From assembly GCA_002431915.1 (NCBI GenBank), contig DJEP01000026.1, positions 9,034-73,033 on the forward strand: 64,000 bases of DNA. Direction: 5' to 3'. The DNA is from Lachnospiraceae bacterium UBA5895. Lineage in GTDB: Bacteria; Bacillota; Clostridia; Lachnospirales; Lachnospiraceae. Below the pieces are notes generated by a model. It made no database searches. It was given only the letters and a program-made list of their open reading frames with translations, and was not told the origin of the DNA. The position numbers and the translations under genes were made by a program. Of the stretch, positions 1-64,000 are shown piece by piece (within the stretch, counting starts at the first letter, position 1; each line of letters starts with the position of its first letter).

Positions 1-414
1 TTTCAGAAGAATCATGCAAAAAAATGTTCCCACTCCAAGCACCATACAGGTGCCCGGGAGGAATTTTCTACCTGCTGGTAAGCTTCGAAACACTGCTGCC
101 AGCACGCCTCCCATCAAAAAGGTAAAAAAGCACTGTTTTCTGAAATACAGCCAGAATCCTCCCATATTCCGTATGGGAAAAGCCACCCACAGCATGAGTC
201 CCGTCCCCGGCAAAAGGCACAGGAAGAGCTTTAAAAGCGCCGTTCCCTTCCATAAAAAAGGGAGCAGATAACATACCGCTCCGATTGCCGCCCCGGCTGT
301 CAGCCGGTACCACGTGGCAGTGTGGCAGGTACTGTGATCCACCAGGATCAGAAGTAACAGGTTCATGCCGAAGTTCAGGAGGAACAGGCTGTCAAAATAC
401 AGTTCATAATGCAT
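1..414 (-). CDS. spoIIGA: SpoIIGA-like sigma-E processing peptidase, N-terminal membrane part; gene runs off the left edge of the window
   Basis: Absent from the ORF track because no stop lies inside the window. Manual minus-strand translation from ATG at 412-414 (SD GAAGGAGGGG just upstream) gives MHYELYFDSLFLLNFGMNLLLLILVDH...FFTFLMGGVLAAV..., open to position 1. The multi-TM N-terminus resembles B. subtilis SpoIIGA (LLNF and FLMGG segments) by eye. Confidence 0.5.
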   Translation of the reverse strand, partial: MHYELYFDSLFLLNFGMNLLLLILVDHSTCHTATWYRLTAGAAIGAVCYLLPFLWKGTALLKLFLCLLPGTGLMLWVAFPIRNMGGFWLYFRKQCFFTFLMGGVLAAVFRSLPAGRKFLPGTCMVLGVGTFFCMILLK

Positions 415-494
415 CACACCCCTCCTTCAGAATTATTATAAGGGGTGTGGTCAGCAGATTTTGTCAAATTTTCACCCGCCGGAACCTTTTTCAT

Positions 495-2297
495 TCAGTT
501 ATTTTCGACAGCAGTATCTTCTGTCTTCTCCAGTCCCAGATAGGGCAAAATATTTTCATACAGCTGCCTGATAATAGGTGCCGCCACCTGTCCTCCGTAA
601 TAGACGCCCTGCGGATTATTGATGATGGCAATGGCAATGACCTCGGGATCATCCGCCGGTGCGAAGCCGATAAACGAGGAAATATAGCGTCCGCTTCCGC
701 GAGGCAGGGTCTGGCTGGTGGCGGTCTTGCCCCCGACCCGGAAGCCCTGCACCTGCCCGTTTCTGCCGGAGCCTTCCGCCACTACCATCTCGAGAATATA
801 GCGCATGGTGGCAGAAGTCTCCTCCGACAGGATCCCGGTACGCACCGGATAGAAATAAGTCTCTTCCACTTCCCCTTCCCGATTCAGTGCCTCGATGCCG
901 AAATGGGGTGTGATCCGATTGCCACCGTTGATAATGGAGGAAGCCGTAGTCAGAAGCTGGATCGCCGTGATCTGAAAGGACTGCCCGAACGCCACCGTCG
1001 CCAGTTCCACATTTCCCATGTTTTCTTTTTTATGCATGATCGTTGCCGCTTCTCCCGGCAGGTCCACACCGGTGCGCTGCTTTAAACCAAACTGTTCAAA
1101 ATAATGGTAGTAATTATCCACACCGAGGCGGAGCCCCACGGTAATGAGCGCCGGATTACAGCTGTTTTCCATGCACTGCACGAAGGTCTGGCTTCCATGA
1201 CCAGCGGTCTTATGACACCGGATCTTACGATCGTCCACGATGATAAATCCCGGGCAGGAAAAGTTGCTCTCCGGTGTCACCACCCCCGCTTGCAATCCGG
1301 CAGCCGCCGTAATAATCTTGAAAGTGGAGCCCGGTTCATAAGTATCGTTAATGCAGCCGTTTCTCCACATGGCATTTAATTTTTCCTGCTTCTGCTCGGC
1401 TGTAAGATGCCCGGGATCTGTCGTAAGGAGATTACCGTCTTCTGTCGTAACGGTCTCCACCGGCAGTGTGTAAGGGTCATTCAGATCAAACTCCGGGTAA
1501 TTGACCATCGCCAGAATCTCTCCGTTCTTCGGATTCATGGCAATGATATAGACACTGTCCGCCTCCTTGGCAGCACAAGCCTGTTCCGCCAGCTGTGTGG
1601 CATACTCCTGGATGTTTCTGTCCATGCTGATGCGAAGATCGCTCCCCGGCACCGGTTCCACCCGGCGTTCTCCTGCCGTGTCCACCTCGATCCCTTTGGC
1701 ATCCGTTACGGTTAATATCATGCCGGGCTCTCCCTTAAGGACTTCCTCATAGACCACTTCCAGTCCGATAATCCCCTGATTGTCGCCTCCGGTGAACCCC
1801 AATACTTTACTTGCCAGTTCTCCGTAAGGGTAATATCTCTTATAATCTTCATCCACTTTTACCCCCGCCAGATCATATTCCCGGATTCTGTCACCGACGG
1901 TCTTATCCACGTTACTTTTTACCCGCTCGATGGAGGAATATTTTTCCACCCGTTTCCTGGCTTCTTCCTCAGAGATCCCCAGCTCCTTTATCAGCATGGC
2001 AATGACCTGCTCGGGTTCTTCGATCTGGTTGTGAATCACGGATACGGTGCAGACTGTTTTATTATCCGCCAGCACGACGCCATTACGATCCAGAATCCTC
2101 CCTCTCGCCGCCTTGATGCTTCTCTCCCTCTCATGCAGTCTGGTGGCTGCTTCCGCATAATAATCCGCCCTCCATACCATCAGATACAAAAGTCGTCCCA
2201 GCAGCCCGCAGAAGACTGCCGTACATATAAAAAATATGGTCATGATCTTTTTGCGGTGAAAAAATCGATTCTGATGATCTGCCATAAAAAACCTCAC
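495..2297 (-). CDS. Class B penicillin-binding protein (FtsI/PBP2-type transpeptidase)
   Basis: 600-aa ORF with an N-terminal TM anchor. Transpeptidase motifs are STFK (GSTFKIITAAAG), SCN (ENSCNPAL) and KTAT (GGKTATSQ). It lies in the dcw cluster. Confidence 0.9.
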   Translation of the reverse strand: MRFFMADHQNRFFHRKKIMTIFFICTAVFCGLLGRLLYLMVWRADYYAEAATRLHERERSIKAARGRILDRNGVVLADNKTVCTVSVIHNQIEEPEQVIAMLIKELGISEEEARKRVEKYSSIERVKSNVDKTVGDRIREYDLAGVKVDEDYKRYYPYGELASKVLGFTGGDNQGIIGLEVVYEEVLKGEPGMILTVTDAKGIEVDTAGERRVEPVPGSDLRISMDRNIQEYATQLAEQACAAKEADSVYIIAMNPKNGEILAMVNYPEFDLNDPYTLPVETVTTEDGNLLTTDPGHLTAEQKQEKLNAMWRNGCINDTYEPGSTFKIITAAAGLQAGVVTPESNFSCPGFIIVDDRKIRCHKTAGHGSQTFVQCMENSCNPALITVGLRLGVDNYYHYFEQFGLKQRTGVDLPGEAATIMHKKENMGNVELATVAFGQSFQITAIQLLTTASSIINGGNRITPHFGIEALNREGEVEETYFYPVRTGILSEETSATMRYILEMVVAEGSGRNGQVQGFRVGGKTATSQTLPRGSGRYISSFIGFAPADDPEVIAIAIINNPQGVYYGGQVAAPIIRQLYENILPYLGLEKTEDTAVENN

Positions 2298-2358
2298 CCT
2301 GGAGCTTTTTACATTTTATGGCTCCAAAGGTGAGGCTATTCGTTCCATGAATGGCTAT

Positions 2359-4617
2359 TTATTCATTTTGCTGATTCAGCAGATTATTGTTCACCGGGCT
2401 GTCACCCAGGGTATCGTCTCCGCCGACGTCCGCTCCCGTAACGGGATCAATCAGACCGCCGTCGATCGGGCTTATCAGATACCCGGTAGTGGGATCCACA
2501 GGGTAATTTCTCCAGTCCTCAGAAGTTGTGGTAGAATCTTCTCCCTCTCCGGTTCCGGTGTTCTCTCCGCCCGTCTGGTTTGTGGGATCAGAAGCGGTAT
2601 CTGTTCCGTCATCGCTTGTCTGAGTATCTCCGTCTTCCGGTTTCTGGGTATACTGATTCGTAATCTCAATCTGCTTCTCTGCCAGTTCCTGAATCTCTTT
2701 ATCGGACAATTCCTCTGTCATGAAGATGTTCAGGTAAGGCAGCACTTCTGTCAATACATTTCTTACAATACCGGTGGCAAACTTTGCATCATCCTGCGGA
2801 GATGCATTGGCACGATCCACGACCACATAAATGGCGATCTGGGGATCATCCGCCGGTGCATATCCCATAAAGGATACGACATATTCACCGTTTTTACGGG
2901 GAATGGTCTCTGCGGTACCGGTTTTGCCGCCGATGGCGTAACCTGCGGGTCTTGCGGTTCTACCGGTTCTGCGGTCGCCACCCTCTTCCATAACAGTAGC
3001 GCGGCAATACTGTCTGATCTTCGCCGAGGTACTCTCGGAGATGGTCTGCCGCAGAACTCTGGGCTCAATGTTTTCCACCGTTGCTCCGCTGGAATTGGTG
3101 ATCTTATCCACCATGTGCGGCTCATAATAATATCCACCGTTGATCAGAGAGCAAAATCCCGTGATCATCTGGATCATTGTCACATTGAAGTTCTGTCCGA
3201 AACTGTTTGTCGCCAGATCGGCACTGCCCATCTGTTCCACCGGGAATAAAAGGCTGGCGGTTCTCGCTTCTCCGGCAAGGTCTATATTGGTCTTTAATCC
3301 GAAATTAAAGGTCTGCTGGAATTTGGAAAATTCCTCTTTGCCCAAGGTAGCTGCGATCTTCATCAGTGCCACGTTGCAGGACCAGGCGATGGAATCCTGT
3401 ACGGACACATCACCTTCACCGCCGGAACGGTAGCTGTGACATTTGATCGTATGCCCGCCGACTTCCAGAGAACCGTTACACTGATAATGCTCGTTGCCGG
3501 TGATGGCTCCGCTCTCCAGTGCCGCTGCCACAGTAAAAGGCTTCGCCGTAGAACCCGGCTCGTAAGTGGTGGAGATACAGTAGTTCTTCCACAGATAGTT
3601 CAGATTATCCAACAACTCTTCATCCGTCAGGGCATCGATATCTTCCTGGGTAAAATAAGTATCTGTCTTCGTCAGTACCTGGTAACCGTTGGCATTGGTC
3701 ACCATCTCGATCTTACGGGATCCCAGCAGTGCATCCGTGTTTCTGGTATCGTTCAGATCATAAGTCGGATAACTTGCCATGGCTAAAATATTACCGGTAT
3801 TGACTTCCATAATGATGCAGCCTACATTTTCCGCACCGTTGCCGGGGTGTACCGCATCCTTATGCTCGTCGTTAAACTGCTTCAGATATTTCTCCACGAT
3901 TCCCTGAATATTGGCATCGATGGTACTGTGTATGGTATTGCCGTCCACTGCCGGTTTGATGGTGCGCTCCAGGTTGGCATCATCGTTCAAATAGCCATAC
4001 TCTCTGCCGGTCGTTCCATTCAGGACATCGTTGTAATACTCTTCCAGTCCGTACTGTCCCTCGTTGTCCGATCTGGCGAATCCGATGACATCCGCCGCCA
4101 GAGATCCGTTGGGATAGACTCTCTTGTATTCTTCTTCAAACCAGACGCCCCTGATATTGCTGTCCTCCAGCGCAGCTGCCTGAAATCCGCTGATCTGGTC
4201 ATAAGTCATTCTCCGAAGAGGCACATACCAGGAAGATTCGGGATGGGATGTCACATACTGTCGCACTGCCGTCATATCCAGATCCGGGAAATTCGCAGAC
4301 AGCGCTTCCATGGTGGGTTCCAGATAATCATCCCGATCCAGCATTACCCTTGCATCGATGACCAGGTTATACACCTTTTCACTGACTGCCAGTTTCGTTC
4401 CCTTGGCGTCCACGATGTCTCCTCGGCGGAACGGCAGGGTGATGGAATCGTACTTTTGCTGGGAAAGCACCTGCTTCTCGTAGGCAGCTCCGTCCGCCCT
4501 CACGATCCATGACAGACGAAACGACAGCAGAATAAATGCCAGTATAATCAATGCATACAGACATAGCAGTTTCTTCTGCATTTTGATACTAAATTTCTTG
4601 GGGTTCTTTTCCTTCAC
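2359..4617 (-). CDS. Class B penicillin-binding protein (FtsI/SpoVD-like) with a long low-complexity C-terminal tail
   Basis: 752-aa ORF with a TM anchor. Motifs are STAK (PGSTAKPFTV), SCN (AWSCNVAL) and KTGT (GGKTGTAE). It directly follows the ftsL-like gene. Confidence 0.9.
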   Translation of the reverse strand: MKEKNPKKFSIKMQKKLLCLYALIILAFILLSFRLSWIVRADGAAYEKQVLSQQKYDSITLPFRRGDIVDAKGTKLAVSEKVYNLVIDARVMLDRDDYLEPTMEALSANFPDLDMTAVRQYVTSHPESSWYVPLRRMTYDQISGFQAAALEDSNIRGVWFEEEYKRVYPNGSLAADVIGFARSDNEGQYGLEEYYNDVLNGTTGREYGYLNDDANLERTIKPAVDGNTIHSTIDANIQGIVEKYLKQFNDEHKDAVHPGNGAENVGCIIMEVNTGNILAMASYPTYDLNDTRNTDALLGSRKIEMVTNANGYQVLTKTDTYFTQEDIDALTDEELLDNLNYLWKNYCISTTYEPGSTAKPFTVAAALESGAITGNEHYQCNGSLEVGGHTIKCHSYRSGGEGDVSVQDSIAWSCNVALMKIAATLGKEEFSKFQQTFNFGLKTNIDLAGEARTASLLFPVEQMGSADLATNSFGQNFNVTMIQMITGFCSLINGGYYYEPHMVDKITNSSGATVENIEPRVLRQTISESTSAKIRQYCRATVMEEGGDRRTGRTARPAGYAIGGKTGTAETIPRKNGEYVVSFMGYAPADDPQIAIYVVVDRANASPQDDAKFATGIVRNVLTEVLPYLNIFMTEELSDKEIQELAEKQIEITNQYTQKPEDGDTQTSDDGTDTASDPTNQTGGENTGTGEGEDSTTTSEDWRNYPVDPTTGYLISPIDGGLIDPVTGADVGGDDTLGDSPVNNNLLNQQNE

Positions 4618-4635
4618 ACATTCTGCCTCCCGGGC

Positions 4636-5085
4636 TTACTTCTGACTGTTATCTGCCTGACGCATATAATCGTTGCTGATGCTTTCATAGGGGATCACCT
4701 GACCTTCGGTAGCATAGGTCATTCCCAGTTCACCGATGGCGATCCGCTTAATTTCTTCCAGATTGATGCTGCTGGTGATACGGCTGTACTCCTCATCGTT
4801 GGACAATTTCAGAGAGTTCAGTTCACTTTCCATCCTGGATACTTCTGCGATCTTCGTGGTCAGCTGCGACTGCATCTGGATATAATTCACCAGGAAAAAT
4901 GCGCATGCCACCAGGGCCGCCATTAGAAAAGTCACATAGCCGATGCTCATATGTCTTGCTTTTTCTCTGTTTTTTCTCGTCTCATGAGACAGTTGTCTCC
5001 GGGGCTCTTCCAATTGTCTCCGGATCTGTAAGTCTCTTGCTGTATTATCATATATGTATGGGGTATTACTTCTTCTCTGTGCCAT
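4636..5085 (-). CDS. ftsL: FtsL-like cell division protein (bitopic, coiled-coil)
   Basis: 149 aa with a single TM (VTFLMAALVACAFFLVNYI) followed by a short coiled-coil. The position between rsmH and the PBP gene is canonical for ftsL. Confidence 0.65.
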   Translation of the reverse strand: MAQRRSNTPYIYDNTARDLQIRRQLEEPRRQLSHETRKNREKARHMSIGYVTFLMAALVACAFFLVNYIQMQSQLTTKIAEVSRMESELNSLKLSNDEEYSRITSSINLEEIKRIAIGELGMTYATEGQVIPYESISNDYMRQADNSQK

Positions 5086-5124
5086 ACTTTGTTCCCACTT
5101 TCACTGATTAAATCTTTAAATTCT

Positions 5125-6063
5125 TTATTTCTTTTCGAACACGCGTAACTTTGCGCTCTTGGACCTGCTGTTTGCTTCCAGTTCTTCCGCACTTGGAAGA
5201 ATCGGTTTCCTGGTGATCACCTTTCCCTTGGAGACCTTACCGCATACACACACCGGGAATTCCGGAGGACAGGTGCAGGGATTCTCATTCCTGCGGAACG
5301 CATTTTTCACGATCCGGTCTTCCAGGGAATGGAAAGTGATGATACAGAACCTTCCGCCGGGATTCAACAGATCGATCAGCTCGTCCAACGCCTTTTTCAG
5401 TACTTCCAGTTCCTGATTGCACTCAATGCGAATTGCCTGGAATGTCTGCTTGGAAGGATGTCCGTTCTGCCGCATCTTCGCCGGAACTGCGGCTTTGATG
5501 ATCTCATTTAATTCAAAGGTAGTCTCAATGGGCTTGTCCACCCTTTTTTTTACAATATGTTTCGCAATGTTTTTTGCGAAAGGATCTTCGCCGTAATCCC
5601 GGATGATATGATACAGTTCCATCTCGGAATAATTGTTCACGATGTCTCTCGCCGTCAGTGTCTGCCTGCGATCCATCCGCATGTCCAGCGGCGCATCAAA
5701 ACGATAGGAAAATCCTCTGTCTTCGGTATCTAACTGGTAGGAAGAGACTCCCAGATCCAGCACGATGCCGTCCACCCCGGTGACTCCGTATTCTCTGAGG
5801 GCTTCCACCGCATTCACGTAATTGTTGCGGATCACCGTCACTTTATCTCCAAAGCATCGCAGTCTCTCCGATGCCGCCGCGATCGCCGCGTCATCCTGAT
5901 CGATTCCGTAGAAATGTCCGTTCTGTAAGCGGCTGCACACTTCATAAGCATGTCCGCCGCCACCTAAGGTTCCGTCCACATAGATGCCGTCCGGTCTGAT
6001 ATTCAGTTGTTCGATGGTCTCATGCAACATCACAGAATAATGATTAAATTCCACGACGGTCAT
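5125..6063 (-). CDS. rsmH: 16S rRNA (cytosine1402-N4)-methyltransferase RsmH (MraW)
   Basis: 312 aa with the SAM-binding segment [12 protein letters not shown]. It sits immediately downstream of mraZ. Confidence 0.95.
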
Positions 6064-6106
6064 CCTTTCCTGCTTCTTTTAAATCTACTTCTTTTAAATC
6101 TGCTTT

Positions 6107-6538
6107 TTAAATGGTCAGTCCCAGTCCTTCCATGGCACCGGTGATCTCATCCATATCCGCATCGGAGTTCATATCCTCCCACTTGTCCTTGCTCCAGATC
6201 TCCACGCGGCTGCCGACTCCGACTAACACCACATCTTTTTCCAGTCCGGCGAATTCTCGCAAGTGTGCCGGCAACAGGATTCTTCCCTGCTTGTCCACTT
6301 CCACTGTAGCCGCACCGGCTAAGAAGAAACGGGCGAATTGTCTTGCTTCCTTATTGATCAGAGGTAATGAGGTCAGCTTCTGTTCAAAAGCATTCCAGTC
6401 ATCGCCTGCATACACAAATAAGCAGCCATCCATTCCCTTGGAAATCACAAATTCCTCGCCTAAAGTCTCTCGGAATTTTGCCGGAATGATCAACCTGCCT
6501 TTCGTATCTAACGTATGGTTGTACTCGCTCATAAACAT
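6107..6538 (-). CDS. mraZ: Transcriptional regulator MraZ
   Basis: Two SpoVT/AbrB-like halves are present (DTKGRLIIPAKFR and DKQGRILLPAHLR). I place the start at the MFMSEYNH methionine (6538, SD-like GGTGGTGAG upstream). The ORF track start at 6553 is the alternative. Confidence 0.9.
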   Translation of the reverse strand: MFMSEYNHTLDTKGRLIIPAKFRETLGEEFVISKGMDGCLFVYAGDDWNAFEQKLTSLPLINKEARQFARFFLAGAATVEVDKQGRILLPAHLREFAGLEKDVVLVGVGSRVEIWSKDKWEDMNSDADMDEITGAMEGLGLTI

Positions 6539-6603
6539 CGCACTCACCACCATTCATCCAAAAGGGGACTGCCACGAAAAAGGAGGTCAATTTTTCAAAA
6601 ATC

Positions 6604-6643
6604 TACCACTTTGTGGCACTTGCCTCCACTTTCTCCCACTTTT
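6604..6643 (-). promoter_or_regulatory. Candidate MraZ operator: four AAAGTGG-type boxes at 10-bp phasing
   Basis: The minus strand reads GTGGGAGAAA GTGGAGGCAA GTGCCACAAA GTGGTAGATT, about 65 nt upstream of the mraZ start. Confidence 0.6.
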
Positions 6644-6762
6644 ATTATGATTTTATACTAAAATAGGGTATTTTACAAGAGAAATCAAGTGGCTTTTTTC
6701 GACAGCGGAATCAAAATGAGCGCCCCGTCCTACGACAAAAGCGCTTTTTCCACTATATGTGG

Positions 6763-6804
6763 CAAAAAAATAAGAGCAAACACAATATCTATGTATTTGC
6801 TCTT
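6763..6804 (-). terminator. Intrinsic terminator downstream of lgt
   Basis: 9-bp stem AAGAGCAAA/TTTGCTCTT (6772-6780 / 6796-6804) followed on the minus strand by a run of U (plus-strand A-run 6764-6770). Confidence 0.55.
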
Positions 6805-6837
6805 GCTTCGTTATTCTTAAAAATTTTTAAATTTTTT

Positions 6838-6990
6838 CAACTATTCAGCACTCCATTCGCAAAATCGCTCTTTCAGAGCTTACTTTTTGCTCATGTGGTT
6901 ACTTCGCCATATAAATTCTGTCAAATGTCCTTACGAATGCAAGCATTCGACGTGCATGTTGACATAATTTGCATGGCTCTGAATAGTTAC
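6838..6990. repeat. Copy A (composite) of the AACTATTCAG-terminus intergenic repeat family
   Basis: Starts CAACTATTCAGCACTCC and ends GGCTCTGAATAGTTAC. The right 85 nt align with the reverse complement of copy C. The left 45 nt align with half copies D and E. The lgt stop codon lies inside the right terminus. Confidence 0.75.
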
Positions 6991-7865
6991 AAATTATTTT
7001 CCACTTTCGGCTGTTTTTTCAGGCGGATACGTACCACAATGTCCGTCACCACCGCAAAAATCACCATACACAGAGATAACACCTGGGATACCGCAATGGT
7101 AGTACCGGGAATAAAGAGGGTATCGGTACGGATACCTTCGATCCAGAATCTTCCCAGTCCATAACCTCCGAAATATAGCAGGCAGATCTCTCCCCGGAAC
7201 TTCTTATGCTTACGATATACCAGCATAATGATCAGAACCGCCAGATTCCACAGGCTCTCATAGAGGAATGTGGGATGTACCTGAATATAATTGGTTCCTT
7301 CCAGAATATGCGCCGCCACATTTTCCGAGATATCCCGGCTGCGTACGGCCTCGATGGGAAGTCTCATCGCCAGAATATTATCTGTATACTCCCCAAATAC
7401 TTCGCGGTTCATGAAATTGCCCCAGCGTCCGATGACCTGTCCCAGGATCAGTCCCGGCACACAGAGATCACCCAGCTGAAAGGGATTGATTTTCTTGATC
7501 TTACAATAGATAAACAGTGTCAGAAATGCCCCGATTACTCCACCGTAGATGGCCATTCCTCCGTTTCTGGTATTGAAGATACTCAGCAGATTGTCCTTGT
7601 AGTAGTCCCAGGCAAAGATCACATAATAGAGCCGGGCACCGATCACAGAGAAAATCACCGCATAAATTGCAAAATCCCAAATCATATCCGGATTCTCCCC
7701 GGCCACCTTCGCTTCGTGTACCGCCATCAGAATACCGGCCAGTACACCGATTCCGATGATCAGTCCGTAAAAAGCGATCTCAAAACCGAATACGGTAAAG
7801 CTTCTGGGAACATTTTCCAGATAAATACCCAGATGGGGAAATGCAATATCTCCTGCATTCATCAT
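6987..7865 (-). CDS. lgt: Prolipoprotein diacylglyceryl transferase
   Basis: Polytopic membrane protein with the Lgt-type segment GRWGNFMNRE. Start placed at MMNAGDIAFP (7865, SD AAAGGA). The ORF track extension to 7952 runs into a mobile-element-like palindrome. Confidence 0.9.
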   Translation of the reverse strand: MMNAGDIAFPHLGIYLENVPRSFTVFGFEIAFYGLIIGIGVLAGILMAVHEAKVAGENPDMIWDFAIYAVIFSVIGARLYYVIFAWDYYKDNLLSIFNTRNGGMAIYGGVIGAFLTLFIYCKIKKINPFQLGDLCVPGLILGQVIGRWGNFMNREVFGEYTDNILAMRLPIEAVRSRDISENVAAHILEGTNYIQVHPTFLYESLWNLAVLIIMLVYRKHKKFRGEICLLYFGGYGLGRFWIEGIRTDTLFIPGTTIAVSQVLSLCMVIFAVVTDIVVRIRLKKQPKVENNL

Positions 7866-7938
7866 AATATTTATATCCTTTCTTAGTACTACTCGGCTTC
7901 TACGCGTTTCGCGCTCCCGGATCTTAGTATTATACATT

Positions 7939-8051
7939 GATGTTGGGGTCAAAAACCCCCGACTTTGATGCTCATATCGGGACGGGTCCTAAGGTCTTTC
8001 ACCCACCTATGAGCAAGCTCATGTGGGTTTAGACCTTTTGACCCTGGCATC
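7939..8051. mobile_element. 113-bp MITE-like element with 14-bp imperfect terminal inverted repeats and a 7-bp flanking direct repeat
   Basis: GATGTTGGGGTCAA (7939-7952) is inverted relative to TTGACCCTGGCATC (8038-8051). ATACATT occurs directly outside both ends (7932-7938 and 8052-8058). An internal hairpin is ACCCACCTATGAGC-AA-GCTCATGTGGGT. Confidence 0.55.
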
Positions 8052-9147
8052 ATACATTAAAACGGAAAAGAATTACATCGCCATCCTGCACCACATAATC
8101 CTTGCCTTCCATGCCGACCAGACCTTTCTCACGGGCAGCTGCCAGAGACCCCTGCTCTAAGAGATCCTTGTAATTCACAACTTCTGCCTTGATGAAACCT
8201 CTCTCGAAATCGGAGTGGATCTTACCGGCTGCCTGAGGCGCCTTGGTACCGATCTTAATGGTCCATGCTCTGGTCTCATCCTCACCTGCGGTCAGGAAAC
8301 TCATCAGTCCCAGGATGTGATAACTTGCCTTGATCAGCTTCTCCAGACCGGATTCCTTTAATCCCAGATCATCTAAGAACATTGCCTTCTCATCATCGTC
8401 CAGCTCAGAGATCTCTTCCTCGATCTGTGCACAGATCACGAATACTTCGCTATTCTCACTTGCTGCGAACTCTCGAACTTTGCCCACCATCTCGTTGGAT
8501 GCTCCGTCGTCTGCCAGATCGTCCTCGGATACATTTGCCGCATAGATCACAGGCTTGTAGGTCAGCAGATTGTATTCCTTTAACAGTGCCAGTTCATCCT
8601 CATCGGTGACTTCCAGGCTCTTCGCCATCTTGCCACTCTCCAGATGCTCCTTGATCCGCTCTAAGAGTGCCAGCTCCTTGGCATAGGTCTTGTCCATTCT
8701 GGCAGCCTTGACTACCTTGGACAGTCTTCTCTCCAGTACTTCCAGATCTGCGAAGATCAACTCCAGATTGATGGTCTCGATGTCGCGCAGAGGGTTTACA
8801 CTGCCGTCTACGTGGATGACATTGGGATCCTCGAAACATCTTACCACATGTACGATGGCATCCACTTCACGAATGTTGCTTAAGAACTGGTTGCCCAGTC
8901 CTTCACCCTTGGAGGCACCCTTTACCAGACCTGCGATATCTACGAATTCGATGACTGCGGGAGTTACCTTCTTAGAATGGTACATCTCGCCCAGTGCCTT
9001 TAATCTGTCGTCCGGAACTGTTACCACACCTACGTTAGGGTCGATGGTACAGAAAGGATAGTTGGCAGATTCCGCTCCTGCCTTGGTCAGGGAATTGAAA
9101 AGTGTACTCTTTCCCACATTGGGAAGACCTACGATACCCAGTTTCAT
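8050..9147 (-). CDS. ychF: Ribosome-binding ATPase YchF
   Basis: 365 aa with G1 motif [12 protein letters not shown], and full-length collinearity with the YchF/OLA1 family by eye. Confidence 0.95.
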
Positions 9148-9199
9148 GATTTATTTACCGTTCAGAAACCTTCCGGTTTACTGCCTTTCTTTTTGTTTC

Positions 9200-9255
9200 T
9201 CAATATTCAGCACTGCCCATTATAGCATATTTCCGTGCATTTGCAAATGCCGCAG
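9200..9255. repeat. Half copy E of the AACTATTCAG-terminus repeat family
   Basis: TCAATATTCAGCACTGCC aligns with copy A TCAACTATTCAGCACTCC. An internal 14-bp palindrome GCATTTGCAAATGC is present. Confidence 0.5.
9219..9247 (-). promoter_or_regulatory. Candidate sigma-A promoter for ychF
   Basis: Minus strand reads TTTGCA - 17 nt - TGcTATAAT (extended -10). The predicted start falls on the repeat-family terminus GCTGAATATTG. Confidence 0.5.
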
Positions 9256-9271
9256 AACGATCTGTTAACGA

Positions 9272-10282
9272 CTATTGTTCAAAATATGCTGTAATTCCGG
9301 ACAGCAGTCCCTCTGCCAGCAGTTGAAGCGTGGCATCACTGTGGTCGGAATATGCATTTCCCAGTTCCATGTCCACGGACGGGATCGTGCTGTAGGAGGT
9401 CTGGGTCAGGTCAATACTCATATGTCCTTTCCCGTAGATCGTTGCCCCCTGCTCCCGCAGTTCTTCCACAAGATCTGCTCCCAGGGCATCGTGCTGCTGC
9501 CAGTGGGATGACACCGGTTCCATACTTTTCAGTTCCTCCGGCACCGAGATATAAAAGCATCCTTTGTCATAATTTTTACCGTCACCACTGTCCCAGTGCA
9601 GCGCAATATGACAGTCCGCCACATTGTTGCAGATCACGGTCCGCGCCACATTATCTAACTGTACATCCTCGCCATCCCGGAGCATCAGCACATCATACCC
9701 GGAAGCAAGAAGCTTATCCCGCAGGATCTGCGCCATTCGCAATGTAACCGTCTTCTCCGGTGTCCCGTCCTGAAATGTCATGCCGCCGGAGACTGCCACA
9801 GCTTCCGTAGCTCCTGCCGCCGTGCTGCCTCCCGTGGTCTTGGCAGAGCCGTCCGGGTGGCACAGAGTCTTCACCTTCGCGCCGCCCGCCGTACCATGTC
9901 CGGCATTAACACCGATAACGATACCCTTACGTCCGGATTCCTCCGGCGCTCGATACAGCACCGCCGCTCCGGAATTGATTTTGGAATGATCCGCATACTC
10001 CCATGTAGGATCCAGGGTGATCTGCAGCAGATTCGCGTATTCCGGAATCATAGTTACTTCTGTCTCCGGTACTGTTTCTGCCACCTCAGTCACTGTCTCT
10101 ATAGTCTCCCGCTCCATGACCGTAGCTTCTATCGCTTCTACCGTCTCTATGGTCTCCGCGGTGTCGCTTCCCATACTCTCCGTACTTTCAGAACTTTTCT
10201 GCGTACCACAAGCCGTCATGCTCACGGACAGTATCACAACAGCTGCCGTCACTGCTGTTCTGTATTGTTTTCTGTAAAGCAT
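9272..10282 (-). CDS. N-acetylmuramoyl-L-alanine amidase-like lipoprotein
   Basis: 336 aa with a lipobox (SVSMTACG) and a Glu/Thr/Val-rich linker. The C-terminal domain resembles Amidase_3 by eye (GVNAGHGTAGG, HIALHWDS). Confidence 0.7.
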   Translation of the reverse strand: MLYRKQYRTAVTAAVVILSVSMTACGTQKSSESTESMGSDTAETIETVEAIEATVMERETIETVTEVAETVPETEVTMIPEYANLLQITLDPTWEYADHSKINSGAAVLYRAPEESGRKGIVIGVNAGHGTAGGAKVKTLCHPDGSAKTTGGSTAAGATEAVAVSGGMTFQDGTPEKTVTLRMAQILRDKLLASGYDVLMLRDGEDVQLDNVARTVICNNVADCHIALHWDSGDGKNYDKGCFYISVPEELKSMEPVSSHWQQHDALGADLVEELREQGATIYGKGHMSIDLTQTSYSTIPSVDMELGNAYSDHSDATLQLLAEGLLSGITAYFEQ

Positions 10283-10300
10283 ATCCTTTTACTCCTCCGA

Positions 10301-10340
10301 TATGAAAAGAACCACAGCTGTGAACTTACAGCTATGGTTC
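10301..10340 (-). terminator. Intrinsic terminator after the chemoreceptor gene
   Basis: 14-bp stem (10307-10320 / 10327-10340) with one G-U pair only in the minus-strand RNA, followed by UUUUC. Confidence 0.75.
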
Positions 10341-10388
10341 TTCTGTTCCCTCTTCCTTATTCCGCTTATTCTGGAACACATCCTCTAA

Positions 10389-11654
10389 TCAGCCACGCAG
10401 TTTGAAGTGATCTAACAGCTCGTTCAGAGTCGTTGCAGATGCAGACAACTCCTCGCTGGTAGCGGAAGTCTCCTGGGCTGCTGCGGAGTTGGACTGAATA
10501 ACATCGTTGATGTCTTCCACGCCCTTCTTGATGTTGCTGACAGATGCTGCCTGTTTGTCGGATGCAGTACGGATATTGGCAACCTCCTGGATAATCTGAT
10601 CCAGTTCGGACATAACTTCCTGCATTGCATCATTGGTCTCTTTGGTGACCTTATTACCTACTTCCACTTCATTCAGTGACTCTTCGATCAGCTTCTTGGA
10701 TTCTACTGCAGAATTTGCGCTTTCCTCCGCCAGCTGTCTGATCTGATCAGCTACCACTGCAAATCCTCTTCCAGCCTCTCCGGCACGTGCTGCCTCGATG
10801 GAAGCGTTCAGGGACAACAGATTGGTCTGGGATGCGATATTTTCAATATCCGCAATAATCTTCTCAATGTTCTGGGTCGTTCCGTTGATCTTCTTCATGG
10901 CAACGACCAGTTCATCCATCTTCTTCTGACTGTTGGCAGCCTCGATACCCACCTGTTTTGCCTTGTCATGAACAATATCGGTGGACTTGGTATTCTCCAG
11001 TACCTGACCGGTTACTTCTTCTACAGTAGCCACCAGTTCTTCCACGGATGCTGCCTGGTTGGTAGCGCCCTCCGCGATATCCTGTGCACTGACAGCCAGC
11101 TGATTGCTTCCCGAAGATACCTGTTCGGAAGAATCCTGAATGCCGTGCATGGTCTCACTGATCTTGTTTACCATCTCATCCAGTCCATCCAGCACACTGC
11201 GAAGCTGACCTACATAAGCATCCGGACAGCTGCTGTGTACATCGAAATTGCCTTCGGAGAAGTGCTCTACGATGTCAAACAGATCGGATACTACTTTCTT
11301 CAGAATGCCGGCTGCTGTCTCAAAGCTGTCGGAAAGTCTTCCCAGTTCATCCTCTGATTCATAAGGTGTTCCTATTTCAAAATCACCGGCTGCAATCTTC
11401 TCGGATGCCACTACCAGGTTCTCAATCGGATCCACTAACATTTTGGCAAGCATCTTCGACATAGCTGCGTTAAATGCAATGCCCAAAGCAACTAATATTA
11501 CAATAATTACGATCCCCACGTAACTTTTTGACTGTAACATTCCCACAATTGCAGCAACCGCCAACACCACATATAAAATATCCATGATGCGGAACACAAA
11601 AGAAAGCTTATTTTTGATTGGTTTCTCCCTCAGCATTTCTTCCAGTTTTTTCAT
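10389..11654 (-). CDS. Methyl-accepting chemotaxis protein (two TM, HAMP, no obvious extracellular sensor domain)
   Basis: 421 aa. The conserved MCP signalling hairpin region is present ([39 protein letters not shown]). Confidence 0.88.
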
Positions 11655-11753
11655 TTGTCTCTTGCTCCTTCCGTTTATTAATACTCCTTTATTCTATTTT
11701 AATTTCACTTATTTGTTTCGTCAAGCGTTAAGCATCTTAAATTTATGTAAAAA

Positions 11754-12929
11754 TCATGCATGGGATGCCTTGCTCATCTCCAGTAATTTATCCCGCATCT
11801 CATTTTCAATGCGCTGTAAATCTTCCTCGGCGCTCTGTCTTCTCGCACGACCCTCTTCCTGGATCTTCATGACTTCATCCAGTGTATTCATCAGGGTCTG
11901 ATTGGTGGATTTCAATGTTTCAATATCCACAATTCCCCGCTCGGATTCCTTCGCTGTCTCCACAGAAGCCACCTTCAGTGCTTCCGCGTTCTTCTTCAAC
12001 AGTTCATTGGTCATATCCGATACGGCGCGCTGTGCCTTGGCGGCATCAGTGGCATGATCCAAACCAATGGCAATAACCATCTGACTCTTCCACAGAGGGA
12101 TCGTATTCACTAACGTCGACTGAATCTTCTCGGACATGGCGATATCATTGGACTGGATCAGACGGATCTGGGGTGCCATCTGCAGGGAAATGGCTCTGGT
12201 CAGCTCCAGATCATAGATCTTCTTCTCAAACCGCTCACACATTGCCGCGAAATCTTTCGCTGCCTGGGTATCCTCCGGCAATCCGCTCTTCTGTGCCTTC
12301 TCTAAAAGTTCCGGAAGTTCCACGCTTTTTGCCTGCGCCAGTTTCTTTTTTCCTGCCAGGATGTACATGGACAGTTCCTTGAAGTAATTCAGATTCAACT
12401 GGTACAGCTTGTCCAACACTGCCACATCTTTTAACAATACTACCTGGTGGCTCTCCATGGCATCACAGATCTTTGTAATATTGACTTCCGCCTTATCGTA
12501 CTTTGCTTTCAGATTGCTCAGCTTGTCCCCACTTTTTTTGAACAGTCCAAAGAAGCCTTTGTCTTCCTCAGTATCAAAATCTTTTAACTGTGCCACCACA
12601 TCGGTTAAAAGATTTCCGACTTCTCCCATATCCTTGGTCCGGACATTACTAAGCGCCGTCTCAGAGAAATCAGCGATCTTTTTCTGACTTCCGGCACCGT
12701 ACTGTAACACCGCCTGGGTATTGGTCAGGTCGATCTGTGCTGCAAAATCATCCACCTGCTTCTGTTCTTCCGGTGTAAGTTCCATCTCGGGAACCGCCTG
12801 CTCTTCCACTAACTCTTCCGGCTTCTTCTCCACGATCTCTGCCTTTGCCTCCGCAAAAGGATCCAGTGTAAGTGTCGGTGCCTCTTTCGTTGCTGCATCT
12901 AAATTCATATTCATAATTGATACCCCCAT
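11754..12929 (-). CDS. telA: TelA/YaaN-family toxic anion resistance-like protein
   Basis: 391 aa, all-helical, and collinear with the TelA/KlaA/YaaN family by eye. It is paired with an XpaC-like gene, as yaaN-xpaC are in B. subtilis. Confidence 0.75.
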   Translation of the reverse strand: MGVSIMNMNLDAATKEAPTLTLDPFAEAKAEIVEKKPEELVEEQAVPEMELTPEEQKQVDDFAAQIDLTNTQAVLQYGAGSQKKIADFSETALSNVRTKDMGEVGNLLTDVVAQLKDFDTEEDKGFFGLFKKSGDKLSNLKAKYDKAEVNITKICDAMESHQVVLLKDVAVLDKLYQLNLNYFKELSMYILAGKKKLAQAKSVELPELLEKAQKSGLPEDTQAAKDFAAMCERFEKKIYDLELTRAISLQMAPQIRLIQSNDIAMSEKIQSTLVNTIPLWKSQMVIAIGLDHATDAAKAQRAVSDMTNELLKKNAEALKVASVETAKESERGIVDIETLKSTNQTLMNTLDEVMKIQEEGRARRQSAEEDLQRIENEMRDKLLEMSKASHA

Positions 12930-12955
12930 TTTCTTACCATTGCATCATTTATATT

Positions 12956-14347
12956 TTACTGCTTTTCCATTACAAATTCCGATTCCGTCAGACCTTCCTT
13001 TGCCAGCATGGTCTGTAATACCTGTGCATCTGCCGATGCATCAAAGGCTGCATCCTGGAACAGATTGTTTAACAATGTCACAAATGCCTGATTGATCATG
13101 TCCAGTGTCTTCTCGATCTCTTTCTTGGCATCGAGAATGTCTTCTCCGGGACTGCTGACCTCGTCAAATTCCGCATACTGCTCTACCAGCTTTAAAGTAG
13201 TGGGCAGATAATAATCCATTAATTTGTGCATTCTGTGCATCTGCTCCGGATGTTCCTGCACTCTGTCGAAAATCTCCTTCAACAGATTCTCCAGACGATA
13301 CAGCTTCTCGGAGATTGTCTCTCCTTCGATCCGGTCGTTCAGATCCCGCAGATGTCTGATGTATTCCATCCCCTCTGCCACCATGCTGTGGAGTTCCTGT
13401 TTTCTCTCCGTCTGTGCAGCGTCCTGTGCTGTTTCATTGTCCGGCATCTGTTTTGCCTGTTCTTCTGATTTTTTCTGTTCCAGATAAGCCTTTTCTGTCT
13501 CCAGATACTGATGATAGATCACATCATTTAACATAAAACAGGTCTCTTTGTCATCCAGATGTCCGTCGGGGAACATTCCGGCTTTCAACATTTTCCGCAG
13601 GTCCTTTTTTACATAGCGGACGCTTTTGCCGGTATAACGTGCCATTTCCGCGATCACACCGTACATCTTGGTGCCGCACAGTTCCAAATATTTCTCCGCA
13701 CGCCGTAGTCTCCTGCGCTGTCCGTTGCCATAGGAGATCATCTCCAAAAATACCAAAGAAAGTACTCCCGGAAGAATTGCCGCGCTTAAATTTGCTGCAC
13801 TAAAAGCTGCCAGGAGAAGCTGTACGAAAAGTCCCAGCCCTGAAAAGCCAAGCCCGATGCCACCGAACACGGTACACAGGGTTCCGGATACGCTTCCCTT
13901 TTTTTCCATTTTCACTAACGAAGTCATCTCGGAAGCCGTAGCCGGTCTGGGAGTCACGGGCTGTTCCTGATTCCTTGCACGGTTCTGCGCTGCCTGTGCC
14001 TTACGCTGTTCTTCCCATTGTTTTTCCCGCTCTTTTCGCTGTCTGTGCCATTCTTCGTTCTGTCTGCGGTGTTCTTCCCGCTGTCTTTCCCGTTCTTCGC
14101 GCTCCGCCTGGATCTGTTCTTCGGACTTCTCTTCTTCCCGTTTTTTATCCTGCCAGTTGCGTTGGGAATTCCAGACCTTTTCCTCCGTGGCTTCCCTGGA
14201 CAGATTCGCCTGAAAATCTGCTTCCCGCAGAGCATCGTTGACCGTATCGGTTACTAATGTATTCAGTGCCCGGAAATCTCCGGTTTTCATGGCTTCAGCG
14301 ATGGTCTCTTTAAATTTTTCCCCTAGATGATTCTGCACTTCACTCAT
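12956..14347 (-). CDS. XpaC-like (5-bromo-4-chloroindolyl phosphate hydrolysis family) membrane protein with an E/R/K-rich helical insert
   Basis: 463 aa with a central TM hairpin. The C-terminal helical region (MHKLMDYYLPTTLKLVEQYAEF) resembles the XpaC family. It is adjacent to telA. Confidence 0.55.
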   Translation of the reverse strand: MSEVQNHLGEKFKETIAEAMKTGDFRALNTLVTDTVNDALREADFQANLSREATEEKVWNSQRNWQDKKREEEKSEEQIQAEREERERQREEHRRQNEEWHRQRKEREKQWEEQRKAQAAQNRARNQEQPVTPRPATASEMTSLVKMEKKGSVSGTLCTVFGGIGLGFSGLGLFVQLLLAAFSAANLSAAILPGVLSLVFLEMISYGNGQRRRLRRAEKYLELCGTKMYGVIAEMARYTGKSVRYVKKDLRKMLKAGMFPDGHLDDKETCFMLNDVIYHQYLETEKAYLEQKKSEEQAKQMPDNETAQDAAQTERKQELHSMVAEGMEYIRHLRDLNDRIEGETISEKLYRLENLLKEIFDRVQEHPEQMHRMHKLMDYYLPTTLKLVEQYAEFDEVSSPGEDILDAKKEIEKTLDMINQAFVTLLNNLFQDAAFDASADAQVLQTMLAKEGLTESEFVMEKQ

Positions 14348-14349
14348 AA

Positions 14350-15243
14350 TTAATATTTTCTCTGACTTTTCAGTTCCTCATAGAGCAGACAGTAATTCTC
14401 GTAACGTGTCTGCGAAATGTCTCCTTCCGCCACGGCATCCTTCACGCCGCAGACCGGTTCTGAGATATGAGAACATCCTCCGAATCTGCAATATTTTTCA
14501 AAAGGAACAAATTCGGGATAAAATCCCGCCAGCTGCTCTTTTTCCAGTCCGAACAGCCCCAGGGAACTGAACCCCGGAGTATCCAGAATGTAAGTATCCG
14601 GTGCAATGGAGATCAGTTCGGAATGCCTGGTGGTATGTTTTCCACGCTCGATCTTCTCACTGATGGAGCCGGTCTCCATCACAATCCCCGACTGTAAACA
14701 GTTGACTAACGAAGACTTGCCGACACCGCTGGGTCCCGCCACCGTGGTGGTCTTGCCCCGAAGCAGGTCTTTTAAACTGTCGATGCCTTCCTTCTCTCTG
14801 GCACTGACTGTAATGGTCTGAAATCCCGCCTGTTCATAGATGGAACGATAATCCTCTTTTTTCCCCTCTGCGTCAATGTCCTGCTTGTTAAAACAGATGA
14901 TACAGGGAATATCCTGCTGCTGCATCATGATCAGGAAGCGATCCAGCAGATTAAAATTGGGCTGTGGCTTACAGATGGCAAAAATCACCAGTGCCTGATC
15001 CACATTGGCTACCGCCGGGCGAATCAGTTCGCTGTGCCTGGGAAGCAGTTCTGTGATATTTCCCTTTTTCTGTGCTTCATCTATGACTTCCATCTCCACA
15101 TCGTCCCCGACTAATGGTTTCCTGTGGTCCTTACGGAAGACACCTTTTGCCTTGCATTCATAGATTCCGTCCGCACTGTGGAGTGCATCCCCCGCATGGA
15201 CGTAATAGAATCCGGCAATTCCTTTTATAATCTTGCCCTTCAT
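14350..15243 (-). CDS. rsgA: Ribosome small subunit-dependent GTPase A
   Basis: 297 aa with a circularly permuted GTPase (NKQD then GPSGVGKSSLVN) and a C-terminal zinc knuckle CRFGGCSHISEPVC. Confidence 0.92.
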   Translation of the reverse strand: MKGKIIKGIAGFYYVHAGDALHSADGIYECKAKGVFRKDHRKPLVGDDVEMEVIDEAQKKGNITELLPRHSELIRPAVANVDQALVIFAICKPQPNFNLLDRFLIMMQQQDIPCIICFNKQDIDAEGKKEDYRSIYEQAGFQTITVSAREKEGIDSLKDLLRGKTTTVAGPSGVGKSSLVNCLQSGIVMETGSISEKIERGKHTTRHSELISIAPDTYILDTPGFSSLGLFGLEKEQLAGFYPEFVPFEKYCRFGGCSHISEPVCGVKDAVAEGDISQTRYENYCLLYEELKSQRKY

Positions 15244-15259
15244 AGTTCCTGCCTTTGTC

Positions 15260-17392
15260 TTATTCCTTCACGAATTCCACCCTTCGGGTAAAGGACTGGT
15301 TCTCCGTAGTGCCGGGAACATTCACCGTATTGCCATCCGCATCGGTCGTCGTACTTCCTCCCTCCGTTGTCACCTGATAGGTCATGGTAATCGTACCACC
15401 GGAAGAAGCGATGCCGTTGATATTGGTAGATACCGGGAATGTGGTAACCTTTGTATCCATCAGCACGGTGCCGTCATCTGCCACCAGGGTGATGCCGACT
15501 TCCATTCCTGATACATACTTGGGTGCCTCGGAAGTCGTCGGTGCCGCAATGCTGACATTGCACTTATAGGTCACTTTCTGTGCGCCCTGGCTCACCTTAA
15601 TATCAATGGAGGTTCCCTGATCCACATAAGATCCGTGGGAATAGCTCTGATAGCAGATCATGCCCTCTCCCACTTCATCACTGTAGATATAGGTCACACT
15701 GCCTACCGTCAGTCCGGCTTCGATGGCTTCCACCGTACCATCCTGCTCTGACAGTCCGATCAGATTCGGCACGCGGATCTTCGTATCTTCCTTACCCAGG
15801 CTTACGGCAACGGTGATCACACTGCCCTTCGGCGCCTTATTGCCTTCTGCGGGAGTCTGGGAGATCACGCGTCCTGCCTCTATGGTATCGGAATAGCCTT
15901 CCGTCTTATTGACCAGAAAGCCCTTGCTTACCAGCTGTGTATTCGCCTCGTCAAAGGTAAGTTCCACCACATTGGGAACTTCCACGCCCTGGGTTCCGGC
16001 ACTTGCCGTAAGTGTTACCTTGCTGCCCTTGTCAATCCGGGCACCCACGCTGACATCGGCACTGATAACCACACCTTCTGCCACGGAATCGGATTCCTCA
16101 TATGCAACTTCCGTCAGAATTCCCAGTCCGGTCAGTGTATTTCTCGCATCATCCACATTCATGCCTGTGACATCCGGCATGGTGACTTTCACATTTTCTT
16201 CTCCGGTCTCTTCGGTTGTAATTATGGGTCCGGAAGAATTGTTATCGTCATTCTTTTTCCCACCGAAGATCTTCACCGCCAGTACGATCAGGATGATACA
16301 AATCACAATACCGGCAACGATTGCCAGAATCGTGGTCACTTTTTCCATCTTGGGATCGTAGTCGTAATCGTCTTCGCCTTCTCCCTCTTCTTCGTTCTCG
16401 TACATTGCTTCTGTATCGGAACGCAGACGCATGGTCTCATCGTGATCCGTTTCCTCGTATTCACGATTTGCGGGATAAGGAGTCTTTTTCTTGATCTGTG
16501 CCATATCCTCATCGGAGAGCATCCGTGTGCCGCCCTCCATGTCCGGATCATGGTTCACCACAAAATCCTCATCCGGATTGATCAGAGACTGCTTCAGGTC
16601 AGCGATCAGCTCCGCCATATTCTGGTATCTGCGGTCCGGGGACTTCTGACAGCATTTCAGTACGATGCTTGCCACACTGGAAGGGATCTCCGGTACATAT
16701 TCCTTGGGAGACGGCATCTCCTCCTGAATGTGTTTGATGGCAATTGCTACCGTGGTCTCCCCATTAAAGGGCACTCTGCCGGTCAGCATCTCGAACATGG
16801 TGATTCCCAGCGAATAAATATCACTCTTCTCATCGCTGTAACCGCCTCTTGCCTGCTCCGGAGAAGTATAATGCACACTTCCCATGACATTGGAAGTAAT
16901 GGTGTTACTGGTAGCCGCCTTGGCGATACCGAAGTCCGTCACCTTTACCTTGCCGTCTTTGGAGATAATGATATTCTGCGGCTTGATATCCCGATGAATA
17001 ATATGATTATTATGCGCAGCCTGAATACCCATGCTTACCTGGATGGCAATACTTACTGCCTCCTTATAAGAAAGACGCGCCTTTTTCTCAATGTATTTTT
17101 TGAGGGTGATGCCTTCTACCAGTTCCATTACGATATAGTAGATTCCGTTCTCTTCCCCTACATCATAGACGTTTACGATGTTTGGATGCATCAGTCCCGC
17201 TGCCGCCTGTGCTTCAATGCGGAATTTAGAGACAAAATTAGCGTTCTCACTGAATTCCTGTTTTAATACCTTGATTGCCACATAGCGATTCAGCTTATGA
17301 CATTTTGCTTTATAGACATCTGACATACCGCCGGTTCCGATCTTCTCCAGGATCTCGTAGCGATCGCCAATCATCATTCCTATTTTGATCAT
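15260..17392 (-). CDS. prkC: Ser/Thr protein kinase with extracellular PASTA repeats (PrkC/Stk)
   Basis: Kinase motifs GTGGMSDVYKA, HRDIKPQN and DFG, then one TM and C-terminal PASTA-like repeats. Start placed at MIKIGMMIG (SD GGAG 7 nt upstream). The track start is TTG at 17410. Confidence 0.92.
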   Translation of the reverse strand: MIKIGMMIGDRYEILEKIGTGGMSDVYKAKCHKLNRYVAIKVLKQEFSENANFVSKFRIEAQAAAGLMHPNIVNVYDVGEENGIYYIVMELVEGITLKKYIEKKARLSYKEAVSIAIQVSMGIQAAHNNHIIHRDIKPQNIIISKDGKVKVTDFGIAKAATSNTITSNVMGSVHYTSPEQARGGYSDEKSDIYSLGITMFEMLTGRVPFNGETTVAIAIKHIQEEMPSPKEYVPEIPSSVASIVLKCCQKSPDRRYQNMAELIADLKQSLINPDEDFVVNHDPDMEGGTRMLSDEDMAQIKKKTPYPANREYEETDHDETMRLRSDTEAMYENEEEGEGEDDYDYDPKMEKVTTILAIVAGIVICIILIVLAVKIFGGKKNDDNNSSGPIITTEETGEENVKVTMPDVTGMNVDDARNTLTGLGILTEVAYEESDSVAEGVVISADVSVGARIDKGSKVTLTASAGTQGVEVPNVVELTFDEANTQLVSKGFLVNKTEGYSDTIEAGRVISQTPAEGNKAPKGSVITVAVSLGKEDTKIRVPNLIGLSEQDGTVEAIEAGLTVGSVTYIYSDEVGEGMICYQSYSHGSYVDQGTSIDIKVSQGAQKVTYKCNVSIAAPTTSEAPKYVSGMEVGITLVADDGTVLMDTKVTTFPVSTNINGIASSGGTITMTYQVTTEGGSTTTDADGNTVNVPGTTENQSFTRRVEFVKE

Positions 17393-17439
17393 TCCTGTTC
17401 TCCATTCCAAAAACTAAGTAACTAAGAATATTCTCTGTC

Positions 17440-18168
17440 TTATGCACACGGCTCGATCAGTATCACACTGATATTGTCTTTTCCACCGTTGGCATTGGCT
17501 GCTTCTACCAGGTGCTGTGCCTTTTCCACAAGGTCTCTTGCTCCGCTGATAATCATACGAATCTCTTCATCCTCCAGCATGTTGGTCAGACCGTCCGTAC
17601 ACATTAAGACGATGTCACCCTCCTGCAGTTCCACGGTAAAAAAGTCCGGTTCCACATGGTCTTCCGCTCCTACTGCCCTGGTAATAATATTTTTCTTGGG
17701 ATGATTCCTGGCGTCCTCACGATCCAGTTCTCCGATACGTACCATTTCCTCTACATAAGAATGGTCTCTTGTGATCTGGCGGATCTTGTTCCCCACCACA
17801 TAGAGCCTGCTGTCACCCACATTGGCCACCTGCAAAAATCTGCCCATGCAGGATGCCGCCACTACGGTCGTACCCATGCCTTCCAGTTTCTTATCCTCAC
17901 TGGCACGCTTCCGAATCACCGCATTGGCTTCCTCGATTGCCCTGCGGAAAATCAGTGACGGATTCTTCTCGAAAGAATTCTCCATCTCGTTAAGCATGGT
18001 CTCCACCGTCACCTTCGACGCATAATCTCCCGCATTATGTCCACCCATACCGTCCGCTACGATAAACACGTTGGGCAGGTTACCCACCGGCTCTTCAGAG
18101 GTATAGATATAGTCCTGATTGATATTTCTTTTCCTTCCAATATCGGTTATGGAAAACGTCTTGAGCAC
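17440..18168 (-). CDS. prpC: PP2C-family Ser/Thr phosphatase (PrpC/Stp)
   Basis: Motifs RKRNINQDY, ADGMGGHNAGD and CTDGLTN. Start placed at GTG 18168 (SD GGAGGAA 7 nt upstream), next to the rlmN stop. Confidence 0.9.
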   Translation of the reverse strand: MLKTFSITDIGRKRNINQDYIYTSEEPVGNLPNVFIVADGMGGHNAGDYASKVTVETMLNEMENSFEKNPSLIFRRAIEEANAVIRKRASEDKKLEGMGTTVVAASCMGRFLQVANVGDSRLYVVGNKIRQITRDHSYVEEMVRIGELDREDARNHPKKNIITRAVGAEDHVEPDFFTVELQEGDIVLMCTDGLTNMLEDEEIRMIISGARDLVEKAQHLVEAANANGGKDNISVILIEPCA

Positions 18169-18169
18169 G

Positions 18170-19243
18170 TCAAACTTCCTCCTGTGAGAGTCCGTCCGGG
18201 TTCTGTGTCTCCTGCACATGACGGCGTCTTAACTGTCCGCAGGCACCGTCGATATCCCGGCCCATTTCCCTTCTAATTGTAACATGTATCTTCTTACTTT
18301 CAAGTTTATTTTTAAATGCCTGAATGTGCTTTGTGTCCGACTGCACGTAATCCCGCTCCTTGATGGGGTTCACCGGGATGAGGTTCACATGGCAGCACAG
18401 AGGCTTCGCCAGGGCGATCAGTTCTCTGGCATCCTCTTCCGTATCATTCACACCGCCCACCAGACTGTACTCAAAAGTGATCCGCCGCCCGGTCTGTTCA
18501 AAATAGTACCGGCAGGCATCCATCAGTTCATCGATGGAATACCGGTTGGCGATAGGCATCAGTTTTCTTCGCTTCTCATTGGTTGTGGCATGCAGGGATA
18601 ATGCCAGTGTGATCTGCTGCTTTTCATCCGCCAACTGTCTGATCCTTGGCACAATGCCGCAGGTGGATACCGTCACATTTCTCTGACTGATATTCAGACC
18701 GTTCTCATCGGTTAAAAGATGCAGAAATTTTAACAGATTGTCATAATTATCCATGGGTTCCCCGGTACCCATGACTACCACGTTGGAGACTCTCTCTCCC
18801 GTAAGCCTTGTGATGGCATAGATCTGATCCAGCATCTCGGAAGGCGTCAGATTCCGCTCCAGTCCATCCAGGGTGGACGCACAGAATCTGCAGCCCATAC
18901 GGCATCCCACCTGGGAAGAGATACAGACACTGTTGCCGTGTTTGTACTGCATCCACACGCTTTCCACCACATTGCCGTCAGACAGTTCAAATAAAAACTT
19001 TTTCGTTCCGTCAATCTTCGATTCCTGTATTCTGACAGGCTTTACACAGGTATATTCATACTTTCCCTTGCATTGTTCCCTGAATTTTGCGGAGAGATTG
19101 GTCATCTCTTCAAAGCTTCGCGCTAACTTCACATGCATCCACTCATACATCTGTTTTGCCCGGAAAGCTTTCTCTCCCATGCTCTCCAGTTCGGTTTTCA
19201 ATTCTTCCAGATTCAGGGATTTAATGTCTTTTTTACTATCCAT
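18170..19243 (-). CDS. rlmN: 23S rRNA/tRNA (adenine-C2)-methyltransferase RlmN
   Basis: 357 aa with radical SAM motif CRMGCRFC, in the canonical position upstream of prpC-prkC. Confidence 0.92.
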   Translation of the reverse strand: MDSKKDIKSLNLEELKTELESMGEKAFRAKQMYEWMHVKLARSFEEMTNLSAKFREQCKGKYEYTCVKPVRIQESKIDGTKKFLFELSDGNVVESVWMQYKHGNSVCISSQVGCRMGCRFCASTLDGLERNLTPSEMLDQIYAITRLTGERVSNVVVMGTGEPMDNYDNLLKFLHLLTDENGLNISQRNVTVSTCGIVPRIRQLADEKQQITLALSLHATTNEKRRKLMPIANRYSIDELMDACRYYFEQTGRRITFEYSLVGGVNDTEEDARELIALAKPLCCHVNLIPVNPIKERDYVQSDTKHIQAFKNKLESKKIHVTIRREMGRDIDGACGQLRRRHVQETQNPDGLSQEEV

Positions 19244-19250
19244 TCTCTTC

Positions 19251-19300
19251 TTTATTCTTCTTTGTTCTTCTTTATTCTTCTTTGTTCTTCTTTATTCTTC
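19251..19300. repeat. Tandem repeat: five 10-nt units (TTTRTTCTTC), i.e. 2.5 copies of a 20-nt unit
   Basis: It fills the rsmB-rlmN spacer and overlaps the last codons and stop of rsmB. On the minus strand it reads as GAAGAAYAAA repeats. Confidence 0.85.
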
Positions 19301-20611
19301 CGCTTTTCTGCGCAGCCTTGCATAGTAGAATCCATCCGCCGCATCCGTTCCCGGCAAAAGCTGCCTCTCTTCCTCCAACACAAACGGGAGATGATCCGTG
19401 ATCCAGGCTGCCTTTTCCTGATTCTCGCCTCTGTGGATCGTGCAGGTGCTGTATAACAGCACGCCGCCCGGCTTCACATACCGCCATCCGGTCTCTACGA
19501 TCTGTCTCTGCAGTTCATTGATGGATTTAAGGCTGTCCGGCGTTACATGATATTTAATATCTCTCTTTTTGCCCATGACACCCAGTCCCGAGCAGGGGAC
19601 ATCCATAAGCACCACGTCTGCGTATCCTTCATGAGCAGCGTCGGGAACCGTGGCATCGTGCACCTCCACTTCCACATTCGTGCACTGCATGCGTTCCAGA
19701 TTCTCAAGGATCAGCTCGGTCTTGTATTCCGAAACATCACGGGACAGCACATGCCCTTTGGCTCCGGCGTACTCGGAAGCTAGAATCGTCTTGCCTCCCG
19801 GCGCCGCACACAGATCCATGACCTTGTCCCCGGGATGAATCTGCGCCGCCTTCACCGCCAATGCGGAGGAGACATCCTGCACAGTAAATCTGCCTTCGGC
19901 GAATCCGGGAAGTGCATTCACGTTTTCCAGATTCTCCGCCAGATACACATAGGGAAGTTCCTTACTTTGTGTAAGGCTCACCCCTGTACTTTCAATCTGT
20001 GTGACCAGATCTTTTCTCTCCTCTTCCGACAGGTCCACACGGAACCGCAGAGATACCGGATGAATCTTAAGCAGTCCCTTCAGAAGTGTTTCCGTTCCCT
20101 TCATGCCGTATACCGGAAGCCACAACTCCACGATCCATTCCGGCATAGAATATTTTACGCTGAAATATTTCACAGAATCCGCAGGATCCGGCAGGGGCAT
20201 CTTGTCCTTGCTGCGGGCAATATTGCGCAGGACGGCATTGACGAACCCCTTCAGAGTACGGAAACCGCGCTTTGCCGCCAGCTTACAAGCCTCATTACAT
20301 ACCGCACTGTCCGGCACCGCATCCATATACAGGATCTGATAGGTACTCATGCGGAGCAGGCAGCGGATCAGAGGCTTCATCTTCCGGACCGGAACCGAAG
20401 AGAACTGATTCAGATAATAGTCCAGTTCCAACTGTCTCTCTATGGTACCTTCCGTAACTCTCTTGATAAATGCCTTATCCCTGGGATCCAGGTAATCGTA
20501 TTTATCCAGCACTGCTTTTATTAATTTATGGGAAAAATCCTGCCCCCTTTCCAGGTCCAGCAGGATCTCCACAACGATCTCTCTTGTATCGGTTGTTGCA
20601 GGATTCCCCAT
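19292..20611 (-). CDS. rsmB: 16S rRNA (cytosine967-C5)-methyltransferase RsmB
   Basis: 439 aa with a NusB-like N-terminal domain, SAM motif DLCAAPGGKT and catalytic DVPCSG. Confidence 0.9.
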   Translation of the reverse strand: MGNPATTDTREIVVEILLDLERGQDFSHKLIKAVLDKYDYLDPRDKAFIKRVTEGTIERQLELDYYLNQFSSVPVRKMKPLIRCLLRMSTYQILYMDAVPDSAVCNEACKLAAKRGFRTLKGFVNAVLRNIARSKDKMPLPDPADSVKYFSVKYSMPEWIVELWLPVYGMKGTETLLKGLLKIHPVSLRFRVDLSEEERKDLVTQIESTGVSLTQSKELPYVYLAENLENVNALPGFAEGRFTVQDVSSALAVKAAQIHPGDKVMDLCAAPGGKTILASEYAGAKGHVLSRDVSEYKTELILENLERMQCTNVEVEVHDATVPDAAHEGYADVVLMDVPCSGLGVMGKKRDIKYHVTPDSLKSINELQRQIVETGWRYVKPGGVLLYSTCTIHRGENQEKAAWITDHLPFVLEEERQLLPGTDAADGFYYARLRRKAEE

Positions 20612-20613
20612 GC

Positions 20614-21333
20614 TTAGTCTCTCCTTCTGCGGTTACCGCCATACAGCAGGATCAGACGAAGCAGCTGTAATGCGGAGGATGCCGCTCCCGCCACGTAGGT
20701 AAGGGCAGCCGCTGTCAGCACCTTTTTACCACCGCTTACTTCTTCACTGCCTAACAGGCCGTATTCCTCCACCTTCACAATTGCTCTGTGAGAAGCATTG
20801 AATTCCACTGGAAGTGTCACCAGCTGGAAGATCACGGTCAGGGCAAATGCCCAGATTCCAAGCTGAATCAGTGTCTGGTTCCAGCTGAGCAGTACTCCTA
20901 ATAAAATCAGAGGAATACTTAAATTACTTCCGATATTCACCACCGGCACCAGTGCCGCACGGACACTCATGGGCACATAGCCGTGAGCATGCTGAATGGC
21001 ATGTCCGCACTCATGGGCTGCCACACTGACTGCAGTCACTGAGGTTCCGTTATAATTATTATAAGACAACCGCACCGTATCCGTCCGGGGATCGTAATGA
21101 TCGCCGTCTTTGGAATTCAGGCACTCGATCTGTACGTTATACAAACCTTCCCTGTTTAAAATATTCCGGGCTGCTTCCGCTCCCGTAAGCCCTCTCATAT
21201 TCCGGACCTTACTGTATTTGCGCATGGTGGAGTTCACCAGTGCACTGGCACCCAAACATAACACCAGTCCGATCAGTACCAGAAAATACGTGGGGTCAAA
21301 ATAATAGCCATATCCATAATAACCACCGTACAT
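20614..21333 (-). CDS. YugP-family membrane zinc metallopeptidase
   Basis: 239 aa with HExxH (AAHECGHAIQH) and flanking TM segments. Confidence 0.8.
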   Translation of the reverse strand: MYGGYYGYGYYFDPTYFLVLIGLVLCLGASALVNSTMRKYSKVRNMRGLTGAEAARNILNREGLYNVQIECLNSKDGDHYDPRTDTVRLSYNNYNGTSVTAVSVAAHECGHAIQHAHGYVPMSVRAALVPVVNIGSNLSIPLILLGVLLSWNQTLIQLGIWAFALTVIFQLVTLPVEFNASHRAIVKVEEYGLLGSEEVSGGKKVLTAAALTYVAGAASSALQLLRLILLYGGNRRRRD

Positions 21334-21383
21334 AGAAAAGTCTCCTTTCTATACCTGTCTAGCTCTAGTCTATCCTATCTGTC

Positions 21384-22319
21384 TTAATGCTCGCCAAGGA
21401 TCTCTCCCGGCTGCACCTTCACGCCCAGGAGAAAATCATGGGCCGTCATACGCTTTTTGCCTTCCAGCTGTAATTCCATGACCTTCAGGGCACCTTCCGC
21501 CGCAGCCACTTCAAAGGAATCCTTATTCACCGTAAGGATCGTGCCGGGGGCTTCTTTGTGTACGGTAGCCATGGGAATGGCTTTCCAGATCTTCAACTGT
21601 TTTCCATGGTAAAACGTATAGGCACTTGGCCAGGGAGTCAGTCCTCTGATCAGTCTGTCCAGTTCCGCCGCTGTCTTGGTAAAATCCAGTCTGCCCATCT
21701 CTTTGGTGATCAGAGCCGCGTAGCAGGTCTTGCTGTCATCCTGTTTTTCCGGAATTAATTTCCCGGCTTCCAATAAGGGCAGTGCCTCGGTGATTGCCTC
21801 GCCGCCTAACACCATCAGTTTATCGTGCAGTGTCTCAAAGGTATCTTCCGTAGTGATGGGAATCTTCTTCCGGTACAGCATATCGCCGGTATCCAGCCCG
21901 GCATTCATCTGCATTATGGTCACACCGGTCTCAGTCTCTCCGTCGATGATCACTCTCTGGATCGGAGACGCACCACGGTATTTCGGAAGCAGGGATGCGT
22001 GAATATTCAGACATCCGTACTTCGGCAGATCCAGAATCTCCTGGGACAGGATCTGTCCGAAAGCTGCCACGATATAAACATCTGCGGGATATTTTTTCAA
22101 TTCTTCGATAGCCTCGGGAGTCTTGATCCGGCGGGGCTGGAATACCGGGATGCCGTGTTTTACAGCGCATTCCTTCACCGGTGGAAACTGTAACTGCCCA
22201 CTTCTTCCCTTTGCCTTGTCCGGCTGGGTTACCACTGCGGTGATCTCATGCCCCTGTGCGATCAGAGCTTCCAGAGCTCCCACTGCGAAATCGGGAGTTC
22301 CCATAAATACGATCTGCAT
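21384..22319 (-). CDS. fmt: Methionyl-tRNA formyltransferase
   Basis: 311 aa with the formyltransferase core (IHASLLPKYRGASPIQ). It follows def. Confidence 0.95.
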   Translation of the reverse strand: MQIVFMGTPDFAVGALEALIAQGHEITAVVTQPDKAKGRSGQLQFPPVKECAVKHGIPVFQPRRIKTPEAIEELKKYPADVYIVAAFGQILSQEILDLPKYGCLNIHASLLPKYRGASPIQRVIIDGETETGVTIMQMNAGLDTGDMLYRKKIPITTEDTFETLHDKLMVLGGEAITEALPLLEAGKLIPEKQDDSKTCYAALITKEMGRLDFTKTAAELDRLIRGLTPWPSAYTFYHGKQLKIWKAIPMATVHKEAPGTILTVNKDSFEVAAAEGALKVMELQLEGKKRMTAHDFLLGVKVQPGEILGEH

Positions 22320-22342
22320 AGCTTATCTCCTTCCCGGAATAC

Positions 22343-22822
22343 TTATTCTTCCTCGTCCTCATAGGTCATGTCCTGCAGAGGGCCTTCCGCCTTCTCCACA
22401 TAGAGATGACCATCCAGGTGATCCAGTTCGTGGCAGATGGCTCTCGCCAACAGTTCCGTTCCCTCTACCTCGATGGGCTTCATGTTCACATCCAGAGCTA
22501 CTGCTTTCACATAATTGGGTCTGGTCACAATACCGAACTTTCCGGGAACGCTTAAGCACCCTTCCTGTCCGGTCTGCTCTCCGCTGCTCTCCACGATCCG
22601 GGGATTGATGAGAATGTAAGGATCCTCTCCGGTGGTGTCGATCACCACAATTCTCTTAAGTATGCCCACCTGGGGAGCTGCCAGTCCCACACCGTTGGCG
22701 TCATACATGGTCTCTAACATATCCTCGATCAGTTCCTTCGTCCGGGGAGTCATCTCCTTGACCTCCTTACAGGTCTTGGTCAGTACTTCATCTCCATATT
22801 CACGAATATTTCTGATTGCCAC
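22343..22822 (-). CDS. def: Peptide deformylase
   Basis: 159 aa with motifs GLAAPQVG, EGCLSVPG and HELDHL. Confidence 0.95.
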   Translation of the reverse strand: MAIRNIREYGDEVLTKTCKEVKEMTPRTKELIEDMLETMYDANGVGLAAPQVGILKRIVVIDTTGEDPYILINPRIVESSGEQTGQEGCLSVPGKFGIVTRPNYVKAVALDVNMKPIEVEGTELLARAICHELDHLDGHLYVEKAEGPLQDMTYEDEEE

Positions 22823-22834
22823 CGTTATTACCTC

Positions 22835-25087
22835 CTATAATATAGTTATCGGGTCAAAATCGAATTGTATACTCAGCTGTCTGGGCTGCCACTTCCTGAG
22901 TGTCTCTTCCACACGGTCCTTTACATTCACAAGTGTATCATATTCCTTGTGCTTTACATAAAACACATACCGGTAGATATCGTTGATCTTACTGATATTT
23001 GCCGGAGCAGGGCCCAATACCTGTATTTTTTTATCGGACTGTTCTGACAAAAAGTCCATATTAGACTTTACCACATCTGTCAGGCCGAGGGCAAGCTGTT
23101 TTACATTTTCTTCCTCTTTACCATAGATCTGCACGGCCAGCATATGTGCTGCCGGCGGATACCCGGACAGCTCCCGGTACAGGATCTCCTCTTCATAAAA
23201 GTTCTCATAATTCTGGGCCGCCGCACAGGTTATGGCATAATGATCCGGCTGATAGGTCTGGATCACCGCCTCTCCGGGGAGCACGCCTCTGCCGGCTCTG
23301 CCCACCGCCTGTGTCAACAGCTGGAAGGTCCGCTCTCCGGCACGGTAATCCGAGGCATTTAAGGACAGATCCGCTGCCAGGATTCCCACCAGGGTCACCC
23401 TCGGAAAATCATGACCCTTGACGATCATCTGGGTGCCGATCAGCACATCCGCCTCACCGTTTGCGAAAGCGGACAATATTTTCTCATAACTGTCTTTCGT
23501 CCGGGTCGTATCCGCATCCATGCGCAGCGTCCGAACCCCGGGATACAGCTGTTTTAATTTTTCTTCGATCTGCTGAGTGCCTGCCTTAAATCCCAGGATA
23601 TATTTTGATCCGCATTTGGGACACAGCTTTGGCATCGGCTGTGTGTAGCCGCAATAATGACAGATCAGCTTTCCCCCTTTATGCTCTGAGAGAGAGACAT
23701 CACAGTGGGGACATTTCATGACTTCCCCACAGGAACGGCAGGATACGAAACCGGCATAACCCCTGCGGTTTAAGAACAGGATGGTCTGCTGCCCTTTGTT
23801 CAGCCGGTCCGTCATCAGCTCCTGTAATTTTCTGCTGAAAATAGAACGGTTTCCCTCCTGCAGCTCCTGTCTGAGATCCACCGTGTATACCACCGGCAGT
23901 TCTCCTCCGGTCAGCCGCTTCGTCAGATGGAACAGCCGGTATTCTCCCTTTCCTGCTCGGTAGTACGCCTCTAAGGAAGGGGTCGCCGATCCCAGCACCA
24001 CGCTGGCTCCGTACAGCTTCGCCACTTCCATAGCGGTCTCTCTGGCATGGTATTTGGGAGTACTCTCACTTTTATAGCTGTTCTCCTGTTCCTCATCCAT
24101 GACGATCAGTCCCAGATTGGGAAAAGGAGTAAACAACGCTGACCTGGGACCTATGATCACATCGATCTCCCCGGCTTTGGCACGTTCGCACTGATCATAT
24201 TTTTCCCCGGGAGACAGTGTGGAATTCATCACGCTGACCCGGTCACCGAATCTCTGATAAAATCGTAACAGTGTCTGGTAGGTCAGGGCGATCTCCGGAA
24301 TCAGCACGATCGCCTGACGTCCTCTTTTTATCATCTCGCCGATCAGCTGCATGTATACTTCCGTCTTGCCGCTGCCGGTGATGCCGTGGATCAGATAGGT
24401 CTGCTTTTTCCCGGCATCGAAATCCGCAAGGACTTCTGTTACGATATACTGCTGTTCCTCACTTAAGGTATTGCGCTTTGCCTCCACAGATTGCATTTTG
24501 ACCGGATTGCGGTAGCTTTCAGAGCTGACCAGCTTCGCTGCGCCGCTTTTCACGATGCTGTTCACCGTAGCAGCGCTGACACCCAGTTTCCCGGTGATCC
24601 ACTCATAGGGAATACTCTCCTGCTTCGACAGGGCTCGCAGAAGCCTTGCCTTCGCCACCTGTTTCTTGCGCTCGCATTCGCCTAAGAGCGACAGAATCTC
24701 CTCTCTGTTCATCAGGCGCACCAGCTGTCTGTGCTCCAGTTTCTTCACGGTCTGCTTCGCCGGCAATACCGTCTTCAACGCCTGGATCATGGTACATCCG
24801 TAGTTACGACGGATCCATGCTGCCAGTGCGATCATTTTATCTTCCACACCGGTCTCTTTTTCGGGAAATCCGGCGATCTCCTTGATCTTCTCCGGTGCAA
24901 ACTGGCACTTATCTCCTATGCCGACCACGTAACCTTTGATCAGGCGGTTCCCATTGCCGAAAGGGATCATGACGCAGGCTCCGGGCTCCAGCTGTTCTGC
25001 CAGTCTCTCCGGTACCCGGTACTGAAAGGTCTTATCCAGTTTTTCATGAGAGATATCCACAATGATATCTGCATATAACGTACTCAA
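22835..25087 (-). CDS. priA: Primosomal protein N' (replication restart helicase PriA)
   Basis: 750 aa with Walker A GITGSGKTEVY, a DEEQ box and the Cys-rich zinc-binding insert (CRSCGEVMKCPHCDVSL...CHYCG...CPKCG). Confidence 0.95.
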   Translation of the reverse strand: MSTLYADIIVDISHEKLDKTFQYRVPERLAEQLEPGACVMIPFGNGNRLIKGYVVGIGDKCQFAPEKIKEIAGFPEKETGVEDKMIALAAWIRRNYGCTMIQALKTVLPAKQTVKKLEHRQLVRLMNREEILSLLGECERKKQVAKARLLRALSKQESIPYEWITGKLGVSAATVNSIVKSGAAKLVSSESYRNPVKMQSVEAKRNTLSEEQQYIVTEVLADFDAGKKQTYLIHGITGSGKTEVYMQLIGEMIKRGRQAIVLIPEIALTYQTLLRFYQRFGDRVSVMNSTLSPGEKYDQCERAKAGEIDVIIGPRSALFTPFPNLGLIVMDEEQENSYKSESTPKYHARETAMEVAKLYGASVVLGSATPSLEAYYRAGKGEYRLFHLTKRLTGGELPVVYTVDLRQELQEGNRSIFSRKLQELMTDRLNKGQQTILFLNRRGYAGFVSCRSCGEVMKCPHCDVSLSEHKGGKLICHYCGYTQPMPKLCPKCGSKYILGFKAGTQQIEEKLKQLYPGVRTLRMDADTTRTKDSYEKILSAFANGEADVLIGTQMIVKGHDFPRVTLVGILAADLSLNASDYRAGERTFQLLTQAVGRAGRGVLPGEAVIQTYQPDHYAITCAAAQNYENFYEEEILYRELSGYPPAAHMLAVQIYGKEEENVKQLALGLTDVVKSNMDFLSEQSDKKIQVLGPAPANISKINDIYRYVFYVKHKEYDTLVNVKDRVEETLRKWQPRQLSIQFDFDPITIL

Positions 25088-25117
25088 TCTGTTGTCCTCA
25101 TGATTTTATTTTCCTGT

Positions 25118-26626
25118 TTATTTTACAGCCGATCCCGGGATATGTCCTTCTGCTAAAATGTCCCGGATCAGGTCACGTTCATCCATGGGATGCTTCACGC
25201 CTTTGATCTCCTGGTAGTCTTCGTGTCCTTTTCCCGCCAGCACGATAATGTCGCCGGGTTCTCCGTGTTCGATGGCATAAGTGATGGCTTCCTTGCGGTC
25301 GCAGATCTCCACATATTTGCCGTCCGTCTTCGCCATACCGGTCTCGATATCATTGATAATATCCCGGGGCTCCTCGAACCGGGGATTGTCGGAGGTAATG
25401 ATGGTCAGATCCGCCAGTCTGCCGCTGACCTCTCCCATCTCGAAACGGCGCTGTCTGGAGCGGTTGCCACCGCAGCCGAACAGGCTGACCAGTCTGTGGG
25501 GTTCATACTCCCGCAGGGTGGTTAACAGACTTTCCAGTGCCATGGCATTGTGGGCATAGTCGATCAGCAGAGTAAACTTGTCGGAGACTTTGATCATCTC
25601 GATACGACCCTTTACTTTTGCCTGTAGCAGTGCCTTTTTGATATTTTCCTCATCTACCTTAAAATGACGGCAGATGGCAATGGCTGCCAGGGCATTGTAC
25701 ACGCTGAATTTGCCGGGCATGGGTACTTCCACAGTAAAGTTCATCAGCCCGGTCACATGGAAGGTAACACCCAGTTCTCCGGGCTTATGTACCAGCTGCC
25801 TATCTTCGGCACGTAACATGCAGTGCTCTCCCATTCCGAAGCTCTCCAGTTCGCAGGTATGTCCTTCTGTCACTGCCTGCCAGTGGGCATCGTCACCGTT
25901 GACAATTCCCACCTTACACTGCTTGAACAACAATCCCTTGCAGTGCAGATATTCCTCAAAGCTTGCATGCTCATTGGGTCCGATATGATCCGGCTCCAGG
26001 TTCGTGAAAATGCCGTAATCAAAGATAAAGCCCTGGGTGCGGTGCAACATCAGCGCCTGGGAAGATACTTCCATTACCACCGTATCCAGTCCGACCTCCA
26101 CCATGCGGGCAAAATACTCCTGTAACAGGTATGATTCCGGTGTGGTGTTATTTGCATGAATATGTTCGTCTCCGATGATCACTTCAATGGTTCCCACCAG
26201 CCCTACTTTATAGCCGGCATTTTCCAGAATGGACTTTACCAGATAGGTGGTAGTGGTCTTGCCCTTGGTTCCTGTGATGCCGATAACCTTCAGTTTTTCA
26301 GCCGGGTGTCCGAACCATGCTGCGGAGATAAACGCCATGGCATACCTTGTATCCGCTACCTTGATCACGGTCACATCAGCATCCGCCGGAAGCTCTACGT
26401 CCTTTTGCACCACCAGTACTCCGGCGCCCTGCGCAGTCACCTGAGTGGCGAAATCATGTCCGTCAAAATTTGCTCCGGTAATACAAATAAACAGACAGCC
26501 CGGAACGATCTTGCGGGAATCATAGACCACTGCCGTGATCTCTTTGTCTAATGTTCCCCGCACTGTTTCATAATCCAGCTTTTCCAGAAGTGTTGCTAAT
26601 TTTCTGTTATTTTCCATATTTTTCAT
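25118..26626 (-). CDS. murE: UDP-N-acetylmuramoyl-L-alanyl-D-glutamate--2,6-diaminopimelate ligase
   Basis: Mur ligase P-loop GITGTKGKTTT and a DNPR motif (TSDNPRFE). Start placed at MKNMENN (26626). The track start 26662 is the alternative. Confidence 0.9.
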   Translation of the reverse strand: MKNMENNRKLATLLEKLDYETVRGTLDKEITAVVYDSRKIVPGCLFICITGANFDGHDFATQVTAQGAGVLVVQKDVELPADADVTVIKVADTRYAMAFISAAWFGHPAEKLKVIGITGTKGKTTTTYLVKSILENAGYKVGLVGTIEVIIGDEHIHANNTTPESYLLQEYFARMVEVGLDTVVMEVSSQALMLHRTQGFIFDYGIFTNLEPDHIGPNEHASFEEYLHCKGLLFKQCKVGIVNGDDAHWQAVTEGHTCELESFGMGEHCMLRAEDRQLVHKPGELGVTFHVTGLMNFTVEVPMPGKFSVYNALAAIAICRHFKVDEENIKKALLQAKVKGRIEMIKVSDKFTLLIDYAHNAMALESLLTTLREYEPHRLVSLFGCGGNRSRQRRFEMGEVSGRLADLTIITSDNPRFEEPRDIINDIETGMAKTDGKYVEICDRKEAITYAIEHGEPGDIIVLAGKGHEDYQEIKGVKHPMDERDLIRDILAEGHIPGSAVK

Positions 26627-26740
26627 AAAGGTATCCGCCTTTCCCGAAAAAACTTGTTGCATACTTTTTTTATTTTACTCTTTTTTCTGTAAATGTACCA
26701 CCCTTAAATTTCATTGCACCTTTTGCTCTTTTCTTCAAAA

Positions 26741-26749
26741 TGTTATAAT
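26741..26749 (+). promoter_or_regulatory. Extended -10 element TGTTATAAT
   Basis: Exact TGnTATAAT, 52 nt upstream of an ATG with SD AAGGGGGA (26801). The -35 is weak. Confidence 0.4.
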
Positions 26750-26757
26750 AAGATATC

Positions 26758-26771
26758 TTGACCCTGACATC
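26758..26771. repeat. Solo copy of the MITE terminal repeat (TTGACCCTGACATC), flanked by ATATC direct repeats
   Basis: 16 of 17 nt match 8038-8054. ATATC lies at 26753-26757 and 26772-26776. Confidence 0.5.
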
Positions 26772-27087
26772 ATATCTTTAGATTTTAAGGGGGATTTCTT
26801 ATGAACGGCTTTTACGGATCCATCCTGTTGCAGTGGGTTCCCGCATTGTTTACCTTTTAAAAGAAGATTTCGATGTGATGTCCGGGGCATTTCTGCTATG
26901 GTTTGTAGCAGAAATCATTTCCTTTTCTCCGAACACTTATGACAATAATAAATTTTTATATGTGACCTATGTATTCGTCTGCTGTCTCAGCGCCGGATAC
27001 GGCATAGACCTGCTACGTTCTCTGAAAAAACGTTCCGCGCGCTCTATCCCTGCATCTTCGACAACGGAGAAATTCAGATCTACCGGA

Positions 27088-27765
27088 TCACTCAGTAGCC
27101 TCATACTCCGATGTACGAAGTTCTGTGGTATCGCTTTCCCGGGGTCTGCCGAAATTCTGAACAACCCCAATCAGCTGTCCGGACAACAGCACAGTGAACA
27201 GAGAATATCCGATCCTTCTCACCGAGATATAGCTTAACGACATCACCAGTACGATCAGATCCGTCATCAGATACACCCACTGGATCTTCCATCCGGTGGC
27301 ATGGGAAATACTCATGGCCAGAGCATCATCTCCACTGGGAGCTCCGCCGATCCGCACGCACAATCCGGCACCCACACCGACAAACAACGCTCCCACCAGT
27401 GCCGCCGCAAGGGGCTGCTCCGCCAGTCCGGGCCACAGATGCGGAAACTGTTCACAGATCTTATAAGTCCCGGAGAATCCGACGGTAGCCAGCGCCGAAT
27501 AGGCAATGAATTCCCTGCCCAGCAGCTTCCATCCCAGCACATAGCACAATACATTCATGATACCGCCGGTCACCGCCGGGGATATGCCGGTCCAGTGCTC
27601 CAATAACAGTGTCGCTCCCAGTACCCCACCCTCGGTGACACCGGAGATGGAATGCACATGATATAAACCAAATGCCAGAATAAAACTTCCCAATAAGGTT
27701 ACAGCACAATTTTTCAGGGTGAGTTTTTTTAAGGCTTCTTTCCATTCGTGAATCTGTAAGTTCAT
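27088..27765 (-). CDS. YitT/YczE-like integral membrane protein
   Basis: 225 aa and polytopic. Gly-rich TM segments (GVTEGGVLGATLLL, GGAPSGDDALAMS) resemble the YitT family by eye. A candidate promoter TTGAGA-17-TATGAT lies upstream. Confidence 0.6.
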   Translation of the reverse strand: MNLQIHEWKEALKKLTLKNCAVTLLGSFILAFGLYHVHSISGVTEGGVLGATLLLEHWTGISPAVTGGIMNVLCYVLGWKLLGREFIAYSALATVGFSGTYKICEQFPHLWPGLAEQPLAAALVGALFVGVGAGLCVRIGGAPSGDDALAMSISHATGWKIQWVYLMTDLIVLVMSLSYISVRRIGYSLFTVLLSGQLIGVVQNFGRPRESDTTELRTSEYEATE

Positions 27766-27849
27766 TTTAATCTTCCTGTCTTTTTATCCTTTATACTTTA
27801 CTATCATACCTTTTTTACTTAGTTTTCTCAAGTGGAAAATCCGGACACG

Positions 27850-27875
27850 AAAAAGCGCCCCGGTTACCCGAGACG
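27850..27875 (-). terminator. Intrinsic terminator (strand-specific stem)
   Basis: Minus-strand RNA is CGUCUCGG-GUAA-CCGGGGCG followed by CUUUUU. Two G-U pairs would be C-A mismatches on the plus strand. Confidence 0.6.
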
Positions 27876-27886
27876 TTTTTCCGATT

Positions 27887-27953
27887 TTCTTATGAGGGGG
27901 GGAGATAGTGAGTTCATCAACTATCTAAAATACATATTACAGGGAAAATGTGT
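27887..27953. repeat. Core copy 1 of a tandem 184-nt duplication (candidate sRNA on the minus strand, or 27-codon sORF 27892-27975 on the plus strand)
   Basis: 65 of 67 nt are identical to 28071-28137. It contains hairpin AGATAGT-N10-ACTATCT and a G7/C7 tract. Confidence 0.8.
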
Positions 27954-28035
27954 ACAGAATGTGTACGAATTCTAACTTTATTCTAAAATGAATCTTGAGG
28001 TTTTATAAAGTATCCTTTTGTATTATAAGGAACCA

Positions 28036-28066
28036 AAAAGCCTCAGGCATCGTACCTGAGGCTTTT
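28036..28066. terminator. Bidirectional intrinsic terminator
   Basis: Perfect 12-bp stem AAAAGCCTCAGG / CCTGAGGCTTTT with a 7-nt loop and U-runs available on both strands. Confidence 0.75.
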
Positions 28067-28070
28067 CGGT

Positions 28071-28137
28071 TTCTTATGAGGGGGGGAGATAGTGAGTTCA
28101 TCAACTATCTGAAATACATATTACAGAGAAAATGTGT
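28071..28137. repeat. Core copy 2 of the tandem 184-nt duplication (candidate sRNA on the minus strand, or 27-codon sORF 28076-28159 on the plus strand)
   Basis: See copy 1. It lies within 133 nt downstream of the recJ stop. Confidence 0.8.
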
Positions 28138-28196
28138 CCATTTTGTGTTCAAAAAATAAAAAATTACGAATGTGATTCTGAACAGTTACGAAACTA

Positions 28197-29960
28197 TCAA
28201 CAATAGTTCTGCATGACAAACTGCACTTCTGTCCTACCCTTATAGGTATTTTGACCAACCTGGTATACTACAGACAACAGGAAATTCCCTCTTCCGGCAT
28301 AAAGTGCTTCTTCACTTCCGATACCGTATTTTTCATTTAAGAAAGCTCCCAGTCGTTCCAAATCTCCGAAAAACACCAATGTCTGCGTATTTCCTTCCGG
28401 CGTTTTCACCCGGAACCTGGCGCAGGTCTTGTTGGCGCCCATTTTAAATCCCGCCTGGAAAATCAGATTCTTCTGGGCAAAAAGGGGTCTGGGATTCCCG
28501 GTTCCGAAGGGCTCTAACAACGCCAGTTCCCCGGCCAAAGCGTCGTCCGCATAACCCATGGGCATTGCTACATCAATATGTACTCTGGGAATAAAATCAT
28601 CTTCTGTCAACGCACAATTTTTATTGAGAGCAATCCGAAGCGGCTCAATATCTTCTTCCCGCATGGACAAGCCCGCTGCCAGTTTATGACCACCGTATTT
28701 GGTAAAAAACTGTTTTACCTGCGTCATGGCATCATACATATGATAAGTCTCGATGGAACGTCCGGAACCTTTGACCCCGTCTTCCCCTTTTGTGAGAATA
28801 AAAACAGGATGATAATACTTTTCCCGGACTTTTCCGGCAATGATTCCGGCAATGCTCTCATGAACCTCGGGAAGATAGATTACCATGACCTTATCTTCTG
28901 TCATATGATGTTCCAAAATATACTCATCCGCCCTCTGAATCCCCTGTACCGTCAGATTCTTGCGGCTTTCGTTTAAATCCTTCAGCTCTCTCGCCGCTGT
29001 CATGGCATCTGCTCTGGTAAAGCTCTGCAAAAGCTCCAGCGCCCGTTTTGCAGTATCCAATCTACCCGTGGCATTCAGGCAGGGACCCAGTACAAAGCCC
29101 AGGTGGTACACACTCAGACGGTCCGGGGCGATTTCATTGACTTCCATCAGCGCTTTCAGTCCCTCGTTATATCCCTTTTGGATCCGTTTCAGACCTTCCT
29201 TTACCAGAATACGGTTCTCATCCTTTAACTCCATGACATCACATACCGTAGACAGTGCAGCGAATTCCAGTAATTCATCCCGGAGATTTACCAGTCCCGG
29301 ATTTCCGGTCTTCTCCGTGATCGCCTGAATCAGTTTCAGCGCCACAACTCCACCGCAGATCCCCGGAAAAGGATAGGTACAATCCGCCCTCTTGGGATCC
29401 ACCACCGCCAGTGCCGGAGGCAGCTGTTCCCTACGTTCTCCGTTTTCTTCTATGTAAGGGACCTCATGATGATCTGTCACAACAACACGCATGCCCAGGG
29501 AATTTGCAAGCTCAATCTGAGGTGCCGCCGCAATTCCGTTATCGCAGGTGACGATCATGCCGACACCTTCCCGCTTTGCTTCTTCAATCAGATGTTCATT
29601 CAGTCCGTATCCGTCATGGATTCTGTGGGGAATTGCCGTATCTACCTGTGCTCCCAGCATCTGAAATACTTTGGTCAGAATATAGGAAGCACAGATTCCA
29701 TCCACGTCATAGTCTCCGATGACCCGGATATGCAGTCCTTCTTCTACCGCTTTCAAAATCTCCTCCACCGCTTTATCCATATCCTTAAGCAGCCAGGGAG
29801 AATAACAGTCCTCCAGTTTTCCGTAGAGGAATTTCTGTATCTGACTCTCTTCCGTCAGATCACGGTTTCTAAGAATCCTCGCCGTCACCGGGCTGATGTG
29901 GAATTCCTTTGCCCATTTATCAAAATCTGCCTTCTTCGCAGCCACGTACCATTTTTCCAT
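28197..29960 (-). CDS. recJ: Single-stranded-DNA-specific exonuclease RecJ
   Basis: DHH family motifs (VIGDYDVDGI, VVTDHHE) and a DHHA1-like region. Start placed at MEKWYV (29960, SD GGGAG). The track start is 29993. Confidence 0.9.
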   Translation of the reverse strand: MEKWYVAAKKADFDKWAKEFHISPVTARILRNRDLTEESQIQKFLYGKLEDCYSPWLLKDMDKAVEEILKAVEEGLHIRVIGDYDVDGICASYILTKVFQMLGAQVDTAIPHRIHDGYGLNEHLIEEAKREGVGMIVTCDNGIAAAPQIELANSLGMRVVVTDHHEVPYIEENGERREQLPPALAVVDPKRADCTYPFPGICGGVVALKLIQAITEKTGNPGLVNLRDELLEFAALSTVCDVMELKDENRILVKEGLKRIQKGYNEGLKALMEVNEIAPDRLSVYHLGFVLGPCLNATGRLDTAKRALELLQSFTRADAMTAARELKDLNESRKNLTVQGIQRADEYILEHHMTEDKVMVIYLPEVHESIAGIIAGKVREKYYHPVFILTKGEDGVKGSGRSIETYHMYDAMTQVKQFFTKYGGHKLAAGLSMREEDIEPLRIALNKNCALTEDDFIPRVHIDVAMPMGYADDALAGELALLEPFGTGNPRPLFAQKNLIFQAGFKMGANKTCARFRVKTPEGNTQTLVFFGDLERLGAFLNEKYGIGSEEALYAGRGNFLLSVVYQVGQNTYKGRTEVQFVMQNYC

Positions 29961-30157
29961 AGATTCTCCCGCTTTCGTATCAATAAAAGCCATGCATCCT
30001 TTTTATGGACACATGGTTTATTATAGCATGAATAAAAGTCTTGTGCATCTTCTCTTTTTATGCTATAGTCAACTCAATTTCTATATGAAATTTCTTACAT
30101 CCGGCGTTTCGCCATTTTTTCAAGCAACTTTTAATTACACCAAGGAGGATTCTGCCT

Positions 30158-30997
30158 ATGAAGAACAAACAAGTATTTTCTATGAACATCACTGGTCGTA
30201 TTGACTATGGTTTCCGCAATGACTATATGTTCCGCGCCGCCCTGCAAATGAGTCAAAAGGCACTGATCGGTCTCATCAGCTCTCTGCTCCATCTGCCACC
30301 GTCCGCAATTAAGTCCGTCACCATTACCAATCCAATCACTTTAGGTGCAACCATTGAGGACAAAGATTTTGTTCTCGATACCAATGTATTACTAAACAAT
30401 AATACCCTTATAAACCTGGAAATGCAGGTCAATAATCTCTATAACTGGTCTGAACGTTCCCTGAGTTATCTCTGTCGTAACTTTGATCAATTAAATAAAG
30501 GACAAAATTATTCTGAATTAAAGCCTGTGATTCACATTGGCTTTTTAGACTACACTCTGTTCCCGGAGCACCCTGAGTTCTATGCTACTTATCGTTTGTT
30601 AAATATTAGGGATCATTTTGAATATAGTGACAAACTCACGCTTTCTGTGGTAGACTTAAAGCATATAGAATTGGTTACCGATGCTGACAAAGCATATGGC
30701 ATTGACAAATGGGCTGCTTTGTTCCGGTCTATTTCATGGGAGGAAATTCTTATGACTGCTAAAAATGATGAATATCTTATGGAAGCGACAAAGACACTAT
30801 ATAATCTGAATGCGGACGACATGGTCAGACAGCGTTGTCAGGCGCGAATGGATGCAGAACTCCAGGAGCAGTATCTGCTGAAGAAGATTGACACTTTAAC
30901 GGCTGATAATGATAAATTGACCGCGGATAATGCCGCCAAGGACGCTGAGATCGAAGCTTTGAAAAAGAAGCTTTCCGAATTACAGCAAAATACATAA
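30158..30997 (+). CDS. Rpn-family recombination-promoting nuclease / PD-(D/E)XK putative transposase
   Basis: 279 aa with strong SD AAGGAGG. The N-terminal region (DYGFRNDYMFRAAL...DKDFVLD...INLEMQ) is typical of the family by eye, and the C-terminus is coiled-coil. The gene is visibly more AT-rich than its neighbours. Confidence 0.7.
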   Translation: MKNKQVFSMNITGRIDYGFRNDYMFRAALQMSQKALIGLISSLLHLPPSAIKSVTITNPITLGATIEDKDFVLDTNVLLNNNTLINLEMQVNNLYNWSERSLSYLCRNFDQLNKGQNYSELKPVIHIGFLDYTLFPEHPEFYATYRLLNIRDHFEYSDKLTLSVVDLKHIELVTDADKAYGIDKWAALFRSISWEEILMTAKNDEYLMEATKTLYNLNADDMVRQRCQARMDAELQEQYLLKKIDTLTADNDKLTADNAAKDAEIEALKKKLSELQQNT

Positions 30998-31006
30998 TCT
31001 CATTTA

Positions 31007-31040
31007 AAAAGGAGCCTGCGTATGAGGAGGCTCCTTTTTG
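31007..31040. terminator. Bidirectional terminator between the convergent rpn-like and lacI-family genes
   Basis: AAAAAGGAGCCT ... AGGCTCCTTTTT stem with a 10-nt loop. Confidence 0.75.
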
Positions 31041-31045
31041 GTGCA

Positions 31046-32050
31046 TCAGGTAGATTCCCGGATAATCAGCGTTGGGAAGGTAATATGGGACTGCACATAA
31101 AGATTCGGTCTTTTTATTTTTTGCAGGATATATTTCCCGGCCTGTACTCCCATATCGTAGACATCAATGTTCACCACAGACAGCATGGGCTTTAAAATTT
31201 GGGAAAAAGGAAAGTCATCAAAGGTGATCACCTTCATCTCCTCCGGAATCAGGATTCCTCTGTCGTGCAGGGCGTTCACACAGCCGTAGGCGATATAATT
31301 ATCCGCACACACCAGGGCATCCGGCTGCCTGCGATTCTCCAGAATCTGCATAGTCATCCGATATCCGCTGTCGCAGACCGATTCTCCCTTTTTCACATAT
31401 TCTCTGGGCAGCAGCACATCGTGCTCCTGTAACACCGTCAGCACCCCATCCAGACGCCTTGCCGAAATTTGGTCCTCCGGTTTGCCTCCGATAAATGCCA
31501 CCGACTGGCAGCCCCGTTCCAGCAGATGCTTTGCAGCCAGTTCCCCCGCCAGCCGGTTATCAATATCGATCCAGCAGAAATGGCTGTTAAAATTCGGATT
31601 GCCGATCACAATATGCGGGATCTCATGGGTAAACAGCAGTTCATCCAGTGCCTGGGAGATCACAGAGGCATGAATCACAAATCCGTCCGCCTGTTTGGTA
31701 TCTGCCGCATCCTGTATAAATTCCGCGCAGGTCTCCGCAGTGATGTTACGGACTACCAGCGTGTAATCTTTCTGCGCCAATACCTGTTCCAACCCACACA
31801 GGATCTCAAACATATGAGGATTGGCAAAACCGGTTCCCTTTCCCAGTTCCGCTACGAATACGATGGTTCGGGCGGACTGTTTTGCGAAATTTTTCGCCCG
31901 CAGATTCGGATGATAGTCCAATTCCTCCATTGCCTTCCGCACCCGATCCGCCGTCTCCTGCGAGATTGAGTAGGAGCCATTCATCACCTTGGATACCGTT
32001 GCCGTAGAAGTCCCTGCCAGTTTTGCCACATCTTTAATGGTTGCTCCCAT
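31046..32050 (-). CDS. LacI-family transcriptional regulator
   Basis: 334 aa with N-terminal HTH (ATIKDVAKLAGTSTATVSKVMNG) and a periplasmic-binding-protein-like effector domain. Confidence 0.88.
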   Translation of the reverse strand: MGATIKDVAKLAGTSTATVSKVMNGSYSISQETADRVRKAMEELDYHPNLRAKNFAKQSARTIVFVAELGKGTGFANPHMFEILCGLEQVLAQKDYTLVVRNITAETCAEFIQDAADTKQADGFVIHASVISQALDELLFTHEIPHIVIGNPNFNSHFCWIDIDNRLAGELAAKHLLERGCQSVAFIGGKPEDQISARRLDGVLTVLQEHDVLLPREYVKKGESVCDSGYRMTMQILENRRQPDALVCADNYIAYGCVNALHDRGILIPEEMKVITFDDFPFSQILKPMLSVVNIDVYDMGVQAGKYILQKIKRPNLYVQSHITFPTLIIREST

Positions 32051-32087
32051 GCTTCTTCCTCCCGGTAGTATTTCGTCTTAGAATATT

Positions 32088-33833
32088 TTAATCCCGTGTC
32101 TTGATCATTGCAAACCCTTTTGCCGCCAGCTGTCCCTCCGTAAGACCTTCCTGCCAGAGAACTTCTCCCCGGAGCATTTCCTGCGGCAGTTCAACCGTCC
32201 GGTTCTCCATATTCAGGAAAACGCGGATCCGTTCCGTTCCTTCATCTTCTGTCACCGAATACCGCTCGTATCCATATAGCCTGCTGCCCGGTTCCGCAAG
32301 CAGCGTGCGGTACTCTCCTCTCCGCAGGACAGCTTCCTTTTTTCGCAGGGTAATTGCCTTTTGATATAACAAAAATAAAGGACTGTTCTCATCCAGTGTA
32401 TCCCAGGGCATGGGCTGTCTATATTCCTCCTCCAGGATACCGGTCAGTCCCGCTTCATCTCCATAAAAAACAGAAGGCATCCCCGGGAATGTCATCTGGA
32501 AAATCACCGCCAGACGAAAGCTCTCTTCATCCGGACACAGCGACCGGAACCGGCTGACATCATGACTGTCTAAGAGATTTAACTGCGCATAGACAGTCTG
32601 CCTGCGGTAGCGCATGCGCATATCCGCCACGCGGCTGTCGAACTCCCTGGCGTCTGCCGTCTGCTCCCCAAAAAATCTCCTGCAGTGCTTGCGGAAATCA
32701 TAATTCATAGTGGAATCAAACATAGTTCCGTCCAGCCAGTGTCCGGCGCTCTCCCATACTTCCCCGATGAGAAGGGCACTCGGATCCACACTTTTTACAC
32801 TCTCCCGGAATTTTCTCCAGAAGCCGTCATTGATCTCGCTTGCCACATCCAGCCGCCACCCGTCAATGTGGAATTTTTCCACCCAGTAGCGTCCCACTTT
32901 GCAAAAATATTCCGCAGCTTCGGGATTCGCCAGGTTTAACTTCGGCATCATCCGCTCATAACCAAAGCATTCATATCCCGGATAGTCCTCGGGATCCTCC
33001 GGACGCACCACCGGATAGGTCAGTCCGTAGAACCAGTCCTTATATGCAGACTGCTCTCCCTTTTTCACCACATCATCAAATGCGAAAAAATACCACCCAC
33101 AGTGATTAAACACTCCATCGATAATCACTTTCAGTCCGTTTGCATGGAACACATCGATCAGTCTGTGAAAATCGTCATCGGTTCCGAAGCAGGGATCGAT
33201 GTGAAAATAATCCAGCAGGTCGTATTTGTGATACTCCCCCGCAGTAAAAATGGGATTGATATAGATGGCATTCACTCCCAGTTCTTTTAAATACGCTACA
33301 TTTTCACTGATTCCCCGGAGGGTTCCGCCAAGCTTCCCTTTTACCGGCACACCGCCCCATTCCTTCGTTTCACCTTTCCCCCTGATATAGCGGTACTCCG
33401 TGGCAAAGCTGTCCGGGAAAATATTGTAGATAATAGTATCCTCTGCCCATCCGGGAGGCGTAACGATATCGGCACGGTGGTTAAAGGGCAGCTGATAATA
33501 TTCCGAACGGTCATCCACCGTATGATCCGTAAACCGTTCTCCATAGTACAACACTTCTTCCCTGCCATCGGATAAGGAAAAATAATAGCACAACCGCTTA
33601 TAAGGATGGTCCAGTGTTGTCTCCCAGTAATCAAATTCTTCCGTCTGCGCCACCACTGCCATCTTCTGTTCTGTGAAGGTTACCGGTGTGAGACGACAGG
33701 CTCTGTCTCCGTAATACAGTCTGCATTCCACAAGGTCTCCTCTGCCTGCGCGAAGGCGGATCGTGATATGTTCTTCGTCTGTCCCATATGCATACTGGGA
33801 CATGGGTATATGTAATACTGCACTTCGATTCAT
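32088..33833 (-). CDS. GH13 alpha-glucosidase of the neopullulanase/cyclomaltodextrinase/maltogenic amylase type (cytoplasmic)
   Basis: 581 aa with no signal peptide. GH13 regions are DGVFNH, GWRLDVASE, GEVWE and LLDSHD. Confidence 0.85.
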   Translation of the reverse strand: MNRSAVLHIPMSQYAYGTDEEHITIRLRAGRGDLVECRLYYGDRACRLTPVTFTEQKMAVVAQTEEFDYWETTLDHPYKRLCYYFSLSDGREEVLYYGERFTDHTVDDRSEYYQLPFNHRADIVTPPGWAEDTIIYNIFPDSFATEYRYIRGKGETKEWGGVPVKGKLGGTLRGISENVAYLKELGVNAIYINPIFTAGEYHKYDLLDYFHIDPCFGTDDDFHRLIDVFHANGLKVIIDGVFNHCGWYFFAFDDVVKKGEQSAYKDWFYGLTYPVVRPEDPEDYPGYECFGYERMMPKLNLANPEAAEYFCKVGRYWVEKFHIDGWRLDVASEINDGFWRKFRESVKSVDPSALLIGEVWESAGHWLDGTMFDSTMNYDFRKHCRRFFGEQTADAREFDSRVADMRMRYRRQTVYAQLNLLDSHDVSRFRSLCPDEESFRLAVIFQMTFPGMPSVFYGDEAGLTGILEEEYRQPMPWDTLDENSPLFLLYQKAITLRKKEAVLRRGEYRTLLAEPGSRLYGYERYSVTEDEGTERIRVFLNMENRTVELPQEMLRGEVLWQEGLTEGQLAAKGFAMIKTRD

Positions 33834-33851
33834 AATTCCTCTTTCTGTGAT

Positions 33852-34694
33852 CTAACCCTTTACTCCTCCGGAGGTCAGACCTTCCGTCATATTCTTTTGC
33901 AATGCGAAAAATACGATTAAAATCGGCAGGGACACAATCAGAGATGCCGCCGAGAAAATCGGCCAGCTGCCGCTCATCTCCGTGGCCTGCAGGGAATAAA
34001 GACCTGTAGCCAAGGTATACGTATCGGATCCTGTCATAAAGTTGATGGCAAAAATATACTCATTCCAGACATATACCAAAACCATCATGGCAGTCACCGC
34101 AATGGTAGGCTTGGCTAATGGCAGCACGATCTTCGTCACCTGCTCTAACTGCGTGGCTCCGTCAATCATAGCAGCTTCCTCGATTTCCACCGGAATCGTG
34201 TCAAAATATCCCTTCATATTCCACAGTGCAAACACCGCCATGGTTCCGGTATACACAATGATCAGTCCCGTTCTGGTATTGATCAGCCCCATGGGACTTA
34301 ACAACTTATACAGCGCTGTCATAGATAACAGGGACGGAAATGCGTACAGTAAAATTAACAACTTCAGTATCGCTCTTCTTCCGGGAAATCTTTTCCGGGA
34401 AAATGCATATGCCGCAGGGATACCGGTTCCCAAAGAGATCACTAATGTGGTCACTGCCAGGATCAGGCTGTTCTTCAGCCACAAAAGCACCGGTTTTTCG
34501 GTAAAAACCGCCTTATAGTTCTGCAGGGTCATATGCTTTGGTATAAAGGAAAAATCAGATCCCAGCAGACTGTTCTCAGCATTCAGTGACACCGAAAATG
34601 CGTATAATACCGGCACCAGAACGAAAAAGCATACAAGAATAAAGAATATATTAACCAGTACAAGTACCACTATATGCTTTGCCCTCTTGCTCAT
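33852..34694 (-). CDS. Carbohydrate ABC transporter permease (MalG-like)
   Basis: 280 aa, six TM, EAA-loop region (EEAAMIDGAT). Confidence 0.88.
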   Translation of the reverse strand: MSKRAKHIVVLVLVNIFFILVCFFVLVPVLYAFSVSLNAENSLLGSDFSFIPKHMTLQNYKAVFTEKPVLLWLKNSLILAVTTLVISLGTGIPAAYAFSRKRFPGRRAILKLLILLYAFPSLLSMTALYKLLSPMGLINTRTGLIIVYTGTMAVFALWNMKGYFDTIPVEIEEAAMIDGATQLEQVTKIVLPLAKPTIAVTAMMVLVYVWNEYIFAINFMTGSDTYTLATGLYSLQATEMSGSWPIFSAASLIVSLPILIVFFALQKNMTEGLTSGGVKG

Positions 34695-35635
34695 CTGCTT
34701 TCCTCCTTTCTGCCGCTCGTCACCAGAGAGAACACTAACAGCATTCCGAAGATCAGAATGGAGATGGCAGAGCTGTATCCGTAATTGTTCGTAATAAATG
34801 CCTTTTCATACGCATAGGTCAGTATGGTATGGATATTGGCTCCCGTCTTGGAACCCACCTGCTGGGTCAGCAGATAGATGACATCGAACTGTTTGAATGT
34901 CGTAAAAGTCGTAATCATAACCGAAGGAGCTATAATGGGACGGATCATGGGAATCGTAATATATCGTGTCCGTTCCAGCCAGATGGCACCGTCTAACAGG
35001 GCACTTTCGTAAAAGCTCCGGTCCACGCTCTGCAATGCCCCGTCAATGATCGTGATCATAAAAGGCAGCGCCAGCCATAAGTTCACCACTGTACAGCTGA
35101 TAAAGGCAATCACGTCGCTTCCCAGCCACCGCACCGGTTCCAGTCCCAGTTTGGTCATCCACTGGTTCAGCAGACCGAACTGGGAGTTGAACATGCCGGT
35201 CTTCCACAAAAGGATCGATACATACCCCGGCATAGCCCAGGGGAAGATCAACAACGTCCGATAGACATTTTTCAGCCGCAGTCCTTTGATATTGAGCAGG
35301 GTCGCCATGATAAAAGCGATCACCAGCTGCAGTACCATATTCACCACTGTCCACAGTATCGTTACGAAAAGTGCCGTCAGGAATCCGTTATCGAATACCA
35401 GCAGGGCATCCTTATAATTTTCCAGTCCGATAAACTCATAATTATTCCAGTGATATATGTTCATGTTAGTCATGGAGATATATCCGGTATACAGAATCGG
35501 GAAAATAACGATCAACAGGATCAATACTAAGGACGGCAGTGACCAGCTGTAGGCAAACAATGCTTCCTTTCGCTTTTTATTCTGTTGTATGTTCCCATGA
35601 GCATTTCTCTTACTTGCCATATTTGTTCGTTCCAC
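34691..35635 (-). CDS. Carbohydrate ABC transporter permease (MalF-like)
   Basis: 314 aa and polytopic, with an EAA-type loop (YESALLDGA). It overlaps the downstream permease gene by 4 nt. Confidence 0.88.
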   Translation of the reverse strand: MERTNMASKRNAHGNIQQNKKRKEALFAYSWSLPSLVLILLIVIFPILYTGYISMTNMNIYHWNNYEFIGLENYKDALLVFDNGFLTALFVTILWTVVNMVLQLVIAFIMATLLNIKGLRLKNVYRTLLIFPWAMPGYVSILLWKTGMFNSQFGLLNQWMTKLGLEPVRWLGSDVIAFISCTVVNLWLALPFMITIIDGALQSVDRSFYESALLDGAIWLERTRYITIPMIRPIIAPSVMITTFTTFKQFDVIYLLTQQVGSKTGANIHTILTYAYEKAFITNNYGYSSAISILIFGMLLVFSLVTSGRKEESR

Positions 35636-35673
35636 TTTCTTTTGCCTGATTATGCCCGATTACGCAGCTTTGC

Positions 35674-36942
35674 TTATTTCATGGATTCAATGAGCTGCAG
35701 TGCCTCTTTCTGTGCTTTTTCGGCGCTTTCCGCCACATCATTGCCCGCCATATTGACATCCGTCAGAAGTCCGCTGGCTACCGTCCACATCACATCCATC
35801 TCCGGCAGATTGGGCATGGGTACCGCATTCTCCGCAGTCTCCTTCATCGCCATGACCACTTCATCCCCGCTTACTTCTTCATAGCTGTAGCAGTTTTCTC
35901 TGGCAGGGGCACAGCCGCTCGCCTGCGCCAGTGCAATCCCCACTTCATCTTTCATCAGTACCCGCAGTACCTGTTCCACGGCATCTTTTTTATTCTCTGC
36001 CGCATTTTTCAATACCTGGATCCCCTGCACACCCATATAGGGAGAAATCGGCTTACCGGTCTCATCGATCATGGGCATAGAGGCGATTCCCACATCGATA
36101 CCGCTCTCCCGTACCGTCGGGATCAGCCAGGGTCCAGCGATGGTGGCATGCGCCATTCCCTCTCTGAACAGGGTATTTACCGTGGCATATTCTGTCTCTC
36201 CCGGCATGAGATCCACAAACTTTTTATGATAGGTAAGCGCTTCCTCCGTCTCCGGCAGATTTAATCCCGGTTCTCCGGCATCATTCAGAATATAGCCTCC
36301 AAATCCATTGATCCATCCGGCTGCATAATAAGGAGTGCTATGCTGTTCCACGAATCCGTAGTGCCCTCCACGGGTATTTTCCTGCATATAAGCATACAGT
36401 TCCTCCGTGGTCGCCGGTACTTCGTCATCCTTCATATAGAGACGGTTATACATAAAAAGCAGTGTCTCGTAATAGATTGGAAGCTGGTAGACCGTTCCCT
36501 TATAAGTTGCCGCTTCTATGGTGTTGTCCATGTAGGCATCCAGTTCTTCCTCCGGAATAATATCCGTGATAGGGGCTAAAATGCCCATTTCCGCATAGAC
36601 ACCGATCTTATCATGGGCAAAAAAGTACATATCCGGAGCCGCTTTGGGATCGTTTCCCACCATTTTGAGAGCTTCTGTCAGATCACTCTTTTTCTCCAGT
36701 ACCACATGGATCTGCGGTTCTAACTGGGCAAATTCTTCCTCCAGAACCTGTGTTACCGCATCTTCTTTGTCATGCCAGATCGTAATCGTGACTTCTCCAT
36801 CCGTCTTGTCCCCCTGTGCTGTCTGCTCGGCAGGTTGACTGCCGCAGCCGGTCAGGCTGCAGATGGTCAGTCCTGCTGTCACGATCCACGCCCATGCTTT
36901 GTTCCGGATTCTCTTCTGATTTTTGTTCTTCATATCCTGCAC
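35674..36942 (-). CDS. Extracellular sugar (maltodextrin-type) binding lipoprotein
   Basis: 422 aa with lipobox LTGCGS, family 1 solute-binding fold by eye, in the context of the mal locus. Confidence 0.85.
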   Translation of the reverse strand: MQDMKNKNQKRIRNKAWAWIVTAGLTICSLTGCGSQPAEQTAQGDKTDGEVTITIWHDKEDAVTQVLEEEFAQLEPQIHVVLEKKSDLTEALKMVGNDPKAAPDMYFFAHDKIGVYAEMGILAPITDIIPEEELDAYMDNTIEAATYKGTVYQLPIYYETLLFMYNRLYMKDDEVPATTEELYAYMQENTRGGHYGFVEQHSTPYYAAGWINGFGGYILNDAGEPGLNLPETEEALTYHKKFVDLMPGETEYATVNTLFREGMAHATIAGPWLIPTVRESGIDVGIASMPMIDETGKPISPYMGVQGIQVLKNAAENKKDAVEQVLRVLMKDEVGIALAQASGCAPARENCYSYEEVSGDEVVMAMKETAENAVPMPNLPEMDVMWTVASGLLTDVNMAGNDVAESAEKAQKEALQLIESMK

Positions 36943-36978
36943 TCCTTTGATATGTACTCTCCTGCTGTCTGTTTCGTC

Positions 36979-38172
36979 TTATTTCTGAGATTTTTTCTTC
37001 ACAGCCACTGCTGCGCCGCCGGCTGCTGCCACAACGAGCACACCGATGACGATAGGTACCACAGGTGTACTCTTCTCTGTATTTTCTGCAGGTTCATCGG
37101 TTCCCGCTGTTGCCTCTGCTGTCTCCTGTTCGGTTACTGCGGCTGCATCCCCCTCCGGCAGATCCACTGCCTCATAGGATACAGTGTAATCCTCTGGACC
37201 GTTTACCACCAGCCAGATATCCTTACCGGTCTCCACAGAGATATCTGTGGTCTGTACGCTTCCGTCATTGCCGTTGATGATCACGGAATTCACCCAGCCG
37301 GGGATCTCTTTTACCAGCCAGCCGCCTTCCCCTTCTTCCAGTGCTTCTCCGGGCCATGCGGCAAATGCGTTGGTGCCGTCCGGTGCCGACCATGCCCACA
37401 GGCAGGGGGCATTCCAGTCTGCGGGAGCAGATACATGGATCGTCACATTGGGAACTTCTGCCTGATCCGGATTCTTGTAGCTGAAATCGTAACTGCCGTC
37501 AGCCGCTACCGTTACCCAGAGTTCTGCGGGATCGATGGAGATGTCTTCCGTCTGTACACTGCCGTCGTTGGCATTGACGATAATGGAATTCACCCATACC
37601 GGAACCTTGATGGTATACCAGCCGTCCTCTCCTGACTTCATCTCTTCGCCGGGCCATGCAGCAAACGCGTTAGTGCCATCTGGTGCCGACCATGCCCACA
37701 GGCAGGGCTTCTCCCAGGATTCGTCCACTTTCGCATGTACTGCAAATTTCTCTACATAAGCCGGGGCTTCTCCTTCGGTCTGTTTTTCATAAGAAATCTC
37801 TACCGCATCTGCTGCACTTACCTTGATCCATGCGGCATTGGTATCCAGAATCTGTTCGTCGGTCTGTACGCTTCCTTCATTGGCATTGACGATCACATGA
37901 TTCGCCCAGTCGGGAAGCCATATGTAATACCAGCCGTCATTCGCTGCATCTGCTTCCATCTCCTCACCGGGCCATGCGGCGAAAGCATTGTTGCCATCAC
38001 TGTCCCATGCCCAGATGCAAGGATTCTCCCAATCCTCAGGTACCTGCACATACAGTGCATTTCTGTTTTCCGTATCCTGTGTCGTTTCTGCATTTGCCGT
38101 CATCGGCAGGATTCCGATCACCAGCAGGAGCATCATCATAAACGCTCCGCAACGTCTCATCAACTTACCCAT
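36979..38172 (-). CDS. Surface protein with four tandem starch-binding-module-like repeats (CBM25/26-like) and a C-terminal TM anchor
   Basis: 397 aa with a signal peptide. Four repeats each carry W.W...G.NAFAAWPGEEM...GWY...P.W.N..I.NAN.GSVQT. The tail is VVPIVIGVLVVAAAGGAAVAVKKKSQK. Confidence 0.7.
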   Translation of the reverse strand: MGKLMRRCGAFMMMLLLVIGILPMTANAETTQDTENRNALYVQVPEDWENPCIWAWDSDGNNAFAAWPGEEMEADAANDGWYYIWLPDWANHVIVNANEGSVQTDEQILDTNAAWIKVSAADAVEISYEKQTEGEAPAYVEKFAVHAKVDESWEKPCLWAWSAPDGTNAFAAWPGEEMKSGEDGWYTIKVPVWVNSIIVNANDGSVQTEDISIDPAELWVTVAADGSYDFSYKNPDQAEVPNVTIHVSAPADWNAPCLWAWSAPDGTNAFAAWPGEALEEGEGGWLVKEIPGWVNSVIINGNDGSVQTTDISVETGKDIWLVVNGPEDYTVSYEAVDLPEGDAAAVTEQETAEATAGTDEPAENTEKSTPVVPIVIGVLVVAAAGGAAVAVKKKSQK

Positions 38173-38417
38173 AATATCCTCTCTTTCTGCATCCTACTTG
38201 TCTGTATTGTATTTTCTTTCTCTTTTAATCAACCGTTTTTAAAAAGTGCACTTTCCCTTGGGTTATTTTGATTATAACGTTGCCGTTTCCGTATGGTCAA
38301 TTTGATTTTAGGTAACCGTTTTCCTCTCTTTCTGTGCTTTTTATACAATTTTGATTTTCTGTTTTTGGCTGTTTTTCACAACAATTTTCGCGGTTTCCTT
38401 TGTTTTCCTAAATATTT

Positions 38418-38442
38418 GTGAAAGTTTCACGAAAACGTTTCC
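38418..38442. promoter_or_regulatory. Candidate LacI-family operator pair upstream of the CBM/mal genes
   Basis: GTGAAAGTTTCAC (odd palindrome) abuts GAAAACGTTTCC (AAACGTTT core). Further AACCGTTTT/AACGTT motifs lie at roughly 38230-38325. Confidence 0.35.
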
Positions 38443-38515
38443 TTGTCTGTCTGATACTATCCTTTCACCGGATACGCATTCCGGTACCGCGCCAATCCAT
38501 TGCCGGCTCATTGTT

Positions 38516-38556
38516 CAAAAAAAGAGACTGCACTTAATTGTACAATCTCTTTTTTA
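38516..38556. terminator. Terminator after secDF (U-runs on both sides)
   Basis: 10-bp stem 38524-38533 / 38540-38549 (two G-U pairs in minus-strand RNA) with loop AAUUAA and a U7 tail on the minus strand. Confidence 0.7.
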
Positions 38557-38583
38557 TGGCTTTATAATTTTACAGGCTTTCTC

Positions 38584-40845
38584 TTATTTTGCTTTCGGTG
38601 CAAACTTTTTTCTCAGCACATACCACAGGGCACCTGCAATACATACGGAAGAATAAGCACCGCAGATGATACCTACCATCAGAGGCAGTGCGAAGTCACG
38701 GATGCTGGTAACACCCCAGATGTACAACGCGCCTACCATTACCAGAGTGGTCAGGGAAGTAAATAAGCTTCGGGACAGCGTCTGTGTAATGCTGCGGTTT
38801 ACGACATCCTGCAGGTCGTCCTTCTTGGTCATGACTGCCATATTCTCACGTACACGGTCGAATACTACGATAGTGGCGTTGATGGAGTAACCTACGATGG
38901 TCAGCAGACAGGCAATAAAGGTGTTGCTGACGGATACTCTTGCCAGTGCGTAGAAAGTAATTACTACTAGCACATCGTGCAGCAGGCAGGCGATACTGCT
39001 GACACCGAAACGGATATCGCTGAAACGGAAACGAATGTAAATCAGCATACAGATAATTGCTACTGCTACCGCCAGGATCGTATCGGACTTCATTTCATTA
39101 CTGATGGTGGAGCTTATGGTCTCGGAGGTAATTAGTGTCTCATCCACACCGAAGTTATCCACGAATACCTGGTTCAGTGCCTGTCTCTGATCCACATCCA
39201 GGGAAGTGGTCTTGAAGATAACTTCGTTGGAACCCTGTACGGTCTGGATCTGTACAGCGCTGCCGGTGGTGCTCTCGATCAGAGGTACCATCTCACTGTT
39301 GATCTCTTCCAGGGTATAGCTCTTGTCAAAAGTTACGGTAGTTGCGGTACCACCCTTGAACTCCAGACTGTAGTTCAGTGCATCACCGGTGTTCATCTTG
39401 TAGACACCCATGGTGATAAATCCAACAGCGATCACTGCCAGAGACAGTCCGAAGAAGATGCCCTTCTTGCCTAAGAAGTTGATCGTCTTGTGTTCCTTGC
39501 CGACGCCATACCACTTGGGATCCTTCAGTCCCAGTGCATAGAAGGCTTTCATGATATACTTGGTCACTACCAGTGCGGTGAACATGGATAATACAATACC
39601 AAGCGCCAGGGTCTGTGCGAATCCCTTGACAGTACCCGGTCCTAACAGCCACAGAACAGCTGCGGCGATCAGGGTGGTCACATTACCGTCAATAATAGCG
39701 GACAGTGCCTTGTCATAACCGATCTGCATCGCGCTCTTAACGGTCTTGCCGGTGGCCAGTTCCTCACGGATACGGGCAAATACGATAACGTTGGCATCTA
39801 CGGCCATACCGATGGACAGGATGATACCTGCGATACCGGACAGCGTCAGGGTCATGTCAAATCCGTTCAGTAACAGAACTACTAATGCTACATAGATGCC
39901 CAGTGCAAGTACGGATGCGAATCCGGGCAGGAAATATACTGCGATCATGAAAATGGCTACTACGATAAATCCGATGACAGCTGCCTTTAAGCTGGTGGAG
40001 ATAGCTTCCACACCCAGCTGTGCGCCTACGACTTTGGAATGCAGCTCTTCCAGCTCCAGCTTCAGTCCACCGATACGGATGGTGGAAGCCAGGTTCTCTG
40101 CTTCCTCATAGGAGTTCATGGGAGAAATCTGTGCATTACCGTCGGAGAACACACCCTTTACGGAGGGAACACTTATAAAGGATCCATCATAATAGATTCC
40201 CAGGGTCTCGCCCTTCTCGTAGGCATTTCTGGTAGCCTCTTCGAACTTTTTGGTACCTTCCTCCGTCATTACCAGATCTACCGCATACGTGGTGTTGCCC
40301 ATGGTCTGTTCTTTGAGAGAGCCTGCGGTAGCAGTCTTGACATCGGTACCCTCCAGCATAATGGAACCGTCTGCCTTCAGTTCATCGATGGTCTTGTTCA
40401 GCGCGTAAGCATAGCTTACATTGCCCTGTGCATCGGTCACGGCCTGCATGGAATAGTTCGCATTGCCGTCCTTATCGGTCTCTGCAATGAAATACAGGGA
40501 ACCGGGACGTCCCAGCTCTTCCAGGATCTTGTTGGCATCGGTTACGCCGGGGATCTCGATATTGATACGATCGGTACCCTCCTGGTATACGATGGCTTCT
40601 GTGCTGTAGTTCTCTACACGCTGCTGCAGCTTGGCAATGGTATCTGCCATATCTGTTGCGTCCGGCTCTTCATCGCCGACCACCTGGTAAGTGATGCTGA
40701 CACCACCTGCCAGATCCAGTCCCAGACTGATGTCTGAAGCACTGCCTGTTCCTTCTGCATCTACGCCATAGAGATCCACATAGCCAACGCCTAACAGGAT
40801 CAGAAGAGCACAGAGCAGAATGATGATTGCTTTACTTTTCTTCAT
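38584..40845 (-). CDS. secDF: Protein translocase subunit SecDF (fused)
   Basis: 753 aa. An N-terminal TM and large extracytoplasmic domain are followed by two six-TM SecD/SecF-type bundles. Confidence 0.92.
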   Translation of the reverse strand: MKKSKAIIILLCALLILLGVGYVDLYGVDAEGTGSASDISLGLDLAGGVSITYQVVGDEEPDATDMADTIAKLQQRVENYSTEAIVYQEGTDRINIEIPGVTDANKILEELGRPGSLYFIAETDKDGNANYSMQAVTDAQGNVSYAYALNKTIDELKADGSIMLEGTDVKTATAGSLKEQTMGNTTYAVDLVMTEEGTKKFEEATRNAYEKGETLGIYYDGSFISVPSVKGVFSDGNAQISPMNSYEEAENLASTIRIGGLKLELEELHSKVVGAQLGVEAISTSLKAAVIGFIVVAIFMIAVYFLPGFASVLALGIYVALVVLLLNGFDMTLTLSGIAGIILSIGMAVDANVIVFARIREELATGKTVKSAMQIGYDKALSAIIDGNVTTLIAAAVLWLLGPGTVKGFAQTLALGIVLSMFTALVVTKYIMKAFYALGLKDPKWYGVGKEHKTINFLGKKGIFFGLSLAVIAVGFITMGVYKMNTGDALNYSLEFKGGTATTVTFDKSYTLEEINSEMVPLIESTTGSAVQIQTVQGSNEVIFKTTSLDVDQRQALNQVFVDNFGVDETLITSETISSTISNEMKSDTILAVAVAIICMLIYIRFRFSDIRFGVSSIACLLHDVLVVITFYALARVSVSNTFIACLLTIVGYSINATIVVFDRVRENMAVMTKKDDLQDVVNRSITQTLSRSLFTSLTTLVMVGALYIWGVTSIRDFALPLMVGIICGAYSSVCIAGALWYVLRKKFAPKAK

Positions 40846-40861
40846 CTTTCCTTTGTCCTTT

Positions 40862-42259
40862 CTATTCTTCTGAAGCTTCTGCTGCTTCCGCAGCCTTCAG
40901 CATGATAGCACATTCAATACGTTTTCTCTGCAGTTCACAGCCGATGTCATACGCATCGTTGATGTTGCCGTGGAAATTATAGGAGTTCGCCGCACATCCG
41001 CCGCTGCAATAGAACTTGGCAAAGCACTTTTTGCACTTGTCCTTGGCATAGACATTACAGCACTTGAACTCATCCCGGATGTCGTCTCTTACCACGCCGG
41101 TGTCCACATTACCCATAAGGAACTTCTCATTTCCCACGAACTGGTGGCAGGGATACAGATCTCCCCAGGGGGTAACTGCCAGATATTCGGTACCGGATCC
41201 ACAGCCGGACAGTCTCTTTGCCACGCAGGGACCGCCCTGTAAGTCGATCATGAAGTGGAAGAAATTGAACGCCTTGCCCTCTTTCTTACGCTTGATCATC
41301 TCTACTGCCAGTTTATCGTATTCTTCCCTTAAGATCGGAAGGTCTTCTTCTCTGATAGCGTAATCATCCGTAGGCTGTGCCACAACGGGTTCCACGGAGA
41401 TCTGCTTGAAGCCTAAATCTGCCAGATACAGGACATCCTTGGAGAAGTCCAGATTATTGTGGGTGAAAGTACCGCGCACATAATAATTCATCTGGTCTCT
41501 GCTCTCCGCTACCTTCTGGAACTTGGGAACGATGATGTCATAGCTGCCCTGTCCGCCTCGGAAAGGACGCATCTTATCGTTGATCTCCTTACGTCCGTCG
41601 ATACTCAGCACGATGTTGCCCATTTCTTTATTCACGAACTCCAGGATCTCATCATTCAATAAGATGCCGTTGGTGGTCAGAGTAAAACGGAACTTTTTAT
41701 TGTTGGACTTCTCTAAGCTTCTGCCGTATTCTACCAGCTGCTTTACCACATCCCAGTTCATCAGGGGTTCGCCACCGAAGAAATCCACTTCCAGGTTCAC
41801 ACGGTTGCCGGAATTTGCCACCAGGAAATCCAGTGCCTTTTTGCCGACCTCAAAGCTCATCAGCGCTCTTCTGCCGTGGTACTCGCCTTCTTCTGCGAAA
41901 CAGTATCTGCAGGCAAGGTTACAGTCATGGGCAATGTGCAGGCACAGTGCCTTGACTACGGTCTGGCGCTTCTTAAAATCAAAAATGTAATTCTCGTAAA
42001 TATCGGGAGCAAACAGCTGTCCTGCTTTCTCCAGTTCCAGGACTTCGTCCACCGCTTCGGTGATCTCCTCCTGGGGATAGGGGATATTCGCAAGATTCAG
42101 TACAGCGGCTTTGATGGTGTCCGCATCTTTGATACCTTCTGTCACCAGAGGCTCCACTAACGGGATCATATCATATACAATATCATCTACCACATGGACG
42201 GAACCGCTGTTCACATCCATTACGATATTATAGCCGTTGCTCTTATACTGGTGTATCAC
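40862..42259 (-). CDS. scfB: Radical SAM/SPASM maturase for the SCIFF peptide
   Basis: CNLACRYC radical SAM motif and a Cys-rich SPASM C-terminus. Start placed at GTG 42259 (MIHQYKSNGYNIVMDVNSG, SD AGAGGAA). It sits immediately downstream of scfA. Confidence 0.88.
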   Translation of the reverse strand: MIHQYKSNGYNIVMDVNSGSVHVVDDIVYDMIPLVEPLVTEGIKDADTIKAAVLNLANIPYPQEEITEAVDEVLELEKAGQLFAPDIYENYIFDFKKRQTVVKALCLHIAHDCNLACRYCFAEEGEYHGRRALMSFEVGKKALDFLVANSGNRVNLEVDFFGGEPLMNWDVVKQLVEYGRSLEKSNNKKFRFTLTTNGILLNDEILEFVNKEMGNIVLSIDGRKEINDKMRPFRGGQGSYDIIVPKFQKVAESRDQMNYYVRGTFTHNNLDFSKDVLYLADLGFKQISVEPVVAQPTDDYAIREEDLPILREEYDKLAVEMIKRKKEGKAFNFFHFMIDLQGGPCVAKRLSGCGSGTEYLAVTPWGDLYPCHQFVGNEKFLMGNVDTGVVRDDIRDEFKCCNVYAKDKCKKCFAKFYCSGGCAANSYNFHGNINDAYDIGCELQRKRIECAIMLKAAEAAEASEE

Positions 42260-42309
42260 AGTTTTATTCCTCTTCTTTCTACTTCTTATTGCCTGAAATA
42301 CATTAACAT

Positions 42310-42356
42310 TAACTATTCGGAACTCCATTCGCAAAATCGTCCTTCAGATTTTCCAA
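42310..42356. repeat. Half copy D of the AACTATTCAG-terminus repeat family
   Basis: TAACTATTCGGAACTCCATTCGCAAAATCGTCCTTCAGA aligns with copy A CAACTATTCAGCACTCCATTCGCAAAATCGCTCTTTCAGA. Confidence 0.65.
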
Positions 42357-42372
42357 AATAATTAACAGAGAA

Positions 42373-42398
42373 TAAGCAGCGACCTGAATCGCTGCTTA
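42373..42398 (-). terminator. Hairpin/partial terminator between scfA and scfB
   Basis: Perfect 10-bp stem TAAGCAGCGA / TCGCTGCTTA with a 6-nt loop and a U-rich but interrupted tail on the minus strand. Confidence 0.55.
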
Positions 42399-42424
42399 CG
42401 TTAGTCTCTTCTCATTTTCTTAGA

Positions 42425-42568
42425 TTATTTAATCTTTTCACAACTCTGGTTTCCTACAGTGCAGGACGTCTTACATGCGGACTGGCAGGAAGTCTGGCAC
42501 TCGCCGCAGCCGCCCTTTTTCATGGATTCCTTTAAATCTCTGGTTGTTAAAGTCTTAATATGCTTCAT
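42425..42568 (-). CDS. scfA: SCIFF ribosomal peptide precursor (six cysteines in forty-five residues)
   Basis: MKHIKTLTTRDLKESMKKGGCGECQTSCQSACKTSCTVGNQSCEKIK (47 aa) with strong SD AAGGAGG. The track ORF 42425-42655 contains it with a spurious N-terminal extension. Confidence 0.92.
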   Translation of the reverse strand: MKHIKTLTTRDLKESMKKGGCGECQTSCQSACKTSCTVGNQSCEKIK

Positions 42569-42653
42569 TAAAAATAGCCTCCTTATGATTTCAGAGCGTC
42601 TGTAGACGCCTAGCGTGTAAGTAAAATTGCAGACACGCGACTCAATTTTGCTC

Positions 42654-42681
42654 ATTATATCATGTATTTGGCATTTGTAAA
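42654..42681 (-). promoter_or_regulatory. Candidate promoter for scfA-scfB
   Basis: Minus strand reads TTTACA - 16 nt - TATAAT. The leader of about 80 nt contains two hairpins. Confidence 0.45.
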
Positions 42682-42737
42682 AGCTTTTTTCTCAAAAAGA
42701 ATTAAAAAAACGTCAAAATCCTGTCTGTTTGTGTATT

Positions 42738-43118
42738 TCAGCCCAGCATTCCGCCCAAAGTCCCCCCTGCCACACACAATACCAACGTGGTCCAAAAGGA
42801 ATTCCCCAGTGCCGTCTCCGGGGTTCTGACTAACGCCGATACCGCCGCCAGGATTACAAAATACGCGGCACCCATGAGTGCCCCCCACAGATATTTCTGT
42901 TTTCCTATTTTCTTCCCGGCTAAAAAGCCTGCCGTAAAAGTAGTCACCACATAGATGGCGGAGATTGCGATGGTCACCATTCCTTCCGTCAGATGCAGTT
43001 TGTACAATAAAAGTGCCAGCAGGCATAAAAGCAGCAATGTCAGCACATAAGATGCCAGCAGACACTTCGCCAGTGCTGCTACGGGGATGCCCTCTTTTCC
43101 CTCTCCTCTTTTTTCCAT
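42738..43118 (-). CDS. Small four-TM membrane protein of unknown function
   Basis: 126 aa with four hydrophobic segments and no recognisable motif. Confidence 0.55.
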   Translation of the reverse strand: MEKRGEGKEGIPVAALAKCLLASYVLTLLLLCLLALLLYKLHLTEGMVTIAISAIYVVTTFTAGFLAGKKIGKQKYLWGALMGAAYFVILAAVSALVRTPETALGNSFWTTLVLCVAGGTLGGMLG

Positions 43119-43170
43119 GTCGATCCTCCTTTTACCTATGTAAAATGTATATTCAAAAGCCCCGGGAAAC

Positions 43171-43200
43171 TTGACAACTATTCCTGTCCTATTGTATATT
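43171..43200 (+). promoter_or_regulatory. Candidate promoter for the CNNM/hemolysin-family gene
   Basis: TTGACA - 18 nt - TATATT, 62 nt upstream of the TTG start. Confidence 0.5.
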
Positions 43201-43261
43201 GTTGCTTAATAACACATAAATGAGGCATATGCCTACTATTTTAAAGAAGGAGTGAACTTTT

Positions 43262-44560
43262 TTGGATACCTCTGGTGTCATACAACTTGTTTCTATTGTA
43301 ATTCTGATTTTTCTGTCCGGCTTTTTCTCTTCTGCCGAGACGGCACTGTCCACGGTCAACCGTGTGCGGATGCGTACCCTGGAAGAGGAAGGCAACAAGC
43401 GTGCCGCACGCGTCAGCAAAGTTCTGGATCATTACAGTAAAATGATCAGTACGATTCTGATCGGTAATAATATTGTAAATCTGACCGCATCTTCCCTGGC
43501 AACTACATTAGCTATGCGAATCAATCTGGCTGTAGGTATCGCGACCGGCGTTCTGACCATCGTCGTACTGCTCTGCGGTGAGATCGTCCCCAAGACCTGG
43601 GCAATGTTGTATTCCGAGAAGCTGGCGTTAACCTATTGTAATGTAATTTATTTTCTGATGCAGGTACTTACACCGGTCATCTTCATCGTGGATCTGCTGT
43701 CCCACGGTATCATGAGGCTGTTACATATCGATCCGAATAAAAAAGCCAGCGCCATGACCGAAAACGAATTAAAGACTTATGTGGATGTCAGCCACGAAGA
43801 TGGTGTCATCGAATCTGAAGAGCGTAAGCTGATCTATAACGTGTTCGATTTCTCCGATGCCCATGCCAAGGATATCATGATTCCCCGTATCAATATGGTA
43901 ACGGTGAGTCTGGATGCCACCTATGACGATGTTCTGGAAGTTTTCCGTGATTCCATGTATACCAGACTTCCGGTCTATGAGGACGACAAGGACAATATCA
44001 TCGGTCTCATCAATATCAAGGACTTTATCCTGACGGAGGATCAGAGTGCTTTCCATGTGGGAAATATCTTAAGAGACGCTTATTATACTTACGAATATAA
44101 AAAGATTGCCGATCTGATGTACGAGATGCGGGAAAAGACCACCAACGTCTCTTTTGTATTAAATGAGTACGGTGCTACCGTAGGTATGATCACTTTGGAA
44201 GATCTGTTAGAGGAAATCGTCGGCGAGATCCGTGATGAATACGACGAAGACGAAGAAGAACTGATTCAGAAGATGTCCGACAATACTTACCTGGTAGAAG
44301 GCAGCATGAAATTAGACGACATCAATGATGCTCTGGGTACGAATCTGACCAGTGAGGATTATGATTCCATCGGCGGTCTGATCATAGACTGTCTGGATCG
44401 TCTGCCGGAGGATGGCGAGGAAGTCACCCTGGAGAATGGCATTCACTTAAAGGTACAGGGTATCGATCAGAACCGTATCGTGAAAGTGTTAATCACCATT
44501 CCTGAGCCCTCTGCGGAACACGCTGCCGACGATCAGGAATCTTCAGAAAATCACGAATAG
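43262..44560 (+). CDS. CNNM/TlyC-family membrane protein (DUF21 + CBS pair + CorC/HlyC domain)
   Basis: 432 aa with a TTG start and SD GAAGGAG. The N-terminal TM domain carries FFSSAETAL, followed by two CBS-like repeats and a C-terminal transporter-associated domain. Confidence 0.85.
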   Translation: MDTSGVIQLVSIVILIFLSGFFSSAETALSTVNRVRMRTLEEEGNKRAARVSKVLDHYSKMISTILIGNNIVNLTASSLATTLAMRINLAVGIATGVLTIVVLLCGEIVPKTWAMLYSEKLALTYCNVIYFLMQVLTPVIFIVDLLSHGIMRLLHIDPNKKASAMTENELKTYVDVSHEDGVIESEERKLIYNVFDFSDAHAKDIMIPRINMVTVSLDATYDDVLEVFRDSMYTRLPVYEDDKDNIIGLINIKDFILTEDQSAFHVGNILRDAYYTYEYKKIADLMYEMREKTTNVSFVLNEYGATVGMITLEDLLEEIVGEIRDEYDEDEEELIQKMSDNTYLVEGSMKLDDINDALGTNLTSEDYDSIGGLIIDCLDRLPEDGEEVTLENGIHLKVQGIDQNRIVKVLITIPEPSAEHAADDQESSENHE

Positions 44561-44616
44561 CACCATAGCTTCCGCTCTTTTTGCTGATCGTGATGTGAAT
44601 AATGAAAGGGATACGA

Positions 44617-44889
44617 ATGTCACAGAATAAAAACACAGAAAACAAGAAAACAAAAATGACTTCCAAACAGATCTTTGCGATCATTGGAATCGTGGTGCTG
44701 GTGCTGTTATATGTCGTAACGCTGCTGGCGGCGATCTTCGACAGTTCCGCCAGCCATGCGCTGTTCGCTGTCTGCCTGTTGGCGACAGTAGCCATTCCTC
44801 TTCTCATCTGGATCTACACCTGGATGTTCGGGAAGCTCACGAACCGCTCCACCTTCGCAGACTTCCATCCGGAAGAGAAAGATAACTAG
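44617..44889 (+). CDS. Small two-TM membrane protein
   Basis: About 90 aa. Start placed at ATG 44617 (SD AAAGGGA). The stop overlaps the stop of the convergent HAD gene within CTAG. Confidence 0.45.
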   Translation: MSQNKNTENKKTKMTSKQIFAIIGIVVLVLLYVVTLLAAIFDSSASHALFAVCLLATVAIPLLIWIYTWMFGKLTNRSTFADFHPEEKDN

Positions 44890-45491
44890 CAGTCCACCCC
44901 AAGCTTGCGTAGTTCCTCTTCCGCCTGTTCTTTGGTCAGGAAGTGGATGCCATGGATGCCCTGCTCTTCGGCAGCCTGGACATTTTTCAGGGTATCATCC
45001 AGGAATACGCTCTCTTCTGCCTTTAATCCATAACGATTTAACAGCAGCTGATAGATCTCCGGTTCCGGTTTGATCAGATGCTCCTTATAGGACAGGATAC
45101 CGCCCTCCATCTCCGGCAGGAAATCCAATGCTTCTGCGCATTCCGTCTCTGCCTTTTTGGAAAAATTGGACAGGTAATACACATGATATCCCTTAGCTTT
45201 CAGTTCCTGTAACCAGGGAATGGCGTAGGCTCTGGGGGTTACGATTCCGGCAATACTCGTAAATGCCTGATATAACTCCTTCTCCAGCTCCGGAGCATCT
45301 TTCACGAATGCAGCCAGTACCTGTTCATCCGTCCAGGTACCGCGATCATACTCTGCCCATGCGGGATGCATCACGGATGCCTTGGCGATCTTTTTAATCA
45401 TATCCGCATCAAAACCCTTGTCCGCCAGAAAGCCTTCCCAGCGATAGTCTGTCAGTACATTTCCGATGTCAAAAATTATATTGCGTATCAT
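44886..45491 (-). CDS. HAD-superfamily hydrolase
   Basis: 201 aa. Motif I is IIFDIGNVL, with later LSN and DD motifs (VFLDDTLKN). Confidence 0.8.
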   Translation of the reverse strand: MIRNIIFDIGNVLTDYRWEGFLADKGFDADMIKKIAKASVMHPAWAEYDRGTWTDEQVLAAFVKDAPELEKELYQAFTSIAGIVTPRAYAIPWLQELKAKGYHVYYLSNFSKKAETECAEALDFLPEMEGGILSYKEHLIKPEPEIYQLLLNRYGLKAEESVFLDDTLKNVQAAEEQGIHGIHFLTKEQAEEELRKLGVDC

Positions 45492-45593
45492 AACTCTTCT
45501 CTCCTATTCATTTTACCTGTCACTTTTCATCCAAAGCAGCTCCGGCTCCGTCCGTATATCCTCTTTTTCGTCAGCGCTTTTCCGCCGTCATTT

Positions 45594-46502
45594 TTATGCC
45601 TTTGCTTCTTCCTGTCTGTCCAGTTCCATGATCTCCAACAGTTTCTCTGCCGCCGGCGCCATAGTCATCTTCGTATTCCTTACGACACAGAACTGTCTCT
45701 TTGGTATCATTTTATTGAACCTGAGTTCAAAAAGCAAGCCGGATTCTACATAATCTCTGGCAAAATCCCGCATCACACACCCTACGCCCAGGTTCCGTCT
45801 GACGAACTGTACGATCATATCACTGGTTGCCAGTTCAAATTCCGGCTGCACATAGACGCCGTTGCCCGCCAGGAATTCATCCATGTAGCTGCGGCTGCTG
45901 GTATTTTTCTCAAGAAATATAAGCGGCAGGCTCTCCAGCTCCTGGAAATCCAGCGTCTTATTTTTATACCCGAAAAATCTTCTTCCCGCCACGAAGACAT
46001 CCTCGATCTCCCGCACCGGGATCATCTTAATATCCGGTCTCTCCGGAAACGGAGTGCTGACGATGCCGAAATCGATCCTGCCTTCTCTTAAATAATTCAG
46101 GGTCTCCGGCGTCGGTGCATTGGTAACAATCACCTTGATCCCGGGATACTGCTCATGGAACTTCTCCAGATAGGGAAGCAGGTAGAACTGCAGCGTCATA
46201 TCGCTGGCACCGATCCGGACTTCACCCAGCTCCACATTCTGCATCTGGTGGATCTTCTTCACTCCCAGTTCAATCTGCTCATATCCTTTTGCCACATAGG
46301 AGTACAGCAATTCGCCCTCGCCGGTCAGCCGCACACCTTTTGCCGCCCGGTGGAAAAGCGACACATCCAGCGTATTTTCCAGCTGTTTGACAGCCTGACT
46401 GACAGCCGGCTGTGAAATGGACAGCTCACCTGCCGCCTTCGTCACACTTCCGCATTTTGCCACATAATAAAATACTTTATATGCTTCCAGATTATTGATC
46501 AT
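45594..46502 (-). CDS. LysR-family transcriptional regulator
   Basis: 302 aa with N-terminal wHTH (AAGELSISQPAVSQAVKQLE) and a LysR substrate-binding domain. Confidence 0.88.
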   Translation of the reverse strand: MINNLEAYKVFYYVAKCGSVTKAAGELSISQPAVSQAVKQLENTLDVSLFHRAAKGVRLTGEGELLYSYVAKGYEQIELGVKKIHQMQNVELGEVRIGASDMTLQFYLLPYLEKFHEQYPGIKVIVTNAPTPETLNYLREGRIDFGIVSTPFPERPDIKMIPVREIEDVFVAGRRFFGYKNKTLDFQELESLPLIFLEKNTSSRSYMDEFLAGNGVYVQPEFELATSDMIVQFVRRNLGVGCVMRDFARDYVESGLLFELRFNKMIPKRQFCVVRNTKMTMAPAAEKLLEIMELDRQEEAKA

Positions 46503-46623
46503 ATCGCGACTCCCACCCGATTTGTATGCTCCACGCGGCGATTCCGCCTACCGTCCGGAGGCTATTCATTCGCCAAATACAGATTCCTGTGCAAGCACAA
46601 AACTGTACTTGGCTCATCGTATA

Positions 46624-46664
46624 CACAAAAGGACATGGGCTGCATCTTGTGCCGCACCATGCCC
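46624..46664 (-). terminator. Candidate terminator after purA
   Basis: Minus-strand RNA is GGGCAUGG...CCAUGUCC (the G-U pair forms only on this strand) followed by UUUUGUGU. Confidence 0.5.
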
Positions 46665-46714
46665 TCTTCCGCATTGTTCTGCTATTACTTATTACAATAT
46701 TACAAATCTTCCGA

Positions 46715-48007
46715 TTATTTCTTCAGAGGACTCTCACGATAAATGATATCTTCTCTTCCCGGACCGTTGCTGACCATGGTAATAGGGAATCCAATCTGTT
46801 CCTCTATGAATTCTACGTACTTTCTGCAGTTCTCGGGCAGATCCTCGAATTTTCTGATGCCACGGATATCGCACTTCCAACCGGGCAGCTTCTTCAATAC
46901 CGGCTTTGCCTTCTCCAGCTTGTAGGTCACAGGGAAGTCCGTAGTAACTTCACCGTCGATCTCATATCCCACGCATACAGGAATCTCATCCAGATATCCC
47001 AGTGCATCCAGTACGGTAAATGCCACATCGGTAGCACCCTGCAGACGGCAGCCATACTTGGTAGCCACACAGTCGAACCACCCCATACGTCTGGGACGTC
47101 CTGTGGTCGCACCGAATTCACCGCCGTCACCACCGCGGCGACGTAACTCATCAGCCTCGTCTCCGAAGATCTCGGATACGAAAGCGCCTGCTCCTACGGC
47201 GGAAGAATATGCCTTACTTACAGTCACGATCTGCTTGATCTCATAAGGAGGAATACCTGCTCCGATGGCACCGTATGCTGCCAGCGTGGAAGAAGAAGTT
47301 ACCATAGGGTAGATTCCGTGATCCGGATCCTTCATGGTACCTAACTGACCCTCTAACAGAATGGTCTTGCCCTCTTTTAATGCTTTATCCAAGAATGCGG
47401 ATACATCGCATACAAAAGGTGCGATCATATCGCGATACTCATGCAGAGTATTTAACAGTTCTGCGGGATCGATCAGGGGCTTGTGGTACAGATGCTCCAA
47501 GATAACATTCTTCATCTCGCTGACGCGCTGTACCTTTTCCTCTAACAGTTCGTCATCGAATAACTCACTTACCTGGAAACCGATCTTCGCATACTTATCA
47601 GAATAGAAAGGTGCAATACCGGACTTGGTAGATCCGAAGGACTTACCGCCCAGTCTCTCCTCTTCGTACTGGTCAAATAAAATATGATAAGGCATTACCA
47701 TCTGTGCACGGTCGGATACCAGAATCTTGGGCATCGGAACATTTCTGTCTGTGATAGACTTGATCTCCTTCATCAGGATGGGAATGTTTAACGCCACGCC
47801 GTTACCGATCACGCTGGTGGTATGATTGTAAAATACACCGGAAGGAAGGGTGTGCAGAGCAAATTTACCATAATTGTTCACGATGGTATGTCCTGCGTTT
47901 GCGCCGCCCTGAAAACGTACGATAATGTCCGCTTTCTCTGCCAGCATATCTGTGATCTTTCCTTTTCCTTCGTCGCCCCAGTTGGCTCCTACAACTGCCT
48001 TTACCAT
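46715..48007 (-). CDS. purA: Adenylosuccinate synthase
   Basis: P-loop GANWGDEGKGKITD and GGANAGHT. Start placed at MVKAVVG (48007), because the track start ATGGAGGAAAAC is itself the SD. Confidence 0.95.
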   Translation of the reverse strand: MVKAVVGANWGDEGKGKITDMLAEKADIIVRFQGGANAGHTIVNNYGKFALHTLPSGVFYNHTTSVIGNGVALNIPILMKEIKSITDRNVPMPKILVSDRAQMVMPYHILFDQYEEERLGGKSFGSTKSGIAPFYSDKYAKIGFQVSELFDDELLEEKVQRVSEMKNVILEHLYHKPLIDPAELLNTLHEYRDMIAPFVCDVSAFLDKALKEGKTILLEGQLGTMKDPDHGIYPMVTSSSTLAAYGAIGAGIPPYEIKQIVTVSKAYSSAVGAGAFVSEIFGDEADELRRRGGDGGEFGATTGRPRRMGWFDCVATKYGCRLQGATDVAFTVLDALGYLDEIPVCVGYEIDGEVTTDFPVTYKLEKAKPVLKKLPGWKCDIRGIRKFEDLPENCRKYVEFIEEQIGFPITMVSNGPGREDIIYRESPLKK

Positions 48008-48206
48008 GTTTTCCTCCATTCTTTATCACAGTTCGTGATAAATCTAACTCAAATCTCTTACTTTTGTGAGGGAAAAACATTTCTCCCACACTGCTTTCCA
48101 GTATACATCACTTTGTAATATAAGTAAAATCAATATTTATTATATTTATTATAATCTACATCTATATCCAAAACGCGCAGCGTTTTGACATGCGAAACTT
48201 TTCGCA

Positions 48207-49613
48207 TTATTCTCTTCCATCCCAGCAATACGTACACAACTTCTCTCTGCCGATGCCCACGGACTCGATCATGTCATCCAGTCTCTGGAACTGCAGGGTG
48301 GTGAAATTCAGCTGTCTGCCGATACGGGATACCATTTCCGCATACTCCGGCGTATCGGGATCCACGTAATTTTTCAGGTCGATTTCTCTGCCTTCCTGCT
48401 CGATCTCTTTAATCACACGACGGGTGATCAGATCCATCTCGGAGGAGGATCTGGAGAAATTCAGATACTTACAACCGTATAATAACGGAGGGCATGCCGG
48501 ACGGATATGTACTTCCTTCGCACCGCTCTGGTATAAAAATTCCGTCGTCTCTCTCAGCTGTGTACCCCGGACAATGGAATCATCAATGAGCAGCAGGCTC
48601 TGATCCTGAATCAGATCGTGTACCGGGATCAGCTTCATCTTCGCAATCAGATTACGCTGGGTCTGAATCGTCGGCATAAAAGATCTGGGCCAGGTCGGTG
48701 TATACTTGATGAACGGACGGGAAAAAGGAATGCCCGAACGGTTCGCGTATCCCACTGCATGGGCGGTACCGGAATCCGGTACTCCCGCTACGATATCCGG
48801 CTTCACATTGTCGCGCTCCGCCAGCTTGGCGCCGCACTGATAACGCATTTTCTCAACACTGATGCCCTCATAGGATGAGGACGGATATCCGTAATAAACC
48901 CACAAAAACGTACAGATCTTCATGTCCTTGCCGGGCTGTACCAGTGTCCGCACACCTTCCGGCGTCACGACAGCGATCTCTCCCGGTCCCAGTTCACGTA
49001 CAGGCTGGTATCCCAGATTCAGATAGGCAAAACTTTCAAAGGAGACACAGTATGCTCCTTCTTTTTTGCCCACAGCCACCGGGGTCCGCCCCATCTTATC
49101 TCTGGCCGCATAGATTCCCTTCGGTGTCATGATCAGTAACGTCAGGGAACCGTCGATGATCTCCTGGGCATACTGGATGCCCTCCACCAGATTATCCTTC
49201 TGATTGACAATTGCCGCCACCAGTTCCGTGGCGTTGATATCTCCGCCGCTCATCTCCAGGAAATGGGAATGTCCTTTTGCGAACAGATCCTGAATGATGA
49301 CATCGATGTTATTGATTTTGCCTACCGTGGTAATGGCATAGGTTCCATGATGGGAACGCACCATCAGCGGCTGGGGTTCAAAATCGGAAATACATCCGAT
49401 ACCGAGATTCCCCCGCATCTCATTGACGTCCTTGTCGAACTTTGTACGGAACGGCGCATTCTCGATATTGTGGATGGCTCTGTTATAACCTTCCTCTTTG
49501 CTGTAGACTGCCATTCCGGCACGTCTGGTTCCCAGATGGGAATGATAGTCTGTTCCGAAAAACAGATCAAACACACAGTCTTCTTTTGCTGCGACTCCAA
49601 AAAATCCACCCAT
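48207..49613 (-). CDS. Amidophosphoribosyltransferase paralog lacking the N-terminal Cys nucleophile
   Basis: 468 aa and collinear with PurF. The N-terminus reads MGGFFGV instead of CGVFGV. The PRTase motif LLLIDDSIVRGTQ and the four Cys positions aligning with the Fe-S ligands are retained. Confidence 0.75.
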   Translation of the reverse strand: MGGFFGVAAKEDCVFDLFFGTDYHSHLGTRRAGMAVYSKEEGYNRAIHNIENAPFRTKFDKDVNEMRGNLGIGCISDFEPQPLMVRSHHGTYAITTVGKINNIDVIIQDLFAKGHSHFLEMSGGDINATELVAAIVNQKDNLVEGIQYAQEIIDGSLTLLIMTPKGIYAARDKMGRTPVAVGKKEGAYCVSFESFAYLNLGYQPVRELGPGEIAVVTPEGVRTLVQPGKDMKICTFLWVYYGYPSSSYEGISVEKMRYQCGAKLAERDNVKPDIVAGVPDSGTAHAVGYANRSGIPFSRPFIKYTPTWPRSFMPTIQTQRNLIAKMKLIPVHDLIQDQSLLLIDDSIVRGTQLRETTEFLYQSGAKEVHIRPACPPLLYGCKYLNFSRSSSEMDLITRRVIKEIEQEGREIDLKNYVDPDTPEYAEMVSRIGRQLNFTTLQFQRLDDMIESVGIGREKLCTYCWDGRE

Positions 49614-49712
49614 TTTTGTCTCCTGCTCTCTGCTGTTTATTTTACCGTAACGCAGAAAACCGCCATTGGCTTTTGGTCAAATGACGGGTTTCTGTGATTG
49701 TAACATTCCTAT

Positions 49713-51170
49713 TTATACATTGATCTCCGCTTTCACGCCCAGGAAATCCTTGTTTGCCTCCAGGATGGGATTGATCACATTTTTCAGGAAAGCGTCCACC
49801 TGTTCTTTGGAGCGTCCGATATATTTGGACGGATCCATGGATGCCTTCAGTTCCTCCAGTCCCATGGGGAATGCGGGATCTGCGGCGATCAGTTCCAACA
49901 GGTTGTTCTCCTTGCCTTCTACCTTCACATTGCGTCCGGCTTCCATGGAAAGCTCACGGATACGCTCATGCAGCTCCTGACGATTACCGCCTAACTTTAC
50001 AGCATCCATCATGATATTCTCGGTAGCCATGAAAGGAAGTTCGCTCATCAAGTGTTTCTCAATTACCTTCGGATATACCACCAGACCATCCACCACGTTC
50101 AGGCACAGATCCAGGATGCCATCGATGGCAAGGAAGCCTTCGGGAATGGACAGTCTCTTGTTAGCGGAGTCATCCAGGGTTCTCTCGAACCACTGGGTAG
50201 CGGAAGTAATGGCGGGATTCAGGGCATCTACCATCACATAACGGGACAGGGAAGCAATACGCTCACTTCTCATGGGATTACGCTTATATGCCATAGCGGA
50301 GGAACCGATCTGATTCTTCTCGAAGGGTTCTTCCACTTCCTTCAGATGCTGTAACAGACGGATGTCATTGCTCATCTTGTGTGCGGATGCCGCAATACCT
50401 GCCAGTACATTGGCTACTCTGGTATCCACCTTACGGGAATAGGTCTGTCCGGATACGGGATAGCACTCCTTGAAGCCCATCTTGGCGGCGATCATGGGAT
50501 CGATCTTGTCGATGGTCTCCTGATCTCCGTTGAACAGCTCCAGGAAGGATGCCTGGGTTCCGGTGGTTCCCTTGGAGCCTAACAGCTTCATGGTATTCAG
50601 AACATGATCCAGGTCTTCCAGATCCAAAGAGAACTCCTGCAGCCACAGTGTTGCTCTCTTACCTACGGTCGTAGGCTGTGCAGGCTGAAAATGAGTAAAT
50701 GCCAGGGTCGGCTGTGCCTTATACTTGTCTGCAAAGTCAGCCAGTTCCTTCATGACATTGATCAGCTTTTTTCTGACTAATTTCAGTGCTTCTGTCATCA
50801 CAATAATATCGGTGTTGTCACCCACATAACAGGAAGTAGCACCCAGATGGATGATTCCGGCTGCCTTGGGGCACTGCTGTCCGTATGCATAAACATGGCT
50901 CATAACATCATGACGTACCAGCTTCTCACGCTCTTTTGCCACATCATAGTTGATGTCTTCGGCGTGTGCCTTCAGCTCCTCGATCTGTTCATCTGTGATG
51001 ACGGGTTTGCCATCCTGGGACAGTCCCAGCTCTTTCTCCGTCTCTGCCAGTGCGATCCACAGCTTTCTCCAGGTGCGGAATTTCATATCCGGGGAGAAAA
51101 TATACTGCATCTCCTTGCTGGCATAGCGTTCGGATAACGGGCTCTGATATCTGTCTGTACCTGTACTCAT
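49713..51170 (-). CDS. purB: Adenylosuccinate lyase
   Basis: Fumarate lyase signature GSSAMAYKRNP. Start placed at MSTGTDRYQSPL (51170, SD AGAGGAG). The track extension to 51251 runs into repeat copy B. Confidence 0.95.
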   Translation of the reverse strand: MSTGTDRYQSPLSERYASKEMQYIFSPDMKFRTWRKLWIALAETEKELGLSQDGKPVITDEQIEELKAHAEDINYDVAKEREKLVRHDVMSHVYAYGQQCPKAAGIIHLGATSCYVGDNTDIIVMTEALKLVRKKLINVMKELADFADKYKAQPTLAFTHFQPAQPTTVGKRATLWLQEFSLDLEDLDHVLNTMKLLGSKGTTGTQASFLELFNGDQETIDKIDPMIAAKMGFKECYPVSGQTYSRKVDTRVANVLAGIAASAHKMSNDIRLLQHLKEVEEPFEKNQIGSSAMAYKRNPMRSERIASLSRYVMVDALNPAITSATQWFERTLDDSANKRLSIPEGFLAIDGILDLCLNVVDGLVVYPKVIEKHLMSELPFMATENIMMDAVKLGGNRQELHERIRELSMEAGRNVKVEGKENNLLELIAADPAFPMGLEELKASMDPSKYIGRSKEQVDAFLKNVINPILEANKDFLGVKAEINV

Positions 51171-51201
51171 TTGTCTGCTCCTCTTATTTTCTAAATTATT
51201 G

Positions 51202-51308
51202 CAACTATTCCAAACCCATCCCTCACATTTCCAAAATCGTATGACTCTCATACTTTCCCGCTGCTCCGCGCTGATTTTGTTCTTATTCTAAGGGGTTCTG
51301 AATAGTTA
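51202..51308. repeat. Copy B of the AACTATTCAG-terminus repeat family
   Basis: CAACTATTCCAAACCC ... GGGGTTCTGAATAGTTA. It fills almost the whole purF-purB spacer. Confidence 0.7.
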
Positions 51309-51312
51309 TTGT

Positions 51313-52764
51313 TTATTTGTCAAACTCTCCGCGAATATCCTCCTCGGGCGGTTCCATCGGATATTTCCCTGTAAAGCATCCCTTACAGATGCCGAGCCTG
51401 CCGCCTACCAGTTCTTCCAGTCTCTCGATCTTCAGATAGTCCAGACTGTCCGTACCGATGAGATCACTGATCTCTTTGATGGAACGATTATAGGCGATCA
51501 GCTGGTCTCTCGCCGGAACATCCGTACCGAAATAGCAGGGCCACAGAAAAGGCGGTGAACTGACTCTCATATGGACTTCCTTCGCTCCTACCTCCCGTAA
51601 CATCTTCACGATACGGTCGGAGGTGGTGCCGCGGACAATGGAATCATCGATCATAATGACACGCTTGCCTTCCACGGCTTTCCGGATGGGATTTAACTTG
51701 ACCTGAACACTGCTCTCTCTGCTCTTCTGCTTCGGCTTGATAAAGGTTCTGCCCACATAGGCATTTTTCACGAATCCCATACCGTAAGGAATTCCGGACT
51801 GCATAGAATATCCCATGGCAGCACAGTTACCGGACTCCGGCACGCCGATGACCAGATCCGCATCCACCGGGGAATCCATAGCCAGGAACTTTCCTGCCAG
51901 AATACGGGAATCGTACACACTGATTCCGTCGATGAAGCTGTCGGGTCTGGCGAAATAAATATACTCAAAAATACATCTTGCGGTATCCGCAGGCTTCAAT
52001 ACATGGGTAGTGTCGGACTCGATCCCCTTCTCCGGAGATATGGTCACGATCTCTCCGGGTAACACATCCCGGACAAATTCTGCCCCTACCGTATCTAGAG
52101 CACAGGTCTCACTGGACAGAAAATAGGCATTATCTCTCTTACCGATACATAAAGGCTTAAAACCATAAGGATCTCTGGCACCGATCAGCTTCCTCGGAGA
52201 CATCACCACCAGGGAGTAGGCTCCCTTGATCTTCGTCATGGCTCTGCCTACCGCTTCCTCGACGGATTTGGAGTTCAGGCGCTCTCTGGCAATATGGTAC
52301 GCAATGACCTCGGAGTCAATGGTGGTCTGGAAGATCGCTCCGGTATACTCCAGCTCTCTCCGCAGCTCCGGAGCGTTGATCAGATTACCGTTATGCGCCA
52401 GTCCCAAAGTACCTTTTACATAGTTAAGCACCAGGGGCTGTGCATTCTCTCTGGTGGAGCCGCCCGCCGTGGAATAGCGGACATGGCCAACACCGATGTC
52501 ACCCTTTAATTTTTCCAGGTGCTCCGGTGTAAATGCCTCGTTGACCAGTCCCATATCCTTGCTGCTTAATACTTTTCCTTTGGGACCGTTCGTATCGCTG
52601 ACGGCGATACCGCAGCTCTCCTGTCCTCTGTGCTGCAACGCCAGAAGCCCGTAATAGATCGTGGATGCCACATCGTGTCCGTCAAAATCGTACACACCGA
52701 AGACACCGCATTCTTCCTTTAATTTATCATTATTTTCCGTCTGGATATAAATGTTGTCCGTCAC
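51313..52764 (-). CDS. purF: Amidophosphoribosyltransferase (canonical, with propeptide)
   Basis: GTG start and an 18-aa propeptide, then CGVFGV. HNGNLIN, the PRTase motif VIMIDDSIVRGTT and the Fe-S Cys ligands are present. Confidence 0.95.
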   Translation of the reverse strand: MTDNIYIQTENNDKLKEECGVFGVYDFDGHDVASTIYYGLLALQHRGQESCGIAVSDTNGPKGKVLSSKDMGLVNEAFTPEHLEKLKGDIGVGHVRYSTAGGSTRENAQPLVLNYVKGTLGLAHNGNLINAPELRRELEYTGAIFQTTIDSEVIAYHIARERLNSKSVEEAVGRAMTKIKGAYSLVVMSPRKLIGARDPYGFKPLCIGKRDNAYFLSSETCALDTVGAEFVRDVLPGEIVTISPEKGIESDTTHVLKPADTARCIFEYIYFARPDSFIDGISVYDSRILAGKFLAMDSPVDADLVIGVPESGNCAAMGYSMQSGIPYGMGFVKNAYVGRTFIKPKQKSRESSVQVKLNPIRKAVEGKRVIMIDDSIVRGTTSDRIVKMLREVGAKEVHMRVSSPPFLWPCYFGTDVPARDQLIAYNRSIKEISDLIGTDSLDYLKIERLEELVGGRLGICKGCFTGKYPMEPPEEDIRGEFDK

Positions 52765-52821
52765 CTGTAAGCCTTACCTTTCCTGCCTGCCCCCGCAAAA
52801 AAGAATACCCGAAAACGTTAT

Positions 52822-53697
52822 TTACAGTTCCCTGCCTGTCAGCATCTTGTATGCCTGAAGATATTTGTCGATGGTCTTCTGCACGATATCCTCCGGCAGC
52901 TTCCAGCCCTTTTCTGGGTTGGCTTTCAGCCAGTCTCTTGCAAACTGCTTGTCAAAGGAAGGCTGTCCGTGACCGGGCTCATAGCCGTCTACCGGCCAGA
53001 AACGGGAACTGTCGGGAGTCAGTACTTCATCTCCCAGTACCATGTTGCCGTTCTCGTCCAGACCGAACTCAAACTTGGTATCTGCGATAATAATTCCTCT
53101 GGTCAGTGCGTAATCCGCACACTTTTTATAAATAGCGATGGTATAGTCACGAAGCTTGGCAGCATATTCTGCTCCCTTGCCCGGGAAACGCTTCTCCAGA
53201 TATTCCACACTCTGCTCATAGGAGATGTTCTCATCATGATCTCCGATCTCCGCCTTGGTGGAAGGGGTATAGATGGGCTCAGGAAGCTTGTCTGCCTCCT
53301 TCAGACCTTCCGGAAGCTTAATACCGCAAACGGTACCGTTCTTCTTGTAGCTTTCCCAGCCGCTTCCGGTAATGTATCCACGAACGATGCACTCGATGGG
53401 GAGCATGTTCAGCTTCTTGCACATCATGCTGTTACCGTCAAATTTCGGCTGTCTGAAAAATTCAGGCATATCATTGACATCTACAGATACCATATGATTG
53501 GGAATCACATCCTCTGTCATGTCAAACCAGAATTTCGACATCTGGGTCAATACAGTTCCCTTCTTCGTTACTGTGTTGTCCAAGATCACATCAAAGCAGC
53601 TGATACGGTCAGTTGCCACCATGATCAGGGTGTCTCCGTTGTCGTAGATCTCACGAACTTTGCCTTCCTTGATCGGTTTCATTTCCTGTACGCTCAT
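52822..53697 (-). CDS. purC: Phosphoribosylaminoimidazole-succinocarboxamide synthase
   Basis: 291 aa and collinear with long-form SAICAR synthases ([26 protein letters not shown]). Confidence 0.93.
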
Positions 53698-53734
53698 ACC
53701 ATCAGTCCTCGCATTCTTATGTTTTCAATTTTTT

Positions 53735-53830
53735 GCAACTATTCAGAGCCATGTAAATATCAATGAATATTCGGCGAATGCTGGCATTCGTAAGAATATT
53801 TATCGATATTTATAGGGCTCTGAATAGTTA
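53735..53830. repeat. Copy C (cleanest, 96 bp) of the AACTATTCAG-terminus repeat family
   Basis: Perfect 14-bp terminal inverted repeat AACTATTCAGAGCC / GGCTCTGAATAGTT, with internal palindrome CGAATGC-TG-GCATTCG. Confidence 0.8.
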
Positions 53831-53846
53831 CTGTTTCCTTTGGAAT

Positions 53847-53873
53847 AGGTGTGGGTCAGATAAACCCACACCT
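53847..53873. other. Perfect 10-bp hairpin without a U-tract
   Basis: AGGTGTGGGT-cagataa-ACCCACACCT, lying between the ABC ATPase stop and repeat copy C. Confidence 0.4.
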
Positions 53874-53912
53874 AATAGATAAACAGATTTGCGAAAAAAA
53901 ATCAATATATTT

Positions 53913-54698
53913 TTATTGCAGTTTTCCGATAAATTCCCGAACCCGGGCATTTTCCGTGGCAAAAAGCTGTTCGGGAGAACCTTCCTCCACGATCACACCC
54001 TGCTCCATGAAAATGATGCGGTCGGATACCTCTCTTGCAAACTGCATCTCATGGGTCACGATGATCATGGTCATATGCTCACTTGCCAGCTGTCTGATAA
54101 CCTTCAATACTTCCGCAGTCAGTTCCGGATCCAGTGCCGAGGTCGGCTCATCGAAGAACAGAATCTTGGGCTGCAGCGCCAGTGCCCTGGCTATGGATAC
54201 TCTCTGCTGCTGTCCGCCGGATAACTGGTAAGGGTAGGCGTCTGCCTTATCCGACAGTCCTAACTGTGCCAGCAGCTTCTCCGCCCTCTCCACAGCTTCT
54301 GTGCGGCTTACCTTATCCACATGGATCGGCGCATCGATGATATTTTTCATCACCGTATAATGAGGAAACAGGTTAAAGTTCTGGAACACCAGTCCGAAGC
54401 ATTTGCGGATCTTATGTAATTCCGCTTTCGATGCGTATTCGCACTGTACTCTGCCGTTTTTATCCGTCTTCTCCGAAGCCGCCGTCTGTCCTAAATAGAT
54501 CAGCTCGCCGCCGTCCATTTTCTCCAAAAGCGTTGCACAGCGAAGCAGTGTGGACTTACCGGAACCGGAGGGTCCGATGATGGAGACGACCTCTCCCTTT
54601 TTCACAGTCAGGGAGATATCCTTCAGTACTCCGTTGCCGTCAAAACTTTTTTTCACATGATTCATTTCTAAGAGGATTTCTCCGTCTGTCTGTCCCAT
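53913..54698 (-). CDS. Polar amino acid ABC transporter ATP-binding protein
   Basis: Walker A GPSGSGKST, signature LSGGQQQRV and Walker B ILFFDEPTS. Confidence 0.92.
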   Translation of the reverse strand: MGQTDGEILLEMNHVKKSFDGNGVLKDISLTVKKGEVVSIIGPSGSGKSTLLRCATLLEKMDGGELIYLGQTAASEKTDKNGRVQCEYASKAELHKIRKCFGLVFQNFNLFPHYTVMKNIIDAPIHVDKVSRTEAVERAEKLLAQLGLSDKADAYPYQLSGGQQQRVSIARALALQPKILFFDEPTSALDPELTAEVLKVIRQLASEHMTMIIVTHEMQFAREVSDRIIFMEQGVIVEEGSPEQLFATENARVREFIGKLQ

Positions 54699-54712
54699 AT
54701 ACGTTACTGCTC

Positions 54713-55363
54713 CTATCTGTAATAAGATGTCTTCTTCTCCAGGTATTCCATGAAGGATGCCACGACGAGATTGAAGATATAGTAGAACACACCTGCGGCT
54801 AACAGCGGAACCACACTGGTCTGTGCGGCTCCGATCTGCTTCGCCACCGTGAACATCTCCGCGATGGAGATGGTAAATGCCATAGAAGTATCCTTAACTA
54901 ACGTAATGGTCTCATTGGTCACCGGCGGAAGAACCCGCTTCACCACCTGCGGCAGAATAATCTTTACGAAGGTCTGTGCCTTACTGTAGCCCAGCACCTG
55001 CGCTGCCTCGTACTGCCCCACCGGAATGGATTCGATACCCGCACGGTAGATCTCTGCGAAATATGCCGCATAATTGATCACGAATGCCACGATCACCGCC
55101 GGGAAACGATACCCCGTCCCCACCTGCATGCGGAACACATAAAAAGGGGCGAAATACACCACGATGATCTGTAACATCAGAGGGGTTCCTCTCATGATGG
55201 ATATGTATATTTTGGAAATAATCCGGATCACCTTACATCCCGACATTCTTCCGAAGGCTACAATCAACCCCAGAGGAAGGGAGAATAAAAGGGTCAGTAC
55301 AAATATTTCCACCGTTATCAGAAAGCCCTCTGCCAGCTGGGCACACATGGTCAGCAAACTCAT
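54713..55363 (-). CDS. Polar amino acid ABC transporter permease
   Basis: 216 aa with five TM; His/Glu/Gln/Arg/opine family appearance. Confidence 0.9.
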   Translation of the reverse strand: MSLLTMCAQLAEGFLITVEIFVLTLLFSLPLGLIVAFGRMSGCKVIRIISKIYISIMRGTPLMLQIIVVYFAPFYVFRMQVGTGYRFPAVIVAFVINYAAYFAEIYRAGIESIPVGQYEAAQVLGYSKAQTFVKIILPQVVKRVLPPVTNETITLVKDTSMAFTISIAEMFTVAKQIGAAQTSVVPLLAAGVFYYIFNLVVASFMEYLEKKTSYYR

Positions 55364-55411
55364 GAAATCTACTCCTTAACTCACTCAACCCACTTTACGA
55401 TTTGCGGTTGA

Positions 55412-56212
55412 TTATTTACCGAGGCAGACACTGTCGGTCAGTCCCCATTTTTCAGCGATCTGTGTGAAGGTACCGTCTGCTGCCATCTCATCCAGTGTCT
55501 TCTGTACGGTATCTCTTAACTCATCGTTGCCCTTTAAGAAGCCTACGGCATACTGCTCTACTGCCAGCTTGTTGTCCTCGCCCTGTAACATAACAAACTT
55601 CCCTGCTTCTCTCTGATCGATCTGGTACTGTGCCACACCGATGTCAATAGCCACAGCGTCTACCGCGCCCTGCTCCAGATCCATGAAAGCCGTGTTGTAA
55701 TCCGCATATTCAATCAGCTGCGCAAAGGAATCGCGAAGTGCGATATTGTCTGCGTTCTCTTCGTCATTGAGTGCAGCCAGTGCGGAAGAATCCTTCTGTA
55801 CCGCTACGACCTTGCCTGCCAGTTCTTCCTTATTCTGTACACCGGAAGCGGATGCTACGACGAATACCTGGCTGTTGTCAATGTAGGGCTCTGTCCAGGT
55901 GTAGGCATCCTCTCTGCCGTTCATGGTGAAACCGTTCCAAATACAGTCAATGGCTCCGGAGGAAAGTTCCATATCCTTGGCATCCCAGTCGATAGGCTGC
56001 TTTACCAGTTCCCACCCCTGTCTCTTACATACTTCCGCTGCCAGATCCAGGTCAAAGCCTACATATTCTCCACTGTCATCACGATATCCGTAAGGGGGAA
56101 ACTCCGCATCGAAACCTACGGTAAATGATTTCTCAGATCCTTTAGAACCACAGCCGGTAAGAACACCTGCTGCCATGCTGATTGCCAGTAATGCCACTAA
56201 TACTCTTTTCAT
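55412..56212 (-). CDS. Amino acid ABC transporter substrate-binding lipoprotein
   Basis: Lipobox LTGCGS and family 3 SBP appearance. Start placed at MKRVLVALL (56212, SD GGGAGGA). Confidence 0.85.
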   Translation of the reverse strand: MKRVLVALLAISMAAGVLTGCGSKGSEKSFTVGFDAEFPPYGYRDDSGEYVGFDLDLAAEVCKRQGWELVKQPIDWDAKDMELSSGAIDCIWNGFTMNGREDAYTWTEPYIDNSQVFVVASASGVQNKEELAGKVVAVQKDSSALAALNDEENADNIALRDSFAQLIEYADYNTAFMDLEQGAVDAVAIDIGVAQYQIDQREAGKFVMLQGEDNKLAVEQYAVGFLKGNDELRDTVQKTLDEMAADGTFTQIAEKWGLTDSVCLGK

Positions 56213-56273
56213 AATACATCCTCCCGTCTTGTCACTCATATACTTTAGTATGGTAAATCGCTAACACGGTGTC

Positions 56274-56303
56274 ATAGTAACACAACGAGAGGGGTCTTGT
56301 CAA
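56274..56303 (-). promoter_or_regulatory. Candidate promoter for the amino acid ABC operon
   Basis: Minus strand reads TTGACA - 18 nt - TACTAT, immediately after the stop of the upstream gene. Confidence 0.4.
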
Positions 56304-56307
56304 TTCT

Positions 56308-57468
56308 TTATCGGTCGTAACGCTCCACCATAGAGAGGATCTCCTGCGCGTATTTCGGATACAGCGCCGCCACTTCTTTTACTTCATTGCGGGCACTCTC
56401 CGCCACTTCCTGATTATAATCCATCTGTTTGCGGAGCGCCTGTCTTCTCTGGATCAGTTCATGGCGGATTTCCACCATCTCGCGTTTATCCAAAAGTGCC
56501 GCTGTCTGACCGATCCACCGCTCCGGCATCTGCACGCGGTAGTTCGACAGCTGTTCCACCAATTGTTTCTGATAATACTCTGTCTTCGCTTCCGCTTCCG
56601 CGAACTGCTTGCGCTCTTCCTTTTCATCCTGGTACATTTTCCAGCGTTTCTCCAGCTTTGCCGCACTGTCCGTATTGTATTTCAGATAGAGATATTCCAT
56701 CAGCTGACAGTTGTTCACATAGCGGATTTTGACCTTATTCTGCAGTTGGATGATCTTGTTGATGGTCTTCTCCACCCGCTGCAGTTCCCGTCCGGCATCC
56801 ATATATTTGATGCAGACATAGGAAATCGCCACGGCACCCGCTCCCACTGCCAGAAACAGTCCCACATAGACATCCATCTCAAATCCGAACTGTAAGATTG
56901 CCAGCATGATCACACACACCACCAGTGCCGTAAAAAATATCACCGCCATCCCTCTCTGATTGTTCATCAGATTCTCCAGTTCGTTCCTCCGGTATTCGTA
57001 AGCATGTCTCTCTCCGTCCAGTCTGTGCAGATCCTGTCTGACCAGATTGCCGTATTTTTCGCCCTCACGGATCTTTTGGATTCCCTCTTCGATCTCGTCT
57101 TCTCTCTTGCGGATCGCATAGAAATCCGCATCCCGCATGCGGTTCTTTTTCTCCCGGTATTTGTTGCGTTCCTGCTCCAGACCTGCCAGTTTGGCAGCGG
57201 TACGGTTGACCTCCGAGCGCTGCTCCTCGGGCAGAGCCTCGATCTCATCCGTATCCGTCAGGTAGGACGTCACTAACGTATACTCTCCGGTCAGAAGGTC
57301 GATTTCCCTGGAAGCTTCCGCAATCTGCTCGAGGCAGTTTACAATATAACGCTTTCTTTGGTCCTCCTCGTCAAAGTTCACACCGTTCCGGGTATAGACC
57401 AGCTGTTCCCAGTCTTCCTCCTGCTGTACCGGTTCTTTTTTCTTAAAAAAGCGGTTCCACCACGCCAT
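56308..57468 (-). CDS. Uncharacterised bitopic protein: coiled-coil / TM hairpin / coiled-coil
   Basis: 386-aa ORF, 16 nt downstream of the preceding gene. It has two central TM segments (MAVIFFTALVVCVIMLAILQF, VYVGLFLAVGAGAVAISYVCI) flanked by charged heptad-like regions. Confidence 0.65.
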   Translation of the reverse strand: MAWWNRFFKKKEPVQQEEDWEQLVYTRNGVNFDEEDQRKRYIVNCLEQIAEASREIDLLTGEYTLVTSYLTDTDEIEALPEEQRSEVNRTAAKLAGLEQERNKYREKKNRMRDADFYAIRKREDEIEEGIQKIREGEKYGNLVRQDLHRLDGERHAYEYRRNELENLMNNQRGMAVIFFTALVVCVIMLAILQFGFEMDVYVGLFLAVGAGAVAISYVCIKYMDAGRELQRVEKTINKIIQLQNKVKIRYVNNCQLMEYLYLKYNTDSAAKLEKRWKMYQDEKEERKQFAEAEAKTEYYQKQLVEQLSNYRVQMPERWIGQTAALLDKREMVEIRHELIQRRQALRKQMDYNQEVAESARNEVKEVAALYPKYAQEILSMVERYDR

Positions 57469-57484
57469 ACTTTTCTCCTGTCTG

Positions 57485-58342
57485 TTATACGTTCACACTG
57501 GTCCGATAGCTGTTTTTCAGAGCTGTCGTCAGTCTCTCATTCTCTGCATCATACTTCTGTCTGTCTTCCGCCCGCCAGGTACTGCGAAGCTGCAGCTGCC
57601 TGTACTCCGGCTGCTGCTCCCATTCCCTGCCAAACTGTTCCATACTTTTCTCCAATTCCAGGGACTCTGTATAAAACTCCGGATTCTGTGCTGCAAAAGC
57701 CACATAGGCATCCTCCGGCAGTTCCATGCGTTTTGCTGCAAGATAGGCATCCAGATGTACTCTCTCCGGTTCGACCTGCCAGGCCTCTCTGAACTGCTCC
57801 GCCGCCTTATCATACAGCATCAGCCCGGTCAGTGCCACACCTTTATTATGTAATATGGCTGCTCTTACCTTACCCGCAGGGAGTTCTCTTCCTTCCGCTT
57901 CCAGCGTACTCCAGGTCTCTAACAGCATATCGTATCCACGGATGGCAGCGGCGTATTTCCTCTTTTCCACCATATAGTCGATCTGACTTTTACGCTTCTC
58001 TAAATTGCTCAGACCGGCTCCCTGCTTCAGCACCTGTTCCACCTGCCGCAGGTCTTCTTCGCCATACATTCCCACATACTGTAAAATCGTCAGCACGAAG
58101 ACACTTAAGGAGCCCTGCTTATGTATCATGGGGTACAGCTGCTTTGCCAGTTCCCTGACCTTGCATTCCTCTCCGATCCAGTCTGCCAGTTTGTCGTTCA
58201 TAATGGACAGGTCTAAGAGGAAAGCATTCTCCTTCAGGCAATAACACAGTTCCTCCATGCAGCAGACACGGATCCCCAGTTCTTCCACCGTATAGGCATT
58301 TTCACAATATTCACCTACGCACAGACTTGCCCTCATTTCCAT
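57485..58342 (-). CDS. Uncharacterised protein: Cys-rich N-terminus plus TPR-like helical region
   Basis: 285-aa ORF with six Cys in the first 37 residues. The start may be the third codon (58336), which has better SD spacing. Confidence 0.6.
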   Translation of the reverse strand: MEMRASLCVGEYCENAYTVEELGIRVCCMEELCYCLKENAFLLDLSIMNDKLADWIGEECKVRELAKQLYPMIHKQGSLSVFVLTILQYVGMYGEEDLRQVEQVLKQGAGLSNLEKRKSQIDYMVEKRKYAAAIRGYDMLLETWSTLEAEGRELPAGKVRAAILHNKGVALTGLMLYDKAAEQFREAWQVEPERVHLDAYLAAKRMELPEDAYVAFAAQNPEFYTESLELEKSMEQFGREWEQQPEYRQLQLRSTWRAEDRQKYDAENERLTTALKNSYRTSVNV

Positions 58343-58385
58343 TCCTCATTTCCATCCATCTTTTACCACCTGTCAGTCCGGTCTT

Positions 58386-59624
58386 TTACAGTTCGATCTC
58401 TTCCTTCCAGATATGGTGTGTTGCCGCACGAAACGTGCCAAATCCCAGATCTTCCAGCTCTACTGTAAGATGCGTGTCGTCTTTCATCTCCACGCTGATC
58501 TTAAGCCTGGTGATTCCCTCCTGCAGTTCCTCGGGGACGATCCTGGCGATCCGGTTCCCCTTCCCTGTCAGGGATGTGATCAGGATCTCCACCGCCCGTC
58601 CTTCCAGCAGGTAGAATTCCATGCTGTTCTTCGCCTCGTACCAGTTGATTCCCGCGTCGAGAAGTGCGCAGTAGGACTCTTCCCCCTGTCGTAGGATCTT
58701 CATGCCGATATTGGATTTTAATTTATCATCACCTAAAAATACATGGGTCTTCCCTGCTTCACTGGGAGACAGCCGTTCCATCATGCTGTAGCAGGCACCC
58801 TTGCTGAACAGATTGTTGCCCTGGAAGACTCTTCTTCCGTGGCACAGATAGCGCAGGGATTCCTTCATCCATTCCTGCGAGAACGCCTCACCGATCAGAT
58901 ACACCGAAGAGACGATACTGTTACTGCACAGGCTGGTGGCGATCTCTAACATTTTCTCATCCGATTCCGGCACCGGAAAAGGGAACTCCCGCTCTTCCAT
59001 ATAGGCTACCACCGGCGTGGTATGGCGATTGCATTCCATGCAGTAGGTACGTATGGAGTGCTCCGCGTATTCACACAACACCGTCTTATGCCGCCACAGT
59101 TCCTCCGGCTGGTACAGATTATAGTAATAAAAACTTTCCACATGACTCTGAAAACAGATCTGTTCCGTCTTAAGATGCAGTCCTTCCGTCGCTGCGGTCA
59201 GCACTTCTAACATCCGGGGATCCAGTTCTTCACAGGTGATCATTAACGCTCCGATCTTCTCCGCATTCGCCACCTGGGATAACAGCCCAAGACTACGCTT
59301 CAGGAACAGCGTCAACAGCGCCACGGGATCTAAGCTCGTCCCGTCGATCTGCACCGGCTCTCCGTCCTTTGCCAGCTTCAGCAGGTTCTCCACCAGGATC
59401 CCATCTTCTTCCTGCGCATATCTTACCGCTTCGCTCCCATAGAACCACTGATTCACACCCTGTCTCTTGCTGAGTGCCAGGGGGATGGTAAATACCTGGG
59501 ATCCCGCCACGGAAGAAAGTGTTCTGATTTCTTCCCCACTGCCTGTAACATAACAGCTGATCTGTGCATATCTGCTGCCCAAATCATATCCGACGATCAC
59601 TTTTTCACTTCCCGGCAGCCGCAT
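58386..59624 (-). CDS. Uncharacterised Hsp70/actin-fold-like protein with degenerate nucleotide-binding motifs
   Basis: 412 aa. The N-terminus VIVGYDLGSRYAQIS resembles Hsp70 phosphate-1. The C-terminal segment ITRLKISVEMKDDTHLTVELEDLGFG resembles the Hsp70 substrate-binding-domain beta segment by eye. Confidence 0.6.
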   Translation of the reverse strand: MRLPGSEKVIVGYDLGSRYAQISCYVTGSGEEIRTLSSVAGSQVFTIPLALSKRQGVNQWFYGSEAVRYAQEEDGILVENLLKLAKDGEPVQIDGTSLDPVALLTLFLKRSLGLLSQVANAEKIGALMITCEELDPRMLEVLTAATEGLHLKTEQICFQSHVESFYYYNLYQPEELWRHKTVLCEYAEHSIRTYCMECNRHTTPVVAYMEEREFPFPVPESDEKMLEIATSLCSNSIVSSVYLIGEAFSQEWMKESLRYLCHGRRVFQGNNLFSKGACYSMMERLSPSEAGKTHVFLGDDKLKSNIGMKILRQGEESYCALLDAGINWYEAKNSMEFYLLEGRAVEILITSLTGKGNRIARIVPEELQEGITRLKISVEMKDDTHLTVELEDLGFGTFRAATHHIWKEEIEL

Positions 59625-59674
59625 CTTCCTTCCGCCTCCTCTCTGTTATCCTTTTTGTTATTTTTCTTCCGGTC

Positions 59675-62600
59675 TCACTGTAAAGTAAACAGCCTGTGAT
59701 CCAGATATTCTCTCCGGTAATATTCTTCGATCAGATGATCCAGGGTATCATCATCCTGCAGAGTCATGCTGATCATCATGTCATTGATGATCTCGTACTT
59801 GCTGTCCGGATTATCATTCATGATATCGCTCCTCTGCAGGCTGCCGCTCTCTGTTAGCTGCTCGCCGTTTTCGGATTCCTCCATAATATAATACTGGATG
59901 TTTTCCCCGAAGAACAGTACAAATTCCTTGAAAAATACTCCGCTGTACACTTCCTGCATGTACTCCGACAGATAATCCTCCGCCTGTCCGTTCTCCTGCA
60001 GCATCACATAATGGATCCTTGCCCGGACACCTGCTTTGGTATGATATTCCACGATAGTCTTGTCCTTCAGTTCCTGAAGCTCGGGCAAACAATCCTTGAA
60101 TTCCCGGAAAAAGTTCAGGTGAATATGCTCCCGCATCATTTCCTCCAGGAAATCCCGGATTAACGGTTCATCTTCCTTCTCTATCTTGTCCCGGTTCTCC
60201 GCATAGAACTTCAGATATGCCAGCTTGCAGATCCGCTGCGTCTCCTCACCCCGCAGGTAGGTGTTACGGATCTCCCGGAAGATATATTCTTCCGTAAGCT
60301 TTTCTCTGCAGAAGTAATCACAGGAGCTCTGTATCAGTACAGCTTCCTCGATCTCCTGTCTCGCTCCCTGGGATACATAATAACGGAAGATATCCATTCT
60401 CTCTCCCACAAAAGCGCCGGAAAACAGCATCTGCACCAGAATCCGCTCGCTGAGCTCATAGCAGTCCACTTCAAAGGACCTGGCGGATTTCCAGATATCC
60501 CGCAGTTCCTTCGTGGTTCCCACAGCGTAGCGCACCAGATACTCCAAAACATTGCCGTTGTATTTTCCCCTGTGGAAGTCGGACAATGCCGCCGCATACA
60601 ATGCCGGTTCTCCATCATGTGCTGCCTGGGAGATCAGTGCATCCGTCAGCCTGAGCAGGATCTTGGCATCCGCATAATACGGTGTGAAGCTTTCGATCCA
60701 TTCGTATGCCTTTTCATAATTCCCACGAAGCACCAGGAACCTAAGCAGGATCTCTCTCTGTTCCGTCGTGAATTTCTGCCCGTCTAATTCCTGCAGATAG
60801 GCATCCAGTGCCTGCATATTGTCCGCATCGAAATACGCCTGTACCAGTGCTACCGCCTGTTTCTGTCTGAGTGCCGGTTCCACCGCATCCGACGTTGCCA
60901 GACGTGCCATGCGCATCAGCTTTGAGGAAGACAGTGCTTCCTCGCCCTTGTCGTTCTCTGCAAAATACAAATCCAGTTCCACCGTATCCGGCACATAATG
61001 TTCCAAAAGCCGCAGATATTTTCCGGGCACCAACAGCTTTTCCAGGGTATATTCCACATTTTTGAGGAACCTGTTACCATAGGCATCCTCAAAAGCAATG
61101 GTATATTCATTCCCATAGATTGCCACCCATGCTGTGCCATTTAATAAGGGGATCTCCTTCATCTTCCGGTTGCCCGGCTGGCAGACGATCACCCTGCGCA
61201 TCCTGTCGTCTTCCACTCTGACCAGATGGGCAAACAGAAGCCTTGACAACGGCTTCGCCATGACCTCCGTGACGATCGCCGGCGTTAAGAACCGCTGGTA
61301 TAATACCGCCAGGTGCCTGTTGATATGCTGCTTCTGGATCTGATCGATTACAAAACGTTCGATACGCGGTTCATAATGTTCATATAGTTCCTCGTATTCC
61401 TCTCTGTGCTTCAGAAGATAAGCGTATAAAAACGCGCTGTGTTCATAGTCCAGATTGTTTTGGAAGGAGAAGTACATCAGAATCACTTTAGGCAGTTCCG
61501 TGGTGGAATCCATATCCACCGAAGCCATATAATACTCATACAGATTTGTGATCCGCAGATGGCTCTCCACACCCTTTTGGTACCAGATATACGCGTCCGG
61601 TCCGGTCTTGCTGCCCTTGATCAACAGGCTGCAGATCTCCTGCAGGATCCGCACGTCTTCTTTTTTCTCATAGGTCTTCTTCAATATCCGGCATAAAAGC
61701 GGAGAATACTCCCGCACTCTGCCGGACAGATACAAAAGCTGTTCCAGCAGACTGTCATTCACAGCTCCGTGCCGCACTCCGAAATGCAGTACCTGTAATT
61801 CAAAGCCGGTCAGCTTCCGCAAAAGTGCCGGATTCCCGTTTAACAGTGCCAGTGCTTCCAGATAGATCACCGGGCTGGAGCAGCCGTATTGGTACTGTTT
61901 CTCCAGAAACATCCATTTTCCGGAGGTGGACCGGTTGTATTCCTCCGACAAATATAATAAAAGCCATGCCACTCTCCAGCGGCTCCTGTCATAGCGGTAG
62001 ATCTGCTCCACCTGTTCCGCCGTCTGCATGGTATACTGGGCATCTCTGTGGATCAGTGTGGTCAGATACAGATAATATGCCCACAATTCTCCGCCGGTGG
62101 CTTTCTGCGCTTCCAGCATGTCCACCACATGATCTAAGATCCAGCCCGCTTCGTTATAACGCTCCTCCGTGATCAGAAGCTGTGCCTGGAACAGTCTCGC
62201 CGACACATCCTTCTCATCCATGGTCACCATGCGTTCTACCAGTTTGCCGGTCTCTGAGAGCCATGTGCCCGTGCCAATCTTTTTCAGACGGAATTCTTCA
62301 TAATATTTCATGATCTGCGTGATGCACTGCATATGGCTGTGATCCGCATGCCGTACCGCCGTACGGTCTCCCAGCTGTACCATCACAGGGATCTCTATGG
62401 AAATATAAGCATTATAGATATAGATTCTTCCGAAATTTTTACCGGGTCTGCATACACTGCTGTCAATATATACGGGAAGTCTGCACCGGTTACCGAGGAA
62501 ATCATCATCGCTTAAGCTTTCTTTTTCCGTGAAGACAAACTCTCCCTCGCATTCGATCTGCAGATTGGTATAGCCCCAGCCGTTCCGAACAACCGTCAGA

Positions 62601-63250
62601 CTGTTCTCCGACACGCCGTAATTGCCTTCCGTGCGGGGCAGCTTTTTCACCAGTTCCTTCTCTTCCACCAGGAATTCGATCTGTTGCTTTTTATTGATGC
62701 AGATCAGGAATTCCTCCATGTTCTGCTCATTGCCTTCACAGGCGGACAACATCCGGTAAGTCTCGTAGAAATGGGCATCGTTCCCCGTAAACAGTCGTAA
62801 AAAATCCGGGCTGTAGAACAGCCGCACCGCTTCCTTCCAGCTGCTTTTCGCCAGGTTCGCGAAGTGGAACAGATTCCTTATGGCACCTATGGAGGAATTT
62901 AACACGCCGTGTTCCACCGTCACCACAAAAGGAAGGTTGTATTCTCCGCGGTTGCTGACCACAGAAAAAGAGCCCTTCACCACATCCCCTTCTTCCAGGT
63001 TCTCACCGTGGAAGCAGTAAAAAATTTCTGCATCGGAGCCGGTAAACTGATCAGTCATACATTCCATTTTCAGATGGTCTGAGATGACAGATCCTTTTAC
63101 ATAGCCTTCCGATGCAGAGAGGATGTGAAAAGAGCCCTCATACGCTGTCCCCTGTGACAGCGAGATTTCTATTTTAGAGCAGGAGAATTCCAAAGAGCCG
63201 TTCTCGTAATCGAAGTTCCCTCCTAAAATTCTATCAATAGTCTCCTGCAT
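59675..63250 (-). CDS. Uncharacterised 1191-aa protein: two N-terminal beta-rich modules, about 800 aa of helical repeats, and a C-terminal beta-rich module
   Basis: Single uninterrupted ORF and first gene of the operon. No signal peptide, TM segment or catalytic motif recognised. Confidence 0.7.
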   Translation of the reverse strand: MQETIDRILGGNFDYENGSLEFSCSKIEISLSQGTAYEGSFHILSASEGYVKGSVISDHLKMECMTDQFTGSDAEIFYCFHGENLEEGDVVKGSFSVVSNRGEYNLPFVVTVEHGVLNSSIGAIRNLFHFANLAKSSWKEAVRLFYSPDFLRLFTGNDAHFYETYRMLSACEGNEQNMEEFLICINKKQQIEFLVEEKELVKKLPRTEGNYGVSENSLTVVRNGWGYTNLQIECEGEFVFTEKESLSDDDFLGNRCRLPVYIDSSVCRPGKNFGRIYIYNAYISIEIPVMVQLGDRTAVRHADHSHMQCITQIMKYYEEFRLKKIGTGTWLSETGKLVERMVTMDEKDVSARLFQAQLLITEERYNEAGWILDHVVDMLEAQKATGGELWAYYLYLTTLIHRDAQYTMQTAEQVEQIYRYDRSRWRVAWLLLYLSEEYNRSTSGKWMFLEKQYQYGCSSPVIYLEALALLNGNPALLRKLTGFELQVLHFGVRHGAVNDSLLEQLLYLSGRVREYSPLLCRILKKTYEKKEDVRILQEICSLLIKGSKTGPDAYIWYQKGVESHLRITNLYEYYMASVDMDSTTELPKVILMYFSFQNNLDYEHSAFLYAYLLKHREEYEELYEHYEPRIERFVIDQIQKQHINRHLAVLYQRFLTPAIVTEVMAKPLSRLLFAHLVRVEDDRMRRVIVCQPGNRKMKEIPLLNGTAWVAIYGNEYTIAFEDAYGNRFLKNVEYTLEKLLVPGKYLRLLEHYVPDTVELDLYFAENDKGEEALSSSKLMRMARLATSDAVEPALRQKQAVALVQAYFDADNMQALDAYLQELDGQKFTTEQREILLRFLVLRGNYEKAYEWIESFTPYYADAKILLRLTDALISQAAHDGEPALYAAALSDFHRGKYNGNVLEYLVRYAVGTTKELRDIWKSARSFEVDCYELSERILVQMLFSGAFVGERMDIFRYYVSQGARQEIEEAVLIQSSCDYFCREKLTEEYIFREIRNTYLRGEETQRICKLAYLKFYAENRDKIEKEDEPLIRDFLEEMMREHIHLNFFREFKDCLPELQELKDKTIVEYHTKAGVRARIHYVMLQENGQAEDYLSEYMQEVYSGVFFKEFVLFFGENIQYYIMEESENGEQLTESGSLQRSDIMNDNPDSKYEIINDMMISMTLQDDDTLDHLIEEYYRREYLDHRLFTLQ

Positions 63251-63285
63251 GTACCTTCACCCGTTCCCTGTTGTCATTTGGATTT

Positions 63286-63314
63286 ATTATACCAAATTTG
63301 CTACGCAAGGGCAA
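63286..63314 (-). promoter_or_regulatory. Candidate promoter of the four-gene operon
   Basis: Minus strand reads TTGCCC - 17 nt - TGgTATAAT (extended -10), 35 nt upstream of the 1191-aa ORF start. Confidence 0.5.
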
Positions 63315-63327
63315 GGTGCAGACCCGG

Positions 63328-64000
63328 TTAGTCGAGGTTTAATTTTTTGTTCAGGATGTAGTAAGATACCCCATACATGATCGCTGCAACAAGTGCGCTG
63401 GTGAGCACATTAATGTCATATGCCCAGTTGGTGGTAATGCCGATTCCGCCGGGGCTGCTTAGCGCAGTCGTACTGAACATAAATACACTCTGTACCGTAC
63501 TTCCGATGATGGAGGACAGGATTGTAAGACCCGCATAGGCGAGGATTCCCATCAATCCTTTGTGTTTGGAGGAAAGCTGTCCGATGGTCAGTGCTCCGAA
63601 CAGGGTAATCATGGTAATAAAGGGACCTGCCACATAGGTGATCAGCAATGTGATTCCGTAATGCACCAGATTCATTCCCATCTGTTCTTTATAGACCCTG
63701 TTAAGTTCATAGATGCCGTCCCCCAGGAATTCCCAGATATTCCCATTATATTGTGTCAGAACTCCATTCAGTTCGCCGATATCTATCAGTCCCATCATCA
63801 ATGACACAAGCAGTGCCACAATGGAGATACCGATGCCAATCATAATAAACAGATACCAGACACCGGAGACCAGTACCTTACTTAAAAACAGCTGATTGGC
63901 TGTCACCGGCAGGGTGTGGGACAGATAGCCCTCATCGGTGTACATGCTGCGGTAAAAACGGATGCCCAGGAAGATCAGCATGCCCCATGTGGATGCCAGC
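63328..64000 (-). CDS. ABC-2-type transporter permease-like membrane protein (5' end outside the window)
   Basis: The polytopic ORF remains open upstream of the track Met at 63981 to the window edge. No ATPase motifs are present. Confidence 0.5.
   Translation of the reverse strand, partial: LASTWGMLIFLGIRFYRSMYTDEGYLSHTLPVTANQLFLSKVLVSGVWYLFIMIGIGISIVALLVSLMMGLIDIGELNGVLTQYNGNIWEFLGDGIYELNRVYKEQMGMNLVHYGITLLITYVAGPFITMITLFGALTIGQLSSKHKGLMGILAYAGLTILSSIIGSTVQSVFMFSTTALSSPGGIGITTNWAYDINVLTSALVAAIMYGVSYYILNKKLNLD

Follow-up and report, generated by a model that had tools for sequence, protein, structure and literature searches.

Two paralogous non-coding small-RNA (sRNA) genes are predicted on the minus strand of the 64-kb window (the whole stretch of DNA that was analysed), where they form a tandem unit placed between the recJ ORF (28197-29993, minus) and a YitT-like membrane-protein ORF (27088-27765, minus). 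With reasonable though not high confidence, they are read as genes conserved in the Lachnospiraceae, each an independent predicted minus-strand unit with an activator-dependent promoter and a trans-acting RNA as its product. Judged by comparison of the sequences, the predicted gene family is real and strongly conserved, has no counterpart in Rfam 15 and did not turn up in the literature that was searched; it represents a new family of a familiar kind, that of the Firmicute C-rich regulatory sRNAs, here under a promoter predicted to be of the response-regulator type. The original prediction had offered a C-rich sRNA pair as its minus-strand reading of this unit, and this reading is supported by more than 200 homologous copies, as are its parts (a 7-bp hairpin, an unpaired C-run and a non-homologous terminator of its own), all of which are present for each core.

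Organisation of the tandem unit

The unit is a direct repeat with a spacing of 184 nt (27886-28014 and 28070-28198) and an overall identity of 77%. Pairwise alignment of the two repeat units gave mismatches at 2 of 67 positions between the cores (27887-27953 and 28071-28137), with both core flanks strongly diverged and hardly alignable, and thus bore out the 184-nt tandem duplication with near-identical 67-nt cores from which the analysis had started. The 38-nt centre of the core (AGATAGTTGATGAACTCACTATCTCCCCCCCTCATAAG) occurs exactly twice in the 64-kb window and was recovered in none of 100 shuffles. The core had been taken as RNA in its entirety; this holds for the part that makes up the first 40 nt of the RNA, but the 5' third (ACACAUUUUC.CUGUAAUAUGUAUUU) is most likely promoter DNA, carrying the second direct-repeat half and the -10 hexamer. 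The core is a composite of the second ACACA repeat, spacer, -10 box, discriminator and first 40 nt of the RNA, which explains why it is conserved while the flanking sequence is not; the flanks diverge because AT-rich DNA lies upstream and a terminator constrained in shape alone lies downstream.

In copy A, nearest recJ, the direct-repeat box GAACACA-AAAT-GGACACA (28133-28150, minus) consists of two heptamers with an 11-nt period, centred at approximately -33 and -44 relative to the predicted start, and the -10 hexamer TAATAT (28118-28123, minus) is found 9 nt past the second repeat and 7 nt before the hairpin. The predicted sRNA of approximately 84 nt (28027-28110, minus), placed by folding (z = -6.3) and a terminator scan, comprises the hairpin (28110-28087), a C7 run (28086-28080), UCAUAAGAAA (28079-28070) and a terminator hairpin (28071-28031, G+C core 28066-28036) with a U-tail, all on the minus strand. 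Copy B, nearest yitT, has the box GTACACA-TTCT-GTACACA (27949-27966, minus) and the same -10 hexamer TAATAT (27934-27939, minus), and its predicted sRNA of approximately 76 nt (27851-27926, minus; fold and terminator scan) comprises a hairpin (27926-27903), a C7 run (27902-27896), UCAUAAGAAAA (27895-27885) and a terminator (27883-27848, G+C core 27875-27856 with two G-U pairs). The promoter pattern ACACA-N6-ACACA-N9-TAnnnT matches at 28118-28148 in copy A and at 27934-27964 in copy B.

The two terminators differ: that at 28036-28066 is symmetric, and that at 27875-27856 was called on the minus strand only, owing to its two G-U pairs followed by a T-run. The claim that each core is followed by a terminator not homologous to the other, one of them strand-specific through G-U pairs, was therefore confirmed by the terminator scan and the fold.

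Predicted promoter architecture

The predicted sRNA gene has its own predicted promoter, conserved in position and sequence (99-121 of 129 copies, among the matches listed). Its most prominent element is a direct repeat, G.ACACA-N4-G.ACACA, with an 11-nt period, which is kept in 121 of the 129 copies and is separated from the -10 box by 9 nt in 99 of these 121 (among the matches listed). Within the same listed matches, the commonest -10 hexamers were TATAGT (35 copies), TATGAT (25) and TATAAT (12), together with similar ones; the T, A and final T positions each carry approximately 1.8 bits, giving T-A---T peaks, and the logo over 114-121 copies reads ACACA.TTTg.ACACATTTt.....TAT.aT. AT-rich DNA precedes the repeats, and its conserved T/A positions share their phase. 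The consensus contains neither a TTGACA-like hexamer 16-18 nt before the -10 box nor a TG extension.

The distance from the -10 box to the A of AGATAG, at which the hairpin starts, is 6-9 nt (among the matches listed), and from this distance transcription would start at the hairpin base, so that the predicted transcript probably begins there. An AT-rich, -10-like element is also present upstream of the repeats (TTTATA-18-TAGAAT in copy B) and leaves open a longer predicted transcript that would span them. A promoter of this design, without a -35 hexamer, would need an activator bound to the two 11-nt-phased G.ACACA repeats; what suggests this dependence is that the -35 box is missing, that the repeats are phased at 11 nt and that 9 nt separate them from the -10 box. 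By pure inference, the activator may be an OmpR/PhoB-type response regulator, in an architecture like that of CiaR at the csRNA genes. Several consensus sequences were compared with the repeat by eye, namely those of a canonical sigma-A -35, an extended -10, ECF, SigH, SigK, the Spo0A box, WalR, PhoP, CtsR, NrdR and LexA, and were rejected, as none of them agrees with it in sequence and spacing alike.

Across the related loci scanned, the ACACA-N6-ACACA motif is found almost only at the sRNA promoters. In metagenome contigs, the full layout ACACA-N6-ACACA-N9-TAnnnT also precedes two protein-coding genes, one for a lipoprotein (MKKNKNKMSIWL...VGCSN...) and one for a coiled-coil membrane protein (MAEGKEISAEDEEL...), with sites at approximately 4653 in L145, 3371 in L205, 614 in L237 and 8167 in L242 (+), and in L164 and L202; these genes may be members of the putative sRNA regulon or chance matches.

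Structure of the predicted RNA

The predicted RNA measures 67-93 nt from the hairpin base to the terminator (median 81 nt). It opens with a sequence-invariant hairpin, AGAUAGUUGA-loop-CUCACUAUCU (AGAUAGU-U-GA, loop, UC-ACUAUCU; 7 bp plus 2 bp), continues with an unpaired run of 5-10 C residues and UCAUAAGAAAA, and ends in the terminator. Across more than 200 copies, the arms of the hairpin, the loop bases that come first (UGA) and the linker do not vary. At the first pair of the hairpin, 103 sequences have A-U and 7 have G-U. The distance between the arms ranges from 8 to 48 nt, with length variation confined to the loop: four loci (L061, L171, L229 and L232) carry a self-pairing loop insertion of approximately 36 nt, the Kineothrix group (L029, L032, L063 and L103) has a duplicated 3' arm with TTCACTATTTAAAAA inserted ahead of CTCACTATCT, and in three metagenome sequences (L187, L213 and L239) an inserted A provides a partner for the bulged U, so that 9 pairs are contiguous. 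Covariation analysis, suggested in the original prediction as a check, recovered the 7-bp 5' stem with RNAalifold but detected zero compensatory changes. The 5' hairpin shows no compensatory substitutions because its stem never varies, and its pairing rests on thermodynamics, loop indels and G-U changes only.

The C-run is the variable element of this part of the RNA. It measures 6 nt in 106 and 7 nt in 23 copies of the pattern scan (among the matches listed), and 5 nt (23 sequences), 6 nt (49), 7 nt (16), 8 nt (6) or 10 nt (1) in 95 metagenome sequences. Its length varies among close relatives and paralogues across all loci (27896-27902 and 28080-28086 in the window); for example, copy B of the window has 7 residues, its L001 orthologue 6, and copies in L116 and L009 have 8. 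The run looks like a slippage-prone length polymorphism within an otherwise invariant predicted RNA. Elsewhere in the window, upstream of murE, the minus-strand sequence TCATAAGAAATCCCCC (26789-26804) contains the UCAUAAGAAA and C-run motifs in reverse order, and may be a chance occurrence or a decayed fragment.

A terminator hairpin with a T-rich tail was identified in 123 of 124 distinct copies, with medians of 15 bp and -22 kcal/mol, and comprised 120 different stem sequences, such that the sequence turns over in almost every lineage (among the matches listed). Also among the matches listed, 148 G-U pairs occur in 86 terminator hairpins, and the more stable fold is that of the RNA strand in 91 cases and that of its complement in 24. 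MAFFT alignment could not register the terminators, and consequently no consensus terminator was derived and terminators were assessed sequence by sequence. In two loci, L009 and L046, the terminator stem reaches over the UCAUAAGAAAA/C-run region and would, as modelled, mask the proposed seed.

Homologues and distribution

Homologues were collected in two scans. The first employed the exact pattern CTCACNNNCTCCCCCC followed by an optional base and TCATAA, which forces 19 positions, against one representative genome per GTDB species, and yielded at least 119 stretches with the unit, nearly all of them from Lachnospiraceae. Carriers among the matches listed include Acetatifactor, Eisenbergiella, Fusicatenibacter, Oliverpabstia and Waltera, as well as Diplocloster, Suilimivivens, Bariatricus, Kineothrix, Parablautia and others. 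The second, independent scan was run on metagenome contigs with only the promoter and the 5' hairpin arm as anchors, leaving the 3' part unconstrained; approximately 115 of its 128 matches are family members. In 95 distinct metagenome sequences the free 3' part reads CTATCT (92 of 95), then C5-10, then almost always TCATAAGA. As this part was unconstrained and is nevertheless conserved, the conservation is real and no ascertainment artefact. On these alignments, more than 100 Lachnospiraceae species share the predicted sRNA in almost identical sequence, and homologous cores, on whose presence in other genomes the original prediction depended, were found in more than 200 copies.

A blastn search of a phage collection returned three unannotated faecal contigs with a common minus-strand anatomy, deposited as 'Bacteriophage sp.' (L001-L003; GenBank MT839274, MT836133 and MT836006). 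At least two of these records (MT839274 and MT836133) are ordinary bacterial chromosome with a recJ-like gene adjoining the sRNA copy, and the records with recJ-like sequence are probably virome contamination. Several metagenome-assembled genomes (MAGs) labelled Bacteroides, Tidjanibacter or Anaerovibrio carry a Lachnospiraceae sRNA locus (in the set L026, L035, L049, L074 and L094), and the L035 copy hardly differs from that of Fusicatenibacter; the copies in MAGs of other phyla probably reflect mis-binned contigs. L049 (Alphaproteobacteria) was rejected as a family member, being a chance pattern match without the hairpin. The unit had no match in the plasmid collection.

No Rfam 15 family matches the unit, either at E<=10 in 27600-28400 or at the gathering score across the whole window, and searches of the literature by topic and by literal sequence returned no match to the sRNA family and no described sRNA for the Lachnospiraceae. 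The earlier impression that neither of its two readings corresponds to a known family thus agrees with both Rfam and the literature searched. The Rfam look-alikes SurA, FsrA and miRNA precursors were discarded as generic hairpin or terminator resemblances far below threshold. The sole Rfam family above threshold in the window is the Clostridiales-1 RNA (RF01699) at 7884-8052 (minus), with 59.4 bits against a gathering score of 48 and E = 1.6e-10.

Age of the duplication

Orthology was compared in the window, L001, L081 (Waltera intestinalis) and L116 (Acetatifactor sp.). Upstream of the recJ-proximal copy these four genomes show identities of 0.83-0.97, and upstream of the distal copy identities of 0.91-0.95; the paralogues are 0.64-0.68 identical in the same upstream region and their terminators are unrelated. 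With orthologues close and paralogues distant, the duplication is older than these four species, and by this comparison the tandem pair of the window is an old duplication common to the Waltera/Acetatifactor relatives. Selection or gene conversion had been put forward to account for the near-identity of the cores; the data agree with purifying selection but not with recent gene conversion, given orthologues at 0.83-0.97 and paralogues at approximately 0.65. Pairs with almost identical terminators are present in three Acetatifactor-like loci (L045, L051 and L073), which points to separate or more recent duplications there. Tandem-pair spacings of 173-223 nt occur in several lineages, and some genomes, e.g. 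that of Diplocloster hominis, have copies at two separate loci. The sRNA is a small multi-copy family; the tandem pair of the window would affect dosage or keep two separately tunable copies.

Proposed function and the case for a protein partner

Acting in trans, the sRNA would pair through its single-stranded C-rich stretch AUCUCCCCCCUCAU with G-rich ribosome-binding regions and would thereby block the translation of mRNAs encoded elsewhere in the genome, with the 5' hairpin serving as 5'-end protection or as a protein handle. Trans-acting mRNA pairing is the weaker part of the proposal. In the neighbouring DNA, seed duplexes at the ribosome-binding regions of murE, recJ and pfkB showed background complementarity and none was recurrent, and 4,278 start regions in related loci (approximately 1 Mb) together with 620 in the window returned background duplex energies or the antisense strand of the sRNA gene. 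As these scans covered a tiny, biased part of any genome, the lack of targets is weak evidence.

An sRNA that binds or titrates a protein recognising the invariant hairpin and C-run, with no mRNA pairing, is rather unlikely but is the alternative that best survives. It would account for hairpin arms, UGA loop bases and a linker held invariant in more than 200 copies while loop length and terminators vary, and for a C-run that floats between 5 and 10 nt, which a single continuous duplex would tolerate poorly; the background complementarity returned by the target scans of neighbouring DNA also fits, with the reservation that a search so limited weighs little. However, no candidate protein is consistently encoded adjoining the sRNA gene, and a C-rich unpaired stretch between a 5' hairpin and a terminator is typical of pairing sRNAs in Firmicutes (csRNAs, PMC3091779). 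Within the preferred reading of a trans-acting RNA, the invariance of the hairpin arms beyond the needs of a seed or of 5'-end protection, together with the floating C-run, leaves room for a sequence-specific protein partner.

Genomic context

The unit is usually flanked by recJ or a pfkB-type sugar kinase and, on its other side, by murE. Among the matches listed (approximately 126 loci), the first ORF downstream reads in the same direction as the unit in 58 loci and converges on it in 54; murE follows on the unit's own strand in 24 loci, and in 28 it lies upstream and points away from the unit. Past the last terminator of the window and ahead of the yitT-like ORF, a sigma-70-like promoter, TTGAGA-17-TATGAT, is located at 27831-27803, in agreement with the separate yitT promoter that had been proposed there. 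The occurrence of both orientations, the convergent neighbours and the separate yitT promoter indicate that the predicted unit is a self-contained transcription unit which was inverted in place during evolution.

These arrangements make it very unlikely that the unit is a cis-acting leader or attenuator, riboswitch-like or protein-dependent, governing read-through into yitT and murE. Such a leader would be in keeping with the 24 listed loci in which murE follows on the same strand, 46-340 nt past the terminator, with a terminator placed right behind a conserved element, as is usual for attenuators, and with the existence of tandem riboswitches. However, 54 of 112 loci (among the matches listed) have a convergent gene downstream, about half of the genomes carry the unit in the opposite orientation with respect to recJ and murE, yitT has its own sigma-70-like promoter behind the last terminator in the window, no Rfam cis-regulatory family matches, and no conserved antiterminator pairing exists because the terminators are unrelated between lineages.

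A DNA-level element, such as a binding-site array, a recombination or integration site or a small mobile repeat, has marginally less in its favour and is equally hard to sustain. The 11-nt-phased repeats are DNA-like signals, the unit was inverted in place, and approximately 190 nt separate a copy from an integrase-like gene in Bariatricus massiliensis and two IMG/VR contigs, where a second, variant copy follows after another 400 nt. Against this stand the arm spacing of 8-48 nt, which a dimeric DNA-binding site would not tolerate, the G-U pairs, which make the structures strand-specific, the presence of one or two copies per genome at a syntenic site in place of a dispersed repeat, and the terminator that ends every copy. 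The integrase-adjacent loci are L004, with copies at 10271-10350 and 10691-10767, and likewise L006 and L020 (Bariatricus massiliensis), two of these contigs being filed as viral in IMG/VR; in all three the first copy is situated approximately 190 nt downstream of a tyrosine-recombinase/integrase-like ORF and the second, approximately 400 nt further on, has the variant 3' side CACACAACTATCT. A prophage or integrative element may use the sRNA gene as its site of integration.

The remaining reading, paralogous 27-codon small ORFs on the plus strand, can be dismissed: both window copies do contain an ATG-initiated 27-codon ORF with aligned stops, as had been described, but coding is refuted by C-run indels that shift the frame (C6 homologues read MRGEIVS..., C7 homologues MRGGDSEF..., and the 91% identical L001 orthologue, with C6, is frameshifted to 11 codons), homologous ORF lengths range from 7 to 43 codons, no SD sequence is present and most of the ORF would overlie the variable promoter spacer. 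It is the CAU of UCAUAAG that, read on the opposite strand, supplies the plus-strand ATG, and the ORF traverses the C-run. A TTG/ATG mini-ORF on the minus strand, starting from the hairpin loop, likewise fails on the frame shifts in the C-run. Annotators are warned that ATG-initiated mini-ORFs opposite the sRNA are not genes.

Comparison with known systems

For the predicted sRNA genes, the closest parallel in design, though not in sequence, is the CiaR-dependent csRNAs of streptococci (ccnA-E). The csRNA genes carry TTTAAG-N5-TTTAAG 10 nt from the -10 box, the CiaR box being defined as NTTAAG-N5-TTTAAG located 10 nt upstream of the -10, and the csRNAs themselves have an unpaired anti-SD stretch ahead of the terminator and occur as several paralogues per genome (PMC3091779). 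Both systems share an 11-nt-period direct repeat in place of the -35, approximately 10 nt upstream of the -10; a short RNA, predicted in the Lachnospiraceae, with a 5' stem-loop, an intrinsic terminator and, left unpaired, a pyrimidine- or C-rich stretch that could pair with ribosome-binding sites; and paralogous copies, several to a genome and some of them adjacent. They differ in host, the Lachnospiraceae (Clostridia) as opposed to Streptococcus, and have no sequence similarity, the repeat being G.ACACA in the Lachnospiraceae and TTTAAG in the csRNA genes, so that the CiaR box is not matched. The 36-nt 5' part is invariant family-wide, whereas the csRNAs are diverse. The unpaired motif of the Lachnospiraceae RNA, CUCCCCCCUCAU, has its CAU 3' of the C-run, whereas the order in the csRNAs is CAU...CCUCC; with the CAU in this position, the sRNA cannot cover both the SD and the start codon as the csRNAs do.

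Two further systems were considered. RoxS/RsaE (RF01820) of the Bacillales, the family cited in the original prediction, is a trans-acting RNA under two-component control whose unpaired C-rich motifs pair with G-rich SD regions; it has several such motifs distributed over three hairpins in approximately 100-115 nt. The present predicted RNA resembles it as a Firmicute RNA with an unpaired C-rich motif and a predicted trans action, but has a single C5-10 run between one hairpin and the terminator, and the RsaE covariance model (RF01820) gave no match at E<=10 in 27600-28400 and none at the gathering score window-wide. At VR-RNA, VirT and VirU of Clostridium perfringens, a response regulator binds two direct repeats just upstream of the core promoter; these VirR boxes are 12-bp repeats of a LytTR-type regulator and the RNAs that they drive are much longer. 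The likeness lies in a clostridial sRNA gene with two direct repeats upstream of the core promoter (predicted in the present case), and the differences in the spacing and sequence of the repeats and in RNAs that are unrelated in sequence.

Implications for the Lachnospiraceae

The Lachnospiraceae are among the most abundant human and animal gut bacteria, and to our knowledge no sRNA regulator has been characterised in this family. The predicted sRNA provides a probe of approximately 80 nt usable across many genera (minus-strand site AGAUAGUUGAUGAACUCACUAUCUCCCCCC), and the promoter motif G.ACACA-N4-G.ACACA-N9-TATAAT could help to isolate the regulator and to identify the other members of the regulon. 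Cultured carriers suitable for such tests include Waltera intestinalis (two copies in WCA3-601-WT-6H), Fusicatenibacter saccharivorans (one copy), Oliverpabstia intestinalis, Diplocloster and Bariatricus. We tentatively suggest, as a possibility that goes well beyond the preferred reading, that the 36-nt module of hairpin, C-run and UCAUAAG, unchanged in sequence in more than 100 Lachnospiraceae species, may be the dedicated output of one conserved two-component system, with a hairpin read by a protein and slippage of the C-run tuning its activity. If this were true, a csRNA-like regulon would have been found from sequence alone in a major gut family.

Follow-up and report, generated by a model that had tools for sequence, protein, structure and literature searches.

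Ssz1, an atypical Hsp70 whose SBD is shortened, functions without an ATPase cycle. In the yeast ribosome-associated complex (RAC) it is locked in a stable complex with Zuo1, a J-protein on the ribosome, and its SBD holds a segment of this partner as a pseudo-substrate, while its NBD is a full ATP-binding domain. In bacteria, an Hsp70-like NBD/SBD with degenerate ATPase motifs is found together with helical repeats, fused or separate, in CnuD, the Hsp70-like and HEAT-repeat protein of the Type III CoCoNuT (McrBC-related) systems (PMC10542128).

The locus described here lies in a stretch of 64,000 nucleotides from Lachnospiraceae bacterium UBA5895 (the window), and comprises four genes, g1 to g4. 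A literature search returned no publication on DUF5716 or DUF5717, the families of g2 and g1, whose entries carry no function; in no paper found are these families linked to each other, to a TPR protein or to a two-TM protein, nor is DUF5716 described as Hsp70-like. We favour, with moderate confidence, the interpretation that the four proteins form an assembly at the cytoplasmic face of the membrane, restricted to Lachnospiraceae and vertically inherited, made of interaction modules only and with no recognisable enzyme, in which a repurposed Hsp70 fold acts as a nucleotide-independent scaffold or adaptor.

Operon structure

The four genes form a single operon on the minus strand. The open reading frames are g1 (59675..63250, 1191 residues), g2 (58386..59624, 412 residues), g3 (57485..58342, 285 residues) and g4 (56308..57468, 386 residues), and since each has hundreds to thousands of homologues, we consider all of them real genes. 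The most likely start of g3 is its second ATG, at 58336, which gives 283 residues, because the homologues begin there and because a GAGGA ribosome-binding site is spaced 6 nt from it, whereas this site abuts the first ATG. An earlier note, made from the letters of this DNA, had described four co-directional frames with gaps of 50, 43 and 16 nt, which is what we find, apart from the start of the 285-residue g3 frame: the g2/g3 gap is 43 nt with that start and 49 nt with the corrected one. The corresponding medians across 80 related loci are 23, 16 and 15 nt. As was also noted, the three gaps contain no terminator-like site. Six weak sites are found on the minus strand, all within ORFs, and both strands of the region together contain 12, compared with 6.1 ± 3.2 in shuffled sequences.

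Upstream of g1 there is a sigma-70-type promoter, TTGCCC-17-TGgTATAAT (63286..63314, minus strand), with 10/12 consensus matches and an extended −10 element. In a scan of 55300..64000 this top score is shared by three sites, the others being TTGACA-18-TACTAT after g4 (56303..56274, minus strand), which the note had given as the next recognisable promoter, and a site within the gene that follows g4 (55881..55852, minus strand). Promoter-like sites are not enriched in the region (10 versus 9.0 ± 2.6 in shuffles), so the support for the g1 promoter is its conservation: 59/71 related loci have a counterpart of this site, in most cases with TTGCCC unchanged. Gaps of 16 to 50 nt without any terminator-like site, together with this conserved promoter, define the single operon. 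Its GC content is 0.50, within the window range of 0.45–0.52, which agrees with the claim of a composition like that of the surrounding genes.

A degenerate Hsp70 fold in g2

The g2 protein is a full-length member of DUF5716 (318 bits, with a cut-off of 34.7), and Pfam DUF5716_C spans residues 126–412 (E 5e-95). Its fold was assigned from the model of a natural g2-g3 fusion homologue, 49% identical to the window proteins. The top 50 Foldseek matches of this model are all Hsp70s (best E 1e-16), with alignments over the NBD and SBDβ, as in lid-truncated DnaK (7kru, TM 0.52, both domains covered), and the RAC entries 6sr6, 7x3k and 5mb9 rank with the closest folds; sequence identity in these structural alignments is only 10–14%. 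When a g2 profile was compared with the PDB, DnaK was the sole match, and a local HMM match aligns the SBDβ region of g2 to a 30-residue segment of DnaK. The modelled g2 thus has an Hsp70 fold, with a degenerate NBD (residues 1–290, 58755..59624, minus strand) and, after a linker-like VFLG, an SBDβ-like beta-sandwich (residues 295–412, 58389..58742, minus strand). It shares with canonical Hsp70s (DnaK, Hsc70, BiP) the fold of lobes IA, IB and IIA and of the SBDβ sandwich, and by hhalign its NBD motifs follow the DnaK order (phosphate-1, connect-1, phosphate-2, adenosine, connect-2).

The phosphate-1 (P1) loop of g2 reads G-[YFI]-D-L-[GNS]-[DEN]-x, compared with GIDLGTT in Hsp70, so that acidic residues stand in place of Thr-Thr; the phosphate-2 (P2) loop has lost its glycines. 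The distance from P2 to the adenosine motif is about 60 residues, versus about 147 in DnaK, and subdomain IIB is apparently deleted in the model. With 412 residues, versus about 640, g2 ends after the SBDβ and has no alpha-helical lid; the chain terminates in its last beta strand (...[IVL]-E-[LVI]) and has no conserved EEVD-type tail. These column counts and the profile and fold searches bear out the suggestion of the earlier note, of an Hsp70/actin-fold protein with degenerate ATP-binding motifs. From the motif degeneration, g2 most likely runs no ATP cycle. The P1-loop residue D14 is D or E in 66/68 sequences and the adenosine-motif glycine G245 is invariant, so g2 may still bind nucleotide to some extent.

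We consider it unlikely that g2 belongs to a working, ATP-driven specialised chaperone, cycling on ATP via non-canonical residues, with g3 as TPR co-chaperone, g1 as client, nucleotide-exchange-like or targeting factor and g4 as membrane receptor, which would fold or insert a particular protein class at the membrane. Such a system would account for the presence of both NBD and SBDβ with a hydrophobic linker-like sequence, for the conservation of D14, E163/S164 and G245, and for the resemblance of the g3 TPR to Tah1, an Hsp70/Hsp90-binding protein. However, the phosphate-binding Thr-Thr and the P2 glycine loop are gone, subdomain IIB, which lines the adenine pocket, is apparently missing, and g2 has neither a lid nor an EEVD-like tail; nor does the operon encode a J-domain or GrpE-like protein, the partners of canonical Hsp70s. 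HtpG is encoded near the operon in 9/50 close loci and GroEL in 52/80 loci of one clade, but these chaperone neighbours reflect lineage-specific synteny and are not kept across clades.

In the assembly that we favour, g2 would instead be an Hsp70-fold protein reduced to a minimum, namely an NBD lacking subdomain IIB and an SBDβ with no lid, whose fold would act as a permanent protein-protein clamp, as Ssz1 does in the RAC. The resemblance to Ssz1 would be one of working principle and not of family membership: Ssz1 retains the full ATP-binding NBD and has a ribosome-bound J-protein as partner, whereas for g2 the proposed partners comprise the TPR protein g3, the solenoid scaffold g1 and the membrane protein g4, with no ribosome link indicated.

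The TPR protein g3 and its fusion to g2

The g3 protein (57485..58336, minus strand) contains a conserved N-terminal domain, a TPR region (residues 109–200 of the 285-residue ORF, 57743..58018, minus strand) and C-terminal helices. Its profile matches designed TPRs (E 7.5e-5) and Tah1 (E 6e-4) in the PDB, and Pfam TPR_1, TPR_2 or TPR_8 match up to 21/40 family members, while in the fusion model the g3 part is all-alpha after a short beta hairpin. Of the description as "Cys-rich plus TPR-like", the TPR part is therefore correct, but the Cys richness is not kept among homologues, which have no conserved CxxC motif.

Like the clamp-type TPR co-chaperones (Tah1, Hop, CHIP, SGTA), g3 has a short TPR domain and is coupled, both genetically and physically, to an Hsp70-fold protein. 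Residues K118, D122 and N166 are invariant across deep clades and align with groove positions of Tah1; K118 and N166 correspond to Tah1 K8 and N43, which are carboxylate-clamp positions, whereas the position of Tah1 N12 is occupied by the invariant D122. The two cases also differ in that g2 offers no conserved EEVD-type tail to g3, and in that the conserved N-terminal domain of g3, of about 100 residues, and its C-terminal helical extension have no counterpart in the co-chaperones. We propose that g3 would be a TPR adaptor on g2, presenting its conserved groove to a further partner.

The association of g2 with g3 is independently supported by natural fusions, and is the only pairing with such support. 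Fusions were found in 7/150 of the best representative clusters, and a later search added about 37 further 90%-identity clusters. One fusion cluster has members on dozens of contigs. In a fusion locus, DUF5717 is encoded upstream and a g4 homologue downstream of the fused gene.

The giant protein g1

The g1 protein is a full-length DUF5717 member, with Pfam matches to DUF5717_N (E 1e-302) and DUF5717 (E 2e-97) at 1006 and 326 bits, compared with cut-offs of 25. Its AF2 model (mean pLDDT 86.1, pTM 0.60) shows two Ig-like domains (residues 27–112 and 192–293) separated by a helical segment (127–184), two alpha-solenoids (297–672 and 743–1061) with a small beta domain in between (674–738), a C-terminal beta domain (1064–1139) and terminal helices (1153–1184). 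This agrees with the beta-sandwich-like ends and helical-repeat body noted earlier, the C-terminal end being a beta domain followed by two helices. Foldseek returned nothing more specific than TPR/HAT scaffolds and tandem Ig or BACON domains, a PDB sequence search gave no match, and no catalytic domain was detectable by Pfam, PDB sequence or Foldseek searches. There is also no TM segment, and g1 may serve as a 1191-residue scaffold of Ig-like domains and solenoids. The earlier expectation of DUF-only families applies to g1 and g2, but not to g3 and g4, to which no Pfam family is assigned.

A predicted membrane anchor, g4

The g4 protein is predicted to contain a tight membrane hairpin (56809..56949, minus strand), in which TM1 (residues 174–196) and TM2 (200–220) are separated by a three-residue acidic loop, EMD; the Kyte-Doolittle 19-mer maxima are 3.07 and 2.24. 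The outer ends of the hairpin are flanked by basic residues (R172 on one side, K221 and R227 on the other), which by the positive-inside rule would place both termini in the cytoplasm. The hairpin had been recognised in the earlier note, flanked by long coiled coils; the two arms (residues 1–173 and 221–386) are charged and probably helical, with few Pro/Gly, but for the coiled-coil part a crude heptad test gave an ambiguous signal. At the default threshold g4 matches no Pfam family.

The best-conserved motif of g4, QNKVKIRYVNN (residues 243–253, 56710..56742, minus strand), is found about 20 residues past TM2. Q243, N244, V246, K247, I248, R249, Y250 and N252 are invariant in the family alignment, and N244, V246, K247, Y250, V251 and N252 keep a conservation of 95% or more in deep clades. 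The invariant, hydrophobic and basic-flanked KVKIRYV resembles the consensus of DnaK-binding peptides, and by this resemblance it is a candidate ligand of the g2 SBDβ, which may hold it as a peptide. The hairpin would tether the assembly to the membrane. We infer that g1 and g4 contact g2-g3, that the complex is membrane-bound and that it has a scaffold or holdase-type role, which is in line with the earlier interpretation of a membrane-anchored multi-protein assembly, supported overall.

Conservation and genomic context

The genes g1-g2-g3 are colinear in 80/80 close loci, and a g4 homologue follows g3 in 68/80. Considering the close loci with more than 5 kb of downstream DNA, g4 is present in 61/68 and absent in 7/68; its absence in about 10% of close loci means that membrane anchoring is either not obligatory or supplied from elsewhere in the genome. 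All four genes are also present in at least 67/80 loci of a distant clade, where identity is about 33%, and they are colinear in three distant bacterial contigs labelled "phage", in which g2 is 29–32% identical. Order and tight spacing are kept from 99% to about 30% identity, while the neighbouring genes vary by clade (pur genes with an ABC transporter, ValS with MgsA, or an aminotransferase with a Na/H exchanger). That g1–g4 are mere neighbours with unrelated functions, as the dispensability of g4 in some genomes could suggest, is extremely improbable given this conservation despite changing flanks, and given the fusion of g2 and g3 in several lineages. The four genes are therefore syntenic in differing genomic contexts, and profile and fold searches assigned none of them to a characterised family of unrelated function, the two outcomes on which the earlier proposal depended.

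In the close loci the operon is placed beside purF (59/68) and purB (56/68), its chromosomal position is constant across about 60 species, and the flanking genes are of housekeeping type. A plasmid search gave no match, and only one match was found among 2.9 million viral contigs. This fixed position and near absence from mobile DNA indicate a lineage-conserved system and not a recent island, as had been surmised, and support an operon that is vertically inherited and core-like in one family, Lachnospiraceae.

The same data bear on a role in anti-phage defence or abortive infection, in which the repeats of g1 and g3, with g2, would sense the invader and g4 would be a two-TM, SLATT-type pore-forming effector. 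Defence systems often contain large TPR or solenoid sensors, and a few g4 homologues match SLATT_4 (3/31) or SLATT_1 (2/31). In CoCoNuT, moreover, a degenerate Hsp70-like NBD/SBD is joined to helical repeats and CnuD is proposed to be the invader sensor (PMC10542128). We nevertheless regard this role as very unlikely. The components that define CoCoNuT systems (McrB-type GTPase, McrC homologue, nucleases, coiled-coil proteins) and their defence context have no equivalent at g1–g4. The SLATT matches are weak (E > 0.01) and limited to a minority of homologues, PADLOC gave no significant match, and no nuclease, NTPase, cyclase or protease domain was detected. Unlike patchy defence islands, the operon has native composition, housekeeping flanks free of defence or mobile genes, a fixed position, and a four-gene order that is deeply conserved.

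A further possibility is a statement about cellular function, and in part coincides with the assembly that we favour: a structural module (a division, shape, envelope or sporulation landmark), to which g4 would recruit the g1 scaffold, with g2 and g3 as assembly factors. To this we give a small chance. Every part is a non-enzymatic interaction module, the operon behaves as a core-like, vertically inherited element of one family, and a PG_binding_1 protein is encoded upstream in 58/80 close loci as well as in the fusion locus, but this neighbour is limited to one clade. No homology was found to known divisome, elongasome, cytoskeletal or sporulation proteins, and the promoter matches housekeeping sigma-70 and not a sporulation sigma factor. 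The faster evolution of g1 in a clade that lost g4, where the rates of g2 and g3 are unchanged, would also fit such a module, but is possibly a single-clade effect.

In that g4-less clade, the per-domain identity ratio of g1 is 0.65–0.96, with the minimum in the C-terminal region, a shift that may reflect this one clade alone.

Organization of the operon

The four minus-strand genes, called g1 to g4 here in order of transcription, are g1 (59675..63250, 1191 aa), g2 (58386..59624, 412 aa), g3 (57485..58342, 285 aa as first called) and g4 (56308..57468, 386 aa), and they are separated by gaps of 50 nt (g1-g2), 43 nt (g2-g3) and 16 nt (g3-g4). This co-directional arrangement had been described in an earlier note made from the sequence alone, and is borne out. 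The g3 gene of that note also stands, with a corrected start: the alignment of homologues and the position of a GAGGA ribosome-binding site favour the second ATG, at 58336, which gives a protein of 283 aa rather than 285 aa.

A consensus scan recovered both promoters that had been proposed to delimit the operon: TTGCCC-17-TATAAT with an extended −10 TG ahead of g1 (63314..63286, minus strand; −10 element at 63291..63286), and TTGACA-18-TACTAT directly after g4 (56303..56274, minus strand). The g1 promoter is kept in 59 of 71 related loci, mostly with the identical, unusual TTGCCC −35 element. As had also been claimed, the three intergenic gaps are free of terminator-like sites; the scan of the operon region found six weak ones on the minus strand, all within ORFs. 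One of these lies over the first codons of g4, where a weak hairpin with a T-run (GTGGTGGAACCGC TTTTTTAAGA; 57451..57463, minus strand) spans codons 2-9; it may have arisen as a side effect of the conserved N-terminal peptide MxxWxxxFxKKK, or may dampen g4 expression. The GC content of the operon, 0.50, is similar to that of the remainder of the window, in line with the composition noted earlier. An Rfam scan of 55000-64000 gave no credible RNA element, and no paralogues of the operon genes occur within the window. What these data directly support is one tightly packed, promoter-led block. It contains no enzyme domain.

Conservation and distribution

At E ≤ 1e-3 the g2 family spans 1078 representative clusters made at 50% identity, and g2 relatives are found in at least 586 matching stretches of a one-genome-per-species collection. 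We sampled the 80 best related loci, from Acetatifactor, Waltera and other Lachnospiraceae (g2 48-99% identical), and in all 80 the genes g1, g2 and g3 are colinear, with g4 next in 68 and median gaps of 23, 16 and 15 nt. Among the 68 loci that have more than 5 kb of downstream sequence, g4 is present in 61, and in the 7 that lack it an ABC transporter or pur genes come straight after g3. The gene order expected by the earlier note is also kept in distant clades. Three GenBank records labelled 'Bacteriophage sp.', with g2 relatives at 29-32% identity, carry all four genes in order, and in another clade of 80 metagenome loci, with g2 about 33% identical, all four are present in 67, most of the 13 incomplete loci being short or truncated contigs. 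Since the flanking genes differ between clades, the conservation belongs to the block itself. This deep synteny, together with the g2-g3 fusions described below, makes it very improbable that the four genes are unrelated neighbours.

The operon was not matched on plasmids; of 2.9 million viral contigs one gave a match, located at its end. In the close clade it occupies one chromosomal position, between an ABC-transporter permease gene and purF/purB (59 of 68 and 56 of 68 loci, respectively). Taxon labels are Lachnospiraceae, Clostridiales or Eubacteriales throughout, except for obviously mis-binned MAG contigs, and the operon is carried by the cultured strains Acetatifactor muris DSM 23669 and A. 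aquisgranensis DSM 110981. It is a core-like system, passed on vertically within a single bacterial family, and not an island, as the earlier note had supposed.

Three contigs, CAVGMD010000001.1, CAVFMG010000023.1 and CAVJMX010000031.1 (related loci L001-L003), encode proteins close to those of the window (g2 96-99% identical, g1, g3 and g4 95-99%) and are labelled Bacteroidaceae, Odoribacter splanchnicus or Bacteroidales, while a fusion homologue (P0457) is labelled Muribaculum sp.; these Bacteroidales-type labels are very probably MAG binning errors. A phage origin was considered on account of five 'Bacteriophage sp.' GenBank matches, and was rejected for the two that were checked, which are bacterial chromosomal contigs with ValS, GltX, FeoB and MgsA. 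The records MT835719.1, MT835486.1 and MT835988.1 (L083-L085), from human faecal samples and titled 'UNVERIFIED: Bacteriophage sp.', all contain the operon; the first two are pieces of bacterial chromosome, in which the flanking genes encode MgsA, FeoB, an MCP and the tRNA synthetases for valine and glutamate.

A predicted Hsp70 fold without a lid in g2

Pfam assigns g2 residues 126-412 to DUF5716_C over the whole model (positions 1-296 of 296, 318 bits, E = 5e-95), above the curated gathering threshold, so that g2 is a bona fide DUF5716 member. As a single sequence it matched nothing in the PDB. The homologues found at first were all at least 89% identical and of no use for modelling, and a representative library and profile queries were used instead. 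A profile of 68 diverse homologues gave weak matches to DnaK (6 of 7 matches, E = 0.007-0.06; the seventh, at E = 0.89, is noise), and its alignment with DnaK falls in two places, the N-terminal nucleotide-binding domain (NBD) and the signature segment of the β substrate-binding domain (SBDβ). The NBD motifs, from phosphate-1 (P1) through phosphate-2 (P2), share the DnaK order in hhalign.

As a stand-in we modelled a natural g2-g3 fusion of 737 aa (P0168), about 49% identical to g2 and g3 of the window, from a 101-row alignment (mean pLDDT 86, pTM 0.68). The top 50 Foldseek matches of this model in the PDB are all Hsp70s (E = 1e-16 to 5e-9), among them DnaK, Hsc70, BiP, Ssb, Sse1 and Ssz1/RAC, with alignments of about 550 columns over constructs comprising NBD plus SBDβ and a TM score of 0.52 to DnaK 7kru. 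The model thus predicts for g2 an actin-like, two-lobed NBD fold followed by an SBDβ sandwich.

Column statistics over the 68 diverse members show a degenerate nucleotide site, so the Hsp70/actin-fold protein with decayed ATP motifs that had been suspected here is recovered on both counts. The P1 loop reads G-[YFI]-D-L-[GNS]-[DEN]-x versus GIDLGTT in Hsp70, the two phosphate-binding Thr being replaced mostly by acidic residues, and P2 is a glycine-free D-Y-x-x-x-x-L versus DLGGGTFD. There is no conserved Lys in the K70-equivalent region, and among the nucleotide-site motifs only G245, in the adenosine motif (GGxxxxP in Hsp70), is invariant. The spacing between P2 and the adenosine motif is about 60 residues, compared with about 147 in DnaK, and the P0168 model has only a loop and one helix in this interval; judging from this spacing and the modelled secondary structure, NBD subdomain IIB is apparently missing. 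The protein ends at residue 412, at the last SBDβ strand, and therefore has no α-helical lid, nor was an EEVD-like or conserved acidic tail found at its C-terminus. We also considered g3 as a detached lid, which was ruled out by comparing its profile with the DnaK lid (hhalign E = 0.26, probability 0.2%).

The degenerate nucleotide site, the missing IIB and the absent lid lead us to regard g2 as an Hsp70-fold protein reduced to a minimum, in which an ATP cycle is very probably not at work. That it is instead a specialised chaperone which is still active seems unlikely, given the losses in its nucleotide motifs and the lack of J and NEF partners: when g1, g3, g4 and the genes next to the operon were searched with Pfam and NCBIfam, neither a DnaJ nor a GrpE domain was detected. 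The protein thus shares the Hsp70 fold but fails the functional hallmarks of that family (nucleotide motifs, IIB, lid and co-chaperones), and at most might work like an atypical, pseudo-ATPase Hsp70.

The TPR protein g3 and the g2-g3 fusions

Nothing significant was found for g3 or g4 in Pfam. The TPR-like character claimed for g3 emerges at the family level, where TPR_1 matches 21 of 40 members (best E = 8e-7), TPR_2 14 of 40 and TPR_8 11 of 40, and from the PDB, where the g3 profile matches TPR proteins including designed TPRs and Tah1 (E = 6e-4). The Cys-rich trait attributed to the same protein had to be dropped, as it is not conserved among homologues. NCBI naming already calls g3 homologues TPR proteins.

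Tah1 is a TPR partner of Hsp90. K118, D122 and N166 of g3 align with Tah1 K8, N12 and N43, which are carboxylate-clamp positions, and are invariant, also across deep clades. The alignment covers the first three of the five clamp positions (K, N, N, K, R), the second being Asp in g3. Because these residues are invariant, the TPR groove is a constrained surface of g3, despite the Asp in place of the first Asn. Set beside clamp-type TPR co-chaperones, this TPR protein has a groove that is clamp-like in part, and g2 ends without a conserved EEVD-type tail such as their Hsp70 partners bear.

Of the 150 best representative clusters for g2, 7 are g2-g3 fusions, as are about 37 further 90%-identity clusters. 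Some 15-25 linker residues join the two parts. Members of one fusion cluster occur on dozens of contigs, and at a fusion locus DUF5717 lies upstream and a g4 homologue downstream. A separate 90%-identity cluster, that of the homologue P0311, mixes DUF5716 proteins of 417 aa with 'tetratricopeptide repeat protein' entries of 262 aa that are g3 homologues, which reflects either a bridging fusion sequence or a clustering artefact.

The large protein g1 and the membrane protein g4

Pfam matches g1 to DUF5717_N (1006 bits, E = 1e-302, model positions 1-873 of 875) and DUF5717 (326 bits, E = 2e-97, positions 4-306 of 306), above the curated gathering threshold across the full model, making it a bona fide DUF5717 member. 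The guess that the operon encodes DUF-only families is thus correct for g1 and g2. A model built from 73 sequences (pLDDT 86, pTM 0.60) predicts Ig-like sandwiches at residues 27-112 and 192-293, a first solenoid (297-672), a small β domain (674-738), a second solenoid (743-1061) and a β domain (1064-1139) followed by two terminal helices, matching the helical-repeat body with β-sandwich ends that had been anticipated. Foldseek returned only generic matches (TM ≤ 0.15), to TPR/HAT scaffolds (SYF1, Naa15, SKI3, Ctr9, IFT-A) and to tandem Ig or BACON domains. The g1 profile had no meaningful match in the PDB, and no catalytic domain is visible in the model or fold search.

Hydrophobic segments are absent from g1, g2 and g3. 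The hairpin proposed for g4 is found as two adjacent segments, TM1 (residues 174-196) and TM2 (200-220), separated by a three-residue acidic loop, and basic residues outside both helices suggest that its two long arms are cytoplasmic. Conservation peaks soon after TM2, at QNKVKIRYVNN (residues 243-253). The g4 profile gave no meaningful match in the PDB, a crude heptad analysis gave a signal neither for nor against coiled coils, and a relationship between g3 and g4 was ruled out (E = 0.56). In the clade that has lost g4, the divergence of g1 from the window protein is greater (per-domain identity ratio 0.65-0.96, lowest in the C-terminal region) and g2 and g3 are unchanged; this hints weakly, with phylogeny as a confounder, at a functional coupling of g1 and g4.

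A few weak SLATT or DUF2207_C matches occur among g4 homologues, those to SLATT_1 or SLATT_4 in 5 of 31 and at E > 0.01, and the operon contains no cyclase, SMODS or SLOG gene. Neither a significant domain match nor the nucleotide-signal partner of a SLATT-type 2TM effector is thus present. A defence system with g4 as a pore would echo the Hsp70-like CnuD of CoCoNuT systems (PMC10542128), but we consider it improbable, as the operon has a core-genome context, is inherited vertically, lacks effector enzymes and is not on mobile elements. PADLOC and NCBIfam gave no significant match to g1, g2, g3 or g4, and neither these tools nor Pfam detected an McrB-type GTPase or McrC (DUF2357), the CoCoNuT/McrBC hallmarks, in the four proteins or their neighbours.

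Proposed assembly

We lean towards reading this architecture as a scaffold or adaptor complex, membrane-tethered and nucleotide-independent, that uses a repurposed Hsp70 fold. The four proteins would assemble on the cytoplasmic face of the membrane, with g1 as platform and g4 as anchor; g2 would be a permanent clamp instead of a cycling chaperone, and g3 would bridge to a further partner via its conserved groove. The parallel for g2 would be Ssz1 of the yeast ribosome-associated complex (RAC), in which the Ssz1 SBD retains a segment of its partner; RAC entries are among the Foldseek matches of the P0168 model. The KVKIRYV core of the g4 motif has a hydrophobic core and basic flanks, like DnaK-binding peptides, and one may speculate that it is a candidate for the peptide held by g2.

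More tentatively, the DUF5717-DUF5716-TPR-2TM operon could encode an unrecognised cell-biological machine, in which a nucleotide-independent, membrane-tethered Hsp70 fold without lid and IIB serves as structural clamp in a Lachnospiraceae-specific process, such as envelope or division-site organisation or membrane protein handling. A morphogenetic or envelope landmark, an account that overlaps with the scaffold or adaptor reading above, is in itself rather unlikely.

Every fold in the operon is already familiar, and no described system joins these four parts; our literature search on DUF5716, DUF5717 and such operons found nothing relevant. Few protein machines have been studied as thoroughly as Hsp70, whose bacterial forms known so far are driven by ATP. 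A compact derivative that apparently lacks the lid, IIB and the phosphate loops, and that is kept with the same three partners and under strong constraint in hundreds of gut species (at least 586 species genomes), would surprise a chaperone specialist. It belongs to the Lachnospiraceae, which rank among the most abundant bacterial families in the mammalian gut. If correct, our reading would give a structural identity to two DUF families, add g3 and g4 as two further families outside Pfam, provide a bacterial counterpart of pseudo-ATPase Hsp70s such as Ssz1, and reveal unexplored Lachnospiraceae cell biology that is testable in cultured strains bearing the operon.

Genomic neighbourhood

In the window the operon has genes for purine biosynthesis and for an amino-acid ABC transporter as its flanks. 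The stretch 43262..53697, downstream of the transporter, has a minus-strand run of purine-nucleotide genes, which includes a SAICAR synthetase-like gene (52822..53697, recognised by sequence outside the Pfam scan) and, by Pfam family, genes for an amidophosphoribosyltransferase-like protein (51313..52764), for adenylosuccinate lyase (49713..51251), for another GATase_7 protein, the second of the run (48207..49613), and for adenylosuccinate synthetase (46715..48019). After these come genes for a LysR regulator, a HAD hydrolase and a CNNM/CorC transporter.

Chaperone genes occur near some loci, at places that in the window would fall past its right end. Of 50 close loci with more than 6 kb upstream, 9 have htpG (Hsp90) some 3.6 kb ahead of g1 (e.g. 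L006, 619..2736), and in a distant clade 52 of 80 loci have groEL at 1.4-4 kb upstream (e.g. L130, 3350..4972). For an Hsp70/TPR-like operon the coincidence is intriguing. Such a neighbourhood was ruled out as a general feature, being lineage-specific and absent as a cross-clade pattern.

Upstream of g1, a membrane protein without Pfam match is encoded at 63328..63981 (minus strand), running towards the window edge. Its relatives, ORFs of 294 aa after an ABC ATPase gene, precede g1 in 51 of 80 close loci and are not kept there in distant clades; given this ATPase gene in relatives, the protein probably serves as permease in an ABC-2-type exporter that is so far uncharacterised. In the 130 nt before g1 we found an inverted repeat around the −10 box in about 15-20 of 56 related loci (e.g. 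L012, L017, L020, L065 and L075). The left arm (GCCCTAYG...) includes the −35 hexamer, the right arm (...CRTAGGGC) is followed by a T-run, and the arms covary through compensatory changes, for example CCCTACGAC/GTCGTAGGG and TGCCCTATGAC/GTCATAGGGCA; the window's own copy (63260..63330) is degenerate. The repeat looks like a terminator of the upstream gene that overlaps the operon promoter, and the odd TTGCCC −35 element may be conserved because it sits in the overlapping terminator arm.
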